Origin: an uncultured beta proteobacterium | GTDB taxonomy: Bacteria; Pseudomonadota; Gammaproteobacteria; Burkholderiales; JAEUMW01 | Direction: 5' to 3' | DNA: 64,000 nt | NCBI GenBank assembly: GCA_963747225.1 | Contig: CAVVES010000010.1 | Coordinates: forward strand, 11,336-75,335 | In this document: positions 1-64,000 of the stretch, piece by piece | How the letters are laid out: each line of letters starts with the position of its first letter | Position numbering within the stretch: position 1 is the stretch's first letter | The notes under the pieces: generated by a model | The model's input: only the letters and a program-made list of their open reading frames with translations | The model's database searches: none | What the model was told of the DNA's origin: nothing | Program-made: the position numbers and the translations under genes

Positions 1-256
1 CCACGACGTCGCCGCGGCCCGGGAAGCGCTGGTGGTGTTCCTTCAGCACGCTCTGCGCGAACGGTGGCGGTGCGTGCGCATCATCCACGGACGCGGGCTG
101 CGCTCGAAGAACGGCGAGCCGGTGCTCAAGTCGAGAGTGGCGCGCTGGCTCAGCCAGCGGGAAGAGATCCTTGCGTTCTGCGAGGCGCGCCCGGCGGATG
201 GAGGCGCGGGCGCAGTGATGGTGCTGTTGAGAGGAAAGCGGGAAGCGGGAAGTTAA
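1..256 (+). CDS. Smr (small MutS-related) domain protein, C-terminal part; 5' end outside window
   Basis: The frame is open from the window edge to the stop at 254-256. The stretch ...RCVRIIHGRGLRSKNGEPVLKSRVARWL... is the HGxG core typical of Smr domains. Confidence 0.65.
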   Translation, partial: HDVAAAREALVVFLQHALRERWRCVRIIHGRGLRSKNGEPVLKSRVARWLSQREEILAFCEARPADGGAGAVMVLLRGKREAGS

Positions 257-301
257 GGGAGTCGAAGCGCCCAAAGGGGCCGCGCACAGGCGCGCACGCC
301 A

Positions 302-315
302 TTCACTCCTTCACG
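302..315. repeat. Copy 1 of exact 14-mer TTCACTCCTTCACG in a C-rich, G-poor spacer between convergent genes
   Basis: Identical 14-mer also occurs at 2829-2842 and 2857-2870. This copy lies between the Smr stop and the glnB stop. Confidence 0.8.
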
Positions 316-334
316 TTCTCACGCCTTTACCGGG

Positions 335-925
<591 letters not shown>

Positions 926-976
926 TCACGCCCGTCACCGGCGGTGCGCCGGACTAGTTTCGACCGCCGCGACTCG

Positions 977-2113
977 ATGGCATCCGATTCCATCGTCGAG
1001 GTGCGGGACACCCTGGCGGATGTTCCCGTTGCGCAATGGAACGCCCTCACCCGGGACCATCCATCGCTTCGCCACGCCTTCCTGCACGCGCTGCACGACA
1101 CCGGGTGCGCGGCGCCTGAATCCGGCTGGACGCCGCGCTATCTGCTCCTTTGGCGCGGGCGGCAGCTCGCGGCGGCGATGCCGCTCTACCTGAAGGACCA
1201 TTCCTACGGCGAGTACGTCTTCGACTGGGCCTGGGCGGAAGCGTATCAGCGACATGGGCTCACCTATTACCCGAAGCTGCTCTGCGCGATTCCTTTCACA
1301 CCGGTGACCGGGCCGCGAATTCTCGCCTTCGACGACGCCGACCGGATGCTCTTGTTACGCACCGCACTCGCGCTCGCGGACGAGGAGAAAATCTCTTCCC
1401 TCCACGTGCTTTTTCCCGACGGGACTGAGGCGCAGGAAATCGCGGGTGCCGGCTTCATGCTTCGCCGCACGGTCCAGTTTCACTGGGTCAACCACGGCTA
1501 CGGCGACTTCGACGCCTTTCTCGCGACGATGAATCACCAGAAACGCAAAAAGATCCGGCAGGAGCGACGCCGGCTGCGCGACCTCGGCGTGCAGTTCACT
1601 CACCTGCACGGCGGCGAGGCGAGCGAGACGCACTGGAGATTCTTCTACGACTGCTATCGTCGCACCTATCGTCTGCACGGCGGCTCTCCCTATCTCTCCC
1701 GGGAATTCTTTTCCCGCATCGCGCGCTCCATGCCCGAACACGTCGTGCTCATGATTGGTCATCACGACAACACGCCCCTGTGCGCATCTTTGCACCTCGC
1801 GGGAGGCCGGCGTCTTTACGGGCGCTACTGGGGTGCGCAGCGTTTCGTGCCGGGGCTGCATTTCGAAGCGTGCTACTACCAGGCCATCGACTACTGCATT
1901 GCCCACGGCGTCGAAGCCTTCGAGGGCGGCGCGCAGGGCGAGCACAAGCTCGCGCGGGGACTCGAGCCGGTCGCGACTTTCTCGGCGCACTGGCTCGCCC
2001 ATCCCGCTTTCGCACAGGCTGTGGAAGAGTTCCTCGCGCGCGAATCCGGCGGCGTTACCGCGTACCTGGACGAACTGAACGAGCGCACGCCGTTCAAGGC
2101 GAGAGCATCCTGA
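977..2113 (+). CDS. DUF482 / FemAB-like GNAT-fold acyltransferase family protein
   Basis: 378 aa from the first ATG. WNAL...[15 protein letters not shown]...YYPKL...[10 protein letters not shown] pattern matches the family as I recall it. The stop overlaps the sfsA start (TGATG). Confidence 0.7.
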
Positions 2114-2821
2114 TGCGGTTTGCAGCGCCGCTCGTTGGCGGAGAACTCGTCAAGCGGTACCAGCGCTTTCTCGCCGACGTAATCCTCGACGATGGGCGCA
2201 CGGTCACTGCGCACTGCCCGAACACGGGTTCCATGCTGGGGTGCGCGGAGCCGGGCAGCCGCGTGTGGCTCTCGTCGTCCGCCAACGCGCGCCGCAGGCT
2301 CCCTGGACGTGGGAACTGGTGGAAGCAACGCCGGGAGTGATCGTCGGCATTCATACCGGCCGCTCCAACAGCATCGTGCGCGAAGCGCTCGAAAGCGGTT
2401 TGCTGCGGGAAGTTGCCGACGTGGTTCGTATTCGCCCCGAGGCACAATATGGCCACGAAGGAAGCCGTGTGGACTTCCTCCTCGAGTGTAACGGAGGCAC
2501 AGCCTGTTACCTGGAAGTCAAGAACGTCACAGCTGCCGTCCGCAACGGTGTGGCGGTGTTCCCGGACGCGATCAGCGCGCGCGGAGCAAGGCACCTACGC
2601 GAGATGGTGCGCGTGGTGGAAGAAGGTCATCGCGCACTTCTTGTCTTTTGCGTGCAGCGCCAGGATGTGATCGAAGTGCGCCCGCCGACAACATCGATCC
2701 CGAATACGGACGGGAATTGCGGCGCGCGCTGGCAGCCGGAGTCAAAGTGGTCGCTTATCGGGCGCAGATGTCGACGGAGGAAATCCGCCTGGCTCATCCC
2801 CTGCCGGTCGTATGCCCGTGA
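2113..2821 (+). pseudogene. sfsA: Sugar fermentation stimulation protein SfsA homologue, interrupted by two apparent 1-nt deletions
   Basis: [23 protein letters not shown]...HCPNTGSM... continues in a second frame (PWTWELVEA...VDFLLE...YLEVKNVT...FPDAISARGARHLREM...). It then continues in a third frame (ADNIDPEYGRELRRALAAGVKVVAYRAQ...) to the TGA at 2819-2821. The frame changes lie near 2302-2306 and 2682-2687. Confidence 0.8.
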
Positions 2822-2828
2822 TCCCGAT

Positions 2829-2870
2829 TTCACTCCTTCACGCCTCACCCTCACCTTTCACTCCTTCACG
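2829..2870. repeat. Two further exact copies of TTCACTCCTTCACG (2829-2842, 2857-2870; 28-bp period) inside a G-poor tract 2822-2902
   Basis: Read directly from the sequence. About 8 G in about 79 nt on the + strand, between the convergent sfsA and arfB stops. Confidence 0.8.
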
Positions 2871-2902
2871 ACTTCACGCGTCACGCCTTCACCTTCCTGG
2901 AC

Positions 2903-3367
2903 TCACTCTTCTCCGCGCCGGCTGCGCTTGAGCAGGCTGCGCTGCCGCTTGGATTCGAGCCGCCGCACCCGGGACGCGGCCGAAGGTCGGGTGGCAATGC
3001 GTCGGCGCGGCGCAACGAGAGCCTGCCGGATGAGGTCGGCAAGCCGCTCGAGCGCATCGATCCGATTGCGCGCCTGCGTGCGGAAGCGTTGAGCGCGCAG
3101 CACGATCACATCCTCGTCGTTCAAGCGCCGGCCAGCCAGGCGCCTGAGGCGGAGCTTCACGTCCGCCGTCAGGGCGGGCGAACGCGCGACGCCGAACCGC
3201 AGCTCGACCGCGGTCGCAACCTTGTTGACGTTCTGGCCGCCGGGACCCGTGGCGCGCACGAACCGCTGCTCGATCTCTCCCATGTCGATGGCGAGACCGG
3301 GTGCGATGACCAGCTTGTCTGAGACCGGGCTGGTCTCGGGGTAAACCCTGGAATCTGAAACCGGCAC
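2903..3367 (-). CDS. arfB: Alternative ribosome-rescue factor ArfB (peptidyl-tRNA hydrolase, YaeJ family)
   Basis: GGQ motif in ATGPGGQNVNKVATAVELRF plus a basic C-terminal tail (RRLESKRQRSLLKRSRR). GTG start; the exact N-terminus is uncertain. Confidence 0.85.
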   Translation of the reverse strand: MPVSDSRVYPETSPVSDKLVIAPGLAIDMGEIEQRFVRATGPGGQNVNKVATAVELRFGVARSPALTADVKLRLRRLAGRRLNDEDVIVLRAQRFRTQARNRIDALERLADLIRQALVAPRRRIATRPSAASRVRRLESKRQRSLLKRSRRGEE

Positions 3368-3373
3368 CGCAGG

Positions 3374-3393
3374 CTGAGGGGCGGACCCCTCAG
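3374..3393 (-). terminator. 8-bp GC hairpin (CTGAGGGG-CGGA-CCCCTCAG) overlapping the DUF465 stop codon
   Basis: Perfect inverted repeat read from the sequence. No clear U-tract, so terminator or attenuator function is uncertain. Confidence 0.3.
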
Positions 3394-3602
3394 GCCGGTA
3401 CGCTGGGGGTGACCTGTCGCTCGAGGAAAGCGATGTGGTCTTTGATGTAGAGCTTTTTCTTCTTGAGCCGCCGTAGCTGTAGCTCGTCCTGACCCGCAGC
3501 GATGGCGAGGCGATTAATGATGTCGTCCAGGTCCTTGTGCTCGACCTTGAGCGCCTGGAGCTTTTCGTAAATGGCTTCGAGCTCTGCGGTATCCATTTCC
3601 AT
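3390..3602 (-). CDS. DUF465 (YdcH-like) small coiled-coil protein
   Basis: 70 aa. ...LKVEHKDLDDIINRL...LQLRRLKKKKLYIKDHIAFLE fits the DUF465 pattern. Confidence 0.7.
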   Translation of the reverse strand: MEMDTAELEAIYEKLQALKVEHKDLDDIINRLAIAAGQDELQLRRLKKKKLYIKDHIAFLERQVTPSVPA

Positions 3603-3862
3603 GGCGGCCCTCCCTGACGGTTACGTCTACTATAGCAAATCGCACAGCGCTGCGCTAAAGTCCCAACTTATTGATCTAACGTGCTTTTCCAGACATGCGT
3701 GAACACGTGGCACGATTACCCTACAACTCGCAAGGCTACCCTCGATCAGGCAAACGAGCAACGCAAATCCGGCGGCCTCTTGCTATCATGCGCGCCAGAA
3801 GCGAGGCCCCGATCCCCGGCGGTCCCTCGCATAATGGCCACTACCAACAAGCTGGAATTCCC

Positions 3863-4426
3863 ATGCGCACCTTCCCCATGAGTTTTCGGATCGCAGTCTC
3901 CGCTCTCGCCCTGCTCGCGTCGAGCGCCTGCACCACTTCGAACTATCAGAACTGGACGCCGCAGGGTTGGAACCCCCCCGCCGGTGTTGTGCTTCCGGTT
4001 CGGGCGCGGGTCGCGGTCGAGCCCGATCCAGCCATGCCGCAGTTGGAAATGCGGACCGCGTGGTGGACCTATCCCGATGTCCAGCTCATGCTGCATGCAG
4101 GCTTCAACATTTTCCATCGCGTCTTCTCCGACGCCGGGCCGGCGGCGAGTGTGAGTGATCCCGCCGTCACCATCGTCCTCAAGGGCACCAGCAGCCTCAA
4201 TCCGACATTGAACGAGTATTACGCCAACGTCACGGCGACAATCTTCCAGGGAGCGGATACCTACAGCCCGCCGCTTGCCGTTTTCAAGGGAGACGGCAAG
4301 GCCTCCGCGCAGAATTACACGCGCAACGGCATCCTGATGGCGTACGAAGCCGCCTTTGCCCAGATCGGCAACAAACTGCTGGCCGATCGGCAATTGATTG
4401 CCCTGATCGAGGCCAAAGGCAAGTAA
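3863..4426 (+). CDS. Lipoprotein, paralogue 1 of a tandem triplet (function unknown)
   Basis: Signal peptide plus Cys (ALLASSAC-TT). Shares ...LKGTSSLNPTLNEYYANVTATIF...AYEAAFAQIGNKLLAD with the next two genes. The start is taken at the internal ATG preceding the signal peptide. Confidence 0.6.
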   Translation: MRTFPMSFRIAVSALALLASSACTTSNYQNWTPQGWNPPAGVVLPVRARVAVEPDPAMPQLEMRTAWWTYPDVQLMLHAGFNIFHRVFSDAGPAASVSDPAVTIVLKGTSSLNPTLNEYYANVTATIFQGADTYSPPLAVFKGDGKASAQNYTRNGILMAYEAAFAQIGNKLLADRQLIALIEAKGK

Positions 4427-4459
4427 CCGCGGCGCTCGTCTCTGGAGCATTGGAATCAT

Positions 4460-5020
4460 ATGCGCGCGAGTCTGGGAGCCCGGTCCGCGACGCTGATCGT
4501 CTTCGCATGCCTGATCGGATGCACGGCTGTGCCGCCGCCGCGCCCGACGGTCGTTGCGCCGCCCGGCATCGAACTCCCCATTCCCGCCACGGTTCTGTAC
4601 GAGATCGCGCCGAACCAGCGCGACTTCAACGTATCGAGCCTGGGACCGTATACCTGGGGTTACCGGGAAGCTCCGCTGATGTCCGCGGCAGCCACGGCGA
4701 TGATGCACGACATGTTCTCCGACGTGGTAGTAGCGGACGGGCCGATCGGGAACGGCATCGTGTTCCAGCTCAGTGGATACACATCGATCAACCCGGCGGT
4801 TTCGATGTACTACGCCACGGCGATCGCCGACGTCTTCGTGCGTACCGAAGCAGGCGAGCGCCAGATCGGCCAATACCGGGGCATCGGCAGCGCCTGGGGG
4901 CTGATCTATTCCTACCCTCCCCTCGAAACCGCCTACGCTGCGGCATTCAGCGAACTGAGCCGGCAAATGCTCGCGGATCCCGAGCTGATCAAACGGTTCC
5001 CCACAAAGAGTCGGAAGTGA
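4460..5020 (+). CDS. Lipoprotein, paralogue 2 of tandem triplet
   Basis: Lipobox LIGC. PPPRPTVVAPPG...YEIAPNQRDFNVSS...GIVFQLSGYTSINPAVSMYYATAIADVF...AFSELSRQMLAD. Confidence 0.7.
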   Translation: MRASLGARSATLIVFACLIGCTAVPPPRPTVVAPPGIELPIPATVLYEIAPNQRDFNVSSLGPYTWGYREAPLMSAAATAMMHDMFSDVVVADGPIGNGIVFQLSGYTSINPAVSMYYATAIADVFVRTEAGERQIGQYRGIGSAWGLIYSYPPLETAYAAAFSELSRQMLADPELIKRFPTKSRK

Positions 5021-5103
5021 GGGAACCCGCATTCCGCCAAGCTCGCCGGGGCGCCGCACGGTGGCGCCTGCGGCTCACGAAAACGTCAAATCTGGAGTGA
5101 ACG

Positions 5104-5691
5104 ATGCGAACAACCCTGGCTGTCCTCGCCGCCACGCTGCTCATGGCTCTCGGTGCCTGCACGACGGCACCCCCGCCACGCCCGGTCGTCGTTGCCCCTC
5201 CCGGCGTCACGCTGCCCCTGCCGGCCAGGGTCTTCTACGAGATCGCTCCCAGTCAGCGGGAATTCAATGTCTCGAGCCGTGGACCCACGACCTGGGTCTA
5301 TCCGGAAGGGCGGTTGATGCGCGAGGCGGCGATGCCGATGATGCGCGATCTCTTCGCCGATCCGGCCGCGGCCGAAACGCGGTCCAACGGCATCGTGTTT
5401 CAGCTGAGCGGAGCGTCCAGCATCAACCCCGCCGTTTCCCGCTACAACGCGACGGCGGTCGCCGACGTGTTCCTGCGCACGGAAACGTCTGAGCGGTTGA
5501 TCGGCCAATTCCGGGGGACGGGAAGCGCGCAAGGCCGGATCTTCTCCGAGCGACCGCTTCAGGAGGCCTACGCTATTGCGTTCAGCGAGCTCAGCCGCCA
5601 GATCTTGGCCGACGCAGAACTGATGAGGCAGATTTCACCGAGGGCGCAACTAAGGATGGAGGACGCGGCTAGTTTGTCTGCGGCACGATAG
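5104..5691 (+). CDS. Lipoprotein, paralogue 3 of tandem triplet
   Basis: Lipobox LGAC. Collinear with paralogue 2 (PPPRPVVVAPPG...YEIAPSQREFNVSS...GIVFQLSGASSINPAVSRYNATAVADVF...AFSELSRQILAD). GGAG lies 7 nt upstream of the ATG. Confidence 0.7.
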   Translation: MRTTLAVLAATLLMALGACTTAPPPRPVVVAPPGVTLPLPARVFYEIAPSQREFNVSSRGPTTWVYPEGRLMREAAMPMMRDLFADPAAAETRSNGIVFQLSGASSINPAVSRYNATAVADVFLRTETSERLIGQFRGTGSAQGRIFSERPLQEAYAIAFSELSRQILADAELMRQISPRAQLRMEDAASLSAAR

Positions 5692-6611
5692 CGGTTGCGG
5701 ACGACGCCGTCTGCTTCGCACCGCCCGCATCGCCCGCGCGCTAGCGCACGAAATTCACCGGCATACTGATACGCCTTGCTCTGGGCCCGCGATCGCTGCG
5801 CCGGAGTGAGCATACGATCCAGTTCCAGCAGCATCGACACCGTTCGCCGCCGCGTTTCCACCGCGAGCGCATCGTACTCGGGAGTCCTGCCCTCATCCCA
5901 GGCGAGGAGCCATGCCTCCAGGGCCGGGGCAAGCGTTGGAGCGGTGCGGTTGTCGCGCAGGATCGCGATCAGTTCTCCCTGCCGCCGCTCACGATCAGCC
6001 AGGCGCGGGGCGCCCGTCACCGGAAGAGCGAAGCTCAACGTTCGAATCTGCGCACGCTGTGCGTCCGACAGGGTTCCCACCCATTCCTCCACGTTCGTGA
6101 CCGTCTTTTCGAAGCGCCCCTTCCGTAGCTTATCGGGGGAGACCTCGACGTAATCTTCGGCAAAGCGCTCGTTGTCGCGCTTCAACTCCGCTTCGAAATG
6201 CGCAACCTGCTCTGGGGAAAGCGTGCTCAACACTTCCGCCGCACCCTTCGCGGTTTGTCGCACCAGGGCTTCGTAGTGATTCTCTGCGAGCTCCGCGAAC
6301 CACTCGATATCGGTTTCGGTCAGGCCCGCGCCAATGCGATCTCCCGCGCTCGCGAATGTGACCGCGTACTGCGGCAGTTCCTCGTGCCGATGCCATCGCG
6401 CGGCTGCATCGAAGCGTCCTTGCAGCAACGCCTTCTGGGCACCGTCGAGCTCGAAGAATTCGTCGGCTTTCCAGCGCACGTACAGATCCGCGTTGTTGTA
6501 CGCGATACGCGCGACGCTGCAAGCGGCGAGAAACACGAGGCAGGCGCCGAGAAGCGATACACACATCCGACGCTGACCGGCGCCGAGCCGGTCAAACGGG
6601 AGAACAATCAT
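5568..6611 (-). CDS. DUF6279-like lipoprotein
   Basis: Signal peptide/lipobox (LAAC) followed by RIAYNNADLYVRWKADEFFELDGAQ..., as in DUF6279 proteins from memory. It starts 18 nt downstream of the GGDEF-EAL gene. The last ~120 nt overlap the 3' end of lipoprotein 3 in antisense, so the true stop may be earlier. Confidence 0.55.
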   Translation of the reverse strand: MIVLPFDRLGAGQRRMCVSLLGACLVFLAACSVARIAYNNADLYVRWKADEFFELDGAQKALLQGRFDAAARWHRHEELPQYAVTFASAGDRIGAGLTETDIEWFAELAENHYEALVRQTAKGAAEVLSTLSPEQVAHFEAELKRDNERFAEDYVEVSPDKLRKGRFEKTVTNVEEWVGTLSDAQRAQIRTLSFALPVTGAPRLADRERRQGELIAILRDNRTAPTLAPALEAWLLAWDEGRTPEYDALAVETRRRTVSMLLELDRMLTPAQRSRAQSKAYQYAGEFRALARGRCGRCEADGVVRNRYRAADKLAASSILSCALGEICLISSASAKIWRLSSLNAIA

Positions 6612-6629
6612 GACTACTTTTGACGACGC

Positions 6630-8885
6630 TTACGCGTCGAGTTCAAAGGAAAAGCTGCAATCCAACATCGGCGTCAATCGAACGATGTCGACGGGCGCGC
6701 CGATGAGGTAACCTTGCGCCTCCGTACAACCCTGCCGCCGGAGGAACTCGAGTTGTTCGAGCGTCTCGACGCCGGCGGCGCTTGCCTGCAACCCGATGCC
6801 GCGGGCGAGATGGAGCAGCCCAACCACCACTGCCGCTGCATCGGCGTCTTCCGGTACGGAGCGGAACGCGCGCAGATCCACTTTCATGCGATCCATCCGC
6901 AGTCGGCGCAGCGTCAGCAATTCGGACGGTCCGGCGCCAAATCGCTCCGCAGTGAGGCTAACACCGAGGGCCTTGAGGCGACCCAGATTTTCCTCTATTC
7001 CCGTGGAAAGCGCGAGCGATTCGCAATCGATTTCCAACTCGAGGCACGAACCGGGAAGGCCGCTCTCCGTCAATGCGCGCTCGACGATCGCAGGCAGTTC
7101 CTCGGCTGCGCACTCCTTCGCACACAGGTTCACGGCGACGCTCCGGGTTAGTTCGTTCCCGCAGCGCCAGCTCGCGGCGGCCCGACAGGCAGCCCCCACC
7201 ACCCAGTGACCGAGCGGCAGCATGAGCCCGCACTCCTGCGCGACCGGTATCACACGGTCGGCGCCGACCAGACCTTCCTGGGGATGACGCCAGCGAAGCA
7301 GCGCCTCGCAAGCAACCAGCTTTCTCGTGTTAAGCGCCACTCGCGGCTGAAAGTGAAGCTCGAATTCGCCGCGGTCCAGAGCATGGCGCAGTTCCAGTTC
7401 GAGGCTGAAGCGGCGGCTTGCCGCCTGGTGCGTCGCTTCGGCGTAAAAGTGGAAATTGTTGCGACCCGCAGCCTTCGCCTCGTACATCGCTGCATCGGCG
7501 TGCCGCAAGAGAACGTCCGGTCCATCGCCATCTTCCGGAGCGACGCTGATGCCGATCGACGGCGTGATTTGCATTTCGTGATCTTCGACGCGAAACGGTT
7601 CGGCCAGCGCATCGAGTATCTTTCGCGCGACCACGGCCGCGTCACGGTCCTTGCCAACCTCGGGCAGAACCACCACGAACTCGTCGCCGCCCACCCGGGC
7701 CACCGTGTCGCCCTCGCGCAGAACCACCTTGAGCCGTTCGGCCACCGCGGCAAGAAGCTTGTCGCCCACTACGTGACCCAGTGAATCGTTGACAGCCTTG
7801 AAGCGATCGAGGTCGATAAACATCACCCCCACTCCCTTGTCGTGGCGGTGAGACAGGGCCAGGGCCTGACCTAGCCGGTCCCGCAACAGGCGCCGATTGG
7901 GGAGGCCAGTGAGAACGTCGTGGTCCGCAAGGTGGCGCGCTCGTTCCTCGGCCTGACGGCGCTCCGCAATCTCGTTGCGCAGCCGGTCGTTGGTTTCCGC
8001 GAGCTCGGCCGTGCGTTCCCTTACGCGCCGCTCCAGCTCATCCTTGGCGCGCTCGAGCGCTTCTTTCCATTGGCGCTGCTCGGTGATGTCCTCGGCGACG
8101 AAGATCCAGCCGCGCTCTTGGTCGCGCGGGTCGAGGGGCGAGCCCAACAGCCGCGCCCAGAATAGGCTCCCATCCTTGCGCCTGAGCTGCATGTCGCCCT
8201 GGAACGGCGCGCCGGTGGGCGATGGCGCCGAGTACAGCGCGCGTCCCATGCGCTCGAACGACTCGTCGCTCGGGAACACGATGCGGGTGGACTGCCCGTT
8301 CATCTCCCCGGGCGTATAGCCGAACATTCGCTCCATGCGGGGATTGGTGCGGACCAGGCAGCGATTCTTTAGGAACGCAATGCCGACCGTGGCGTGATCG
8401 AGCAGTTGCTGCTGCTCGTGGGCGAGCTGACGCAGGGACTCCTGGGCGAGCCTTCTTTCGCTGACGTCTTCCGCGATCCAGATCGTTCCGTGGGCGGGAT
8501 TGCTCGGTGACACTGCCTTCGCCAGCAGCCGGCACCAGAATTCGTCCCCACCCCGCCGCCGCATGCGCCATTCGACGTCCACGGTTTCCCCGGAGGCAAG
8601 CCGTGGCGCCGCGATCAGACCCAGGTCTTCGTAGCTTTCGCGGCTGGGAAAGAGGACCGTCCCGTCCTGTCCAGTGAGATCAGTGGGAGCGTAGCCGAAC
8701 AGGCTCGCAAAGCGCGCGTTGCAATGGAGGACGCGGCGGCCCCGGGTGAAGAGGATCCCCACCCATGCGTTCTGGAGGATGGCTTCGTATTCGAGCACGG
8801 TCCGGCGCACTTCGAAACGGTGCAGAACGGAAGGAGGGTGCTCGAGCTTGGCGTCGGTCGGCCGCGACAAATCTGGAACAGCCAT
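6630..8885 (-). CDS. PAS/PAS-GGDEF-EAL c-di-GMP turnover protein
   Basis: Two PAS-like modules and a coiled coil. GGDEF motif (RVGGDEFVVVL) and an EAL domain (EALLRW...). The first ATG is at 8885, and the track start at 8888 is TTG. Confidence 0.9.
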   Translation of the reverse strand: MAVPDLSRPTDAKLEHPPSVLHRFEVRRTVLEYEAILQNAWVGILFTRGRRVLHCNARFASLFGYAPTDLTGQDGTVLFPSRESYEDLGLIAAPRLASGETVDVEWRMRRRGGDEFWCRLLAKAVSPSNPAHGTIWIAEDVSERRLAQESLRQLAHEQQQLLDHATVGIAFLKNRCLVRTNPRMERMFGYTPGEMNGQSTRIVFPSDESFERMGRALYSAPSPTGAPFQGDMQLRRKDGSLFWARLLGSPLDPRDQERGWIFVAEDITEQRQWKEALERAKDELERRVRERTAELAETNDRLRNEIAERRQAEERARHLADHDVLTGLPNRRLLRDRLGQALALSHRHDKGVGVMFIDLDRFKAVNDSLGHVVGDKLLAAVAERLKVVLREGDTVARVGGDEFVVVLPEVGKDRDAAVVARKILDALAEPFRVEDHEMQITPSIGISVAPEDGDGPDVLLRHADAAMYEAKAAGRNNFHFYAEATHQAASRRFSLELELRHALDRGEFELHFQPRVALNTRKLVACEALLRWRHPQEGLVGADRVIPVAQECGLMLPLGHWVVGAACRAAASWRCGNELTRSVAVNLCAKECAAEELPAIVERALTESGLPGSCLELEIDCESLALSTGIEENLGRLKALGVSLTAERFGAGPSELLTLRRLRMDRMKVDLRAFRSVPEDADAAAVVVGLLHLARGIGLQASAAGVETLEQLEFLRRQGCTEAQGYLIGAPVDIVRLTPMLDCSFSFELDA

Positions 8886-9110
8886 CAATCGGGATGTCTT
8901 CAGGGGGTATCCCCCGCAGATGGCCGGTATTACACCGGGACTCTGGGCCGGAAAGCGGATTGCGTGCCTGAACTCGACTTCCCAGAAATAAGTCTTTTAA
9001 TCAATTGCTTATGTCATCAGGAAAGCCCCGCTTGATGAGCGTTTTCGGCATGAGTTTCGTCCCACGGTCTGCGCCGGGCAACCCTTCCCCTCACTTCTTC
9101 GGCGCCGCCG

Positions 9111-10487
9111 CTAATTCAACTGGATGCGCTCTCCCCACGGCACTGAAGCTCGCCCCTTCACGAGCCACATCACCGGGTACGGAGGCTCTTCGGCAGGAAA
9201 CTCTCCCTGCCCGTCGGTAAAGTAGATCAACAGATCGGGGGATATCCGCTCACGCTCGATCCACTCAAATACCGGTGTAAAGCGGGTCCCGCCTCCCGCA
9301 TCGACAGTCTTGGGAAGACGGAATTCTTCCCAGGGGGCAAAACGCCAGGGCCCGTCGGGGGAGAGGCGATCGTCGCAGGTATGGAGCACCAGGTTTGCAC
9401 GCACCTGTCCCTTCAGGGCATCGATTTCGGAGGTGAACTCGCGCATTTCCTCCTCGCCGATCGAGCCGCTCGTATCCAGTGCAATGATCACAAGGACCTC
9501 GCCGCTCGCAAGGCGCGGCAGCAGTGCGTCTCCCTCACGACGCGAACTGCGCTGGAAACTGTAGTCGTCCCGGGCGACATTCAGGAAGAACCGGGCAAGC
9601 AAGGTTCGCCACGGCACGCGCGGCTGGATCAGATGTTCCAGGGACCGTGCCAGCGAGTCGGAAAGGCGTCCGGCTCGCATCGCGCTCTGGGCGGCCGATG
9701 CCAGCCGGCTTTGCCAGCACTGGACCAGCGCCTCTTCGTCGTGCGGCGAAGCGGACAGAGCGTCCTGCAGCAGCACGCCAAATTCATCGCGATGACCGCT
9801 GCGTGCGCCGGCGCCGGTCTCCTCCCCTCTCTCGTTCGCACCTCCGACCTCTGTTCGCCCGTCCTTGCTCCTCTGCTCGGCGAACCTTTGATGTGGAGGG
9901 CTATCGGTTCTCGAGTCGGCGAAGGGGGCGGCTCCCATTTCGAAGAGATGCCTATCCAGCGGCACCTCTCTGGTGTCGGCCGGGATCAGCGGGTAGATTT
10001 CCTCGGCCGTCAAACCCCGATAATCCTCGTTCACGAGCGCCTCAGCGGGTGGACGCATGCCATCTTGGATCAGAATGAGGTTAACCGCGTGATCGCAGGC
10101 GACATCCCAGCGCCTCTTAATCCGATGCGAACGGCGTGCGAAATGCCCCAAGGCACAATGGAGCGCTTCGTGGGCGAGCACGAACTGGGTCTCAGTCAGT
10201 GTCAGTTCCGCGATGTAAGCGGAATTGAAGTAGAGGGCGCGCGCGTCGGTTGCGACGGTAGGACAACGTTCCGCAGCCATTTTGATCAGAGGCAAATGCA
10301 TGACCAGCGACCCGATGAAGGGCCGCTCCAGGATGAGCCGCGTCCGCGCCGCTGAGAGCTTGGTGTAGGTTTCGGAGATCACGTCCGATCGGGATTCGTG
10401 CGCGGGCGCTCGGGTGCCCGTATTGGAACGGGTCAACGCCCGCCCATCACCTCGTAGAGCATCAGCGAAGTCACGCTGTTTGCCCAT
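9111..10487 (-). CDS. VWA-like domain protein with N-terminal HExxH putative metallopeptidase domain (DUF2201-type)
   Basis: HEALHCALGH motif. C-terminal IIALDTSGSIGEEEM (DxSxS MIDAS-like). The ATG at 10487 overlaps the upstream ATPase by 55 nt; an alternative TTG at 10436 forms a TTGA overlap with its stop. Confidence 0.75.
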   Translation of the reverse strand: MGKQRDFADALRGDGRALTRSNTGTRAPAHESRSDVISETYTKLSAARTRLILERPFIGSLVMHLPLIKMAAERCPTVATDARALYFNSAYIAELTLTETQFVLAHEALHCALGHFARRSHRIKRRWDVACDHAVNLILIQDGMRPPAEALVNEDYRGLTAEEIYPLIPADTREVPLDRHLFEMGAAPFADSRTDSPPHQRFAEQRSKDGRTEVGGANERGEETGAGARSGHRDEFGVLLQDALSASPHDEEALVQCWQSRLASAAQSAMRAGRLSDSLARSLEHLIQPRVPWRTLLARFFLNVARDDYSFQRSSRREGDALLPRLASGEVLVIIALDTSGSIGEEEMREFTSEIDALKGQVRANLVLHTCDDRLSPDGPWRFAPWEEFRLPKTVDAGGGTRFTPVFEWIERERISPDLLIYFTDGQGEFPAEEPPYPVMWLVKGRASVPWGERIQLN

Positions 10488-11491
10488 TCGGCGAACTCCG
10501 GCACGTCGAAGAGCGGCCTGCCTACCGATCTGTGCATGTCGGTAACCAGCATGATGCCCATCTCCCGCTGCGGGAAGTGGCGCGCGTAGGCGAGGACGTG
10601 ACCATAGATGCGCTTTGCGTCCGGACGCTCGCGCACCTCGCGGACGCGCCGTACCAGCGCCGCCGCGACCCCGTATTGCAGGTCGATGTCGGAAGGCACC
10701 ATGTGCTCCTCGCCGCGGAGGATAGCGTCAATGTCCGGCAGTCGTTCCATGTTGTCGATGAACGCCCTGACCTCCACCCCGGCGGATTTGCCAACGCAGG
10801 CCTGCAGCGCATCGCCGAGCAACGCGGGCGCATCGGAGAACTTCTTCAATGCGAGGTGCGCGAACTCCCACGAGCGCGGGCTCGGAAATGCGACGGGGTT
10901 GTGGGCGGGATCGAAATCGAACAGGAGTTCCGGTCGAAACCGCAGGAAGGCGACGATACGGTGGTCGATGCCGGAGTCGTACGCCCAGGCCACCCAATCA
11001 TCGAGATGGGGCTCGATCTCGTAGTGAGTGAATCGGTTCGCGAGGGGCGCCGGCATTACGTACGTCACGCCGCGGTCACCCTGCCGGTTTCCCGCTGCGA
11101 AAACCGCCCATCCCTCGGGGATGCGATATTCGCCGAGACGCCGATCGAGAATGAGCTGGTAGGCCGCTGCCGATACCGTCGCAGGGGCGGTGTTGACCTC
11201 GTCGAGAAACAGGATGCCGCGTGCGCCATGGCGGCGAGCGTCCGGCAGCATTGCCGGCACCGACCATTCCACCGTGTCCTGATTGCGGAATGGAATGCCG
11301 CGCAGGTCGGTCGGCTCCATCTGCGCCAGTCGGATGTCGATCAGCGGGGCATCGTGCGCTCTCGCGATGTCGGCGATGATGCGCGACTTGCCCACGCCGG
11401 GCGCACCCCAGACCATCACCGGAGCATGGTGTCCCGCGGACGCCGCCAGGAACTCGCGATCCAGAATCGACAGGATATGGGACGGCCGCAT
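10433..11491 (-). CDS. MoxR/AAA_5-family ATPase
   Basis: Walker A GAPGVGKS, Walker B ILFLDEVN, ...FAAGNRQGDRGV...PAPLANRF. Confidence 0.85.
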   Translation of the reverse strand: MRPSHILSILDREFLAASAGHHAPVMVWGAPGVGKSRIIADIARAHDAPLIDIRLAQMEPTDLRGIPFRNQDTVEWSVPAMLPDARRHGARGILFLDEVNTAPATVSAAAYQLILDRRLGEYRIPEGWAVFAAGNRQGDRGVTYVMPAPLANRFTHYEIEPHLDDWVAWAYDSGIDHRIVAFLRFRPELLFDFDPAHNPVAFPSPRSWEFAHLALKKFSDAPALLGDALQACVGKSAGVEVRAFIDNMERLPDIDAILRGEEHMVPSDIDLQYGVAAALVRRVREVRERPDAKRIYGHVLAYARHFPQREMGIMLVTDMHRSVGRPLFDVPEFAEWANSVTSLMLYEVMGGR

Positions 11492-11693
11492 GGGTTGCGC
11501 GAAAGTCTGACTAACAACGAAGCACGGGCGCTCGACTCCCGTGCGCTGAAACCAGGCGGTAAATCGGAGGGCGATGATAGCATGGCGCTATCGAGTACTT
11601 CTCGCGGCCGAAGCTTCGGCGCCGGAGTTTCCGGCCACCCGCCGGTCGCATATAGTAGCGGCCTTGCGCGAGGCACCTACCCTACCCCCGACC

Positions 11694-12284
11694 ATGAAGT
11701 TCTGCAGCAATTGTGGCGGACCCCTTGCGATCCGCATTCCCGACGGAGACAACGCACCGCGCCATGTCTGCGATCGCTGTAATGCCGTCCACTATCTGAA
11801 CCCGAAGTTGATCGTCGGCTGCATCCCGGAATGGGAGGGCAAGGTCTTGCTGTGCCGACGTGCCATCGAGCCGCGTCACGGACTCTGGACCGTGCCAGCC
11901 GGGTTCATGGAGATGAACGAGACGACCACTAACGGGGCGCTGCGCGAAACCCTGGAGGAAGCCAATGCCCGGGTCGAAATCGAACAGCTCTATGCCCTTT
12001 ACAGCCTTCCCCACATCGGCCAGGTTTACATGCTGTTTCGGGCGCGATTGCTGGACCTGAACTTCTCCGCGGGCCAGGAGACGCTGGAGGCGCGTCTCTT
12101 CGGAGAATCCGAGGTTCCCTGGGACGAAATCGCTTTCGTGACCGTGCGCAATACCCTACGTCATTATTTCAGCGATGCGAAGCGTGGGGAGTTCAGCTTT
12201 CACATGGGCACAGTGGAACCCATGTCCCGGAATACTTCCGGCGCAACCTATTCTTCCCGTCAGGAAGACGTGCGCAGCGAGTGA
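11694..12284 (+). CDS. NUDIX hydrolase with N-terminal zinc-ribbon
   Basis: CSNCG...CDRC zinc ribbon. Nudix box GLWTVPAGFMEMNETTTNGALRETLEEA. Confidence 0.85.
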   Translation: MKFCSNCGGPLAIRIPDGDNAPRHVCDRCNAVHYLNPKLIVGCIPEWEGKVLLCRRAIEPRHGLWTVPAGFMEMNETTTNGALRETLEEANARVEIEQLYALYSLPHIGQVYMLFRARLLDLNFSAGQETLEARLFGESEVPWDEIAFVTVRNTLRHYFSDAKRGEFSFHMGTVEPMSRNTSGATYSSRQEDVRSE

Positions 12285-12310
12285 ATCTCGCGCACTGGCT
12301 CAGCGAAAAT

Positions 12311-12338
12311 GAAAAGGGGGCGCATGCGCCCCCTTTTC
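12311..12338. terminator. Bidirectional intrinsic terminator
   Basis: Perfect 28-nt palindrome GAAAAGGGGGCGCA/TGCGCCCCCTTTTC with A/T runs on both sides, between the convergent NUDIX and OmpA-like genes. Confidence 0.7.
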
Positions 12339-12358
12339 AATCAGAACACACGAGTGCG

Positions 12359-13117
12359 TTATCGATGATTGACTTGCGACCCCGCCTGGGCGGTCTTCGG
12401 TGGCTCGCTCTGAACCGTCGAGGCCGCCGTCGTGTCTGAAGTAACTGCGTCACGATAGACCAGAATCTCGACTCGGCGATTCTTGGCGCGTCCTTGGGAG
12501 CTCGTATTCGCCTTGAGAGGCGCGCTCTCACCGTAGGAGACGGGGATCACCTGCACGCCCCCGAGCTCCGTCGCCTTCTGCGTGGAAAGATAACGTGCCA
12601 CAGCGTTTGCGCGCTTCTGACCCAGATCGTAGTTATAGTCCGGGTTCCCCGAGTTGTCGGTGTGGCCAGCCACCACGAAGGTAGTTCCCTCGATACCGGC
12701 GGACTCGTTCTTCATGTCGCTCAGCATCGCGTTGATTTCCTTCTTTGCCTTGGCCGGGAGATCGGCGGAATCGAACTTGAAGGTGGCGCCGTCTTTCATG
12801 TCGATCACCACGCGCCGTTCGACCTTGAGGTTGGAGAGCGCGCTCAGGGCCTTCTCGGTCTTGGTATCCATGGCTCCGATCTTGCCGTCGTAACCGGCGA
12901 GCTTGACCTCAAACCCGGCCATGCGGTTGTTCATGGTGCCGAGTTGGTTCTCCGCCGTGGTGAGGCGGGCTTCGTTCTTCGCAACGCGCTCAGCCAGGGG
13001 ATCGAGCTGCTGATTGGCCCAATCCCGGGTGGCAACGCACCCCTGCGACAAAAGCAAGGCAACTAAACCTCCTGCAGCCAAGACAACCTTCGCACCGCTT
13101 TGGGTATCAATCTTCAT
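12359..13117 (-). CDS. OmpA-family (peptidoglycan-associated) lipoprotein with coiled-coil linker
   Basis: Lipobox LSQGC. C-terminal OmpA_C pattern ...VAGHTDNSGNPDYNYDLGQKRANAVARYL...NRRVEILV. Confidence 0.85.
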   Translation of the reverse strand: MKIDTQSGAKVVLAAGGLVALLLSQGCVATRDWANQQLDPLAERVAKNEARLTTAENQLGTMNNRMAGFEVKLAGYDGKIGAMDTKTEKALSALSNLKVERRVVIDMKDGATFKFDSADLPAKAKKEINAMLSDMKNESAGIEGTTFVVAGHTDNSGNPDYNYDLGQKRANAVARYLSTQKATELGGVQVIPVSYGESAPLKANTSSQGRAKNRRVEILVYRDAVTSDTTAASTVQSEPPKTAQAGSQVNHR

Positions 13118-13733
13118 GGATTTTTCCTCCAGTTATACTCCTGGGACAGTCCTTCCGATGCCATCGCGCTCAAGATCGCGGAACGCGCGGCCCAACTCGC
13201 CCACTTGCCACTGGACGACAGCGGGCGAAAAGCTTTTACCAATTGTACGGCTCATCACGAGACCCTCCAACGGGCGCACCGCCCGTGGAAGCCGACACCG
13301 TTTGCAGAGCGCTTTCCACCATGCGTGAAGAACCGCCGTCGCACACGTCAATCCCGGCGATGACGCTCGAAACCGCATCGCAACGGGAGACGTACTGTGT
13401 TCGCGAACCCGACCTTACCATGCTACCTCTAAAGAAAAAGCGCGACAAATACAGTATTCCGCACCAGGAATGGGTTTAGAAGCCTTTTCTCATCCAAGTC
13501 CTTCCGAATCCAGACGAAGGTCTTGATTAGTTTTAACCCACTCCGAGTGAAGCATAGAGGATATGGGAAAAGAAATCCAACCGTGCTCTGTCTCGGATTC
13601 GAATATTTCAGTCCAGAGTGTTGGATGCGCGCAACGTCTGCGTGCCTTCGCCCGTCGACGCGAGCGCGCCTGATAGCATTCGAGGTTAATGTGTCACATC
13701 GATTTCGATAGCGTTTTTCAACGATCGCATCCC

Positions 13734-15309
13734 ATGCACACCTTGCGCTTCGACAACACCTTCGTCCGGGAACTGCCGGCCGATTCGGAATCCGGCCCGC
13801 GTGTGCGACAAGTGCGCGCAGCGCTCTATTCGCGGGTGGATCCAACCGCCGTACCTGCGCCACGACTGATCGCCCATTCGCGGGAGGTGGCTGCCCTGCT
13901 TGGCATCGACGAGGCAACCGTCGCATCGCCATTGTTCGCTGAGGTGTTCGGGGGCAATGCGCTGATGGAGGGCATGCAGCCCTATGCAGCGAACTACGGA
14001 GGCCACCAGTTCGGCCACTGGGCCGGTCAGCTCGGCGACGGCCGCGCGATCACGCTCGGCGAGGTGATCAACGAGTCACGAGAGAGGTGGGAGCTCCAGC
14101 TCAAGGGTGCGGGCAAGACGCCCTACGCGCGGACGGCGGACGGGCCGTGCCGTGCTGCGCTCTTCCGTCCGCGAGTTTCTCTGCAGCGAGGCGATGTACC
14201 ACCTGGGCGTGCCGACGACCCGTGCGTTGAGCCTGGTTGCAACCGGCGAGCAGGTCGTGAGGGACATGTTCTACGATGGCCGCCCGAAGCTGGAACCGGG
14301 TGCGGTCGTGTGCCGGGTGGCCCCTTCGTTCATTCGCTTCGGCAATTTCGAACTGCCCGCGGCTCGCGGCGACACCGTGCTCTTGAACCGGCTGATCAAT
14401 TTCACGATTCGCCGCGACTTCCCCGAGTTGATTGCAGAGACGAGCGCAGTCGAGAGCCAATCGGTCCGTGCGGAGTGGTTCGGGCAGGTGTGCGAGAGAA
14501 CGGCACGGATGGTGGCCCACTGGATGCGCGTGGGTTTCGTGCACGGGGTGATGAATACGGACAATATGTCGATCCTCGGTCTCACCATCGACTACGGGCC
14601 CTATGGCTGGATCGACGACTTCGATCTCGACTGGACGCCGAATACGACCGACGCGCAGGGACGGCGCTATCGCTTCGGTCATCAACCACAAGTCGCGTAC
14701 TGGAACCTTGGCCGGCTCGCCCAAGCACTGGCTCCTGCCTTCGCTTCCGTCGAGGCGCTGGAGGTTGGGCTTGCCCGATATGCCCATACGTTCTTCGCCG
14801 CGGACCGCGCCCACATCGCAGCCAAGCTAGGCCTTGCCGAATGCGCCGAGGAGGATGCCGATCTGATGCAAACGCTTTACACACTCCTCGCCGAAGCGGA
14901 GGTCGACATGACTCTATTTTTCCGCGCCCTGGCGGACTTGGACATCGACGCGCCCTCGCTGATCCCCTTCGACGCTGCGTTCTATGACCCGGCAAAGCGG
15001 CAGCAAGCCGAGTCAAGGTTCCTGGACTGGCTCCGACATTACGCGTCCCGCGTGCGGACAGAGGCGCTGGCCCCGGCCGCGCGCAGCGCCCGCATGCGTG
15101 GTGCCAATCCGCGCTACGTGCTGCGCAACTACCTGGCGCAAGAGGCAATCGATCGCGCCGAGCAAGGAGACGCTGCCGGCATCCACGAATTACTCGAAGT
15201 GTTGCGCCGTCCCTACGACGACCAGCCGGGACGCGAGCGATTTGCCCAGCGGCGGCCGGAGTGGGCGCGCAACCGTGCGGGTTGCTCGATGCTTTCCTGC
15301 AGCTCGTGA
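13734..15309 (+). pseudogene. selO: Protein adenylyltransferase SelO (YdiU), interrupted by one apparent 1-nt insertion
   Basis: [17 protein letters not shown]...[19 protein letters not shown]...[17 protein letters not shown] continues in the +1 frame ([28 protein letters not shown]...[10 protein letters not shown]...). The frame change is near 14140-14146, in a G run. Confidence 0.85.
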
Positions 15310-15332
15310 GTGACTCATCTCGAGGCAAGATC

Positions 15333-16334
15333 ATGAGGCTCTCCGTGCTCGACCAATCGACTGCCGCCAAGGGGCGCAGCCAGGCTATCGCGATCCGCGA
15401 GACGCTCGATCTCGCGCGCCTGTGCGACACCCTCGGCTATTACCGCTACTGGGTTTCGGAACATCACAACAGCGACAGCATCGTGGGTACGGCGCCGGAG
15501 GTGCTCATGGCAGCGATCGCGGCGGCGACGCAGCGCATCCGTATCGGCAGCGCCGGGGTCATGCTGCCGCACTATTCGGCGCTGAAGGTCGCCGAGCAGT
15601 TCCGTGTGCTGGAAGCGATCGCGCCGGGACGCATCGACCTCGGTGTCGGACGTGCACCGGGATCGGACCGCCTCACCGCGTTCGCCCTGAATCCCCACGC
15701 GAACGCTCTCGACGAGTTTCCGCAGCAGGTGCATGACCTGCAGGCGTGGGTGTCGGATGCGCCGCTTCCGGGAGATCACCCCTTCCGCGCGATCAAGGCG
15801 CACCCTCGGGGCCCTACCAGTCCCGAGCTCTGGATTCTCAGCAGCTCGGATTACGGCGCGCAACTTGCCGCCCATTTTGGGCTGCCCTACGCATTCGCCT
15901 ACTTCTTCACCGATGGCAAGGGCGTGGAGGAAGCGCTGGATCTGTATCGAAAAAACTACCGCCCGAGCGCGCGCTACCCGGAGCCGCAGGCGACCATTTG
16001 CGTTTGGGCGCTGGCGGCCGAAACCGAGGCCGAAGCGCGACGGTTGCTGATGACGCGTGAGTTCTGGCGCATCGGCTTCGAGCAGGGAATCCGCAAGCCG
16101 CTGATCTCCCCCGAAGATGCTGCCGCATACCCCTATACGGACGCCGAGCGCACCATCATCGAGGCGCTGCGCCGGAAAGCCATCGTGGGCACGCCGGAGC
16201 AGGTCGCTGCGCGCCTGACGGACCTCGCGCAACGTCTGGCGCTGGATGAGCTCGTGATCGTAACCTGGACCTACGATCCCGCCCCGCGACAACGATCCTA
16301 CGAGTTGCTCGCGGAAGCGTTTCGACTGAGCTGA
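15333..16334 (+). CDS. LLM-class (luciferase-like) flavin-dependent oxidoreductase
   Basis: MRLSVLDQS...YYRYWVSEHHN...GSAGVMLPHYSALKVAEQFRVLEAIAPGRIDLGVGRAPG. Confidence 0.85.
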   Translation: MRLSVLDQSTAAKGRSQAIAIRETLDLARLCDTLGYYRYWVSEHHNSDSIVGTAPEVLMAAIAAATQRIRIGSAGVMLPHYSALKVAEQFRVLEAIAPGRIDLGVGRAPGSDRLTAFALNPHANALDEFPQQVHDLQAWVSDAPLPGDHPFRAIKAHPRGPTSPELWILSSSDYGAQLAAHFGLPYAFAYFFTDGKGVEEALDLYRKNYRPSARYPEPQATICVWALAAETEAEARRLLMTREFWRIGFEQGIRKPLISPEDAAAYPYTDAERTIIEALRRKAIVGTPEQVAARLTDLAQRLALDELVIVTWTYDPAPRQRSYELLAEAFRLS

Positions 16335-16376
16335 CCCGATGCTGCTGCGATCGGGGACGCCCGGCCACCGGCCGCG

Positions 16377-17618
16377 TCAGCGGGTCATGACGAGTACCAA
16401 TATCTTGCCCTTTCCCGTTTCCATCGGCTCCATCGCCTTGCCGATGATCGCACCGACTGCCTGGTCGCGGTCGAGGACCTTTTGCGCATGACCCGGCGTA
16501 GCGCTCGTGGTGAGCAGATCGCCGACGGCGATGGGTGCGGCGTCGGCGTCGACGTTGCACGGCACCCGTCCGCATAGGGCGATCGGCACCTCTTCCTGTT
16601 CCGTTCCGAGTATGAACGCCGCATCCCCCGAGGCGATGCCGATGACCCGTGTCGTACGCGCGGCGCAACGCTCGACCGTCTCCTTCGCGTCGCCCATCAC
16701 CACGACCTCGCCGGGTTCGATGCTATCGAGCACCCTGAAGCGCTCCGCGATGTCCATTCCACGCGCCTGAAAACCCGACTTGATGAACACAGTACCGGCG
16801 GCGTCCAGCCATAGATTCGGCTCGCCACGAATTCCGTCGTTGCCGTAAGCCCCCCCTTCAGACAGCCCGATCTTAATGGTGTGTGCCTGCTGGACTACGA
16901 GGGGGCCGCCGACGACGTTCACGGATCCGTTGACATTCAGCTCGTCCCAGACCGAGACCCGTCGCTTGAACGGCACGGTGGTCCGTCCCAGGATCATCAG
17001 CGTGTTGTAGTTCGCCGAGTTCTCGATGGCCGCGAATCCGGCGTTGTTGCCGAATCCGGTATGGCTGTGGTTAGTCTCGGTGAAGTAGAGGTCGGAGCTT
17101 CCGGCGAAGAGTCCGCCGTTTGAGGTAAGCGGACCTGAAACGATGAGCCCGCCGGGCAGAACGCCTCCCGGCGCGATCTGGTCGGCATCGATCAGTAGGC
17201 CACCTTCAATGCTGACAATCTGCACGTCGGCATGCTTGACGGGATGCATCGCCAGCGGATTGGGGCTCACGAGTACGTGATCAGGCTCGGCGACGAGCAC
17301 CGTCATCTGCGTGTCGACTTCATTCACCGGCACGGTCACCACGTCGTTCACCTGCGGCATCGTTGGAAACGCTCCCTTTTCGATCCGGTAGACTTCGTGG
17401 CCGAGAAAGTCAGTCAACAGAAACGGCTTCTCGGGAGCGAGCACGATGCTTTCGCCGGCGTGCTTGCCTAGCAACGCCCCCCAGAATATTTCGGGAAGTT
17501 TTTGACTGCCGAAACCGATGGATCCAGATTCAAGCTCGCGCAACAGGTCGGCGCCGCCCGCAACGTAGCGCAACGTCGCCTTCAAGCTCAGGGTTGATCC
17601 CGGTCCGATACGTGCCAT
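16377..17618 (-). CDS. SlyD/FKBP-like N-terminal domain fused to a beta-rich fibre-like region and a conserved C-terminal domain (function unknown)
   Basis: 413 aa from the ATG at 17618 with GAAGGAG 7 nt upstream. The N-terminal ~140 aa are collinear with SlyD-type FKBP (…GKHAGESIVL…VLVSPNPLAMHPVKHADVQIVSIE). The remainder is DLYFTETNHSHTGFGNNAGFAAIENSANYNTLMILGR…GDLLTTSATPGHAQK…IIGKAMEP…ILVLV. The 623-aa track ORF is an upstream read-through. Confidence 0.7.
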   Translation of the reverse strand: MARIGPGSTLSLKATLRYVAGGADLLRELESGSIGFGSQKLPEIFWGALLGKHAGESIVLAPEKPFLLTDFLGHEVYRIEKGAFPTMPQVNDVVTVPVNEVDTQMTVLVAEPDHVLVSPNPLAMHPVKHADVQIVSIEGGLLIDADQIAPGGVLPGGLIVSGPLTSNGGLFAGSSDLYFTETNHSHTGFGNNAGFAAIENSANYNTLMILGRTTVPFKRRVSVWDELNVNGSVNVVGGPLVVQQAHTIKIGLSEGGAYGNDGIRGEPNLWLDAAGTVFIKSGFQARGMDIAERFRVLDSIEPGEVVVMGDAKETVERCAARTTRVIGIASGDAAFILGTEQEEVPIALCGRVPCNVDADAAPIAVGDLLTTSATPGHAQKVLDRDQAVGAIIGKAMEPMETGKGKILVLVMTR

Positions 17619-17870
17619 CGTCGTGTGCTCCTTCGCTGGAGAGTCGGTGCTGTCCGCCAGGACAGCGGGAGGTAACCGCGCCTTTTTCGGCGCGCGACCC
17701 GCACGCCTGTAGACCGGTTCGACCAGGGAAGGATAGGAAATCCGACCGGACAAGTCCAACCGGTGGGACTCGCTCCGGTTTAGTGTCCCGCAAGGAAGCT
17801 GAGCGGGAACGCTGGTGCAACACGTCTCGTGTAAACTGAAAATTCCAACTCCCTCCAATCCCCCGTTCCA

Positions 17871-18083
17871 ATGAAAAATCCCTGGACCAAGAAGAACCCT
17901 CTCATGAGCATGTGGCTGAGCGGCGCGAATGCGGTGGCCGGCTCGGTGCGCGGCCGTGCCACGCGCGAAGTCAAGCGTCAGGCCTCGACTGCGATGACGA
18001 AAGGAACCAAACAGATGCTGAGCTTCTGGAGCGGCGGCTGGATTGTTCCGACCAAGACGCGAAAGAGAAGGAAGTCCCGCTAG
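17871..18083 (+). CDS. Small basic hypothetical protein (70 aa)
   Basis: ATG start; MKNPWTKKNPLMSMWLSGANAVAG... resembles small conserved proteins I recall from Burkholderiales. No obvious SD, so weak. Confidence 0.4.
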   Translation: MKNPWTKKNPLMSMWLSGANAVAGSVRGRATREVKRQASTAMTKGTKQMLSFWSGGWIVPTKTRKRRKSR

Positions 18084-18880
18084 GAGTACGTCAGTCCACC
18101 CGTCGGACTGATCGTCGAGCCCGTAATGAACCGGGCGTTGTCGGACGCGAGAAAAGCCGCAATGGAACCAATGTCTGCCGGGTCGGCGAGCCCGAAGGGC
18201 GCTCGTTCCTGTATCTTCTGGAAGCGGCGCCGCTTCTCCTCCGACCATGTGTCCCGCCCTTCAAACGCCTCAAACGAAGGGGTGTCCGCCACTAGCGTGA
18301 CGGCAATGCAGTTGACCCTGATCCGGTGGCGCGCGAGTTCCTTCGCCAGCACCTTCGTCGTCATGATGAGACCGGCGGCGTAGGTAGCGACGGCAGTCTG
18401 GCCGGGAGTGGGAAACCTGCCTCCCTCCGACGTGACGAATACGATATTGCCGGCGCCGCGGGAGATCATGTGCGGCACGACCGCCCGAACCGGCGTCAGC
18501 TTGCCCGATGTCGCGCGTCCCACGAGCTCGACCACGTCGGCGATTTCGAGCTCTTCGAAAGGGCCGAAGGACTGGCGCGAACGTCCATCCTGCGGGGCGG
18601 AACCACCCGCGCTCGCGACCATGATGTCGACCTGCCCGTAGAGTTCGATCGCCCGGGCGACGAGCCGGTCCATATCGGGCTGGGAGAGAACGTCGCCGGC
18701 AATGTAGGTTGCTTCGCCCTGACGGGCCTGGATCTCCTGGACGACCGCCCGACCTTTCGCGGTAGTGCGACCGTTGACGATCACCTTCGCGCCTTCCCCG
18801 GCGAGCGTGAGCGCGACGCCCCGCCCGATGCCACCATTCGCGCCGGTGACGATTGCGACCTTGCCTTCGAGCCCGTCCAT
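18080..18880 (-). CDS. SDR-family oxidoreductase
   Basis: TGANGGIGRG cofactor motif and typical SDR layout, 266 aa. Confidence 0.9.
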   Translation of the reverse strand: MDGLEGKVAIVTGANGGIGRGVALTLAGEGAKVIVNGRTTAKGRAVVQEIQARQGEATYIAGDVLSQPDMDRLVARAIELYGQVDIMVASAGGSAPQDGRSRQSFGPFEELEIADVVELVGRATSGKLTPVRAVVPHMISRGAGNIVFVTSEGGRFPTPGQTAVATYAAGLIMTTKVLAKELARHRIRVNCIAVTLVADTPSFEAFEGRDTWSEEKRRRFQKIQERAPFGLADPADIGSIAAFLASDNARFITGSTISPTGGLTYS

Positions 18881-18890
18881 GAGCCGGATA

Positions 18891-19430
18891 CTAATACTTC
18901 TCCTGGCGCGCGAGCCGCTTTTCGCCGGTAATCATTCCCTTGATGAGGTTGGTCCGATGGAGAACGCTGGTGAAGATCGCGCCGGAGACGTGCACGATCG
19001 CGCAGCCGGCCACGACATAGGCGATCCAGGCGTGAATCGATTGCAGCGTATCATCGCCCCAGAACGCATCGAGCTGGAGCATCCAGCCCGTCACCACGAC
19101 CGCGAGAATCAATCCCCACAGGGTAAAGGCCATGCACGCGCCGGGCGGATTGTGGCAGCGATACAACCGCGCGCGGTGTTCGATCAAAGCGCGAACGTAG
19201 GACGGCAGTTCGTGCGCGCTTCGCGCCATGGAAGCGAGCCGGGCCTCCGACGGCCCGACTGCGCCCCAGGCGAGCCGTAACAGCACGAGCCCGCCGGCGA
19301 CATACCCGAGATTTCGGTGCCAGGGATTCGCGCCCGCTTCGTTGAAAAGGTCGATCACTACCAGGGTCGCGACGCTCCAGTGCGTAATGCGCACCAATGG
19401 ATCCCAGACGCGTTCAACTGAAGCGGACAT
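18891..19430 (-). CDS. Cytochrome b561 / Ni-Fe-hydrogenase b-type cytochrome family membrane protein
   Basis: VWDPLVRITHWSVA...LVLLRLAWG... pattern; four predicted TM helices with conserved His. Confidence 0.8.
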   Translation of the reverse strand: MSASVERVWDPLVRITHWSVATLVVIDLFNEAGANPWHRNLGYVAGGLVLLRLAWGAVGPSEARLASMARSAHELPSYVRALIEHRARLYRCHNPPGACMAFTLWGLILAVVVTGWMLQLDAFWGDDTLQSIHAWIAYVVAGCAIVHVSGAIFTSVLHRTNLIKGMITGEKRLARQEKY

Positions 19431-19445
19431 GGCTCCGACGGCGGC

Positions 19446-19712
19446 TTATTTCTCGATTTCCGCCTTCACCACCGCAAGGCTCTTGGTATCGAAGTAGATC
19501 TCGACTTTCTTGCCATCCTTGTTCGTGCCATAGATCTCGTAGCAGTTGCCGTCGACCTTGAACTTCTTGATCTTGTACCCGTCGGCCTCGAGCTTCGCTT
19601 TCGCATCGGCTTCCGACATCCACTCCGCCTTCGGATACTTCGGGCAGTTCGCGTCGGCGAACGCACTTCCTGAAACGAGGGCAGCAGCAATCAGCAAGGT
19701 GCTTCTCTTCAT
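19446..19712 (-). CDS. PepSY-domain periplasmic protein
   Basis: Signal peptide; ...AKLEADGYKIKKFKVDGNCYEIYGTNKDGKKVEIYFD... It sits directly upstream of the cytochrome b gene, a known pairing. Confidence 0.7.
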   Translation of the reverse strand: MKRSTLLIAAALVSGSAFADANCPKYPKAEWMSEADAKAKLEADGYKIKKFKVDGNCYEIYGTNKDGKKVEIYFDTKSLAVVKAEIEK

Positions 19713-19903
19713 TGCATCTCTCCTATTCGTGTTCGAAGGTCAGGACGACAACAAGGGAAGGGCCGGAGTCGTGGGATCGGCTCAGGGCGCCCGAAGCAAT
19801 CTTAGTTGAGAGTAATTCTTATTACAACGGATTCGAATGGCGCTGTCGCCGGTGGGGGTCTACGGTGGATCGTTACCTGGCTTCGATGCGTGGAGCGCTT
19901 CGA

Positions 19904-21070
19904 TCAGGCTGCGCGGAGGGCATCCACGATCTTCAGCCGCGCGGCCCGCGCTGCCGGCAGCACGCCGCCGAGGATGCCCATGACGGCAGCGAAGAGCAGG
20001 GACTGCAGAACGATCCGGGGCGTGAGCGTGAAGCTGAAGGCAATCTCCGAAAAGGATTGCCAGTTGACGGTCGAGACGCTGACAAATTGCATCAGAGACG
20101 CGAGCACGAGACCCATTGCGCCGCCGATGAGGGCGAGGAACAGCGATTCCAGGAGGAATGCGCCCAGGATGCTTCTGCGCCGAAACCCGAGCGCACGCAG
20201 CGTGCCGATCTCCGCAGTGCGGCTCGACACCGCCGCATACATCGTGATCATGGCACCGATGATGGCGCCGAGGGAGAAAATCACCGACAGCGTGACTCCG
20301 AGAATTTTGATGAAGTTCGCGAGCAACTCGGATTGCTCGGCGTAAAACACGGTTTCCCGCTTCGCTTCCAGCTTGAGCCGCTGGTCGCCTTCAATGCGCG
20401 CGCGAAACTCCGGCAGGCGATCGGCAGCAATCAGTTCGACGATGAGCGCCGAATAGGCGGTGCGGCGAAAGGCCTGCATCATCTGGTCCGCGTCTCCCCA
20501 GATCTCGGAATCGAATCCGCTGCCGCCGGCATCGAAGAGTCCGACGACGGTCCATTCACGTCCTCCGAACCGCAGCGTCTCGTAAAGGCCCGCCCCCTTG
20601 AAACGCTGGGCGATGGAGCGGCCAGCGATGATCTCCGACGAGCCGGGACGGAACGTCCGCCCCTCGACCAGCTTCACCTGGGGCCGCAACTGCATGCCCT
20701 TCGGCCCGACGCCACGAATTACGACGTTCGACTGCTTCCGGGAGCCGCGCTTGTCGAGGTTGATGAGCACGACGACTTCTTTCGATGCCATCGGCTCTCC
20801 GTCGGCACCGAAAGCCACTTCCGGCGCGCTTGTGGCGATCGCTGCGTCGCTGCGATCGATCGCGCTCTGCACCTCGGTGCCCGCCGAGCGCCGAATCACT
20901 ACGGCATTCTCCGACCGACCGGTCTGTACGAGCGTCTCGCGCAACCCCTCCTCGAGCATGAGCACGGTCGCGAAGACGAACACCACCAGCGCCATGCCGC
21001 CGGCGGTGAGGAGCGCCGTCAGTTTGCGTGTCCAGAGGTTGCGGACAATGTAGGAAAGCGGGATCTTCAT
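19904..21070 (-). CDS. ABC transporter permease (FtsX/MacB-type)
   Basis: MKIPLSYIVRNLWTRKLTALLT... plus a C-terminal FtsX-like 3-TM block. The ATG is at 21070, and the track start at 21094 is GTG. Confidence 0.85.
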   Translation of the reverse strand: MKIPLSYIVRNLWTRKLTALLTAGGMALVVFVFATVLMLEEGLRETLVQTGRSENAVVIRRSAGTEVQSAIDRSDAAIATSAPEVAFGADGEPMASKEVVVLINLDKRGSRKQSNVVIRGVGPKGMQLRPQVKLVEGRTFRPGSSEIIAGRSIAQRFKGAGLYETLRFGGREWTVVGLFDAGGSGFDSEIWGDADQMMQAFRRTAYSALIVELIAADRLPEFRARIEGDQRLKLEAKRETVFYAEQSELLANFIKILGVTLSVIFSLGAIIGAMITMYAAVSSRTAEIGTLRALGFRRRSILGAFLLESLFLALIGGAMGLVLASLMQFVSVSTVNWQSFSEIAFSFTLTPRIVLQSLLFAAVMGILGGVLPAARAARLKIVDALRAA

Positions 21071-21080
21071 CGCAATCCGC

Positions 21081-22238
21081 TCACCCGATGGCACGCAGCC
21101 CGTCGACGATGCGAACGCGGCTTGCGCGCACCGCAGGGACGATGGCCGCCGCGACGCCCACTATCACGGCCGCGGCGATCTGCAGGTACACCGTCCCCCG
21201 GGAGACGAAGAACACCGGAAAGAGGGTGCCCATCCTGGCCGCGAATGCATACGCAACCGGAAACGTGAGGGCGACGCCGAGCGCTCCCCCGACGATCGCG
21301 ATCGCAAGCGATTCGCCAAGGATGAGCCGCCCGAGAAACCCCGGTCCGAAGCCCAGCGCCTTCAGCGTCGCGTATTCCGACGTGCGCTCGCGGGCGGTCA
21401 TCGCCATCGTGTTCGCCATCACCGCAAGAATGATGAAGATGACGAGGAAGGACACGATCCGGATCGCGACGACGAGGGCCTCGGTCATGGCGACGAAGCC
21501 GAGCTGAAAGGCCTTCTCCGTCTCGGTGAGGGTTTCGGCCATGCTGTTCTTGAACTCGTGGTCGATGGTCCGGGCCACCTCGGCGGCAAGCTCCGGCGAG
21601 GCGATCTTTATCACGTACACACCGGTGGTATCGCTCCGCTTCGGCATCGTTCGCTTCATCGTCTCGTTGAGATAGTCCCAGTGAAAAAAGAACTGGCTCG
21701 TGTCTGTGCTGTTCTCCGCCCCATCGTAGATCCCGCGCACGACGAAACTCCATGTGCCCGGATAGATCGTGCCCCGCAAAGGCACTACATCCCCCACCTT
21801 GAACCCGTATTCCCGCGCGAGCTTGCGCCCGACCATGGCACCTTTGCGGTCCCGGATGAACTCCTTCAGCTGCTCCGGCGGAATGATGTATTCCGGATAC
21901 AGATCGAAATAGCTCTTCGCGTCCACCGCGAATTGCGGAAAGAAGTTCTTCTCGTTGATGTAGATGCCGGCAAACCAGTTCGCCATGCTGACGCCGGTGA
22001 CGCCGGGCACGCGGCGTATCTTGTCCCGGTAGGTGATGGGCAGCGGAAACACGAGCGAGATCGAATTGCGCGTGACAAGTCGTGTGTTCGAGGCGCCTTC
22101 CGCCCCCGCGTACCACGCATCGACCACCGTCTGCAGCAGGCCGAATGCAAGGATCGCGATCACAAGCCCGAGCACGGTGAGCCCCGTTCGCAGTCGATGG
22201 CGGAACGCGTTGCGCAGCGCGAGGTTGAGGGATTGCAT
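21081..22238 (-). CDS. ABC transporter permease (FtsX/MacB-type), second subunit
   Basis: MQSLNLALRNAFRHRLRTGLTVLGLVIAI... from the ATG at 22238. The upstream part of the 534-aa track ORF is Arg/Gly-rich read-through. Confidence 0.85.
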   Translation of the reverse strand: MQSLNLALRNAFRHRLRTGLTVLGLVIAILAFGLLQTVVDAWYAGAEGASNTRLVTRNSISLVFPLPITYRDKIRRVPGVTGVSMANWFAGIYINEKNFFPQFAVDAKSYFDLYPEYIIPPEQLKEFIRDRKGAMVGRKLAREYGFKVGDVVPLRGTIYPGTWSFVVRGIYDGAENSTDTSQFFFHWDYLNETMKRTMPKRSDTTGVYVIKIASPELAAEVARTIDHEFKNSMAETLTETEKAFQLGFVAMTEALVVAIRIVSFLVIFIILAVMANTMAMTARERTSEYATLKALGFGPGFLGRLILGESLAIAIVGGALGVALTFPVAYAFAARMGTLFPVFFVSRGTVYLQIAAAVIVGVAAAIVPAVRASRVRIVDGLRAIG

Positions 22239-22255
22239 CGATGTTGCGCGGTTGC

Positions 22256-22948
22256 CTAATCCGCGAGCACGCCCTTTTCGAGATGCTTGAGATGATGCGC
22301 ACGCGCGGCGGCGTGAGGATCGTGGGTGACCATGATGATGGTCTTGCCCAGTTCCACGTTCAGCCGATCCATGAGGTTCAGGATGTCCTCGGCGGAAGCG
22401 CGGTCGAGGTCTCCGGTAGGCTCGTCCGCCACCAGCAGGGTCGGATCCGTAATGATCGCGCGGGCGATCGCCACCCGCTGCTGCTGCCCCCCCGAAAGCT
22501 CTGAGGGGTAATGCTCGAGACGGTCCGCCAGCCCGACCATGCCGAGCGCCGCCTCCGCATGATTGCGCCGCTCGGTGCGCGACAGCCCGGTCAGGAGCAG
22601 CGGCAGCTCGACGTTCTCGAGCGCCGTCAACACCGGCATCAGATTGTAGAACTGGAAGATGAAGCCAACGTGGCTCGCGCGCCATGCCGCGAGATCCGCC
22701 TCGTCTAGGCTGCCGATGTCGGTGCCGTCGACCCGCAGCTCACCGCTGTCGGGTGTGTCGATGCCTGCGATCAGGTTGAGCAGGGTGCTCTTGCCGGAGC
22801 CACTCGGGCCCATGAGCGCGACGAAATCCCCGCCGGGGATGCTGAGGGTGATGTCGCGCAGCACCGGCACGATCTGGTCTCCTCGCCGATAGGACTTTGC
22901 GAGATTGCGTATCTCGACCACCGGCCGGACGACGGCCGCAACATTCAC
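22256..22948 (-). CDS. ABC transporter ATP-binding protein (MacB/LolD-like)
   Basis: Walker [10 protein letters not shown], signature [14 protein letters not shown], Walker B LLVADEPT. The GTG start forms a GTGA overlap with the adaptor gene stop. Confidence 0.9.
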
Positions 22949-24210
22949 TTGCTCACCACCTTCACCTGCGCACCGTCGGTGATGGTGTCGGCGGGCTTGA
23001 GCACGATCTTGTCGCCGGGCTTCACCCCGGACTTCACCTCGACGATCTCGCCCAGGGTCGCGCCGATCTCGACCGGCGTGAGCTGCGCGTGGTTGTCCGT
23101 GACGACGAACACGGATTTCTGCCCGTTGCGGGTGACGACCGCCGCGGGAGGAATGGCCGTGCGCGGCGCTCGCTCGCCCTCTTGCAGCTCGCGCTCGAGA
23201 AACGTCACCTTCGCGCTCATGTCCGGCAGCACACGCTCGTCGCGCTCGATGAACCGAACCTTCACGAGCACGGTCGCCTTCGCGCGGTCGACCGTCGGCA
23301 CGATGCGGGCGACCTCGCCGCGGAAGCGCATGTCCGGCAGCGCATCGAGCTGGATCTCCACTGGCTGTCCCACCTTTGCCTTCTGCAGATTCGATTCAGA
23401 CACGTCCGCCTCGACCTCGAGGGTGGACATGTCGGCCATGGTCACGACCGCGCCCTTGGTATCGACCGCCGCCGAGAAGGTCGTGATGACATCGCCCACG
23501 TTCGCATTCTTCGTGAGCACGACGCCGTCGAACGGCGCCCGGATGAGCGTCTGCTCGACCACGACTTCCGCGTTGCCGCGACTCGCTTCGGCTGCACCAA
23601 TGGCGGCCTTGTACCCGACGACCGCGGCCTTAGCGCGGTCGTAGCGCGCAAGCGCCTGGTCGTACGCCGATTGCGACAGGAACTTGCGCGCAACCAGATC
23701 GCGTGCGCGATTCAATTCCAGCTCCGCATTGCGCACTTCCGCCTGCCCCTGCTCGAGATTCGCGCGGGCAACCTGCACGTTCGCCCGGGCCTGGTTGAGG
23801 AGCGCGCCCACGTCGCGGTTCTCGATCCGCGCCATGATCTCGCCCTTCTGTACCTTGCTTCCTTCCTGAACGCCGAGCCATTCCAGCCGGCCGGTCGCTT
23901 TGGAGCCGACGGACGCCTTGCGCTGCGGCACGACGTAGCCGGTGGCATTGAGGAGAGCGATCGCCTGGGATGGATAAGCCGTGCTCACGGTCGCGAGTTC
24001 GACCTCATGGGTCGCTCTTACGTGCGAATACGCGACGGCAGCGGCCACCGCGGCGAGCACGACCAGCGCGATCCAAACCCAGCGTTTTCGGCGGCGACCG
24101 GTGCGCGAGAGTGCGGCTGTTTTTTCGCCGCGGTCGATGCGCAGCTTCGAGAGATCCTGTGTATCCAAGTGGCAAACCCGTTGGCGAGGGAGGCGTATTC
24201 TACCGGGCAC
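22945..24210 (-). CDS. HlyD-family periplasmic adaptor (membrane fusion protein)
   Basis: N-terminal TM, coiled-coil hairpin (…ARANLEQGQAEVRNAELELNRA…) and beta-barrel C-terminus. Start codon uncertain (GTG 24210 or a downstream TTG). Confidence 0.85.
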   Translation of the reverse strand: MPGRIRLPRQRVCHLDTQDLSKLRIDRGEKTAALSRTGRRRKRWVWIALVVLAAVAAAVAYSHVRATHEVELATVSTAYPSQAIALLNATGYVVPQRKASVGSKATGRLEWLGVQEGSKVQKGEIMARIENRDVGALLNQARANVQVARANLEQGQAEVRNAELELNRARDLVARKFLSQSAYDQALARYDRAKAAVVGYKAAIGAAEASRGNAEVVVEQTLIRAPFDGVVLTKNANVGDVITTFSAAVDTKGAVVTMADMSTLEVEADVSESNLQKAKVGQPVEIQLDALPDMRFRGEVARIVPTVDRAKATVLVKVRFIERDERVLPDMSAKVTFLERELQEGERAPRTAIPPAAVVTRNGQKSVFVVTDNHAQLTPVEIGATLGEIVEVKSGVKPGDKIVLKPADTITDGAQVKVVSK

Positions 24211-24273
24211 TCCCCAGGGAAGCGTCCAGCCGCGTTTGGAACCCTCGCAGAAGGGACGGTTCCCTGCGGGTGA

Positions 24274-25095
24274 TCAACCGATGAAGCGCTCGCGAATCCC
24301 GTCCGCGTCGAGAAGTGCGCGTCCGAGCGCTTCCGCGCCAGCGCGCGCCTGCCAGACGAGCGCTGCATTGTCTGGCGCGATAGCGCCATCCTTGAGGTGC
24401 AGATTGGTTTCGAACCCGACGCGCGCGTGCCCACCAAGGGCCATTGCCGCGACCGCCATCGCATGCTCGTCGCCACCGAATGCGCCCGCCGCCCACGACG
24501 TATCGCCGTCAAGTCCGGCGACGAGCGGTGCGAGGGCCCGCGCCGCCGCCGGAGCAGTGCGACTGCCGAGAAGGAACAGGAGGAGATGGGGAGCCGCAGG
24601 GATCAATCCGTGCTTGCAGCAATCCTGATACTGACGCAGCTCATCCAGGTCGCGAACGATGAATTGCGCAATGACGCGCTCGCCGAACAGCCACCGGAAA
24701 AAGCGCTGCGCTTCCGCTTCCTGGCCGGGATTCCGGATCAGGTCGGAGAGGGACAGCGTCACAGCCTCTGGTCGCGTTTCCCGCACGACCGCCATCTGGT
24801 CAGCCGGTCCGTAGAGTTCCGCTCCTTCGGTGCTGATCTGAACCACGAGGCGATCGCGCACGGCGCGGCGGATCAAGCCAGTCGCCTCGCGATACGCGGC
24901 GGGATCGAGCAGGTGCCGGCCTTTCAGATCGCGAACGTGCAGGTGAATGAGCGATGCGCCGGCTTCGCAGCAGGCCGCCGCGCAGTCCGCGATCTCCGTC
25001 ATCGTGATCGGCAGCCGCGGATGGTCGTGCTTCGTGCGGTACGCGCCGGTAGGTGCCGCTGCGAGGATCACCGATTCGCCGCTCACGGTGCGCAA
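24274..25095 (-). CDS. 3-keto-5-aminohexanoate cleavage enzyme (BKACE/DUF849) family protein
   Basis: ...ILAAAPTGAY...EIADCAAACCEAGASLIHLHVRD... Non-ATG start (TTG 25095 or GTG 25086). Confidence 0.75.
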   Translation of the reverse strand: MRTVSGESVILAAAPTGAYRTKHDHPRLPITMTEIADCAAACCEAGASLIHLHVRDLKGRHLLDPAAYREATGLIRRAVRDRLVVQISTEGAELYGPADQMAVVRETRPEAVTLSLSDLIRNPGQEAEAQRFFRWLFGERVIAQFIVRDLDELRQYQDCCKHGLIPAAPHLLLFLLGSRTAPAAARALAPLVAGLDGDTSWAAGAFGGDEHAMAVAAMALGGHARVGFETNLHLKDGAIAPDNAALVWQARAGAEALGRALLDADGIRERFIG

Positions 25096-25425
25096 TTCCA
25101 GCGTGCGAAACGCTGCGCCCGCGAAGGATTCACCACTCTGCTTCCCGTTGCGGGGTCGCGCTGATCTTGGGCGCGATCGTCCCGGTTTTCGGATTTTCCA
25201 TCGCTTTGCTTTCCCCTGTTGGCGCTGCAGAATCGCGCGACAGGCGGGATTATAGGCGTGAAGAGAGCGCTCGGCCGGCGATGGAAAAACAAAAGCGGCG
25301 CAATCACTTTTGCGCGCGGGAACGCCGTCACGTCGGAAGGCCGCTCACCGCCTCCTCGGAGAGACCGAGGAAGCGGAATGCAGTGCGCCGCGGCCTGGAA
25401 CTGGGTTTCCTGATGCTTCCTTCCC

Positions 25426-25761
25426 CTAGAACGTGGGAACCGACTCCTCCGCTTGCGCGGGCTCGCTGACTGGCGCGCTCGGGAAGCTGGTCTCGTGTGC
25501 CTTGACGACGGTCGAGGCCGGTGCGGCGACAACGGGAACCGCGGCTTTCAGCTCCGGCATGTTGCCGACCAGCAGCGCACCACTCGCGGCCACGGCGAAG
25601 GTCAGCAGCCAGAGCAACAATGACCGCAGGATTTCCCACGCATTTGGCACGATGCGCTCCGCGGCGAAGCCGAGCGCAATCGGAACCTGCAAGGAATCCC
25701 GCGCGCGGGTCCTCAGGCGCCCCTGAGTCCTGTTCGCAGCGAAAACGGGTTGCGCGTTCAT
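25426..25761 (-). CDS. Hypothetical single-pass membrane protein (111 aa)
   Basis: ATG start 46 nt downstream of the globin-like gene. One hydrophobic helix (LLLWLLTFAVAASGALLV). No recognisable family. Confidence 0.45.
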   Translation of the reverse strand: MNAQPVFAANRTQGRLRTRARDSLQVPIALGFAAERIVPNAWEILRSLLLWLLTFAVAASGALLVGNMPELKAAVPVVAAPASTVVKAHETSFPSAPVSEPAQAEESVPTF

Positions 25762-25807
25762 GTTTGCTCCTTCGGGAAAACGTGTTGTTAATAACCGTGG
25801 TCAACGC

Positions 25808-26218
25808 TCATGCAGCCCACTTGATGTCGATCCGCGCCGGGCGTCGAAGCAGCAGGACGACGCGAACGTGGAACGCGAGCCAGCCGTCCCGCGCAGCGAG
25901 CGTGAATCCGCTGCCCAGTGCTTTGCGCACTGCCCAGAGCATCACCGCGCCGATCGTCGCGTAGTCCCGATAGCCCACCGGGAAGGGACGCCAGCGCCGC
26001 GCGATCTTCCGCACCGCCGCGGTCGCTCGCTCCTCTGCGGCAGCCTTCGCGAGCAAGCGCAACCGGGCGCACGCCGTGCTGCCGACGCCACCGAAGACTT
26101 TCGCCAGGGCCGGATCGGTTTGGGCCAACCGCGTCAGAAAAAACTTTGCCGCGGTGTTCGGCGAAACACCCAGACGTTCCAGCCCGCTGGTCACGACTTC
26201 CATCTGCTTTGCGTTCAT
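25808..26218 (-). CDS. Globin-fold (single-domain bacterial globin-like) protein
   Basis: 136 aa. MNAKQMEVVTSGLERL...AAKFFLTRLAQTDPALAKVF...VGYRDYATIGAVMLWAVRKALGSGFT...AW is collinear with bacterial single-domain globins as I recall them. GGAGA SD. Only one His in the whole protein. Confidence 0.55.
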   Translation of the reverse strand: MNAKQMEVVTSGLERLGVSPNTAAKFFLTRLAQTDPALAKVFGGVGSTACARLRLLAKAAAEERATAAVRKIARRWRPFPVGYRDYATIGAVMLWAVRKALGSGFTLAARDGWLAFHVRVVLLLRRPARIDIKWAA

Positions 26219-26269
26219 TCTTTTGGTCTCCACCAGCACTCGTTCTCGTTGTTGCTCAACCTAGGTTTC

Positions 26270-26284
26270 GCAGCCCTCGTGCCA
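26270..26284 (-). promoter_or_regulatory. Sigma54 (-24/-12) promoter candidate for the globin-like operon
   Basis: The minus strand reads TGGCACGAGGGCTGC, which is GG-N10-GC with a TGGCAC -24 box and a CTGC -12 box. It lies ~50 nt upstream of the ATG at 26218. Confidence 0.55.
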
Positions 26285-26338
26285 ACATGTTTGTGCATGT
26301 ACTTCAATCAGTTAGCGTGATACGGAAGGCGCGCATCC

Positions 26339-26354
26339 GTTGGCCAGCGCCAAC
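26339..26354. promoter_or_regulatory. Palindromic upstream activator site candidate 1 (GTTGGC-N4-GCCAAC)
   Basis: GTTGGCCAGCGCCAAC, centred ~70 bp upstream of the -24/-12 element. Confidence 0.45.
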
Positions 26355-26405
26355 AGGCGTCGCATCGGACTGACGCAAGTGCTTGATTGGTTGAAGCTAT
26401 GAGGG

Positions 26406-26423
26406 TGTTGGCAGGCGCCAACA
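26406..26423. promoter_or_regulatory. Palindromic upstream activator site candidate 2 (TGTTGGC-N4-GCCAACA)
   Basis: TGTTGGCAGGCGCCAACA has perfect 7-bp arms. It is centred 68 bp from site 1 and ~138 bp from the promoter. An extra GCCAACA half-site overlaps the -24 box. Confidence 0.45.
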
Positions 26424-26432
26424 GCACTACGG

Positions 26433-27800
26433 TTACTGGGAGGACTTGAACTGACCGGGATCCAGGTCGTGGCGTGCGAGCAGCGAATAAAAGTCGCTGC
26501 GGTTGCGCTTCGCGAGCCGCGCCGCCTGGGAGACATTGCCCCGCGTCATCTTGAGGATCTGCACGAGATAGTCCCGCTCGAACCGGCGCTTTGCTTCGTC
26601 GAGGGAGGAGAGGCTGGACGCCGTCTGCTGCAACGCGCGCTGCACCAGCGTCGCAGGCACCAGCGCGGTCATCGAAAGCGCCACCGTCTGCTCGATCACG
26701 TTGATAAGCTGGCGCACGTTGCCTGGCCACGGCGCCGCAAGCATGAGTTCAAGGGCGTCTGGCGCCAGCGCCGACACGTTTTTCCCGTAGCGCTCCGCGA
26801 GGTGCCGCAGAAAGTGATTGGCAAGGAGGGGAATGTCCTCGCGCCGCCGCGCGAGAGGCGGAAGGGAAAGGGAAACGACGTTGAGCCGATAGTACAGATC
26901 TTCCCGAAAGCGCCCGCCTTTCATTTCGTCCTGCAGATTGCGATGGGAAGCGGAAACGACGCGCACGTCGACGGACACGCTCGCGACGGCGCCGACCGGC
27001 CGGACCGATCGCTCCTGCAGGACGCGCAGCAGCTTCACCTGCAACGCGAGCGGCATGTCACCGATCTCGTCGAGGAAGAGCGTGCCGCCGTGGGCCGCCT
27101 GGAAGAGGCCCTTGTGATCGCGCGTTGCACCGGTGAATGCGCCCTTCACGTAACCGAACAATTCCGATTCGAGCAGCGGCTCGGGGATCGCGCCGCAGTT
27201 CACGGCGATGAATTCCCGCGTACTACGGCGGCTTGCCCGATGGATCGCGCGCGCCAGCAGTTCCTTGCCGGTGCCGCTCTCGCCGTGGATGAAGACGCTC
27301 GCGTCGGTGGTGGACACCATCTTCGCCTGCTGCAGCACCTCTTCCATCGCGGGGCTGCGGGTGACGATCTCCTCGCGCCACTGCACATCGGCCGAAGCTT
27401 CCCACACCGGCCCCGCGGGCCCGCTCACGCGGAGGGCACGCTCGACCTCGGCGAGCAGCGCGCGCGCCTCGAACGGCTTGGTCAGGAAGCCGAACACGCC
27501 GCGTGAGGTCGCGGTCACGGCATCCGGAATCGTACCGTGGGCGGTGAGGATGATGACGGGAAGCGACGGATAGTCGTGATGGATCGCCTCGAAGAGCGCA
27601 AGTCCATCCATGCCGCCCATCTGCAGGTCGGTGAGCACGAGGTTCGGCAGCTTCAAGGCGATGAGCCCGAGCGCCTGCTCACCGCTCTCCGCCGTCACCA
27701 CGCCGTAGCCTTCCTCGCGCAGGCGGAGCGAGATGAGCCGCAGCAGCGGTGCGTCGTCGTCAACGACGAGCACGGTACCCTTATGCCCGGCAGTTGCCAT
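26433..27800 (-). CDS. Sigma54-dependent response regulator (NtrC family: REC-AAA+-HTH)
   Basis: REC (VLVVDDD...DLQMGGMDG), AAA+ with GESGTGKE and GAFTGA, C-terminal Fis-type HTH. ATG at 27800 with AAGGAGG 6 nt upstream. Confidence 0.9.
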   Translation of the reverse strand: MATAGHKGTVLVVDDDAPLLRLISLRLREEGYGVVTAESGEQALGLIALKLPNLVLTDLQMGGMDGLALFEAIHHDYPSLPVIILTAHGTIPDAVTATSRGVFGFLTKPFEARALLAEVERALRVSGPAGPVWEASADVQWREEIVTRSPAMEEVLQQAKMVSTTDASVFIHGESGTGKELLARAIHRASRRSTREFIAVNCGAIPEPLLESELFGYVKGAFTGATRDHKGLFQAAHGGTLFLDEIGDMPLALQVKLLRVLQERSVRPVGAVASVSVDVRVVSASHRNLQDEMKGGRFREDLYYRLNVVSLSLPPLARRREDIPLLANHFLRHLAERYGKNVSALAPDALELMLAAPWPGNVRQLINVIEQTVALSMTALVPATLVQRALQQTASSLSSLDEAKRRFERDYLVQILKMTRGNVSQAARLAKRNRSDFYSLLARHDLDPGQFKSSQ

Positions 27801-27824
27801 CACGCACCCTCCTTGGCGCGCGGA

Positions 27825-28190
27825 CTACGTACGCAGGTGCCGCGCGACGGCGTCACGAATCTCTCCCAGATTGAAGGGTTTGGTCAGATAGTCGCTGGCA
27901 CCGCGGCGCAGCCCTTCCTCGCGCTCGGAGCGGTCCGCGCTGGCCGAGAGGAAGATGAACGGGATCGTGGCGGTGTCCGGCTGCGCCAGCACGTGCGCGA
28001 GCACCCCGTAGCCGTCGAGGGCGGGCATGAGAAGATCGCAGAAGATGAGATCCGGCGGCTGTTCCCGAATGCGTGCAAGCCCCGCGACGCCATCCTCCGC
28101 AGTTGCGACTTCGTGACCTTCCATGGCGAGCATGCGCGAGAGGTTGCCGCGGATCGGCCCCTCGTCGTCGATCACGAGAATCCTAGCCAT
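27825..28190 (-). CDS. Stand-alone response-regulator receiver protein
   Basis: 121 aa; ILVIDDE...DLIFCDLLMPALDG...KPF. It overlaps the kinase stop by 8 nt. Confidence 0.85.
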   Translation of the reverse strand: MARILVIDDEGPIRGNLSRMLAMEGHEVATAEDGVAGLARIREQPPDLIFCDLLMPALDGYGVLAHVLAQPDTATIPFIFLSASADRSEREEGLRRGASDYLTKPFNLGEIRDAVARHLRT

Positions 28191-31100
28191 GGACGCGCTC
28201 GCTTGAGAGCGGAAGGCTCACCGTGAAACGCGAACCCTGCCCGACATCGCTTTCGACCTTGATCGTGCCGCCGTGGAGCGCGACCAGCCGCTTAACGATC
28301 GCGAGCCCGAGACCGGTGCCGGAAATGTTCGCGACATTGCGTCCACGGGTGAAGGTCTGGAAGAGCCGCGTGCGGTCGCCCTCCGGGATGCCGATGCCGC
28401 GATCGATGACCTCGAACACGGTGGCGTCGTCGCGGCAATCGAGCTCCAGGCGAACGAGCCCGCCGCGGGGCGAGTACTTGATGGCATTGCTCACGAGGTT
28501 GGTGAGCACGTGGCGCAGGATGTGTCCGTCGAGAGGGCGCGGTCCGTCCGCACCGCTCGCCGCGAACACGAGCTCGTGACTGCCGTTGCTCGCGTGGCGC
28601 ATTTCGTCGAGGACATCGAGACAGAAACTGCGTGGATCGCACGGCGTGGGGTTGAACTCCACGCGTCCGGCGTCCGCCTTGCCGATGACGAGCACGTCGT
28701 CGAGCATTCGCGTCATGCGCGTGACCGCTGCCTTGATGTGGTCGATGAGCTCCGTCCGCTCCACCGCAGGGAGGCGATCTCCATAGTCCTTCAGCAACTC
28801 GGCGGAGGACAGGATGGTCGCGAGGGGCGTGCGGAACTCGTGGGAGGTCATTGAGACGAACCGCGACTTCAGCTCGGACAGCTCCCGCTCCCTGGCGAGG
28901 GTGCGGCGGATGTCCTCCTGGGCCTGCTTCTGGTCGGTGATGTCGAGAAAAGTCCAGATCGTGCCCTTGCCGAGATCGTTGGGATCGAGCGCCTCGCCAT
29001 AGACCTGGCACCAGATGAGGGTGCCGTCCTTGCGCTTCATCTGAGTCTCGGCGGTGTAGGCTTCGCCACGGGCGAGCGCGCCGTATCCGACCGCGCCAAA
29101 TTCTGCCCAGGCCTTCTCGTCGGGAAAGTGAACGATTGAAGACTGACCGGTCAGCTCCTCGACCCGGTAGCCGAGCATGTGCGCCACTTTTTCGTTGAGC
29201 CAGACGTGGTGTCGATGCACGGAGAACGTGATGCCGACGAGCGTGCTGCGCAGGATCGCCTCGCGCTGGGTCAGGGTGCGCGACAGCTCCTCCTCAAGCT
29301 GACGCGGCACCGTAATGTCGGACATTACCCAGATCGAACCCGCCATCGCCTGAGCAGGGTCGATCGCCTTGCCCGACAGGGAGCACCAGAAGATCGACCC
29401 GTCCTTGCGCTTCATCTGCAGCTCGGTGGCGAAGCTCTGCCCGGCCGCGAGAAGGTCGTGGCACTCCCGCCCGACCCGTTCGTAGTCTTCCATCGAGACG
29501 TAGATGACTTCGCTCGGCTGACCGATGAGCTCGCCCTTTTCGTAGCCGAGCATCTGCTGCTCCAGCGTGGCATTGATCCAGTGGACGCGGCGCTCGACGA
29601 GAAAGACGATCCCGACCATCGAGGTTTGCAGGATCGCCTCCTGCTCGGCCAGGGTCTGGGCGAGGTTGTCCTGCAGGCGCTTGCGCTCGGTGATGTCGGT
29701 GAGGAAATTGAGGCTGCCCGGCCGACCTTCCCATTCCGTCTTTACCGCCCGCACTGATAACCAGCGCATCCGGCCGCTCGGGTCGATGGTGCGGAACTCG
29801 TATTCTTCGGGCGCCGGTTCGCCGCGCATGCGCTTCACGTAGTTGCCGATGATGAGGGCGCGGTCGTCCGGGTGCGCCATCTCCTGGAACGGCGTCGCAT
29901 AGACCTCCGGCTCCGGGCGTCCGGAAAACTCCACCGCCTTCGCGTTCGCGAATCGGACGTAACCCTCCTGCACTACGACGATGCCTTCGTTCGCGTTCTC
30001 CACCACCTTGCGATATTTTTCTTCCGACTTCTGGAGCGCGGCGAGCAGTTGCTGGCGGTTGCTTGTCTCCAGGGAGAGCGAAACCATCGTCGCAAGGGAG
30101 GTCGCGAAATCGACCTCTTCCGGCGTCCAGTATCGGGGCTCGCCGACATGCTCGTGGCAGATCACGCCGACGACGCGGCCGTGGAACCACACCGGCACAT
30201 CCATCATCGAGGTGATGCCGAGCGGACCCAGATAGCTCCCGCCGAACTCCGCCGTCGCGAAATCCTCGTCGGCGCGGTGTGCAATGATCGGCCGGTCGCC
30301 ACTCATGGCGGCGAAGTAGCGGGGATAGTCGGCGCGCCTGAGCTGAAGATTGCGGGAAGAGCGGTCAAGATCGCCGCAACTCTTCAGGTACAGCATTTCG
30401 CACGTGATGACGGAGCCGTCCCCGGCCAAGGTCCAGTAGCTCGTACGCTCCACGCCCAGAGTGTCCGCGGAGGCCTTGAGGATCTGGTACAGCGCGTCGG
30501 AAAAATCCGATTTGTCGAGCCGCGCGAGTTCGAGCAGCGCGTCCCGGTGAACCAGGATGTGCTCGCTGCGGGCGCGCAGGACTTCCTCCACCCGCCCGCG
30601 CTCTGCGATCTCCGCCGTCAGCTCGCGCGTGCGTTCAGCGATGCGCACCTCGAGTTCCCGATTCAGCCGGTCCACTTCCTCCCGTGCCTGCACCTGCTCC
30701 GAGATGTCGGTGGCGATACCGGTGACGCGATAGAGATCGCCTTGCTCGTTGCGCACCGGGAAAGCCTGGTTGCGCACCCAGCGCACCGTGCCGTCCACGT
30801 GCACGACCCGGAACTCCTCGACGTGGGTGTTGCCGCGCACCTGTCGCGCCAACGCGTCGATGACCGCCGCCCGGTCTTCGGGGTGTATCGCATCGAGGAA
30901 GGACGCGGGGTTGCGGTACAGGCTCTCGACGCTGCGCCCCCAGATGGTCTCGTAGCCGGGACTCACATAGAGCACTTTGTCGCCACGCGGATTCGTCATC
31001 CAGAATACTTCGTGGATGGTTTCGGTGATCTCCCGCAGGAGCTTTTCGCTCTCCCGCAGCGGATCTTCGTCCCGGTGACGTGCCGTGAGGTCCCGCGCCT

Positions 31101-31467
31101 GCACCAAGATCTGGATGACGCGCCGGCCCTCGTCGAGCACCGCCGAATAGCCCAGATCAAGGACAACGGGCACTGCGCCATCGTCCCCGTAAACCTCTTC
31201 GTCGTGGCGGGCGCGTCCGCCGCCCGCCGCCAACCGCACCGCCCCGCGCGCCCGCGCGGCGGCATCGCGCCGCGTGCGCCACCAGCTGCACTCCGCGAAG
31301 GGCCGCCCGATGCATTCGCCGAGGGCGCGACCGGCAAAGGCGAGCGCCCGACTGTTGCAGTCGAGGAGAATGCCGCGCCCGTCGAGCAGCAGGACGTAGT
31401 CGAAGCTGCTGTCGAACAGGCGTTGATAGTCGAGCGGCTCGATTGCGTGTCGCGCCGGAGCGGCCAA
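28183..31467 (-). CDS. Cytoplasmic multi-PAS/GAF sensor histidine kinase
   Basis: 1094 aa with no obvious TM segment. About five PAS/PAC modules plus one GAF. H-box SHEFRTPL and HATPase_c (…NAIKYS…DRGIGIP…GTGLGLAIV). TTG start with GGAGG 7 nt upstream. Confidence 0.9.
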   Translation of the reverse strand: MAAPARHAIEPLDYQRLFDSSFDYVLLLDGRGILLDCNSRALAFAGRALGECIGRPFAECSWWRTRRDAAARARGAVRLAAGGGRARHDEEVYGDDGAVPVVLDLGYSAVLDEGRRVIQILVQARDLTARHRDEDPLRESEKLLREITETIHEVFWMTNPRGDKVLYVSPGYETIWGRSVESLYRNPASFLDAIHPEDRAAVIDALARQVRGNTHVEEFRVVHVDGTVRWVRNQAFPVRNEQGDLYRVTGIATDISEQVQAREEVDRLNRELEVRIAERTRELTAEIAERGRVEEVLRARSEHILVHRDALLELARLDKSDFSDALYQILKASADTLGVERTSYWTLAGDGSVITCEMLYLKSCGDLDRSSRNLQLRRADYPRYFAAMSGDRPIIAHRADEDFATAEFGGSYLGPLGITSMMDVPVWFHGRVVGVICHEHVGEPRYWTPEEVDFATSLATMVSLSLETSNRQQLLAALQKSEEKYRKVVENANEGIVVVQEGYVRFANAKAVEFSGRPEPEVYATPFQEMAHPDDRALIIGNYVKRMRGEPAPEEYEFRTIDPSGRMRWLSVRAVKTEWEGRPGSLNFLTDITERKRLQDNLAQTLAEQEAILQTSMVGIVFLVERRVHWINATLEQQMLGYEKGELIGQPSEVIYVSMEDYERVGRECHDLLAAGQSFATELQMKRKDGSIFWCSLSGKAIDPAQAMAGSIWVMSDITVPRQLEEELSRTLTQREAILRSTLVGITFSVHRHHVWLNEKVAHMLGYRVEELTGQSSIVHFPDEKAWAEFGAVGYGALARGEAYTAETQMKRKDGTLIWCQVYGEALDPNDLGKGTIWTFLDITDQKQAQEDIRRTLARERELSELKSRFVSMTSHEFRTPLATILSSAELLKDYGDRLPAVERTELIDHIKAAVTRMTRMLDDVLVIGKADAGRVEFNPTPCDPRSFCLDVLDEMRHASNGSHELVFAASGADGPRPLDGHILRHVLTNLVSNAIKYSPRGGLVRLELDCRDDATVFEVIDRGIGIPEGDRTRLFQTFTRGRNVANISGTGLGLAIVKRLVALHGGTIKVESDVGQGSRFTVSLPLSSERVHG

Positions 31468-31735
31468 GGCAGAACCTCCGTGCGTGAAAGTGCGTCCAGT
31501 CGTAGTCGCCGCGGCTCGCGGCGGCGACGACCCTCTTTCGCATCCGGCGATTATAGGGTCACGCGCCCCCTTTTCGCTGCAAGAGCCACAAAGGAAAGGC
31601 GGGTGGATTGCCGATGCCCACCGGCGGGCGTATAAATACCGCTCGATTTCGCGCTATTCTCCCCGGGCAGACTGGCGGAAGATCAAACGACAAAAGCGGC
31701 AGCGCGGAGCATTTCCCAACTCAAGGAGAGACAGG

Positions 31736-32830
31736 ATGAGCAGCAACCTACTCGAAACCATGATGAAGTCGTACGGAAACGATTTCGCAGCCCAGGCGAG
31801 CAAGTTTCTGGGCGCGTCGGAAGACATGACCAAGGCAGGCATGGGCGCTGTGTTTCCTTCCCTGCTCGGCGGAGTGATGCAGCAGGGATCGACTCCGGCG
31901 GGGGCAGCAAGCCTCATGAATGCCTTGAACAGCCCGAGCATCGGAACCGACCTCGCCGGCAGCATGGCGAAGATGTTCGGCAGCGGCCAGAGTGCCAACG
32001 ATTTCATGACCCTGGGCACGAATCTCGTCAAGGGGCTTTTCGGCGACCGATTCGCGGACGTTGCGAAAGCTGCCGCGTCGACGAGCGGACTCGCCTCCGG
32101 TGCGATCGAAAAGATGTTCGCCATGGGGGCACCGCTCTTGTTTGGATTTCTTAAGAACCAGATCGCAGCGGGCAAGCTCGACACAGACGGCGTCATGAAA
32201 CTCCTCGACAGCCAACGCGACTTCGTGAAATCCGGAATCGACACCAATCTCGCCGGATTGCTCGGTTTGAGCGGCAGTGTCGGCGGTTTCTTCGCGGGGG
32301 TGACCGGCGCCCTGAGCAAGGCTTTCGGCGCGGCCACGGAGGCCGGCACCACCGCCATCGAGGAAGCTACGAAGATGGCTGAGAAAGTTGCGGGCGTCAC
32401 GGCGGACACCGCTCGGGCGGCCGGTGAGTCTGCCACGAAGGCGGCCGCGGCCGCATCGGAAGCGAGCGCCAATGCCTGTTCCAACGCGGTGAAGACAGCC
32501 GAGACCCTCGCCGGACACACCGCCGAGGCGGCAAGGTCCGCCGGCGCGATGGCGACCAAGGCCGCAAACATCGCTTCCGAGGCCAGCGCAAACGCCATGA
32601 AGACAGCGGAGTCGATGGCGAACACGGTCACCAGCGCTACCCGCGCAAGCGCGGAGGCAACCGCGAAGGCTGCGACCACGGCGGTCGATGCGGGGACGAA
32701 CGCGGTCGCGAGCGCCGTCAAGGGAGCGGGCGATCTCGCCGATGCCAGCGCGGACGCGGCCAAGGCAACCGCGGAAAAGGCCTCGAAAGCCGTCTCCGCA
32801 GCCGAGGATGCGGTCAAGAAGAAAACCTGA
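31736..32830 (+). CDS. DUF937-like protein with Ala-rich repetitive C-terminal half
   Basis: ATG with AAGGAGAG SD. The N-terminal half (…FAAQASKFLG…GAVFPSLLGGVMQQG…LFGFLKNQ…) fits the DUF937 pattern. The C-terminal ~170 aa are Ala/Thr/Ser/Lys-rich imperfect repeats. Confidence 0.7.
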   Translation: MSSNLLETMMKSYGNDFAAQASKFLGASEDMTKAGMGAVFPSLLGGVMQQGSTPAGAASLMNALNSPSIGTDLAGSMAKMFGSGQSANDFMTLGTNLVKGLFGDRFADVAKAAASTSGLASGAIEKMFAMGAPLLFGFLKNQIAAGKLDTDGVMKLLDSQRDFVKSGIDTNLAGLLGLSGSVGGFFAGVTGALSKAFGAATEAGTTAIEEATKMAEKVAGVTADTARAAGESATKAAAAASEASANACSNAVKTAETLAGHTAEAARSAGAMATKAANIASEASANAMKTAESMANTVTSATRASAEATAKAATTAVDAGTNAVASAVKGAGDLADASADAAKATAEKASKAVSAAEDAVKKKT

Positions 32831-32865
32831 TTCCGCGCCCGTCCAGTCCAGGCGCTGCTTGAGCG

Positions 32866-32895
32866 CTCAGCCGGCTCTCAACCGAGCCGGCTGAG
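32866..32895. terminator. 12-bp stem hairpin between convergent genes (overlaps the last codons of the oxidoreductase gene)
   Basis: CTCAGCCGGCTC-TCAACC-GAGCCGGCTGAG read from the sequence. Confidence 0.4.
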
Positions 32896-34422
32896 TAGCT
32901 TCGGCTCGATCGCCGCCGCCGCCAGAATTCCTCCCATCATAGCCCCCTGCACACCCGGGGTGCCCACATCCTGCCCGGCCAGATAGAGTCCTTCCACGGG
33001 TGTCTTCGCGTGCAGCCATTTGCAGAGGAAACGGGCGGGCGTCGGCTCCAGCCCGTACATCGCACCTTCGTGGGCTCCGGTGACCGCCGTCATGGAGAGG
33101 GGCGTGGACACTTCGATGCAGCGAATGAGAGGCGCGAGCGCCGGAAAGTATCGGCTGAACTGCGCAACCATGTGCTTCTGGATCTGATTCTTGAGCTTGC
33201 GGTACCCCGGCGGCCGCGCACCCGGACGGGAATCCTGCCACGGCGCGAAGAGCTTCCAGTCCGTGTAGGCGAAAGCCTCGACGGTATGCCGCTTGTGGGG
33301 ACCGGGATCGTGCTTCGGGTCCTTGAGGGACGGGAAGGAAACGTACATCACCGGCGCGTTCGGCTGCTTCAGGGGATTCGTCCACAACGCCGCCTCGAGG
33401 TCCCAGGTTTCGTAGAACCAGTGGTTCGAAGGGCTTGCACCCATCGACCCGATGTCCCCCTCGAGGCCCAGATAAAGTCCGACATGAGCGGTGGTCGGCG
33501 AGAGCGCGAGGATCTCGCGTGCCCATTCCGCTTCGCGCAGAAGCTCCGGTAGCAACCTGGCAACGGTGTTGCGGGCGCCAATGTCCGAAATGACGCGGGA
33601 TGCGTGAAACACCTCGCCCCCTTCGACGGCAACCCCTGCTACCGCCGAACCTTCCAAGAGGAGCTCCGTGACGCGATGCTCCACCCGCACTGCGCCACCG
33701 GCCGCTTCGATCACGCGCGTCAGCCTTTCGGCGAAAACGCCGGCGCCTCCCACCGGGTAGTAGCCCCCGTTGAAGAAGTTGCTGACGACCACGGCGTGGA
33801 TGCCGAAGGAGCTGCGGGACGGCACGCTGCCGTAATCCCCCCACTGTGCCGCCAGCACACTGCGGAGGCGCGGATCTGCGATGAACTGCTCGAGCACCAC
33901 CTGGGTCGAGCGTCCGCACCAGCGACCGATGCTGTCGCCTTTCCACAGTCGGTAGAATGAGCCCATCGGCTCCGGCATTGCACGCAGCGCAAAGACGGCG
34001 TTACCGGCGCTCTGGGCAGCGCGGAGGGCGTCGAACCAGGCGTCGATCTCCGAGACGGAGCCAGGAAACCTCCCCTTCAGTTCACGCTTGAGCGCCTCCT
34101 CTGGGCGCACGAACTGGGTGACGAAACCGCCTGGAAAATGCATCGTGTCGTAGACGGCGCCCATGGACGCCATCTCGATCGTGCCGCCGGAAATCCATTC
34201 GAGCAGGCCCTCATCCTCGTCCTCCTGCCCCATGTCTCCCAGGTAATGCACGCCCACGCCCCAAGTCCAGCCGTCGCGGGAAAAGGTGTGGGTGAGCCCC
34301 CCCGCCACGCAGTGCTGCTCGAGGACTAGGACGCGATGCTTGTATTTGGCGAGCGCCGCCGCGCAGGCCAGTCCGCCGATGCCGGAGCCGATGACGATCG
34401 CGTCCCACTTGTCCTGGCTCAT
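32878..34422 (-). CDS. NAD(P)/FAD-dependent oxidoreductase, phytoene-desaturase (CrtI)-like family
   Basis: MSQDKWDAIVIGSGIGGLACAAALAK...VLVLEQH dinucleotide-binding motif. 514 aa from the internal ATG. Confidence 0.8.
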   Translation of the reverse strand: MSQDKWDAIVIGSGIGGLACAAALAKYKHRVLVLEQHCVAGGLTHTFSRDGWTWGVGVHYLGDMGQEDEDEGLLEWISGGTIEMASMGAVYDTMHFPGGFVTQFVRPEEALKRELKGRFPGSVSEIDAWFDALRAAQSAGNAVFALRAMPEPMGSFYRLWKGDSIGRWCGRSTQVVLEQFIADPRLRSVLAAQWGDYGSVPSRSSFGIHAVVVSNFFNGGYYPVGGAGVFAERLTRVIEAAGGAVRVEHRVTELLLEGSAVAGVAVEGGEVFHASRVISDIGARNTVARLLPELLREAEWAREILALSPTTAHVGLYLGLEGDIGSMGASPSNHWFYETWDLEAALWTNPLKQPNAPVMYVSFPSLKDPKHDPGPHKRHTVEAFAYTDWKLFAPWQDSRPGARPPGYRKLKNQIQKHMVAQFSRYFPALAPLIRCIEVSTPLSMTAVTGAHEGAMYGLEPTPARFLCKWLHAKTPVEGLYLAGQDVGTPGVQGAMMGGILAAAAIEPKLLSRLG

Positions 34423-34679
34423 GGCCTGAAATGCATTCTGCTGTGGGGTGCCAACTTGGACACCGACGGCGCGAGCCTGGCAGCGCGGTAATTCGATCGC
34501 CGGGAAGCCGCCTCCCTCCCGAAAACGCAACCCGCCTTGACTCCGGCGCCATTCCGACCCTTCCCTGGGGCCGTTCGACCGCAAAGAACCACCGTTGACC
34601 GGGTGCAGGATGACGAGGAACGAGGCATGAATCTAGCTTGACGGGTACGCCAGTTTACAGGCAGCGGAGGAACAAGAGC

Positions 34680-34817
34680 ATGGCGCTCATCGCCTTTTAC
34701 GTCGTCGCGATCATCATTCTGGTCCTGCATTTCACGGGCTGGCTCGCGAAGAACAACATGGAGTGGATCGTGCTCATCCTCGCCGCCGCAACCTTTCCCG
34801 CGATCTACCTTCTCTAG
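34680..34817 (+). CDS. Small hydrophobic protein (45 aa, two predicted TM segments); not in the supplied ORF track
   Basis: GGAGG lies 9 nt upstream of the ATG. MALIAFYVVAIIILVLHFTGWLAKNNMEWIVLILAAATFPAIYLL. Third codon positions are almost all G/C, as in the surrounding genes. Confidence 0.45.
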   Translation: MALIAFYVVAIIILVLHFTGWLAKNNMEWIVLILAAATFPAIYLL

Positions 34818-34838
34818 CTCTTCTCCGCTTCCCTTTCC

Positions 34839-35807
34839 TTACAGCCAGCCGGCCCGCTTGAGTTTCCGGTAGACCACCAGACAGGTAATGAACATTACCG
34901 CCAGGACCATCGGGTAGCCGAAGGCCCACTTCAGTTCCGGCATCTTCTCGAAGTTCATCCCGTAGATACCGCCGATCATGGTCGGAATGGCCAGGATCGC
35001 GCCCCACCCCGCGAGCCGTTTCATCACTTCGCCGTGCTTCATCGAGAGCAGCGTCAGATTCACGGTGAGCGCTGTGTTCACCATCTCGCGGCCCGAATCG
35101 ACCACGTCGAGAATGCGCTGGGCATGGTCTGAAACATCCCGGAAGTACGGGCGGATCTCGTCGGAGATCAACGCACGGTAGGCCGGAAGATCATTGCAGA
35201 TCTGCACCACCGGGAGCACCGCGCGCCGCACCGCCATCATCTTCGACTTGAGGTCGTAAGCCTTCTCCACCGCATCGCCATCGGTCTGCGAACGGAAAAT
35301 TCCTTCCTCGATCGCCTCCAGTTCGTCCTCGAGATCCTCGACGATGGGAAAGTACTGGTCCATCACGAAGTCGAGGACCGAATAGAGCACGAAACCGGGA
35401 CCCTTCCCGAGCAGTTCCGGTTCCGCCTCGCAGCGGGAGCGCACGTCCTTGTAGGCCGAGGATGCGCCATGGCGCACCGTAACCACATAGCGAGTGCCGA
35501 TAAACAAGTGCGTTTCGCCGAAGTCGAGATCGCCGTTGCTCATGCGCGCCGTGCGCAGGACCACGAACAGCGTACCGCCGTAGGCTTCGAGCTTCGGACG
35601 CTGATGCGCGCGCCACGCATCCTCGACCGCGAGATCGTGCAGGCCGAACTCTTCCTGCACCTTGCGCATGAGCGGCTCGTCGGGTTCGCAGAGTCCGAGC
35701 CAGACAAAGGTGCCGGGCTGTTCGATGAAGTCGCTGATCTCGTCGATGGTGATGTCGCGAATCTTTTTCCCGTCGTAGTACGCGACGCAGTTCGCTACCA
35801 TTTCCAT
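34839..35807 (-). CDS. corA: Magnesium/cobalt transporter CorA
   Basis: 322 aa; YGMNF (GMN) motif followed by the final TM helix. Confidence 0.9.
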   Translation of the reverse strand: MEMVANCVAYYDGKKIRDITIDEISDFIEQPGTFVWLGLCEPDEPLMRKVQEEFGLHDLAVEDAWRAHQRPKLEAYGGTLFVVLRTARMSNGDLDFGETHLFIGTRYVVTVRHGASSAYKDVRSRCEAEPELLGKGPGFVLYSVLDFVMDQYFPIVEDLEDELEAIEEGIFRSQTDGDAVEKAYDLKSKMMAVRRAVLPVVQICNDLPAYRALISDEIRPYFRDVSDHAQRILDVVDSGREMVNTALTVNLTLLSMKHGEVMKRLAGWGAILAIPTMIGGIYGMNFEKMPELKWAFGYPMVLAVMFITCLVVYRKLKRAGWL

Positions 35808-35825
35808 GACCTTGCCTTGCCCCGT

Positions 35826-37418
35826 TCAGAAGCCGACAGCCTGTCCGTCACGCCGCGGATCCGATGCCGCGAGGTACCCGTCGTCGAGCCGGCAGATGAA
35901 CTGCCCGGCCCCGAAATCCAGATAGCTTTGCGGGTCGGGCGGCGCGATCCGATGCCCAAGGCGTGCAAGTTCGGAAACGACCAATGGATCCATGGAAGGC
36001 TCTACCTCCACGTTCAACCCGTCGCCGACCTTCCAGCGGGGCGCATCGCACGCTGCCTGGGGATTCTGACCGTAATCAGCCAAACGCACCATGATCTGCA
36101 GGTGACCTTGCGGCTGCATGGTTGCACCCATCACGCCGAAGCTCATGAACGGCGCACCATCACGCGTGACGAAGGCGGGAATGATCGTATGGAACGGGCG
36201 CTTTCTGCCTCCGACCTCGTTCGGATGACCACGCTCGAGGGTGAAGGCGAAGCCGCGACTCTGCAGGCTGATGCCAGTTCCGGGCACCACGACTCCCGAT
36301 CCGAAGCCGATGTAGTTCGACTGGATGAAGGAAACCATCATGCCGTCAGCGTCGGCGGCCGTGAGATACACGGTGCCGCCGCGGGGCAGCGTGCCCGCGC
36401 GGGTTTCCCGCGCCTGTGCGCGATCGATGCACTCCGCGCGCTGGGCAAGGTAGTCCGGGTCGAGCAGGTCCGGCACGCCGACCCGCATGGTTTCCGGGTC
36501 GGAGACATAAGCATAGGCGTCGGCAAAGGCGAGCTTCATCGCTTCGATCTGCAGGTGCAGGCTCGCGGAGGAATCGACCGGACGCCCCACGAGGTCGAGA
36601 TGGTGGAGGATTCCGAGGGCGCTCAGTGCGGCGATGCCCTGCCCGTTCGGGGGCAACTCGTGCAGCGTGAACCCGCGGTAGTCGATGGACACGGGCTCGA
36701 CCCAGTCCACGCCATGCGCATCGAGGTCCGCCACGCTCATGGCGCCGCCATGCCTGTCGGAGTGAGCCACGATGCGTTCGGCTAGCGCTCCCCGGTAGAA
36801 GGCCTCACCGCGCGTCGCAGCGATCGCTTCGAGGGTTCTCGCCAGCGCAGGTAACGCGAACCGCTCGCCCGGATGCGGTGCGCGACCTTTCGGCATGAAC
36901 GCTTCCGCGAATCCGGGCTCTTTGCTGAGCACGGGCACCTGATTCGCCCACTTCGTTGCAACGATTGGGGTGACAGCAAAACCCCCGTGCGCGTATTCGA
37001 TCGCTGGTTCGAACAAGGCATCGAATGGGAGTCGGCCAAACCGCTCGGACAAGGCTACCCACGCGGAAACCGCGCCTGGCACCGTCACTGTGTCCCACCC
37101 CGTCGCCGGCATGGCGTCCCGGCCTGCGAAACGGTCCGGGGACCACGCTTGCGGCGATCTCCCGGAGGCGTTGAGGCCGTGCAGAACCGTCCCGTCCCAG
37201 ACGATGGCAAAGGCGTCGGAGCCGACTCCGTTTGATACCGGCTCCACGACAGTCAGCGTGATGGCGGCCGCGAGCGCAGCGTCGACGGCGTTGCCGCCCT
37301 TGAGCAGCATTCGCAGCCCCGCCTGCGCCGCGAGGGGTTGCGACGTTGCGACGACGTTGCGCGCGAGCACGGGTATGCGCCGCGACGGGTAAGGAAAGCG
37401 CCAGTCGAAAAGATCCAT
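35826..37418 (-). CDS. ggt: Gamma-glutamyltransferase family protein
   Basis: 530 aa; ...GGNAVDAALA... and the autoprocessing region ...PRGGTVYLTAADADG... Confidence 0.85.
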   Translation of the reverse strand: MDLFDWRFPYPSRRIPVLARNVVATSQPLAAQAGLRMLLKGGNAVDAALAAAITLTVVEPVSNGVGSDAFAIVWDGTVLHGLNASGRSPQAWSPDRFAGRDAMPATGWDTVTVPGAVSAWVALSERFGRLPFDALFEPAIEYAHGGFAVTPIVATKWANQVPVLSKEPGFAEAFMPKGRAPHPGERFALPALARTLEAIAATRGEAFYRGALAERIVAHSDRHGGAMSVADLDAHGVDWVEPVSIDYRGFTLHELPPNGQGIAALSALGILHHLDLVGRPVDSSASLHLQIEAMKLAFADAYAYVSDPETMRVGVPDLLDPDYLAQRAECIDRAQARETRAGTLPRGGTVYLTAADADGMMVSFIQSNYIGFGSGVVVPGTGISLQSRGFAFTLERGHPNEVGGRKRPFHTIIPAFVTRDGAPFMSFGVMGATMQPQGHLQIMVRLADYGQNPQAACDAPRWKVGDGLNVEVEPSMDPLVVSELARLGHRIAPPDPQSYLDFGAGQFICRLDDGYLAASDPRRDGQAVGF

Positions 37419-37430
37419 GGGAGCGACTCC

Positions 37431-38510
37431 TCAGACTCCGATACCGTGGCGCGAGAGCGCCCAGGCCACGTGGGTGCGCACGAGCGCCGAGCGATGTTCG
37501 CGCCGCGCCGTCAAAGCCGCGATCACGTCGTGGGCCGTCGGCGCGTTGCCGAGACCGACGGCGAGGTTGCGCAGCCAGCGCTCATAACCAATGCGGCGAA
37601 TGGCGCTGCCTTCGAGCCTTTCCTGAAACTCCGCCTCCGTCCATGCGAAGAGCTCGACCAGCGTCGCTTCGTCGAGGCCGTTGCGCACGGCGAAAGCCTC
37701 CTCCTCCGTGGTGTGCGAGAACCGGTTCCACGGACAGGCGAGCTGGCAATCGTCACACCCGTACACGCGGTTCCCGATCAGCGGCCGCAGCTCCTCCGGT
37801 ATCGCGCCGGGATGCTCGATGGTGAGATACGAGATGCAGCGGCGCGCATCGAGCTGGTACGGAGCCACGATCGCCCGGGTCGGGCAGATCTCGATGCAGC
37901 TCGTACACGTGCCGCAGTGGTCTGATTCGGGAACGTCCACCGGCAACGGCAGATCGGTGAAGAGCTCGCCGAGAAAGAACCAGGAGCCCGCGTCGCGGGA
38001 AAGCAGAAGGGTGTTCTTGCCGCGCCAGCCGAGTCCCGCCCTTGTGGCGAGCTCGACCTCCAGCACCGGCGCGCTGTCGGTAAACGCCCGATAGCGGAAG
38101 TCTCCCACCTCGCGCTCGATACGATCTGCAAGCGCCTGCAGGCGTCGCCGCAGCAGCCGATGATAGTCGCGTCCGAGCGCATAGCGCGCGACGAAGGCGC
38201 GGTTGCCGTCCTCCGTGACTTCGCGCCCGTCCCGCGCCTCGGCGGGGCGGTAATTCATGCGCGCGGAGATCACCCGCACCGTTCCTGGCACCAGCTCGCC
38301 CGGCCGTGCCCGCCGCGCACCGTGCCGTGCCATATAATCCATTTCGCCGTCCCAGCCGCGATCGAGCCATGCGAGGAGGCGCGCCTCGGCCGCGCCGAGG
38401 TCAGTATCCGCGATACCGATCCGCTGGAAGCCGAGCTCGCGGCCCCATGCCTTGATGCGGCGCGCGAGACTTGATGGATTCAATTGCCGAACTGGCGCTG
38501 TGGCCTGCAT
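37431..38510 (-). CDS. queG: tRNA epoxyqueuosine(34) reductase
   Basis: Two 4Fe-4S Cys clusters (CGTCTSCIEICPT ... CDDCQLACPWN) and the overall QueG pattern. Confidence 0.9.
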   Translation of the reverse strand: MQATAPVRQLNPSSLARRIKAWGRELGFQRIGIADTDLGAAEARLLAWLDRGWDGEMDYMARHGARRARPGELVPGTVRVISARMNYRPAEARDGREVTEDGNRAFVARYALGRDYHRLLRRRLQALADRIEREVGDFRYRAFTDSAPVLEVELATRAGLGWRGKNTLLLSRDAGSWFFLGELFTDLPLPVDVPESDHCGTCTSCIEICPTRAIVAPYQLDARRCISYLTIEHPGAIPEELRPLIGNRVYGCDDCQLACPWNRFSHTTEEEAFAVRNGLDEATLVELFAWTEAEFQERLEGSAIRRIGYERWLRNLAVGLGNAPTAHDVIAALTARREHRSALVRTHVAWALSRHGIGV

Positions 38511-38534
38511 GTCGTCGATGTTAATCCCGTTGCC

Positions 38535-39017
38535 ATGCTGTTGACACGCTTCCTTCCCGACGAAGCCGCCACCCTAGCGCTGGGCGCCGCTCTGGCGTCC
38601 TGCCTCGAACCCGGCCTCGTTATCCACCTGCGGGGTGACCTTGGTGCAGGCAAGACCACGCTCGTGCGCGGATGTCTGTGGGGCCTCGATTTTCACGAAA
38701 AAGTGAAGTCCCCGACCTTCGCGCTGGTTGAACTTTACAACCTTTCTAGATTAGACTTATATCACTTTGATTTTTATCGGCTCAAATCGGCCGCAGAATG
38801 GGAAGCAAGTGGCTTCCGCGAGTATTTCAACGGTGCAAGCGTCTGCTTCGTGGAATGGGCGGAGAAGGCCGGCGCGCGGCTGCCTGCGCCCGACCTCGAC
38901 ATCCGTTTCACGGTCGAAGACAACGGGCGCACCGTCGCGATCGATGCGCATACGCAGCGGGGTGTCCGTTGCCTGAAGGAATGGCGCGATTCTCTCGAAG
39001 GCTCGCCCGGTGGGTGA
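38535..39017 (+). CDS. tsaE: tRNA t6A37 biosynthesis protein TsaE
   Basis: GDLGAGKTTLVRG P-loop; ...VKSPTFALVELY...LYHFDFYRL... Confidence 0.85.
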   Translation: MLLTRFLPDEAATLALGAALASCLEPGLVIHLRGDLGAGKTTLVRGCLWGLDFHEKVKSPTFALVELYNLSRLDLYHFDFYRLKSAAEWEASGFREYFNGASVCFVEWAEKAGARLPAPDLDIRFTVEDNGRTVAIDAHTQRGVRCLKEWRDSLEGSPGG

Positions 39018-40397
39018 CGCGTGCACCACCGCTTCTCGCCATCGTGGTGAGGTTCGGGCTTGTTGTCGCCCTGCTCGCTGCCTGCCTGTTCCCCGGTCTT
39101 GCAGCCCTCGCCCAGGACGTCAAGGTCACCGCAGCGCGTATCTGGCCCGCACCCGATTACACGCGGATCACGATCGAGTCTGCCGCGCCCCTCAAGTACA
39201 ACCTGATCTACGTGCCGAATCCGGATCGACTGGTGCTCGACCTCGAAGGCGTAGCCGGCGGCGCCGAACTCGAAGCGCTCGCCGCGAAGATCTCGGTGGC
39301 GGACCCGTACATCAACGCGATACGTGTGGGCCGCTTCAAACCCGGCGTCCTGCGCGTGGTGCTCGACCTCAAGACGGAAGCCGCGCCGCAGGTGTTCACC
39401 CTGCGTCCGATCGCCGCTTACAGTCACCGCCTCGTGCTCGATGTCTATCCCGTCAATGCGCCCGATCCGCTGATGGCGCTGGTTGCGCGCAGCGAGCGCG
39501 CGCAGGAGACGACGCCGCGCGTGCCGACACCGGCAGAACCCGAGACACCCGCCACCGTCCCGAACCTGGTGCTCAAGTCCCACGAGGAAGCGATAAAGGA
39601 AGAGCGCGATCGCAAGGAAAAGCCCGTCGCCGCAGCGAAAAAAGGACGCACCGAACCCCTCCGCTCGGTGCTCATCGCCATCGACGCCGGGCACGGCGGT
39701 GAGGACCCGGGCGCGAGGGGCCGCAACGGAACCTACGAGAAGGACATCACGCTGGCAATCGCGCGCAGGCTGAAAGCGCGGCTGGACGACGAACCGGGCA
39801 TGCGCGGCGTGCTCATCCGCGACGGTGACTACTTCATTCCACTGCAGACGCGCGTACACAAGGCGCGGAAGGTGCAGGCAGACCTCTTCGTGTCGATCCA
39901 CGCCGACGCCTTCATCGAGCCCCGCGCACGCGGGTCGTCGGTGTTCGCGCTGTCCGAGCGCGGCGCGACGTTCGGTTGCCGCGAACTGGCTCGCGAAGCG
40001 CGAGAACGAGGCGGATCTGATCGGCGGCGTGAACATCGACGTTCCCGACTACTACCTCAAGAAAACGCTGCTCGACCTGCAGCAGACCGCGACCAACAAC
40101 GACAGCCTAAAGCTCGCGCGCAACGTGCTGTCCGAGCTGGGGGAGATCAACACGCTGCACAAAACAGAAGTGGAACAGGCCGGCTTCGCAGTGCTCAAGG
40201 CGCCGGACATCCCCTCGATCCTGGTCGAGACCGCGTTCATCACCAACCCTGAAGAAGAAAAGCAGCTGCGCTCGAATGAATATCAAAACAGGATGGCCGA
40301 CGCGGTGATTGCAGGCATCAAGCGCTACTTCGCGAAGAATCCGCCGCTCGCGCGCACGCCGCGCATGGCGGAGAACCGCATCGGAGTCAGCCGCTAA
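38981..40397 (+). pseudogene. N-acetylmuramoyl-L-alanine amidase (AMIN domain + Amidase_3; AmiB/AmiC-type), interrupted by one apparent 1-nt insertion
   Basis: RR-containing signal region; AMIN domain (VTAARIWPAPDYTRITIES...LVLDL...RVVLDL). Catalytic IAIDAGHGGEDPGA...VSIHADA...SSVFALSERGAT then continues in another frame (SVAANWLAKRENEADL...SILVETAFITNPEEE...). The frame change is near 39969-39974. Confidence 0.8.
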
Positions 40398-40520
40398 GCG
40401 GTCGGCGCGGCAATCGCGCCGATTGCGGTAACATTGCTGTCACGTTACCCGACGGCGTCAGTGGAACTTCGTATCCGCAGCGCGGTCTTCGATGTCCGTT
40501 TCATCCCGAGGAAGAGCTGA

Positions 40521-40979
40521 ATGATTTCGCTGAAGGTCAACGGCAAGGCGTACCGTATCGACCCGCCGTCCGACACGCCGTTGCTCTGGGTGTTGCGCGA
40601 ATCCCTCGGGTTGACCGGTACGAAATTCGGCTGCGGCATGGCATTGTGCGGGGCATGCACGGTGCACGTGGACGGCGAGCCGACCCGCTCCTGCGTCACC
40701 CCCGTCGCGGCCGTCGCCGGCAAGAACATTATCACCATCGAGGGCCTGTCCAAATCCGGTGAACATCCCGTCCAGCAAGCCTGGATAGAGCTCGACGTGG
40801 TCCAGTGCGGCTACTGCCAATCGGGGCAGATCATGACCGCCGCGGCGCTGCTCGCAAAGAACCCGCATCCGACCGAGGCACAGATCAACGACGCCATGAG
40901 CGGAATTCTCTGCCGCTGCGGCACCTATCAGCGCATTCGCACGGCCATCAAGCGAGCCGCCGGCACGCCGGAGGTCTGA
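40521..40979 (+). CDS. (2Fe-2S)-binding small subunit of an IorAB-type molybdopterin oxidoreductase/aldehyde dehydrogenase
   Basis: 152 aa; [14 protein letters not shown]... and ...[11 protein letters not shown]... cluster motifs. Confidence 0.9.
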
Positions 40980-40980
40980 C

Positions 40981-43155
40981 GTGGCAAGGAAACCGGATTC
41001 GTCCCGGCGCAACTTCCTCAAGGCGTCCGCCGCGGGGGGCGCGCTGCTGATCGGATTCCATCTGCCCACCGGTGTGCGCAGGGCCGTGGCGGCGGCGAAG
41101 CAGACTCAGCCGTTTGCGCCGAACGCGTTCATCCGCATCGGCGCCGATGAAACCGTGACCATCCTCTGCAACAAATCGGAGATGGGCCAGGGGGTCTTCA
41201 CCGCGCTCCCCATGATCGCAGCCGACGAACTTGACGCGGAGTGGGGTCGGGTCCGTGTCGAAGCCGCACCCGCCGCTCCGCCCTACTTCCACACGGCGTT
41301 CGGTATCCAGGTCACGGGCGGGAGCACCAGCGTTCCGAGTTCCTTCGAACAGCTCCGCAGGGCGGGCGCCACCGCACGCGCGATGCTCATCGCCGCCGCT
41401 GCGGAGACCTGGAAGGTGGACCCGATGAGCTGCCGCGCGGATCACGGCTATGTGATCCACGGTCCGACGGAACGGCGCCTCTCGTTCGGTCAGCTTGCCG
41501 CGAAGGCAGCCACGCTGCCGGTGCCCGCCGACGTGAAGCTCAAGAGCCCGAAGGACTTCACGCTGATCGGGCGCCCGGTGCACCGGATCGACAGCCGGGC
41601 AAAGGTCACCGGCCAGGCTCAGTACGGCATCGATGCGAAGGTTCCCGGCATGCTCGTCGCCGTCATTGCGCGGCCGCCCGTGTTCGGCGGCACGGTCAGA
41701 AGCATCGACGCGGAAAAGGCGAAAGCCATTCCGGGCGTGAAGCAGATCGTTGAGATCGATACCGGCGTCGGCGTGCTCGCCGACGGGTTTTGGGCGGCAA
41801 AGCTCGGCCGCGACGCGCTGCAGATCACTTGGGACGACGGACCGCTCGCCACCCTCGACACGCAGACCCAGGGCCGCGAGTACGCGGAACTCGCGAAGCC
41901 GGAGGGCTCGGCCGCCGCCGTCGCCGCCTCCCGGGGCGACGTCGCTGCGGCGATGGAGCAGGCGAAGCGCAAACTCGAGGCCGTATACGAAACGCCCTAC
42001 CTCGCCCACGCGACGATGGAGCCCCTCAATTGTCTCGCTCACGTGAGGCCCGATGGAGTCGAGATCTGGACCGGCACCCAGATGCAGACGACCGACCAGG
42101 CCGCCGCGGCGCAGATCGCGGGCGTGAAACCCGAGCAGGTCGTGATCCACACCATGTTCCTCGGCGGCGGCTTCGGCCGCCGTGCAAACCCCGCCGCGGA
42201 CTTCGTGAAGGAAGCGGTGAAGCTCTCGAAGGCGGCGGGCGTGCCGGTGAAGGTAATCTGGACGCGCGAAGACGACATGCGCGGAGGCTACTACCGCCCG
42301 CGCACCTACAGCGTGATCCGCGCCGGTCTAGACGCCAACGGCATAGTGGTCGCGTGGCAGCACCGGATCGTCGGTCAGTCCATCATCAAGGGCACGCCGT
42401 TCGAGCCCGCGCTGATGAAGGCCGAGGTCGACATGACCCAGGTCGAAGGCTCCGCGGACATGCACTACCACGTTCCCAATTTTCTCGTGGAGTACAAGGC
42501 CGCGCCGGGGGGCGTCCCCGTGCTCTGGTGGCGGTCCGTTGGACACAGCTTCACCGCCTTCGTGAAGGAATGCTTCATCGACGAATGCGCTGCGGCAGCG
42601 AAGCAGGACCCGGTCGTGTACCGCCGTCTCCTCCTCATCAACCACCAGCGGGTGCGCGGAGTCATGGATCTCGCTGCCGAACGCGCCGGCTGGGGCCGCC
42701 CTCTTCCGGAAGGGCACGGCATGGGCGTCGCCGTCCACGAATCCTTCGGCACCCTGGTCGCGCAGATCGCCGAGGTTTCGGTCACGAAGGAGGGCGCGAT
42801 CACGGTCCATCGCGTCGTATGCGCGGTGGACTGCGGTCTCGTGGTGAATCCGGACACGGTGCGCGCCCAGATGGAATCGGGCATCGTGTTCGGTTTGTCG
42901 GCGGCTCTCTACGGTGAGATCACCTTCAAGGATGGTCGCGTCGAACAGGGTAACTTCAACACGTATCCGATCCTGCGGATGGACGCAATGCCGAGGATCG
43001 AGGTGTACCTCGTCGAGAGCAATGCGCCGATGGGCGGGATCGGCGAGCCCGGCACTCCGCCGATCGCACCTGCGGTGGCGAACGCCATCTTCGCCGCGAC
43101 GGGAAAGCGGATTCGCAAGCTGCCCATCGATGCGAACGAGCTCAAGGCGCAATGA
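40981..43155 (+). CDS. Molybdopterin-binding large subunit (IorB/aldehyde-oxidase family), Tat-exported
   Basis: Twin-arginine signal SRRNFLKASAAGGALLI. 724 aa with an xanthine-dehydrogenase-family Moco-domain pattern. GTG start 1 nt after the small-subunit stop. Confidence 0.9.
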   Translation: MARKPDSSRRNFLKASAAGGALLIGFHLPTGVRRAVAAAKQTQPFAPNAFIRIGADETVTILCNKSEMGQGVFTALPMIAADELDAEWGRVRVEAAPAAPPYFHTAFGIQVTGGSTSVPSSFEQLRRAGATARAMLIAAAAETWKVDPMSCRADHGYVIHGPTERRLSFGQLAAKAATLPVPADVKLKSPKDFTLIGRPVHRIDSRAKVTGQAQYGIDAKVPGMLVAVIARPPVFGGTVRSIDAEKAKAIPGVKQIVEIDTGVGVLADGFWAAKLGRDALQITWDDGPLATLDTQTQGREYAELAKPEGSAAAVAASRGDVAAAMEQAKRKLEAVYETPYLAHATMEPLNCLAHVRPDGVEIWTGTQMQTTDQAAAAQIAGVKPEQVVIHTMFLGGGFGRRANPAADFVKEAVKLSKAAGVPVKVIWTREDDMRGGYYRPRTYSVIRAGLDANGIVVAWQHRIVGQSIIKGTPFEPALMKAEVDMTQVEGSADMHYHVPNFLVEYKAAPGGVPVLWWRSVGHSFTAFVKECFIDECAAAAKQDPVVYRRLLLINHQRVRGVMDLAAERAGWGRPLPEGHGMGVAVHESFGTLVAQIAEVSVTKEGAITVHRVVCAVDCGLVVNPDTVRAQMESGIVFGLSAALYGEITFKDGRVEQGNFNTYPILRMDAMPRIEVYLVESNAPMGGIGEPGTPPIAPAVANAIFAATGKRIRKLPIDANELKAQ

Positions 43156-43443
43156 CGTGAGGAGTGTTCGTGGTTTCGCTCTGCCCGCGCAGGCTGTGCA
43201 GCCTGACCGGGGCGAGCGTCGGTTCGCACACCAGCGCGCCATTCTGTCGGCGCCGCTCGCGTCGGTCGCGAAACTTCTCCCTCACCCGCGCGAGCGCTCT
43301 GCCGTTTTCGTCCGGGAACGTGCGCTGATGCCGGCTGCGCCGCTTTTCGAAGACGCGAACTTCCTGGCGCGCCTCTATGGTCCGCGCTGGTGTCTCCTGC
43401 GCGGATTCCTGCCGCCCGCGAGCGTCCCGCAGCGCGTCGGTCC

Positions 43444-44052
43444 GTGATTGGCGCTGTGCTGCTCGCCGCGGGGTCGAGCCGCCGCTTTTCCAGCGACAAG
43501 CTGCTCGCCCCCCTCTCCGACGGCACCCTCGTCGCCGTCGCCAGCGCGACCACTCTGCTCTCCGCATCCCTGAACGTCGTGGCCGTCGTGCGGTCCGGGG
43601 CGGATCGGCTTTCCGAAGCGCTGCGCACCTGCGGTGCTGAAGTCGTGTGCTGCCCGAATGCCGACGAAGGCATGGGAGCCAGTCTCGCGTGGGGTGTCGC
43701 CAAGGCGAATGGCTGGAGTGGCTGGGTCGTCGCGCTCGCGGACATGCCGTTCCTGTCCGAGCGCACGGTGCGCACCGTGGTCGAAGCAGTCACGCGTGGC
43801 GCTTCCCTTGCCGCTCCACGCTATCGCGGTGAGCGCGGTCACCCGGTCTGCTTCGGCGCGGAATTTCGTGACGCACTCATCGCGCTGAGCGGCGATCGCG
43901 GCGGACGCGACCTCGTGCTGGCTGCCGGCGACAGCCTGCAATCCATCGACTGCGACGATCCAGGCGTGCTCGCCGACATCGATCAGCCGTGCGACCTCGA
44001 ACGTTACAGCGCCTGGTTCGGAACCCGCGCCCGCGCGCAGCGTTCCAACTGA
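43444..44052 (+). CDS. MocA-like molybdenum cofactor cytidylyltransferase (NTP_transf_3)
   Basis: VIGAVLLAAGSSRRF...DKLL...MGASLA...VALADMPF... Confidence 0.75.
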   Translation: MIGAVLLAAGSSRRFSSDKLLAPLSDGTLVAVASATTLLSASLNVVAVVRSGADRLSEALRTCGAEVVCCPNADEGMGASLAWGVAKANGWSGWVVALADMPFLSERTVRTVVEAVTRGASLAAPRYRGERGHPVCFGAEFRDALIALSGDRGGRDLVLAAGDSLQSIDCDDPGVLADIDQPCDLERYSAWFGTRARAQRSN

Positions 44053-44078
44053 CGCTCGTAGCATTGCCGGGATCCGCC

Positions 44079-44837
44079 ATGAAGCACCTTATGTTCGTCG
44101 CCGCACTCCTCGTCGCCTGCCCGTCTGCGTTCGCCGCATCCGATTTCCTCACGGGCCTGCAGGCATACCGCAGCGGCAGCTACGCGGCTGCGCTGACAGC
44201 GCTCACGGCGTCCGCCGAGCGCGGTGATCCGCGCGCGGCACAATTGCTCGCGGACATGTACGCCGGTGGCCGCGGTGTCGCGCCGAATCCGGGTATCGCG
44301 TTCCAGTGGCGGCAGCGGGCTGCTTTACTGGGCGATCCGGGCGCTCAGTTCGCGGTTGGCATGCAGTATCTGAATGGCGATGGCGTACCCAGAGCCCCGC
44401 AGGAGGCCGCGCTCTGGCTCGAGAAGGCAGCGCTCCGAAATCACCCCAACGCGCAGTTCGAGCTGGGCCTGCTGTACCTGGACGGCGATGGTGTCGCGCA
44501 GGACTCCGCTCGCGGGGTCGCCTGGATTCGCGAGGCCGCCGATCAGGGCTTGTTCGATGCGCAGCAGGCGCTCGCCGAAGTCTATCGAAAAGGAGCCCAG
44601 GGCCTGCCGCAGAACGCGGCGGCTGCCGCCCACTGGGCAAGCCTTGCGCAGCAGAACCAGCAAGCAGGCCAGCAGATCAACCAGCTGATCGTCCAGCAGC
44701 AGAATGCGATCGCCATCGCACGCAGCACGGTTTCCGCGCCGGTCCCGTATCCCTGGGTCTACCCGGCGTGGGGTTTCGGCTGGAATCGCTACGGCGGCTG
44801 GAACTACGGGGTCGGCGTCGGCGGTATCTGGTGGTAG
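44079..44837 (+). CDS. Sel1-repeat (TPR-like) secreted protein with aromatic/Gly-rich C-terminal tail
   Basis: Signal peptide. Repeated ...A..WL.KAA..G...AQF.LG..Y..G.GV..D... units. The tail is PYPWVYPAWGFGWNRYGGWNYGVGVGGIWW. Confidence 0.8.
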   Translation: MKHLMFVAALLVACPSAFAASDFLTGLQAYRSGSYAAALTALTASAERGDPRAAQLLADMYAGGRGVAPNPGIAFQWRQRAALLGDPGAQFAVGMQYLNGDGVPRAPQEAALWLEKAALRNHPNAQFELGLLYLDGDGVAQDSARGVAWIREAADQGLFDAQQALAEVYRKGAQGLPQNAAAAAHWASLAQQNQQAGQQINQLIVQQQNAIAIARSTVSAPVPYPWVYPAWGFGWNRYGGWNYGVGVGGIWW

Positions 44838-45022
44838 ATCACACCGCACGCACGTCCCGTCCCATCGCTCTCCCTTCGATCCGCGCCGGGCTTTAGGACC
44901 CGCGCGCATTGCCGGTCCTCTAGCGCGCGACTCCATGCGCGCCATCTAGGTATCCGCAGCCATCGGAGCTAAGATGGAGGAAAATCGCCATCCGGCCCCA
45001 ACCCAGCGGTAGAGGAGCGACC

Positions 45023-45703
45023 ATGACCGAAACCACCCCTCAGGATCCGTCGCGAGAGGACATCCGACAGGCCGCGAGCGAAACGATGCGCGCAGGCGTG
45101 GACATCCACGACCGGGTCCGCGATATCACGCTGCTCGCATTGCAGAATCATCGTTTCGATCGACGCGGCATCCGCGACGTGGTGCGCGGTGTGACGGAAG
45201 GGGTGGCGCTGGGTGCGGAGGGCAGCCGTGCCGACATGAAGGACGCCCTCTCCGAAGCGCTGCGCGGAATCGATCAGGCGCTGGTCAAGTCGGCGCAGGC
45301 GGGTGCGGATGCGCTCAAGCAACTCGCCACCACGAGCAAGGATTTTTCCGAAAGCGAGCTCAAGCAGTCGCTCGCGAATCTGAAGCGGCTGGAAGACGAT
45401 TTTCTCTCCACCGTCGGCCAGGTTGCGGAAGCGGCGAGCGAACGGGTCCGCCCCGAACTGCGGGAACTCATCACCAGGACCCAGCGCAGCGGCACCGAAA
45501 CGGGCAAACAGCTCGCGACCGTCATGACCGAGTTCGCCCATCGCTTCTCGGTCGCGTCGATCGACACCACGATTGCCGGATTCGAAGCAGCGGGTGAATT
45601 CGGCACACGCTTCGCGATGCTTGCAAGCGGCATTCTCTCGGGCCTCGCCGACGCGCTGCGCGAACGCAAGCCCGATCCGCAGGACCCGCAGCAGGCAGGC
45701 TGA
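45023..45703 (+). CDS. Helical hypothetical protein, translationally coupled to the ABC1/UbiB-family kinase
   Basis: GAGGAG SD. 226 aa, Ala/Glu/Arg-rich helical. The stop overlaps the next start (TGATG). Confidence 0.6.
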   Translation: MTETTPQDPSREDIRQAASETMRAGVDIHDRVRDITLLALQNHRFDRRGIRDVVRGVTEGVALGAEGSRADMKDALSEALRGIDQALVKSAQAGADALKQLATTSKDFSESELKQSLANLKRLEDDFLSTVGQVAEAASERVRPELRELITRTQRSGTETGKQLATVMTEFAHRFSVASIDTTIAGFEAAGEFGTRFAMLASGILSGLADALRERKPDPQDPQQAG

Positions 45704-47391
45704 TGCTGCGGGAAACCATCGGTGTCATGCGCGATCTGCCGCGCCTGCACGAGATCACGTCTGTCCTCATTCGCCACGGTCTGGGCGACATCGTCCGGCG
45801 CATCGGCATCGCGAGCGCGCTCGAGCGCGCCGGGCAGATCCTGCACTGGGGCACGATCGGCGAGAGCGTGCGCCTCGAGCCGGCGCAGCGGTTGCGCCTC
45901 GCGCTCGAGGAGCTCGGCCCGACCTTCATCAAGCTCGGCCAAGTCATGGCCACCCGGGTCGACCTCTTCCCTCCCGATTGGATCGCCGAATTCGAGAAGC
46001 TGCACAGCGAAGTGCCACCCGTTCCGTTCGATGAGCTGCTGCCCGATCTCGAGCGTGCGCTCGGCCGCTCGCCCTTCGAGGTGTTCAGCGAGCTCGATAC
46101 CCGGGCATACGGCGCCGCGTCGATTGCACAGGTGCATCGCGCGCGTCTGCCGGATGGAGCGTCGGTCGTCCTCAAGATCCGTCGTCCCGGCATCCGGACG
46201 AAAATCGCCGCGGACCTGCGTATCCTCGCGCAGCTCGCGGAACTGATCGAGTCGGAGATTCCCGAAGCGCGGCGCTATCAGCCTACGCAGATCGCTGCGC
46301 AGTTCGCGCGCTCCCTCGAGCGGGAGCTCGATCTCGCGCTCGAGGCGCGCAACATCGAGCACTTCGCGCGCAACTTCGCAGACGATCCGTACATCATGAT
46401 TCCGAAGGTCTACCAGGCGTGGACGAGCGAGATCATGAACGTGCAGGAGCACATCGACGGCATACCGGGAACCGACCTCGCCAAGGTCGAAGCGACTGGC
46501 CTCGATCGCAAGCTGCTCGCCGCGCGCGGCGCCGAGACGGTGCTGCGGATGATCCTGCTCGATGGCTTCTTCCACGCCGATCCGCACCCGGGCAACGTGT
46601 TCTACCTGCCTGGCAACCGGATCGTGATGATCGACTTCGGCATGGTCGGACGCTTGAGCCCAACGCGCCGCAATCAGGTGATCGATCTCCTCGCCGGGCT
46701 TGCCCAGATGGACGAGGACGCGATGATCGAGGTGCTGCTCGACTGGGCGGGCGATGCGTACGTGGACGAGCAGAAGCTCGCCTCCGACGTGAACGAGCTG
46801 GTCTACGATTACGAGTCCGTGCCGCTGAAGGATATCCGCATCGCGGTGCTCCTGCGGCAGTTCGCGGCGATCATCCGCGAACACTCGATCGTGCTGCCGC
46901 CCGATCTCACGCTGATGTTCAAGGCGCTCATCACGATGGAGGGTCTCGGACGTCAGTACGATCCCGGATTCCACATCGTCGACCACCTCACGCCACTCCT
47001 GCACCAGGCACTGCGCGGGCGATACCAGCCGACGGCGGTGATCAAGCGCGGGCGCAGCGCACTGACCGGCGTTCTCAACGTGCTTGGCAGCGTGCCGCGC
47101 GACCTCGCCCGGCTTCTGCGCGAGGCGCGACGCGGCAAGACGAGGATCGATCTCGACCTCAAGCGGCTCGACGACTTCGGCCGCCAGCTTGACCGCACCA
47201 TCGACCGCGCCACCATGGGCATCATGACCGCGTCCCTCGTGATCGGCTCCGCCATCATCATGCACATCCCCGGCGGACCTTCAGTGCTGGGCGTGTCGAT
47301 CCTGACGTGGTTCGGGCTGACCGGTTACGTGGTCGCGTTTCTCAACAGCATCTGGATCATCATCGGTATCTGGCGCGCCGGCAAGGTCTGA
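45703..47391 (+). CDS. ABC1/AarF/UbiB-family atypical kinase with C-terminal TM helices
   Basis: ...LGPTFIKLGQVMATRVDLFP...AASIAQVHRA...HADPHPGN...IDFGMVG... Confidence 0.9.
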   Translation: MLRETIGVMRDLPRLHEITSVLIRHGLGDIVRRIGIASALERAGQILHWGTIGESVRLEPAQRLRLALEELGPTFIKLGQVMATRVDLFPPDWIAEFEKLHSEVPPVPFDELLPDLERALGRSPFEVFSELDTRAYGAASIAQVHRARLPDGASVVLKIRRPGIRTKIAADLRILAQLAELIESEIPEARRYQPTQIAAQFARSLERELDLALEARNIEHFARNFADDPYIMIPKVYQAWTSEIMNVQEHIDGIPGTDLAKVEATGLDRKLLAARGAETVLRMILLDGFFHADPHPGNVFYLPGNRIVMIDFGMVGRLSPTRRNQVIDLLAGLAQMDEDAMIEVLLDWAGDAYVDEQKLASDVNELVYDYESVPLKDIRIAVLLRQFAAIIREHSIVLPPDLTLMFKALITMEGLGRQYDPGFHIVDHLTPLLHQALRGRYQPTAVIKRGRSALTGVLNVLGSVPRDLARLLREARRGKTRIDLDLKRLDDFGRQLDRTIDRATMGIMTASLVIGSAIIMHIPGGPSVLGVSILTWFGLTGYVVAFLNSIWIIIGIWRAGKV

Positions 47392-47439
47392 GGCAGGCAG
47401 CGGCGGAGCGATGCCGCCGCCACGTCTGGACTACCCCAA

Positions 47440-48705
47440 TCAGCCGCGCGGCCTGCTCTGGAACGGAAAGGCGATTCCCGGCGCCTCACCGTCGACGATC
47501 GCGGCGACCGCCTTCCCCGAACCGCACGCGAGGGTCCAGCCGAGGGTGCCGTGCCCGGTGTTCACGAACACGTTGTCGAAGCGTGTGCGGCCGATGATGG
47601 GAACGTTTCCCGGAGTTGCCGGGCGCAGTCCCGTCCAGTACTCGACCCGAGCATAGTCGCTTGCGCGCGGAAACCAGAGCCGCGCCCGATCGCGTATCGC
47701 CGCGCACCGGACCGCATTGAGGGAGGTGTCGTACCCTGCCATCTCCGCGGTGCCTGCCACGCGCAACCGTTCCCCCAATCGGGACACGACGATCTTGTAC
47801 GCTTCGTCCGTGATGCTGACCGTGGGCGCGCCCGCCGGATCGTCGACCGGAATCGTCACCGAATAGCCTTTCACCGGGTAGACAGGAATCGCGATGCCCG
47901 CGCTGCGCAGCAGCGGTGTGCTATAGCTACCGAGGCACACCACATAGGCATCCGCAAAGAGGTCGGCCGCGGTGCGGGAACCTTCCTGCACGCGCACCGA
48001 GCTCACCTCGTCGCCCTCCCGCCGAAAACCGGCGATGGTGGTCCCTAGGCGAAACTCTACGCCGTGCTCGCGGCAGTGCGCGGCGAGTTCGTCCGTGAAG
48101 CGGCGCGCGTCGCCGGATTCGTCGTCGGGTGCGAAGGTGCCACCGGCGATCTTCAAGGTGGAATACGCGAGTGCGGGTTCGATGGCGAGGCACTGATCGC
48201 GGGTGACCGGATCGACGCGGCAGCCGTGGGCTGTCAGGTCCCAGGCGCGATCCGATGCATCCTCGAATGCGGCCTCCTCTTCGTAGAGTTGCAGGATGCC
48301 GCGTGTCTGGTGGTCGTAGTGGAGCCCAAGCTCGCTGCGCAGCGCGCGCAACGCGTCGCGACTATAGAGACCGAGGGCGAGAGCATCGAAGGTGTTGTGC
48401 CGCGTGCGGCCGGGCAGGCATTCGATCAGGAAGCGCAGGCCCCACGCGAAGAGAGCGGGATCGGCACGCAGTCGAAAGAGCAGCGGCGCATCCTCGCGGC
48501 CGAGCCAGCGTAGTATCTGCGCAGGCGCACCCGGGTTCGCCCACGGCCCGGTCTGGGACGGGGAGATCTGTCCGCCATTGGCGAAGCTCGTCTCGAGAGC
48601 AGGCGCGCTCCGGCGATCGAGCACCGTCACATCGTGGCCACGCGCGCACAGGTACCACGCGGTTGTGACGCCGACCACGCCGGCGCCGAGGACGACGATC
48701 CTCAA
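47440..48705 (-). CDS. dadA: D-amino acid dehydrogenase
   Basis: Collinear with E. coli DadA as recalled (VVLGAGVVGVTTAWYL...ETSFANGGQISP...VYPVKGYSVTIP...TGHGTLGWTLACGSG). The likely TTG start at 48705 has GGAGG 6 nt upstream. The track start at 48711 abuts the SD. Confidence 0.85.
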   Translation of the reverse strand: MRIVVLGAGVVGVTTAWYLCARGHDVTVLDRRSAPALETSFANGGQISPSQTGPWANPGAPAQILRWLGREDAPLLFRLRADPALFAWGLRFLIECLPGRTRHNTFDALALGLYSRDALRALRSELGLHYDHQTRGILQLYEEEAAFEDASDRAWDLTAHGCRVDPVTRDQCLAIEPALAYSTLKIAGGTFAPDDESGDARRFTDELAAHCREHGVEFRLGTTIAGFRREGDEVSSVRVQEGSRTAADLFADAYVVCLGSYSTPLLRSAGIAIPVYPVKGYSVTIPVDDPAGAPTVSITDEAYKIVVSRLGERLRVAGTAEMAGYDTSLNAVRCAAIRDRARLWFPRASDYARVEYWTGLRPATPGNVPIIGRTRFDNVFVNTGHGTLGWTLACGSGKAVAAIVDGEAPGIAFPFQSRPRG

Positions 48706-48783
48706 CCGCAACCTCCGGCCGTCTTCTTGCTGTCATGCGCGCTCGTTAGCATTCTGGATTTCCTATTTCCATCCTGAACTGCC

Positions 48784-50688
48784 ATGCATCCTATAGACGA
48801 TGACGAGCTTAGCAACCCCTCCGCCCAAGTCGAGAACTACGAGAGCCCCGTCACGCGGCGCGCGATCCTCAAGAGCAGCGTCGCCCTGGCGGTCCTGTCC
48901 GCATTCGGCTGCGCACGACGGTCGACCTTCGAAGCCCCCAGGACGAGCAGCCAGCTTCTCGGCTTCAACGCGGTGTCGGTCTCGACGGAAGACAGCGTGT
49001 ACGTTCCCGCAGGTTACCGCGCGACCGTGCTCTGGCGCTGGGGAGACCCGACCGGCAGCCGGCAAGGGCAACCCGCCTTCCGCGACGATGCGTCGAACAG
49101 TGCGGACGAACAGATGCTCCAGGCGGGCATGCATCACGACGGGATGCACTTCTTTCCGCTGCCCTACGGCTCGAGGAATTCCCGCCGTGGATTGCTGGTG
49201 GTCAACCACGAATACACCGACGACGGGTTGCTGCACACCGACGGCATGAAGAGCTGGACCGCGGAGAAGGTGCGCAAGTCGCAGGCAGCCCACGGCGTGT
49301 CGGTGATCGAGATCGAAAACGCGGATGGCGCGTGGCAAGTGGTCTCGCCATCCGACTACGCACGCCGGATCAGCGCCTTCACGCCCATGTCGATCTCCGG
49401 CCCAGCTGCGGGGCATGAAGCGCTGAAGACCGTCGCAGACCCTTCCGGCCGTGAGGTGCTCGGCACCTTCAACAACTGTGCGAATGGCGTGACGCCGTGG
49501 GGCACCTACCTCGCGTGCGAGGAAAATTTCAACGTGTATTTCGACGGCGGCAAGACTGTCACTTCGGCGATGAGCCGTTACGGCATCGCCAAACGTCAAG
49601 GCATGCGCTGGCAGGAGTTCGATCTCCGCTTCGATTGCGCGCAGGAACCGAACGAGTGCAACCGTTTCGGCTGGGTCGTCGAGATCGACCCGCGGGACCC
49701 CGCGTCGAAGCCCGTGAAGCGGACCGCCCTCGGCCGTTTCAAGCATGAAGGCGCTGCGCTCGCCATCGCACCCGACGGCCGCGTCGTGTACTACCTGGGC
49801 GATGATGAAGCGTTCGAATACCTCTACAAGTTCGTCAGCGCAAAACCGTGGAACCCCGAAGACCGTGCCGCGAATCGCAAGCTGCTCGATGAGGGAACGC
49901 TCTACGTCGCGCAGTTCTCCGACGACGGCAGGGGACTCTGGCTTCCCCTCGTGCATGGAAAGAACGGCCTGACGGCGGAAAACGGATTCGCATCCCAGTC
50001 GGACGTTCTGATTCACGCCCGGTTGGCCGCGGACAAGGTGGGCGCAACGCCCATGGACCGGCCCGAGTGGATCGCGGTGCATCCGAAGAGCCGCGACGTG
50101 TACTGTTCGCTCACCAACAACGCGAAGCGCGGCGAAAGCCACCGGGGCGGCGTCGGCGCAGCCAATCCCCGCGCCGAGAATGTCTTCGGTCACATCATCC
50201 GTTGGCACGAGGCTGCCACCGACCCGGCGGCGATCAGTTTCGAGTGGGACATCTTTCTGCTTGCCGGCGATCCTGCGCACGCCGATCCAGCGAAACGCGG
50301 CAACATCAAGGGCGACGCGTTCGGGAGCCCGGACGGACTGCGGGTGGATGCGCGCGGCGTGCTGTGGATCGAGACCGACGTCACGACGAAGACCTTGCGG
50401 CAGGGCGACTACGCCAACCTCGGCAACAACCAGATGCTCGCCGCCGATCCCGCGACCGGCGAGGTGCGCCGCTTCCTGACAGGACCCAACGGTTGCGAGA
50501 TCACGGGAATCACGCAAACACCGGACGGTACAACCATGTTCGTCAACATCCAGCATCCCGGAGAAGCCGCCAACGAGCGCAGCGATCCGGACAAGCCGAC
50601 CGCCATTTCGAGCTGGCCCGACGGCGGCCGCCCGCGTTCCGCGACGATCGTGATCCAGAAAGTGGACGGTGGCGTGATCGGAAGCTGA
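48784..50688 (+). CDS. phoX: PhoX-family alkaline phosphatase (DUF839), Tat-exported
   Basis: Twin-arginine signal TRRAILKSSVALAVL; ...HDGMHFFP...NHEY...NCANGVTPWGTYLACEEN...FGWVVEIDP...RFKHEG... Confidence 0.85.
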   Translation: MHPIDDDELSNPSAQVENYESPVTRRAILKSSVALAVLSAFGCARRSTFEAPRTSSQLLGFNAVSVSTEDSVYVPAGYRATVLWRWGDPTGSRQGQPAFRDDASNSADEQMLQAGMHHDGMHFFPLPYGSRNSRRGLLVVNHEYTDDGLLHTDGMKSWTAEKVRKSQAAHGVSVIEIENADGAWQVVSPSDYARRISAFTPMSISGPAAGHEALKTVADPSGREVLGTFNNCANGVTPWGTYLACEENFNVYFDGGKTVTSAMSRYGIAKRQGMRWQEFDLRFDCAQEPNECNRFGWVVEIDPRDPASKPVKRTALGRFKHEGAALAIAPDGRVVYYLGDDEAFEYLYKFVSAKPWNPEDRAANRKLLDEGTLYVAQFSDDGRGLWLPLVHGKNGLTAENGFASQSDVLIHARLAADKVGATPMDRPEWIAVHPKSRDVYCSLTNNAKRGESHRGGVGAANPRAENVFGHIIRWHEAATDPAAISFEWDIFLLAGDPAHADPAKRGNIKGDAFGSPDGLRVDARGVLWIETDVTTKTLRQGDYANLGNNQMLAADPATGEVRRFLTGPNGCEITGITQTPDGTTMFVNIQHPGEAANERSDPDKPTAISSWPDGGRPRSATIVIQKVDGGVIGS

Positions 50689-50743
50689 TGTCAGACCGGG
50701 AGCCGCTTCCCGCGACGCGCCGTTTGCTTTGGCGACGGTCGGC

Positions 50744-50774
50744 GGAAAGTCAGCTTGGCGAAAGCTGACTTTCC
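50744..50774 (+). terminator. 13-bp stem hairpin downstream of phoX
   Basis: GGAAAGTCAGCTT-GGCGA-AAGCTGACTTTCC read from the sequence. The trailing T-run is weak. Confidence 0.45.
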
Positions 50775-51021
50775 TATACTGATCGGTGGGGGAACCACGT
50801 ACGATAGCAGGACGCGCTCGATCGACGCGCGTCCACTGAAGCCACTCCGGGCGCGCGCACAATCGTTGCCCGCCGTCGGCGATTCTGCTTTGCGCCGGCC
50901 TGAAGCCGGCGCGTATCGGCGCTTCTCTTGCGATTCGGCAGATTCCCTCAGGGGTTCACGCGTGAGTGATCGGGCAGTCCCGTCCCGGCTCCCGACGTGA
51001 TATTGGTCGATGGAGGTGATC

Positions 51022-52998
51022 ATGGCGAGCGGTCTGCTGTGGATTCGGTTCGGGTTCGGTCTTCGGAGCACTCGATCGTGCGCATTGAGCGCGGGGCTCG
51101 CAGGCGTTCTTCTGCTCGGTGCCTCTGTGAGCGCGGCCCAGACGGTGCCCACGGGCCCGATGATCCTGATCTCCCGCCTGAGCGGTCAATGCGTCACCAA
51201 TCCAGGGACCACGGCGACGTTGAACGTTCAGATGGTCCAGAAGCCCTGCTCGGGCCCGCTCGCCGAACAATGGACGATGCAGACCGTGACCGGGGGCGGC
51301 TACAAAATCGTGTCGCGGCTCAACAACCTGTGCCTGGCTGTCCAGGCGAATTCCACGGCCGACGGGGCCGCAGTCGTCCAGTACACCTGCAACGGCGCGA
51401 CCGCCCAGACCTGGACCCCGCAGGCGAGTGGCAGCGGGGTGCGGTTCGTCGCGAAGAACAGCGGCAAGTGCCTCAATGTGATGAATGCCTGGCGCGGCAT
51501 CGGGGTCAAAATCACCCAGGCTGCGTGCAACAGTTCGAACCAGCAGAGGTGGGCCATGTCCACCACGTCCCTGCCTTCCCAGTGGAGTGCGAAGATCACC
51601 TTTCCGCTGGTGCCGGTCGCCGTCGCGAACATGCCCGACGGACGTCTCGTGATCTGGTCCGCGTACGACCGGCTCAATTTCACGCCGACCGCGGACTACG
51701 GGAAAACGTACACCTCGATTTACGATCCGCAAACGGGATCGAAGACGGACACGCTGGTGACCAACACCCAGCACGACATGTTCTGTCCGGGCACGACCAT
51801 GCTTCCGGACGGCAGACTACTCGTCAACGGCGGGAGCAGCAGCGCGAAGACGAGCATCTTCGATCCAGGCACGGCTACCTGGTCCGCGTCGGGTGCTATG
51901 AGCATCACGCGCGGCTATCAGGGCAATACCCTGACCTCGAACAGCGAGGTGCTGACCCTCGGCGGTTCCTGGAGCGGCGGGCGCGGCAACAAACACGCCG
52001 AGATCTGGGCGAAGGGGAATTGGCGGCGGCTGCCCGGCGTTCCCGTCGATCAGTTCATCGGGCCCGATCCGAAGGGGATCTACCGCGGTGACAATCATCT
52101 CTGGCTGCTAGCGTGGAGCAACGGATGGGTCTTCCAGGCCGGTCCCTCCGCGCGCATGCACTGGATCGACACCAGCGGCGACGGCAACGTGCTTGATGCC
52201 GGTCCGCGCGGCATGGACGCCTTCTCCATGAACGGCAACGCCGTGATGTACGACACCGGCCTCGTCCTCAAGACGGGAGGCGCACCGGCCTACGATGGCG
52301 GCCTCGCCACGGACAGTGCGTATCGGATCAACATGAACGTCGCGACGCCGCCTGGCGTGGTCACGGTGACCACCCTCGCGCCGATGGTGTTTCCGCGTGC
52401 ACTGCACAACAGCGTGGTGCTTCCAGACGGCCGGGTGATTCTCGTCGGCGGGACGAACGTATCACTGACGTTCTCCGATGCCTATCCGGTCCTGATGGCA
52501 GAGCAGTGGGATCCAGCCACGGGCACGTTTACCCGGCTCTCGGCCATGCAGACACCCCGCACCTATCACGGCGTCGCCATTCTTTTGCCGGACGGCCGCG
52601 TCTTCGTCGGCGGAGGTGGATTGTGCGGACCCTCGTGCACCGTCAATCACACGGACGCGGAGATCTTCACGCCACCTTACCTCCTGAACGCGAATGGAAC
52701 GCTGGCTCCGCGCCCCACGATCATCTCCGCTCCCAGCAGCGCCACGTTCGGCAGTACGATCACCGTCACCACCGACACGGCGGTGACCCGGTTCGCCCTC
52801 GTGCGAATGTCCGCTGTGACGCACTCGGTCAACAACGATCAGCGCCGGATTCCGCTGGCGATCGTCGGCGGCAACGCGGCAGGCTACACGCTCACCATCC
52901 CGGCAGATCGGGGTGTCGTGCTGCCCGGCAATTACATGTTGTTCGCGTTGAACTCCGCCGGCCGACCGAGCTACGCCAAGGTGATCAATATCCGGTAG
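51022..52998 (+). CDS. Galactose oxidase-type copper radical oxidase (AA5_2-like) with N-terminal ricin-B lectin domain
   Basis: Signal peptide. Three QxW repeats (EQW, QTW, QRW), then motif-by-motif collinearity with fungal galactose oxidase: HDMFCPG, RGYQ, GGSWSGG, RTYHGVA, NHTDAEIFTPPYL, DQRRIPL, GNYMLFALNSAGRPS. GGAGG lies 5 nt before the ATG at 51022. Confidence 0.85.
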   Translation: MASGLLWIRFGFGLRSTRSCALSAGLAGVLLLGASVSAAQTVPTGPMILISRLSGQCVTNPGTTATLNVQMVQKPCSGPLAEQWTMQTVTGGGYKIVSRLNNLCLAVQANSTADGAAVVQYTCNGATAQTWTPQASGSGVRFVAKNSGKCLNVMNAWRGIGVKITQAACNSSNQQRWAMSTTSLPSQWSAKITFPLVPVAVANMPDGRLVIWSAYDRLNFTPTADYGKTYTSIYDPQTGSKTDTLVTNTQHDMFCPGTTMLPDGRLLVNGGSSSAKTSIFDPGTATWSASGAMSITRGYQGNTLTSNSEVLTLGGSWSGGRGNKHAEIWAKGNWRRLPGVPVDQFIGPDPKGIYRGDNHLWLLAWSNGWVFQAGPSARMHWIDTSGDGNVLDAGPRGMDAFSMNGNAVMYDTGLVLKTGGAPAYDGGLATDSAYRINMNVATPPGVVTVTTLAPMVFPRALHNSVVLPDGRVILVGGTNVSLTFSDAYPVLMAEQWDPATGTFTRLSAMQTPRTYHGVAILLPDGRVFVGGGGLCGPSCTVNHTDAEIFTPPYLLNANGTLAPRPTIISAPSSATFGSTITVTTDTAVTRFALVRMSAVTHSVNNDQRRIPLAIVGGNAAGYTLTIPADRGVVLPGNYMLFALNSAGRPSYAKVINIR

Positions 52999-53074
52999 CG
53001 GCGGTGACCTGACGCTCCTGTGAGGTTGTTGGCTTCGTGCGCAGCCGCGGGGCAAGTGCGTCGGCGTATTGCAT

Positions 53075-54016
53075 TTACTTGCGCGCAGCCTTGACCATCT
53101 CGCGCACCAGGTCGTCGGGTGTCCATTCGTTGCCGACGAAGATCTTCCGCAGCCTGCCTTCGGTGTCGATCACCGCCGTGCGCAAATTGTGATCGAGCTC
53201 CGATCCGTTACGACGGACGACGAGCCCGAATCGTCCCGCGAGCCGGTCGACGACGCTCATCTCGGCAGTGGCGAAGGTCCAGCGCTCGGGATCGTGGGGG
53301 TACCGCTCACCGTATCGCTTCAGTTCCGCCGGCGTGTCGAACTCGGGGTCGAAAGAAATCGAAAGCAGGTGCCAGTTTCGGGGAGACTTTCTCGCCGCGA
53401 GCTGTTCGCCGGCCTCCGCGAAGTTGGACGACATGCGCCGGCAGAAGTCGGGCACGGGGCATCGGGTGAAGACAAAGGTCAGAGCGAGCGCATTTCCCTT
53501 GAATTGATCAAGTCTGATGCTCCGGCCGGATTCGTCGGTCAGGACATAGTCCGGCACCCTCTCTCCCACCTTCAGCGGCTTGATGATCGGCGCCGCGTCG
53601 GAAGCCGATCTGTTCAGCGGATCGGTCTTGCCGGTTTTCCTGATCTCGTCGATCCAGTTGTCCTGCTCCGACACGTGGAGCCGGAACGTTACCTCATCTC
53701 CCGGCGCGAGATTGCGCAGCTCTGTTTCGTCCGTAACTTTGAAAGGCATCGTCATGGCCGGCATGAAATCCGGCACCGCTTCGTGCCGGATGACGACGGT
53801 TCGCCCCCCCGCCAGCAACTCCTGTACGACGCCTCTGACGAGAAACTTCTGCGCTTCGACCGCACTCTCGGGCACTTCGGTCGACTGTGCACGCGCGGCG
53901 GTGACACCCACCGGAAACGGTGTGTCCCAGAGGATTGCACTCGCGCAACAAACCGCGAGGAAGAAAAGAAGCTTCCGCCTTTCGTTTCCCGCTGGCGCCT
54001 TATCCTCCGCCGACAT
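53075..54016 (-). CDS. Copper chaperone: CusF-like (MxM) domain fused to SCO1/SenC thioredoxin-fold domain
   Basis: N-terminal TM/signal. ...IRHEAVPDFMPAMTMPFKV...FRLHV (CusF-like). Then ...LTFVFTRCPVPDFC...SISFDPEFDTP...DHNLRT (Sco CxxxC and His). The start overlaps the decarboxylase stop by 17 nt. Confidence 0.8.
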   Translation of the reverse strand: MSAEDKAPAGNERRKLLFFLAVCCASAILWDTPFPVGVTAARAQSTEVPESAVEAQKFLVRGVVQELLAGGRTVVIRHEAVPDFMPAMTMPFKVTDETELRNLAPGDEVTFRLHVSEQDNWIDEIRKTGKTDPLNRSASDAAPIIKPLKVGERVPDYVLTDESGRSIRLDQFKGNALALTFVFTRCPVPDFCRRMSSNFAEAGEQLAARKSPRNWHLLSISFDPEFDTPAELKRYGERYPHDPERWTFATAEMSVVDRLAGRFGLVVRRNGSELDHNLRTAVIDTEGRLRKIFVGNEWTPDDLVREMVKAARK

Positions 54017-55655
54017 GGGAGCGCAGGTGCTCCGCCAGCCGTCGCATGGCGGGCGACGGATCGTCGGGAGAAAGATGCACGTTGATGATGCTCGGGCACT
54101 TCCGCTCCTTGAGTGCATCCGTGATCGCACGCTCGAATTCCTCTTCCGTCGCAGCGTCGAATCCGCGCACGTCACCGATGAGCTCGCCGATCCGGTCGAA
54201 TTGCCAGCTGGCGACGTCGTTGAACGGGCCCTCGAGGATGTAACGCTCGGTGCTGTAGCCGCGGTTGTTGAAAACCACGACCACCGGCGCGAGGCCGAGT
54301 CGCGCATGGGTGGACAGCTCCGTGCCGGTCATCTGGAAGGCACCGTCGCCGACGAGGATCAATGCGCGCCGATCCGGCCGGGCCACCTGGGCGCCGAGGG
54401 CGGCGGGCACCCCGAACCCCATGGTGGTGTAGAACGCCGAGGCGAGAAACTCGGTTCGATCGTGCACGCGCAGCTCGATCGCGGCGAACAGGCAATCGCC
54501 TACGTCGGACACGACGATCATCTCCGGGCTCAGCTTGTCGTTGAGCCGACCAATCAATCGCGCGATGGACATCGGTCTGCCGGGCTCGGGAAATCCCGGC
54601 GCAGTAGCACCGCCGGTATCGCTCGGCAGCGCTTCCTTACGCGCCGTGATCCTGCGCGACAAGCCGACCATGAAGTCCGCGAGCTGCACGTGGCTGTAGC
54701 GGTGATGACGGATGATGATTTCACCCTGGCTTGCGCGCACCATGCGCTGTGGATCGAGGCGCGCGGTGTAGATGCCGGTGTCCACGTCGTTGAGGGTGAC
54801 GCCGAGCATGAGCAGCAGGTCGGACTGCTCCACCAGATAGCGCGCGCTCTCCGAGCTCATCGCGCCTTCGTACACGCCGACATAGGCGGGATGCCGCTCG
54901 CCGATCACGGACTTGCCCGTCAGCGTCGCTGCGATGGGCATGCGGGCGCGCTCGACGAGACGCATCAGCGCATCCTGCAAACCGCGCCGGTGCACTTCGA
55001 CTCCGGCAATCAGCACCGGCGAGGAAGACTGCTCGAGCAGCTCCAGGGTTTCGTCGATCGCCTCGCTGACCGCTTCGTGGTGGCTCGCATCTTCAGGAAC
55101 CGGCTCGATCGCCGGCACCGGGTAACCTTCCGCCATCACCATATCCCGTGGCAGCTCGATGTACACCGGTTTGCGGAAACGCTGGGCGGCAGCGATCGTT
55201 CGATCGATCTGGCGGAACGCGGTGACGGGATCGTCGAGCACGGTCGTTGCGCAGGTGATCCGATCGAAGATCTCGCGCTGGAACGTGAACGGACCGAAGC
55301 GGTGGTGCAGCAGCGGATCTTCCTGCTGCTCACGCACCCCCGGCGCGCCACTGATCACCACGACCGGCGACGACTCCGCATGGGCGCCTGCCACCGCGTT
55401 GACGACGTTCAACGCACCGACGCCGTAGGTAACCGCGAGCGCACCAATGCCCTGACAGCGCGCGTAGCCGTCGGCCGCAAACGCCGCCGTGTCCTCGCGC
55501 GTCGTGCCGATGTGGACGATCCCGCTCTTCGTGATCTCGTCGTAGAACCGGAGAATGTAGTCTCCGGGTACACCGAAGACGTGACGCGCCCCCGCCTCGA
55601 CGAGGCGTTGGAGGAGATACTGCCCGATGCCCGGGTGTCGAGCGCTGTCTGGCAT
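54000..55655 (-). CDS. Thiamine-diphosphate-dependent 2-keto-acid (indolepyruvate/phenylpyruvate-type) decarboxylase
   Basis: 551 aa; IGQYLLQRLVEAGARHVFGVPGDY...TTREDTAAFAADGYAR...VTYGVGALN... and a C-terminal TPP motif ...LVGDGAFQMT...NNRGY... Confidence 0.85.
   Translation of the reverse strand: MPDSARHPGIGQYLLQRLVEAGARHVFGVPGDYILRFYDEITKSGIVHIGTTREDTAAFAADGYARCQGIGALAVTYGVGALNVVNAVAGAHAESSPVVVISGAPGVREQQEDPLLHHRFGPFTFQREIFDRITCATTVLDDPVTAFRQIDRTIAAAQRFRKPVYIELPRDMVMAEGYPVPAIEPVPEDASHHEAVSEAIDETLELLEQSSSPVLIAGVEVHRRGLQDALMRLVERARMPIAATLTGKSVIGERHPAYVGVYEGAMSSESARYLVEQSDLLLMLGVTLNDVDTGIYTARLDPQRMVRASQGEIIIRHHRYSHVQLADFMVGLSRRITARKEALPSDTGGATAPGFPEPGRPMSIARLIGRLNDKLSPEMIVVSDVGDCLFAAIELRVHDRTEFLASAFYTTMGFGVPAALGAQVARPDRRALILVGDGAFQMTGTELSTHARLGLAPVVVVFNNRGYSTERYILEGPFNDVASWQFDRIGELIGDVRGFDAATEEEFERAITDALKERKCPSIINVHLSPDDPSPAMRRLAEHLRSHVGGG
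55254..55655. repeat. Direct repeat copy A (codons 1-134 of the decarboxylase gene); partner at 59493-59894
   Basis: Manual alignment shows the same orientation, no gaps and roughly 25 substitutions in 402 bp. Homology starts at the ATG and ends after ...FQREIFDRIT. Confidence 0.85.
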
Positions 55656-55981
55656 TCAGTTCTCTCGTTTGATCGCGCCGCTATCGATCAGGCACCTGCC
55701 GCAAGGCGACTTCCACGCAAGGGACTCTCATGCGCTGCGGTTGGCCGAAAATACCGGGGGTTCAGCGGCAGGTCAAGGCGCACCGGTTGGATCGGCATTG
55801 ATCTCTGCGCCCGTTCAAACTGTTCCCGAATAACACGATCGGCAACCCGTTCGATGGACACCACGAAGGTCGTCCAGACGTCGAGGATATCGAGATCGGT
55901 GCTCAGCGTCTCGCACTTCCCCTTCGCTGCTCGCGCGAACCCGGTGATGTGCCGCTCGATGCCGCTACAACAGTCGCGGGC

Positions 55982-58876
55982 TCATTTGCACGTGATGAAG
56001 CACCGATCGGATATGCACTGGTGGTCCTTGGTGCACGCCTTGCCCTTCGCGAGCTTGTCCTTGCACACATTCGTGCCGATACCTCCGACACCTTTGTTGC
56101 AGTACCTGCCCTGCCCGCAATGATCGTCGTCGCTGCACACGCACTTGCCCTTGGTCGCACCTCCGATCGGCGCACTGCACTGACCGGCTCGGCACTCGTC
56201 ATCGAAGCGACATTCACCGCCCATCGCAACCGACGCTTCGGCCGAGCAGAATCCGGTCTTGCAGCGTCCCGCGCTGCACTGGTGATCCTTGGTGCAGAGA
56301 GCGCCGTTGGCGAGCTTCGGCTTGCAGGCATTCTTCCCGATATCGGCGATCCCGACGTCAACGCCCACGTTGCAGTAGCTGCCCGATGTGCAGTCCGAGT
56401 CCTGCATGCACACGCACTTTCCGGCGGTGATGCCATCGAGCGAGCTGCAGCGGCCAGTGCGACACTGCGCATTGACCAGGCATCTGCCGTCGATGCCGAC
56501 AGAGGCAGGTGTGAAGCAAATGCTCGCATCGCACGCGCCGGAACTGCATTGACGTTCGGACAAGCACCGCTGCCCGTCTTCCAGTTTGGCCTTGCACTTG
56601 TTCGGCTCGATCCCGGTCAACCCGGTCGAGCAGTACCAACCGTTTACGCAGTCGCGATCCTCCCGGCACGCGGTCTCGTTGGTGGCATCCGCCACCTTGA
56701 CGCCGTAGGCACGCTCCCACATCTGGATGAACGTTTCGGCGGAGTTGTCGATCCGCGCGACTCCTGGCGTGTTCAGGGCTCTCAGGTCGGCGACGAAATC
56801 CGGCAGGAACCCAACATGAGCGAGGCCGCGCTCGCCATAGCCGCGGCTCACTCCCTGCGGAGGTTCGCCCTGCGGCTCGACGTAGCCTTTGTTGAGCATC
56901 CGGTTGGCGTAACACGCCTCCAGACCGAAGCGTGGACTGGCCTGGTAGGTGTTGCCGTTGAGATCACTTCCGATCGCAACGGAAACACCCCTCTGATCGG
57001 CGTAGTCGACCATCTGAGCGATCGACCGCGACGAACCGGGACAGTTATTGGCGACGGCCGGACGCGGATCACCGGCGCCCGGTTTGCCCTTGCAGTTGAT
57101 GGAGGCCTGATCCGGGCGCGAGCGGTCGGGCGCGTCGCAGATGTGCTCGAAGCCGGTGCGCAGTCCCACCATCCCGCCCAGCGCCCTGTACATCTCGATC
57201 TGCTCGTCGGTGATCACGAATTCCTCCAGGATGTCCTTGTCCTCGGCATCAAGGAGGCGTCTGAATCGGGCGTGAGAGTTGTAGATCGGATAGCCGCGAA
57301 ACTTTTCCATGAGATAGTCGTGGTAATCCTTGAAAGCGCGCTCCGACATATGGGCGGCATCGATCAGCATGCGCCGTGACACCATTGCATCGGTCAGCCG
57401 CGCCCCGTCGGGCCCCATGCCCACGCAGTTCTTCCCGTCGCAGGTGCGGTTGAAAGCGCCGATGCGACCATCGATGATTTCGCCCGCGAGCTTTCCGGGC
57501 CATTTGACGGCTTGCATGATCTCGAAGGCATCGCGATGCGGTGCGGCACCGGCAAAACGACTGTCGGTCTCGTGCACCGGCTGCATCGCCCGAACCCCCA
57601 TTCCGTACAGGTCGTTCAGTTGATTCGTGAAATCTCCTTCCGAGCGCGGAAAGAGATTGCTCGCTTCGAGCGAAACGACGACCGCGAGCTTGCCCTCGTG
57701 GATGATCTTGCGCGCGTGCCACGGGTGCACGGCGATTTCGTACCAGTCGTGCTCGCGGTCGAACTCGACGAAGGCTGCGACCTGCCGCCGGACGTTGTCC
57801 ATGTCCTCGCACGAGCGCTCGGGGTTGCGCTGCGGATAGATGAGACGCAGCAGCCGGCACTGCGGCTCGTTGTTCACGGCCGAGACCACGATCAGGTTCA
57901 GCCCTCCTTCATGCGCCTGCTTGAGCCAGTCGGCATGCACCTGCTGGTGGCCGATGTCGGTAAAATGCGGCCACGAGGTGAAGTCCGGCTGACCGTTGCC
58001 GTGCCGGTAATTGCCGAGGGTCTTGTTCTGGTAGTCAAAGGGAAGCGCGTGCAGACCTTGCGACTCCTTTCCCGTAAAGACGCGAAGCACGTCGTCGCCG
58101 ACGTTCACCTTGCGACAAGCCTGGAGCGCATCCTTCGCTTGGCCTGTGTGGCTGCCCCAATAGGAGAGACCGGCGGTTCCGAGCTCCGCCGCCTGGTGCA
58201 CGTGCAGGTCCGCGAAGCCGGTGGCCGGATAGTCCCACTCGATGGGGTCCGTGTCGGTGCGGATTCTGTACTGGAAGCGGTTGGCAGACTTCGCGTCCAG
58301 CTTCACGACCAGCACATTGCCGGCGGCGTTGGAGACATCGAAGCTCCAGTTTCGCTTGTCGTCTGGGTCGACCTCCACGTCCCTCTGGACGACGGTCCGA
58401 CCGGATTCATCAAAGCCGCAGATGGTGACGTTCGTCTTCCCACCTTCAACGTCGTGGATCTGGATGCGCGTGGTCGAGTAGGCGGGAGCAAGGGTCGTGA
58501 ACCGACGCCCCGATCCGACGATCAATTGCCCCTCCTGCCACTCCGGGCCCAAGCTGCGCGCGCCAATGGTGGCCCAGCGGTTCTGTGCCGTCGCGTTCCA
58601 CCAGCCCACCATGCCCTCGGCGAGACCCGTCTGGATCTTCGTCGCACCGCAGGTGAGAAACTTGAGCGCCACATCGCGCGTCGGCGAGGCGCACCCGACC
58701 GCAAGGGCGGCTTTCTTGTACTGTCCCCAGACGTCGAGCGCGAGATCCGACATGTCGCCACAACCCGAGGCAAGAACGGATGACGTGGAATGCGCAAGCA
58801 GGAAGCCGGCGAACAGCGCGCGGCTGAGATGGATGCACCGCCCGAGCAGCGGTGCCTGGATACGAACGGATTGCAT
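55982..58876 (-). CDS. Secreted M19 (renal/membrane dipeptidase)-like TIM-barrel metallohydrolase with novel N-terminal domain and C-terminal 32-Cys repeat region
   Basis: 964 aa from the ATG at 58876 (GGAGGG SD) with a signal peptide (…LLAHSTSSVLASGC). The core motifs DLHVHQ, VVSLEAS, QPVHETD, LIDAAHMS, YNSHARF and AIGSDLNG are collinear with M19 metal ligands. The last 231 aa (55985-56677) are repeated CxxDxDCxxGxYC…NxCKxKLxxGxxCxxxxQCxSGxC modules. Confidence 0.75.
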   Translation of the reverse strand: MQSVRIQAPLLGRCIHLSRALFAGFLLAHSTSSVLASGCGDMSDLALDVWGQYKKAALAVGCASPTRDVALKFLTCGATKIQTGLAEGMVGWWNATAQNRWATIGARSLGPEWQEGQLIVGSGRRFTTLAPAYSTTRIQIHDVEGGKTNVTICGFDESGRTVVQRDVEVDPDDKRNWSFDVSNAAGNVLVVKLDAKSANRFQYRIRTDTDPIEWDYPATGFADLHVHQAAELGTAGLSYWGSHTGQAKDALQACRKVNVGDDVLRVFTGKESQGLHALPFDYQNKTLGNYRHGNGQPDFTSWPHFTDIGHQQVHADWLKQAHEGGLNLIVVSAVNNEPQCRLLRLIYPQRNPERSCEDMDNVRRQVAAFVEFDREHDWYEIAVHPWHARKIIHEGKLAVVVSLEASNLFPRSEGDFTNQLNDLYGMGVRAMQPVHETDSRFAGAAPHRDAFEIMQAVKWPGKLAGEIIDGRIGAFNRTCDGKNCVGMGPDGARLTDAMVSRRMLIDAAHMSERAFKDYHDYLMEKFRGYPIYNSHARFRRLLDAEDKDILEEFVITDEQIEMYRALGGMVGLRTGFEHICDAPDRSRPDQASINCKGKPGAGDPRPAVANNCPGSSRSIAQMVDYADQRGVSVAIGSDLNGNTYQASPRFGLEACYANRMLNKGYVEPQGEPPQGVSRGYGERGLAHVGFLPDFVADLRALNTPGVARIDNSAETFIQMWERAYGVKVADATNETACREDRDCVNGWYCSTGLTGIEPNKCKAKLEDGQRCLSERQCSSGACDASICFTPASVGIDGRCLVNAQCRTGRCSSLDGITAGKCVCMQDSDCTSGSYCNVGVDVGIADIGKNACKPKLANGALCTKDHQCSAGRCKTGFCSAEASVAMGGECRFDDECRAGQCSAPIGGATKGKCVCSDDDHCGQGRYCNKGVGGIGTNVCKDKLAKGKACTKDHQCISDRCFITCK

Positions 58877-58987
58877 GATGCGGTCCCTCCCATCAGCAGA
58901 TCGACACCATTCGGTTGCGCGATCCGATTTTGTGCCGACGGCGCTTACGGATGAGATACGAATAGGCGCACCGGTGCGGCGTCTGAA

Positions 58988-59347
58988 ATGGCCGCCGGAA
59001 GAACGGCGCGTCCTTGTAACGAGGGCGCGAACGCGGTGGAGTTCCTGCTGCACGCGCTCGCGGGCTGCGTCACGACCACCGCCGTTCTCCACGCGGTGGC
59101 GTGCGGCATCGAGACCCGGTCGCTGTCGACAGAGCTCGTCGGCAACATCGACGGGCAGGGACTGCTCGCCCTCGACGACGCCGTGCCCGTGGGCTATCGG
59201 CAGATCGAGATCAGGACGGCCATCGAGGCGGACTGCAGCGACGAAGAGCTCGACGATCCGCTCCCGTTTGCGCAGACACGCTCGCCGGTGTGCAACACCG
59301 TCTGCAGGCCGGTTCCGGTGGTGATCGAGCGTGTATCCGGGAGCTGA
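58988..59347 (+). pseudogene. OsmC/Ohr-family protein, apparently 5'-truncated relic
   Basis: …ANAVEFLLHALAGCVTTTAVLHA…GYRQIEIRTAIEADCSDEELDD…RSPVCNTV…PV is the C-terminal ~100 aa of OsmC-like proteins. The usual ~40-aa N-terminal strands are missing, and an in-frame stop lies just upstream. Confidence 0.5.
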
Positions 59348-59492
59348 TGCCGGCAGGGTGCGGGGTGCGGGCTGCGGTCGCGAGGTGGCGGCCCGCATCA
59401 GCGCGCAGTGCCGATTGGTGATAAGGCGTGATGAGTGCTCGGCCCGTTTCTCTATCGCGCCGTCCACCCCCATCGACGGGAAGCGCCGCGCT

Positions 59493-59894
59493 GGTGATGC
59501 GATCGAAGATCTCGCGCTGGAACGTGAACGGACCGAAGCGGTGGTGCAGCAGCGGATCTTCCTGCTGCTCACGCACCCCCGGCGCGCCGCTGATCACCAC
59601 GACCGGCGACGACTCCGCATGGGCACCCGCCATCGCATTGACGACGTTCAACGCACCGACGCCGTAGGTAACCGCGAGCGCACCAATGCCCTGACAGGGC
59701 GCGTAGCCGTCGGCCGCGAACGCCGCGGTGTCCTCGCGCGTCGTGCCGATGTGGACGATCCCGCTCTTCGTGATCTCGTCGTAGAACCGGAGAATGTAGT
59801 CTCCGGGTACGCCGAAGACGTGACGCGCCCCCGCCTCGAAGAGGCGTTGCAGCAGATACTGCCCGATGGTTGAGTGATTGGCGGTGTCCGGCAT
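59493..59894 (-). pseudogene. Truncated duplicate (codons 1-134) of the TPP-dependent decarboxylase gene; direct repeat copy B
   Basis: MPDTANHSTIGQYLLQRLFEAGARHVFGVPGDY…FQREIFDRIT, then the frame runs into unrelated sequence to a stop at 59211. There are 7 aa differences from copy A. The upstream region is unrelated to that of copy A. Confidence 0.8.
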
Positions 59895-60181
59895 GGGCCT
59901 TCTTGGCTGATTTTCTTCTCTTGTTGAATCTTGTGCGACAGGGGAGGAGACTGACTCAACCACGAGTATGCGGTGCGACCTGCGCATATCAACGCACCAG
60001 GACGCGGATCATTCTGGCGCGCAATGCGTCCAATCGCCGTTACCACAGTTGTCGCAGAAGCCGAGCGGCCTCAATGCGCCGGAACGATAGTGGCGCAGAA
60101 TTGGCAGCGGGAGACATTGTCGAACGTTACGTAACCCTCTCGAACGCGCGTGATCTGGACCGTTGCTATGAACCTCGCAGC

Positions 60182-60682
60182 TCACGGTACGGCAACTCCA
60201 GCGCCACGGGTTGCCTTGTGCGGCCTAGGGACCCACGCCGTCTCTTCGCCGCGCCGCTTCCACTGCTCGCGAATGAGCTGAAGATTTCGAGTGGTAGTTT
60301 CGGTCTGCCAAGGCTCCCGCGCCTCGGCGAGCACGTGCGAGAGGGTCGTCGTCGCGCCGTGCTGATCCTTCGCCAGCACGTAAAGCTCGAGGAGCGTTGC
60401 GAATTCCCAGTAGTCAGTTTGCGACCCGGCAAGCCGGCGCTTCACGCCATATAGCACAACGGGCAGCTCGGGCTCGAGATAATTCCAAATCTCCTGCCTC
60501 TTTCGGCGTATTTCCCGGTTGTACAGTTCAACCTTCTCGTCGGCCTCAGCCGTGGTAGACACATCCGAAAGCTCATCGAGCTCTTGCTGCAGTTGGAACT
60601 GCTTGGCGAACAGTTCCGGAGTTGCTTCATCGCGTCGTCGATGCTGCCGGGCATATCTCCCAATCCTCGCAGGGGACGTCAA
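60182..60682 (-). pseudogene. Fragment resembling the C-terminal part of DUF4071 / TRAF-binding-domain-like (TPR-like) proteins
   Basis: …LPVVLYGVKRRLAGSQTDYWEFATLLELYVLAKDQHGA…AREPWQTETTTRNLQLIRE matches my memory of the family's C-terminus. The ORF has no ATG (TTG only) and no room for the N-terminal half, and it looks less GC-rich than its surroundings. Confidence 0.4.
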
Positions 60683-60785
60683 CTACGCCACCATGATAAC
60701 GCCTTGTACGCGCGAAGGAGGAATCGCTGCGTGGAGCACGAGGGCGAGAAGCCGAAGAAGCCCTCGCACCTCGCCGGCAAACCCC

Positions 60786-61571
60786 CTATCGCGCCGTCCA
60801 CCCCCCGTCGACGGGCAGAGCCGCGCCGGTGATGGATTTTCCGGCATCGCTGCAAAGTAGTACTGCCAGCGCGCCGAGTTCCTCTGGCTCAACGAAGCGC
60901 TTCTTCGCCTGCGCGGCGAGAATCACGTCGCGTATTACCTGCTCGTGGCTGAGTTCGTGCACCTTCGCCTGGCTCTCGATCTGCCCTTCCACGAGCGGAG
61001 TGCGTACATAGCCGGGGCAGATGGCATTGCAGGTGATGTCGGCGTCGGCAGTCTCCAGCGCCACCGCCTTGGTCAGTCCGAGCAGGCCATGCTTGGCGGC
61101 GACGTAACAGGATTTGAAGGGCGAGGCGACGAGGGCGTGGGCGGACGCGATGTTGATGATGCGTCCCCAGTTGCGCTTCTTCATGCCCGGCAGCACGGCC
61201 TTGATGGCGTAGAACGCCGAGGAGAGATTGAGCGCGATGAGCTTTTCCCACTTGTCGTCAGGGAACTCCTCCACGGGCGCCACATGCTGGATGCCAGCAT
61301 TGTTCACGAGGATGTCGACGCCGCCGAGCTCGCGCTCTGCTACCGCGATCAGCTCGCGCACCTGGTCCGCGCTGCAAAGATCGGCGCTGCAGTAGATGGC
61401 GCGCACGCCGAAGTCACGCTCGAGTCCTTCGCGCAGCGCATGGATGTCCGGATTCGGCGCACGCGAGCCGTTCAGCACGAGATCTGCACCCGCCTGAGCG
61501 AGCGCTTTTGCGATACCGAGTCCGATGCCGCTCGTAGAGCCGGTGACGACTGCACGCTTGCCCTTCAGCAT
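60786..61571 (-). CDS. bdhA: 3-hydroxybutyrate dehydrogenase (SDR)
   Basis: MLKGKRAVVTGSTSGIGLGIAKALA…ILVNNAGIQHVAP…IINIASAHALVASPFKSCYVAAKHG…AICPGYVRTPLVE…DGGWTAR is near-canonical BdhA. Confidence 0.9.
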   Translation of the reverse strand: MLKGKRAVVTGSTSGIGLGIAKALAQAGADLVLNGSRAPNPDIHALREGLERDFGVRAIYCSADLCSADQVRELIAVAERELGGVDILVNNAGIQHVAPVEEFPDDKWEKLIALNLSSAFYAIKAVLPGMKKRNWGRIINIASAHALVASPFKSCYVAAKHGLLGLTKAVALETADADITCNAICPGYVRTPLVEGQIESQAKVHELSHEQVIRDVILAAQAKKRFVEPEELGALAVLLCSDAGKSITGAALPVDGGWTAR

Positions 61572-63847
61572 TTCATTCCTCCCACCTTCGCCACCGCGAC
61601 CCGGTCGCGCACGCAATCCACGTAATAGCGCATGGTCCCCGTCGCATCGCGCTCGTCGACGAGTCCGTGGATGTCGGTCTCGAACCCGGGAAAGCGCGCG
61701 TTGAACTCGCCGGCGAACTGGAGATACCTGACGATCGTTCGGTTGAAGCGCTCACCCGGGATGAGCAGCGGAATGCCCGGCGGATAGGGCGTGAGCAACA
61801 CGCTCGTGATGCGGCCTTCGAGATCATCGACGGGAACGCGGTCGATCTCGCGGTGCGCCATCCGCGCGAACGCGTCCGCCGGCTTCATCGCGGGCTCCAT
61901 ATCGGAGAGGTACATCTCGGTGGTGAGGCGCGCGATGTCGTTCGCCCGATAGAGCCCATGGATCTGGTCGCAGAGGTCCTTGAGCCCGATCTTCTCGTAG
62001 CCGGGATGGGCGGCGATGAATTCCGGCAGGATCCGCCAAAGGGGCTGGTTGCGGTCGTAGTCGTCCTTGAACTGCTGCAATTCGGTCACCAGGGTGTTCC
62101 AGCGCCCCTTGGTGATGCCTATGGTGAACATGATGAAGAACGAATAGAGCCCCGTCTTCTCGACGATGATGCCGTGCTCGACGAGATAGCGCGTGACGAT
62201 GGCCGCCGGGATCCCGGTCTCTGCGAATTCGCCTCCGACATCGAGTCCGGGTGTGATCACCGTCGCCTTGATCGGATCGAGCATGTTGAAGCCGGGTGCA
62301 AGATCGCCGAACCCGTGCCAGCGCTCGCCCGCTCGCAGCACCCAGTCGTCGCGCGCGCCGACACCCTCCTCGGCGAGGTTTTCCGGTCCCCACACCTTGA
62401 ACCACCAGTCGGCACCGAACTCCGCATCGACCTTGCGCATGGCACGGCGGAAATCGAGCGCTTCCTTGATCGACTCTTCCACCAGCGCAGTACCGCCGGG
62501 CGGCTCCATCATCGCCGCGGCAACGTCGCAGGAGGCGATGATCGCGTACTGCGGACTGGTCGACGTGTGCATCAGATACGCCTCGTTGAACACGTCGCGG
62601 TCGAGGTGCCGCGTTTGGGAATCCTGCACCAGGATCTGCGAGGCCTGCGACAAACCGGCAAGAAGCTTGTGCGTGGACTGCGTGGAAAACACCATGGAGT
62701 CGCGGCAGCGCGGGCGGTCGCGGCCGATGGCGTGCATGCCGGCATAGAACTCGTGGAAGGCCGCGTGCGGCAGCCACGCTTCGTCGAAATGCAGGGTGTC
62801 GATCTTGCCGTCGAGCATCGACTTGATGGTCTCGACGTTGTAGAGCACGCCGTCGTAGGTGCTCTGGGTGATGGTCAGGACGCGCGGCTTGCCCTTCGCG
62901 CCGCGCGCGAGTGGATTCGCCTTGATCTTGCGCTGGATGTTCTCGGGCGTGAACTCGGCGAGGGGAATCGGCCCGATGATGCCGAAGTGATTGCGAGTCG
63001 GCATCAGGAACACGGGAATCGCGCCTGTCATGGTGATCGCGTGCAGCACCGACTTGTGGCAGTTGCGGTCGACGACGACGATGTCACCGGGCGCCACCGT
63101 GGAGTGCCAGACGATCTTGTTCGAGGTCGACGTGCCGTTGGTGACGAAGAAAAGGTGATCGACGCCGAAGATGCGCGCGGCGTTGCGCTCGCTCGCGGCC
63201 ACCGGTCCGGTGTGGTCGAGAAGCTGGCCGAGCTCGTCGACGGAATTGCAGACGTTGGCGCGCAGCATGTTCTCGCCGAAGAACTGGTGGAACATCTGCC
63301 CGACCGGGCTCTTCAGGAACGCCACGCCGCCGGAGTGCCCGGGGCAATGCCAGGAATACGAGCCGTCCTGCGCGTAGTGCGTGAGGGCGCGGAAGAAGGG
63401 CGGCGCGAGGCCGTCGAGGTAGACCCGGGCCTCGCGCACGATATAGCGCGCGACAAACTCGGACGTGTCCTCGAACATATGGATGAAGCCGTGCAGTTCG
63501 CGCAATACATCGTTCGGAATATGGCGCGAGGTGCGGGTCTCGCCATAGAGAAAGATCGGGATATCGGCGTTGCGCCAGCGGATTTCCTCCACGAACGCCC
63601 GCAGGTCGGCGATTGCCTTGGCGGCGAGTTCGGGCGAGCTGAACTCCTCGTCGTCAATCGAGAGGATGAATGCGGAGGCGCGGCTCTGCTGCTGCGCGAA
63701 GCTGGAGAGATCTCCGAAGCTGGTAACGCCGAGCACCTCCCAGCCTTCGTCCTCGATCGCCTTGGCGACTGTCCGGATGCTGAGACCGCTCGCGTTCTCG
63801 GAACGGAAGTCTTCGTCGATGATGACGACGGGGAAGCGGAAGAGCAT
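61565..63847 (-). CDS. Orn/Lys/Arg decarboxylase (large, wing-domain, PLP fold-I family)
   Basis: 760 aa. N-terminal receiver-like wing domain (VVIIDEDF…) and a PLP region (…STHKLLAGLSQAS…). The stop overlaps the bdhA start by 7 nt. Confidence 0.9.
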   Translation of the reverse strand: MLFRFPVVIIDEDFRSENASGLSIRTVAKAIEDEGWEVLGVTSFGDLSSFAQQQSRASAFILSIDDEEFSSPELAAKAIADLRAFVEEIRWRNADIPIFLYGETRTSRHIPNDVLRELHGFIHMFEDTSEFVARYIVREARVYLDGLAPPFFRALTHYAQDGSYSWHCPGHSGGVAFLKSPVGQMFHQFFGENMLRANVCNSVDELGQLLDHTGPVAASERNAARIFGVDHLFFVTNGTSTSNKIVWHSTVAPGDIVVVDRNCHKSVLHAITMTGAIPVFLMPTRNHFGIIGPIPLAEFTPENIQRKIKANPLARGAKGKPRVLTITQSTYDGVLYNVETIKSMLDGKIDTLHFDEAWLPHAAFHEFYAGMHAIGRDRPRCRDSMVFSTQSTHKLLAGLSQASQILVQDSQTRHLDRDVFNEAYLMHTSTSPQYAIIASCDVAAAMMEPPGGTALVEESIKEALDFRRAMRKVDAEFGADWWFKVWGPENLAEEGVGARDDWVLRAGERWHGFGDLAPGFNMLDPIKATVITPGLDVGGEFAETGIPAAIVTRYLVEHGIIVEKTGLYSFFIMFTIGITKGRWNTLVTELQQFKDDYDRNQPLWRILPEFIAAHPGYEKIGLKDLCDQIHGLYRANDIARLTTEMYLSDMEPAMKPADAFARMAHREIDRVPVDDLEGRITSVLLTPYPPGIPLLIPGERFNRTIVRYLQFAGEFNARFPGFETDIHGLVDERDATGTMRYYVDCVRDRVAVAKVGGMKC

Positions 63848-64000
63848 CGGCGTGTACGGGTCCGGAAGGTCTAGTTATGGAGCGCGGTAAGCCTGGCGTC
63901 AGCGAACGGCGGCCACCGCAATGAAGGCGGGAATGCTCCCAGCGAACAACGGCCCCGTCAAGTGCAACGAGGGAAGTCCGCTTCAGCGCTTCTGCGGACC

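Follow-up and report, generated by a model that had tools for sequence, protein, structure and literature searches.

Gene and domain organisation

The window, meaning the whole stretch of 64,000 nucleotides analysed here from an uncultured betaproteobacterium, carries on its minus strand a gene for a three-part protein with a predicted signal peptide. The main features of this gene are as follows.

55982..58876, minus strand: whole gene, 964 codons plus a TGA stop, uninterrupted translation
58885..58891, minus strand: Shine-Dalgarno-like GGGAGGG, 8 nt upstream of the ATG at 58876, read from the sequence
58769..58876, minus strand: predicted signal peptide, residues 1-36, with a basic n-region, hydrophobic ALFAGFLLA and a predicted cut after VLA
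58553..58768, minus strand: N-terminal helical segment, residues 37-108, low-confidence model (pLDDT 46-66)
58229..58552, minus strand: predicted beta-sandwich domain, residues 109-216, eight strands, pLDDT 87-94, GOLD/PPC/collagen-binding-like
56702..58228, minus strand: catalytic (beta/alpha)8 amidohydrolase domain, residues 217-725, M19-related by profile and model
55985..56677, minus strand: 32-Cys Dickkopf_N-type tail, residues 734-964, by Pfam; AF2 pLDDT 87.7

The gene is intact, as the first-pass annotation had it, and under purifying selection: dN/dS against the L002 orthologue is about 0.08 for the whole gene and 0.07-0.09 for each of the three parts, and all 46 of 46 Cys are conserved between the two proteins. 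The mechanical open reading frame extends upstream to a GTG at 59572 and there overlaps the opposite-strand OsmC gene. Because a Pfam search of this extension found no domain, a Shine-Dalgarno-like site precedes the ATG at 58876, and the L002 orthologue (964 aa) starts at the corresponding ATG, the start at 58876 chosen earlier is regarded as the right one. A scan for promoters and terminators gave nothing convincing.

The signal peptide appears to be of the Sec/SPI type, and export of the protein is inferred from the AxA sites of its orthologues. In all orthologue N-termini one or two residues separate AxA from a Cys, which thus lies at +2 or +3 after the AxA site, and in some of them position -1 is Q or P; the signal of the window protein ends in LASGC, and those of orthologues in AFAQC, YAGPC, YAASC and ARAGSC. 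Such an arrangement fits signal peptidase I followed by the first disulfide Cys. It does not conserve a lipobox ([LVI][ASTVI][GAS]C), and the lipoprotein-like character once suggested by LASGC was therefore abandoned.

The N-terminal region of about 215 aa had been considered unplaceable, which still holds for the helical segment, for which there is no Pfam family, but not for residues ~110-215, which are modelled as a beta-sandwich. The helical segment has conserved C39, C62 and C76 together with the motif GxWN..A.N.WATIGPR.LG. A Pfam search of residues 37-217 returned no family match; a prePAAR_I match at residues 60-91 (E 0.04-0.23) was below the cut-off and was rejected. Despite the existence of full-length relatives, a word-index search with the N-terminal domain found no match, which marks a sensitivity limit of that search. 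For the beta-sandwich model, Foldseek matched 5gu5, 7rrm, 3jqw and 5sv5 (E 1e-4 to 3e-3, TM(target) 0.65-0.77). Like the PPC, ColH collagen-binding (3JQW, 5SV5) and GOLD (5GU5, 7RRM) domains, it would be a beta-sandwich of ~105 residues on a secreted hydrolase; it differs from them in standing N-terminal to the catalytic domain, in an identity of 9-16% and in having no Pfam match.

The catalytic domain and its M19 relatives

Profile searches and structure models show the core of the protein to be related to the M19 dipeptidases, as had been proposed earlier. The protein scored 58.1 bits with Pfam Peptidase_M19 (PF01244), whose cut-off is 26 bits; the match aligns residues 308-699 with positions 29-296 of the 319-position profile. 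The family profile matched solely M19 chains in the PDB (GliJ, Sco3058, DPEP1, PvdM and DPEP3), and hhalign to human DPEP1 (1ITQ) gave a probability of 98.2% and an E value of 3e-14. Moreover, the top 20 Foldseek PDB matches of the AF2 model (pLDDT 86; core >90) are all M19 structures, with E 4e-12 to 5e-9 and TM(target) 0.54-0.73. Single-sequence PDB searches found no match for the whole protein or the tail, and an NCBIfam search found no family for the protein.

The six motifs on which the first assignment was based are all present: DLHVHQ at residues 223-228, VVSLEAS at 399-405, QPVHETD at 432-438, LIDAAHMS at 504-511, YNSHARF at 531-537 and AIGSDLNG at 634-641. Zinc ligands of M19 enzymes are Glu125, His198 and His219 in DPEP1 numbering, to which His152 and Asp288 are added (PMC9305348). 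Residue equivalences to DPEP1 were taken from the hhalign alignment to 1ITQ, and conservation was assessed over 70 relatives down to 31% identity. The putative active-site residues are listed below.

58193..58210, minus strand: first metal motif DLHVHQ (D223, H225, H227), end of the predicted strand 221-226; HxH in 70/70 relatives
57665..57667, minus strand: E404, aligned with bridging Glu125 of human DPEP1; invariant
57572..57574, minus strand: H435, aligned with His152; invariant
57350..57352, minus strand: H509, aligned with zinc ligand His198; invariant
57272..57274, minus strand: H535, aligned with zinc ligand His219; invariant
56963..56965, minus strand: D638, aligned with Asp288; conserved in 69/70

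D223, H225 and H227 are thus as invariant as the four mapped residues E404, H435, H509 and H535. HxH in place of HxD in the first motif, already remarked on in the first-pass annotation, is accordingly a real and constant property of the family. The putative equation of HxH with H20/D22 of M19 is based on its position, where the first predicted barrel strand ends, and a local hhalign comparison of residues 212-345 with DPEP1 residues 1-100 was uninformative on this point (probability 0.4%).

The conservation of ligand and catalytic residues suggests that the barrel is catalytically competent. This bears on the possibility that the protein is a non-catalytic binding protein of M19 fold which holds a peptide-like ligand, in the manner of PvdM or DPEP3. 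PvdM is a non-hydrolytic periplasmic M19 homologue with an extra lobe, in which four of the five zinc ligands are absent (PMC9305348), so there is a precedent for such a function, and the structural neighbours include both PvdM (3B40), an extracytoplasmic bacterial protein, and DPEP3 (6vgo). Nevertheless, the window protein keeps all mapped ligands, and these are invariant or nearly so across the 70 relatives, the opposite of the situation in PvdM, which is also membrane-anchored and without a Cys-rich tail. A purely binding role is therefore considered very improbable.

What such an enzyme would cleave is a separate matter. With DPEP1 (MEROPS M19, 1ITQ) the window protein shares the TIM-barrel amidohydrolase fold (Foldseek E 6.6e-10), although identity is ~13%, HxH replaces H20-x-D22, and ~190 extra loop residues are inserted into the barrel (228-307, 446-487, 575-615 and 642-683). 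It has no GPI anchor, but instead a signal peptide, the N-terminal beta-sandwich and the Cys-rich tail. Furthermore, Arg230 and Tyr255, which in DPEP1 bind substrate and cilastatin and clamp the free carboxylate of the dipeptide (PMC9305348), are not conserved: the column aligned with R230 (546) holds D or E and is variable, and the column aligned with Y255 (578) is variable. The clade therefore seems to have no counterpart of this clamp, although R573 (conserved in 62/70) or R537 could replace R230. A 7-residue insert after column 546 carries E552 (68/70), and H276, H310, R389 and R429 are further invariant residues of the family. Because of HxH, the extra loop residues and the apparent lack of the clamp, we infer that the barrel would cleave a peptide-like amide bond in a substrate other or larger than a free dipeptide; candidates are cell-wall-derived L-D peptides, other extracellular peptides and lactams.

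An ordinary M19 dipeptidase, used to scavenge free dipeptides (e.g. L-Xaa-D-Xaa) in the periplasm or medium and unaffected in its specificity by HxH and the insertions, would also agree with the Pfam match above the cut-off, with the five conserved active-site positions and with the database names of the relatives, all of which read 'membrane dipeptidase', and either arginine named above could stand in for R230. This explanation is unlikely in our judgement, in view of the lack of conservation at the R230/Y255 positions, the family-specific E552 insert, the invariant HxH, the invariant H276, H310, R389 and R429 accompanying the extra loops, and the presence of binding-type accessory modules, which are unusual for an enzyme acting on small soluble dipeptides.

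The bacterial M19 dipeptidases Sco3058 (3ID7), Rsp0802 (3FDG/3LY0) and Lmo2462 (3NEH) are the best structural neighbours (E 4e-12 to 1.5e-9, TM(target) <=0.73) and are matched by profile at E ~1e-10. Cummings et al. reportedly described this type in 2010 as cytoplasmic and single-domain, 310-400 aa long, with HxD and with activity on L-Xaa-D-Xaa dipeptides; the window protein, in contrast, is predicted to be exported, is three-part and has HxH. The top sequence-profile match in the PDB is GliJ (5LWZ), the gliotoxin Cys-Gly dipeptidase, an M19 enzyme whose conjugate substrate exceeds a plain dipeptide in size; its engineered HxH mutant, D38H, has been crystallised (5LX4). GliJ is fungal and cytosolic and lies in a biosynthetic cluster, whereas the window gene has no conserved cluster.

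Architecture and portability of the cysteine-rich tail

The tail contains 32 Cys in 231 aa (13.9%), compared with 14 in the first 733 aa (1.9%). Both this count and the three-round pattern of the first-pass annotation proved exact, and its three regular expressions for the tail each match where it had placed them. The tail consists of three repeats of a single unit type, as follows.

56516-56668, 56246-56410 and 55988-56137, minus strand: tail 8-Cys units, residues 737-787, 823-877 and 914-963
56414-56482 and 56141-56212, minus strand: tail 4-Cys connectors, residues 799-821 and 889-912

A likeness to Dickkopf or colipase knots had been proposed for the tail, and its Dickkopf half was borne out by sequence profiles. 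Dickkopf_N (PF04706; cut-off 25 bits) scored 48.6 bits for the whole protein and 60.5 bits for the tail alone in three stretches, the best of which (823-877) covers profile positions 2-50 of 51, and 41 of 72 proteins with a related tail match it at E <=1e-5. A Pfam search of the tail for colipase and prokineticin found no match and no second domain type. In structure comparison, entries for DKK1, DKK2, DKK4 and the colipase-fold toxin MIT1 make up the top five Foldseek matches of the tail model, but the best E value, 0.23, is non-significant, and there was no match at E <=1e-3; the comparison with the N-terminal part of DKK4 (5o57) gave E 1.0, TM(target) 0.47 and an rmsd of 2.3 over 59 columns. 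The opening motif CxxDxDCxxGxYC is one that we take to resemble the start of DKK CRD1. The first cysteine-rich domain of Dickkopf proteins has 10 Cys, and their colipase-fold CRD2 is the LRP5/6-binding domain. The tail shares with Dickkopf CRD1 (DKK4, 5O57) a Pfam match above the cut-off, and CRD1 and the colipase-fold domains (DKK1/2 CRD2, MIT1) are its best, though non-significant, Foldseek neighbours; it differs in having tandem 8-Cys units with a 4-Cys connector, in the absence of CRD2, in its fusion to a hydrolase and in structural E values of >=0.23.

Domain-by-domain profile and structure-prediction searches, which the first-pass annotation had recommended, thus assign the core to M19 and, by Pfam, the tail to Dickkopf_N. 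Its statement that no function has been described also stands: literature and database searches found no characterised relative or relevant paper, and searches directed at bacterial Dickkopf domains and secreted M19 enzymes gave nothing relevant. Recognisable families account for each part of this uncharacterised protein.

The tail is a portable module that occurs C-terminally on many different secreted bacterial hydrolases. It matches 241 of 1.84 billion (1.84e9) representative proteins and is C-terminal in 82 of 143. Its partner domains include M19, Lipase_3, M23, beta-lactamase fold, PhoD, Trypsin_2, GH18, papain, EEP, GDSL, reprolysin and thioesterase. In one genome, at L007, the final 142 aa show 94% identity between the M19 orthologue (P0007) and the GDSL lipase next to it (96% over 413 bp, gapless), whereas the tails of P0007 and the window protein share just 41% identity. 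A word-index search with the tail retrieved seven proteins, including at least two pieces of M19 genes (P0121 and P0127, which begin within the C-terminus of the catalytic domain) and two HExxH metalloprotease fusions (P0125, P0126). There are no further copies of the tail within the window. M19 relatives also occur in which other extracellular modules (F5/8-C, PKD, HYR or SdrD-B) replace the tail.

With regard to function, the N-terminal beta-sandwich and the tail are probably non-catalytic, and the tail would most likely tether or target the enzyme to a surface or polymer, while also serving as a protease-resistant extension. That the tail serves instead for inhibition or latency, whether by covering the active site or by blocking foreign proteases, or is purely a stabilising, protease-resistant spacer, is judged improbable. 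Small disulfide-rich repeats are often protease inhibitors, the tail gives weak Pfam side matches to the EB module and toxin-like knots, its pI is near neutral, and no lectin motif is obvious in it; but its presence on enzymes of unrelated chemistries (lipases, phosphatases, chitinase, peptidases) is better explained by generic localisation or binding, and family members exchange it for the known binding-type modules F5/8-C, PKD and HYR.

A Dickkopf mimic, transferred recently from an animal and directed as an effector against eukaryotic Wnt/LRP signalling, is scarcely credible. The Dickkopf_N match and a sponge (Sycon ciliatum) protein in one related multi-repeat cluster would be in keeping with such an effector; against it are the 8-Cys units, the lack of a Pfam match to a colipase-fold CRD2, the fusion of the module to hydrolases of many kinds, the native composition of the gene and the lifestyle of the named tail carriers, which are MAGs of free-living Myxococcota and Thermoanaerobaculia.

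Proposed role, significance and genomic context

Taken together, the preferred reading, to which we assign a probability of roughly 0.6, is that the gene encodes a Sec-exported, disulfide-stabilised and competent metal-dependent amidohydrolase acting outside the cytoplasm, with the tail as a tethering or targeting device. The extracytoplasmic site, to which the signal peptide would direct the enzyme, is proposed because of the AxA signal peptide, the Cys of the non-tail part (13, several of them conserved) and the other extracellular modules found in relatives. A broader proposal is advanced tentatively, as something we would not expect to be borne out in full: that the HxH clade comprises no dipeptidases but extracellular amidases for larger substrates (such as peptidoglycan stem peptides, lipopeptides or lactams) in foraging or antagonism, and that the tail is a freely shuffled prokaryotic adhesion module sharing ancestry with animal Dickkopf CRD1.

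If the preferred reading holds, M19 would include a branch that is exported and differs in its metal-site chemistry (HxH) and substrate recognition; the current annotation of this branch, 'membrane dipeptidase', would then mislead. The Dickkopf_N-type tail is unstudied, rare in bacteria and present on at least 12 kinds of secreted hydrolases, and its binding target would explain how extracellular enzymes are localised in soil bacteria (Myxococcota, Thermoanaerobaculia and this betaproteobacterium). The module would also give a bacterial point of comparison for how animal Dickkopf-type cysteine knots arose and, if shared ancestry with CRD1 were true, a bacterial counterpart, or even source, of Dickkopf/colipase-type knots. 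No long-standing open problem is touched, and every part is recognisable by standard profiles.

The gene had been described as looking horizontally acquired and located in a mosaic insert, a view that its surroundings do not support. Recent horizontal acquisition was rejected on composition, GC and GC3 being native (the GC3 of the gene, 0.80, is similar to that of neighbouring genes), and the decarboxylase-SDR-OsmC-M19 order recurs in a related betaproteobacterial MAG, the flanks alone being rearranged. The patchy distribution across phyla is compatible with an old transfer. Across the window and six other contexts there was no conserved gene neighbourhood and hence no functional hint. A suspected pair of paralogues in this MAG was discarded, since L002 and L004, which overlap at 92%, represent the same locus in two versions; a frameshift splits the copy in L004.

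An intact and maintained gene

The gene under study and an OsmC gene on the opposite strand are arranged as follows:

55982-58876, minus strand: M19-like gene with a Cys-rich tail
58988-59347, plus strand: OsmC gene

Translation of the M19-like gene gave 964 residues with no interruption, in which all six motifs quoted by the first-pass annotation were found and its count of 32 Cys within the last 231 residues was confirmed. The mechanical ORF reaches upstream to a GTG at 59572, and the added stretch carries no domain and overlaps the OsmC gene. A GGGAGGG box lies 8 nt 5' of the ATG at 58876, and the orthologue on L002, a contig of a related betaproteobacterial metagenome-assembled genome (MAG), is likewise 964 aa long, with its start codon at the corresponding ATG. 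The third-position GC content (GC3) of the gene is 0.80, the range of its neighbours being 0.75-0.87. The copy on an independent metagenome contig, L001, differs from this gene by 9 nucleotides and 1 amino acid. Compared with the L002 orthologue (89% identical), the gene showed a dN/dS of 0.08 overall (0.09 for the N-terminal part, 0.07 for the catalytic domain, and 0.09 for the tail), and 46/46 Cys are kept between the two proteins. The gene is therefore real and maintained.

An M19-related barrel and its departures from characterised enzymes

Residues 308-699 matched the Pfam family Peptidase_M19 at 58 bits (cut-off 26), with no family matched in the NCBIfam search and no match in a single-sequence search of the PDB. 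A search of a 5.8-billion-protein collection identified 123 relatives, almost without exception from metagenomes and MAGs, with taxa including Thermoanaerobaculia, Myxococcota, Sulfidibacter, Agarilytica, Microbulbifer, Haliangium, Ca. Uabimicrobium, and Desulfobacteraceae; those with names are called 'membrane dipeptidase' and no more in nearly all cases. In a family alignment of 70 sequences, D223, H225, H227, H276, H310, W378, R389, E404, R429, H435, H509, and H535 (window protein numbering) are invariant, and D638 and H687 are near-invariant. The profile of this alignment matched exclusively M19 chains in the PDB (E ~1e-10). Comparison with human renal dipeptidase, using a query sequence identical to 1ITQ chain A, gave a probability of 98.2% over 252 columns and aligned E404, H435, H509, H535, and D638 to E125, H152, H198, H219, and D288 of the human enzyme (DPEP1). 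As E125, H198, and H219 are among the five M19 zinc ligands and D288 is a catalytic Asp (PMC9305348), the alignment covers three of the five zinc ligands together with this Asp and His152. Moreover, the AlphaFold model built from the family alignment had a mean pLDDT of 86 (>90 in the barrel), and its best 20 PDB neighbours were all M19 structures (E 4e-12 to 5e-9). Since the profile and structural-neighbour evidence is M19 throughout, the initial reading of an M19-like TIM barrel is correct. These comparisons show an intact, constrained gene with an M19-related barrel, in which the putative metal-binding and catalytic residues are conserved.

The protein departs from characterised M19 enzymes in several respects. 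HxH, which had been noted at first pass in place of HxD, is the sole conserved motif ending the first predicted strand and is present in 70/70 sequences; because sequence alignment could not prove the equivalence, we infer that it corresponds in position to the M19 HxD. In DPEP1, Arg230 and Tyr255 form a clamp that binds the carboxylate group of the substrate or of cilastatin (PMC9305348). The columns aligned to these clamp residues are variable in the HxH clade and are followed by a 7-residue insert carrying a near-invariant E552. In addition, four insertions contribute approximately 190 extra residues, among them more invariant His and Arg positions. Loss of catalysis, as in the non-hydrolytic M19 homologue PvdM, is unlikely for the window protein, because every mapped ligand is invariant in its clade. 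The protein thus resembles M19 in profile and fold and is read here as acting like an M19/amidohydrolase enzyme, but it lacks both HxD and the Arg230/Tyr255 clamp, which are defining features of the family. Because of these two absences, it is best classed in an uncharacterised clade that is related to M19 but divergent from it, and not filed as a dipeptidase.

Accessory modules and proposed function

The first ~36 residues have the appearance of a Sec signal peptide. A possible lipoprotein had been suggested; the orthologue N-termini instead contain AxA, then 1-2 residues, then a conserved Cys, with Q or P right before the Cys in some, a pattern that fits a signal peptidase I site followed by the first disulfide Cys and not a lipobox. 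Residues 37-108 are helical with a conserved GxWN..A.N.WATIGPR.LG and are poorly modelled (pLDDT ~46-66). Residues ~110-215 form a confidently modelled eight-stranded beta-sandwich with GOLD domains, the ColH collagen-binding domain, and a PPC domain as neighbours (E 1e-4 to 3e-3). The first-pass annotation could not place this N-terminal region, which holds in that no Pfam family was matched, and no longer holds in full for the modelled beta-sandwich. The region is an accessory domain, as it is wholly absent from some relatives (e.g., Uabimicrobium, 565 aa); it may serve in binding, as a lid, or as a pro-region.

The tail consists of three 8-Cys units (C-x5-C-x5-C-x11-15-C-x9-C-x5-C-x4-C-x3-4-C) with two 4-Cys connectors between them. 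Searched alone against Pfam, it matched Dickkopf_N at 60.5 bits in three stretches, with only weak side matches to other small disulfide families. The tail-only model (pLDDT 87.7) had no significant PDB neighbour; the five best, none of them significant, comprise the DKK1 and DKK2 C-terminal domains, the colipase-fold toxin MIT1, and the DKK4 N-terminal region. With this Dickkopf_N score and these top neighbours, 'Dickkopf/colipase-like' was a fair description. Common descent with animal Dickkopf is unproven. The tail matches Dickkopf_N, but it has no CRD2, is built of 8-Cys units, and is fused to hydrolases, and is therefore not a Dickkopf protein.

The tail module is rare. An exhaustive phmmer search of 1.84 billion representative proteins yielded only 241 matches, of which 105 had E <=1e-10. 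Among the 143 retrieved representatives that matched in a local phmmer re-scan, the module was C-terminal in 82, accounted for the greater part of the sequence in 35, was internal in 22, and was N-terminal in 4. Pfam partner domains in 72 representatives include M19, Lipase_3, M23, the beta-lactamase fold, PhoD, trypsin-like, GH18, papain, EEP, GDSL, reprolysin-like, and thioesterase. Named carriers belong to Polyangiaceae, Myxococcales, and Thermoanaerobaculia MAGs, and one carrier protein is named by NCBI 'Dickkopf N-terminal cysteine-rich domain-containing protein'. Within the M19-like family the tail is optional, with F5/8-type C, PKD, HYR, or SdrD-B modules, or none, in its place in other members; cultivated carriers of the tail-less form include Agarilytica rhodophyticola and Sulfidibacter corallicola. 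The clearest evidence of portability comes from locus L007 (contig JBFTEW010000004.1 of GCA_041806335.1), where a GDSL lipase gene (L007 10928-12460) lies directly downstream of an M19 orthologue. The last 142 residues of this lipase are 94% identical to the last 142 of the adjoining M19 protein (413 bp at 96%, no gaps), and the tails of the window protein and of that orthologue share only 41% identity. The tail thus seems to have been copied recently from one of the adjoining genes to the other, or transferred by gene conversion. These data show a tail that is modular and portable.

P0148, a Dickkopf_N-type protein with multiple repeats that comes from an ENA metagenome, shares its 90%-identity cluster with a protein (EukProt) from Sycon ciliatum, a sponge; some tail relatives are therefore eukaryotic, or sponge-associated.

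A plausible course of action can be proposed. The protein would be exported via Sec and cleaved by signal peptidase I, and many disulfides would form (up to 16 in the tail, plus several elsewhere in the protein). Two divalent metals would be bound through HxH, E404, H509, and H535, and D638 would activate water for hydrolysis of a peptide-type amide bond. Given the missing carboxylate clamp and the presence of binding-type modules, a substrate larger than, or unlike, a free dipeptide is favoured, as is a tail that would anchor the enzyme on a polymer or some surface. The general picture of an exported metal-dependent amide hydrolase with a tethering tail and a substrate larger than, or unlike, a free dipeptide is given a probability of about 0.6. 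Both main parts are recognisable by standard profiles, and no long-standing question depends on this protein; its architecture is nonetheless genuine and has received no study, and the portable tail offers a good lead.

Genomic context and history

The neighbouring genes encode PhoX, a ricin-B/galactose-oxidase-like protein, CusF-SCO1, a TPP enzyme, OsmC, an SDR, and an Orn/Lys/Arg decarboxylase. Further features of the window are:

48784-50688: PhoX, directly upstream of the 51010-52998 ORF
51010-52998, plus strand: 662-aa protein with ricin-B lectin repeats, Kelch-type repeats, and a galactose-oxidase-like E-set domain; probably another secreted enzyme
53075-54307, minus strand: CusF-SCO1/SenC fusion ORF
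54000-55655, minus strand: TPP-enzyme gene
60182-60682, minus strand: 166-aa ORF

No neighbour is common to the window and six other relatives' contexts, so the M19-like gene has no conserved partners. Among genomes, the nearest is the MAG 'uncultured beta proteobacterium MFD04716.bin.2.253' (DNA identity 85-89%), in which the order decarboxylase-SDR-OsmC-M19 is that of the window. Its two contigs overlap as versions of one locus, one frameshifted: L004 carries the syntenic copy in two frames (9972-12955, break near 11510), and the overlapping L002 copy is intact at 964 aa. The split could be a true frameshift or an error of long-read sequencing.

Compared with this MAG, the window DNA diverges from 15 bp past the stop codon, and an extra ~1.3 kb lies upstream of the gene (59500-60785), the whole segment being absent from L004; the flanks are therefore rearranged. 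This extra DNA includes, upstream of OsmC, a direct copy of the TPP-enzyme gene 5' end that is 407 bp long and 94% identical (59488-59894 and 55249-55655); adjoining it is a second copy, 49 bp at 90%, of the SDR gene 3' end (segments 59452-59499 and 60786-60834). These repeats point to a putative local duplication or insertion scar beside the M19-like gene. Horizontal acquisition had been proposed initially, with location in a mosaic insert as part of the argument; recent acquisition is not supported by these data, since the gene itself is common to the related MAG and native in composition, and only its flanks are rearranged. The full three-part architecture crosses phyla (45% identical in Thermoanaerobaculia), which would fit a possible old transfer.

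Several minor observations were also made. The mechanical CusF-SCO1/SenC ORF overlaps the TPP-enzyme gene 3' end by ~300 bp, and translation probably begins at a site downstream of the mechanical start. The TPP gene is fragmented on L001, where several small ORFs take its place. The 166-aa ORF in the extra 1.3-kb segment matched the Pfam MAP3K TRAFs-binding domain (TPR-like) at 33 bits and is missing from the related MAG. Two unrelated contexts, the contig of protein P0003 and Sulfidibacter (L009 6502-7113 and L012 4251-4850), have an ECF-type sigma factor gene no more than ~1.2 kb upstream of the M19-like gene, and in Sulfidibacter an NRPS-PKS gene begins ~0.8 kb downstream; such proximity may be coincidence.
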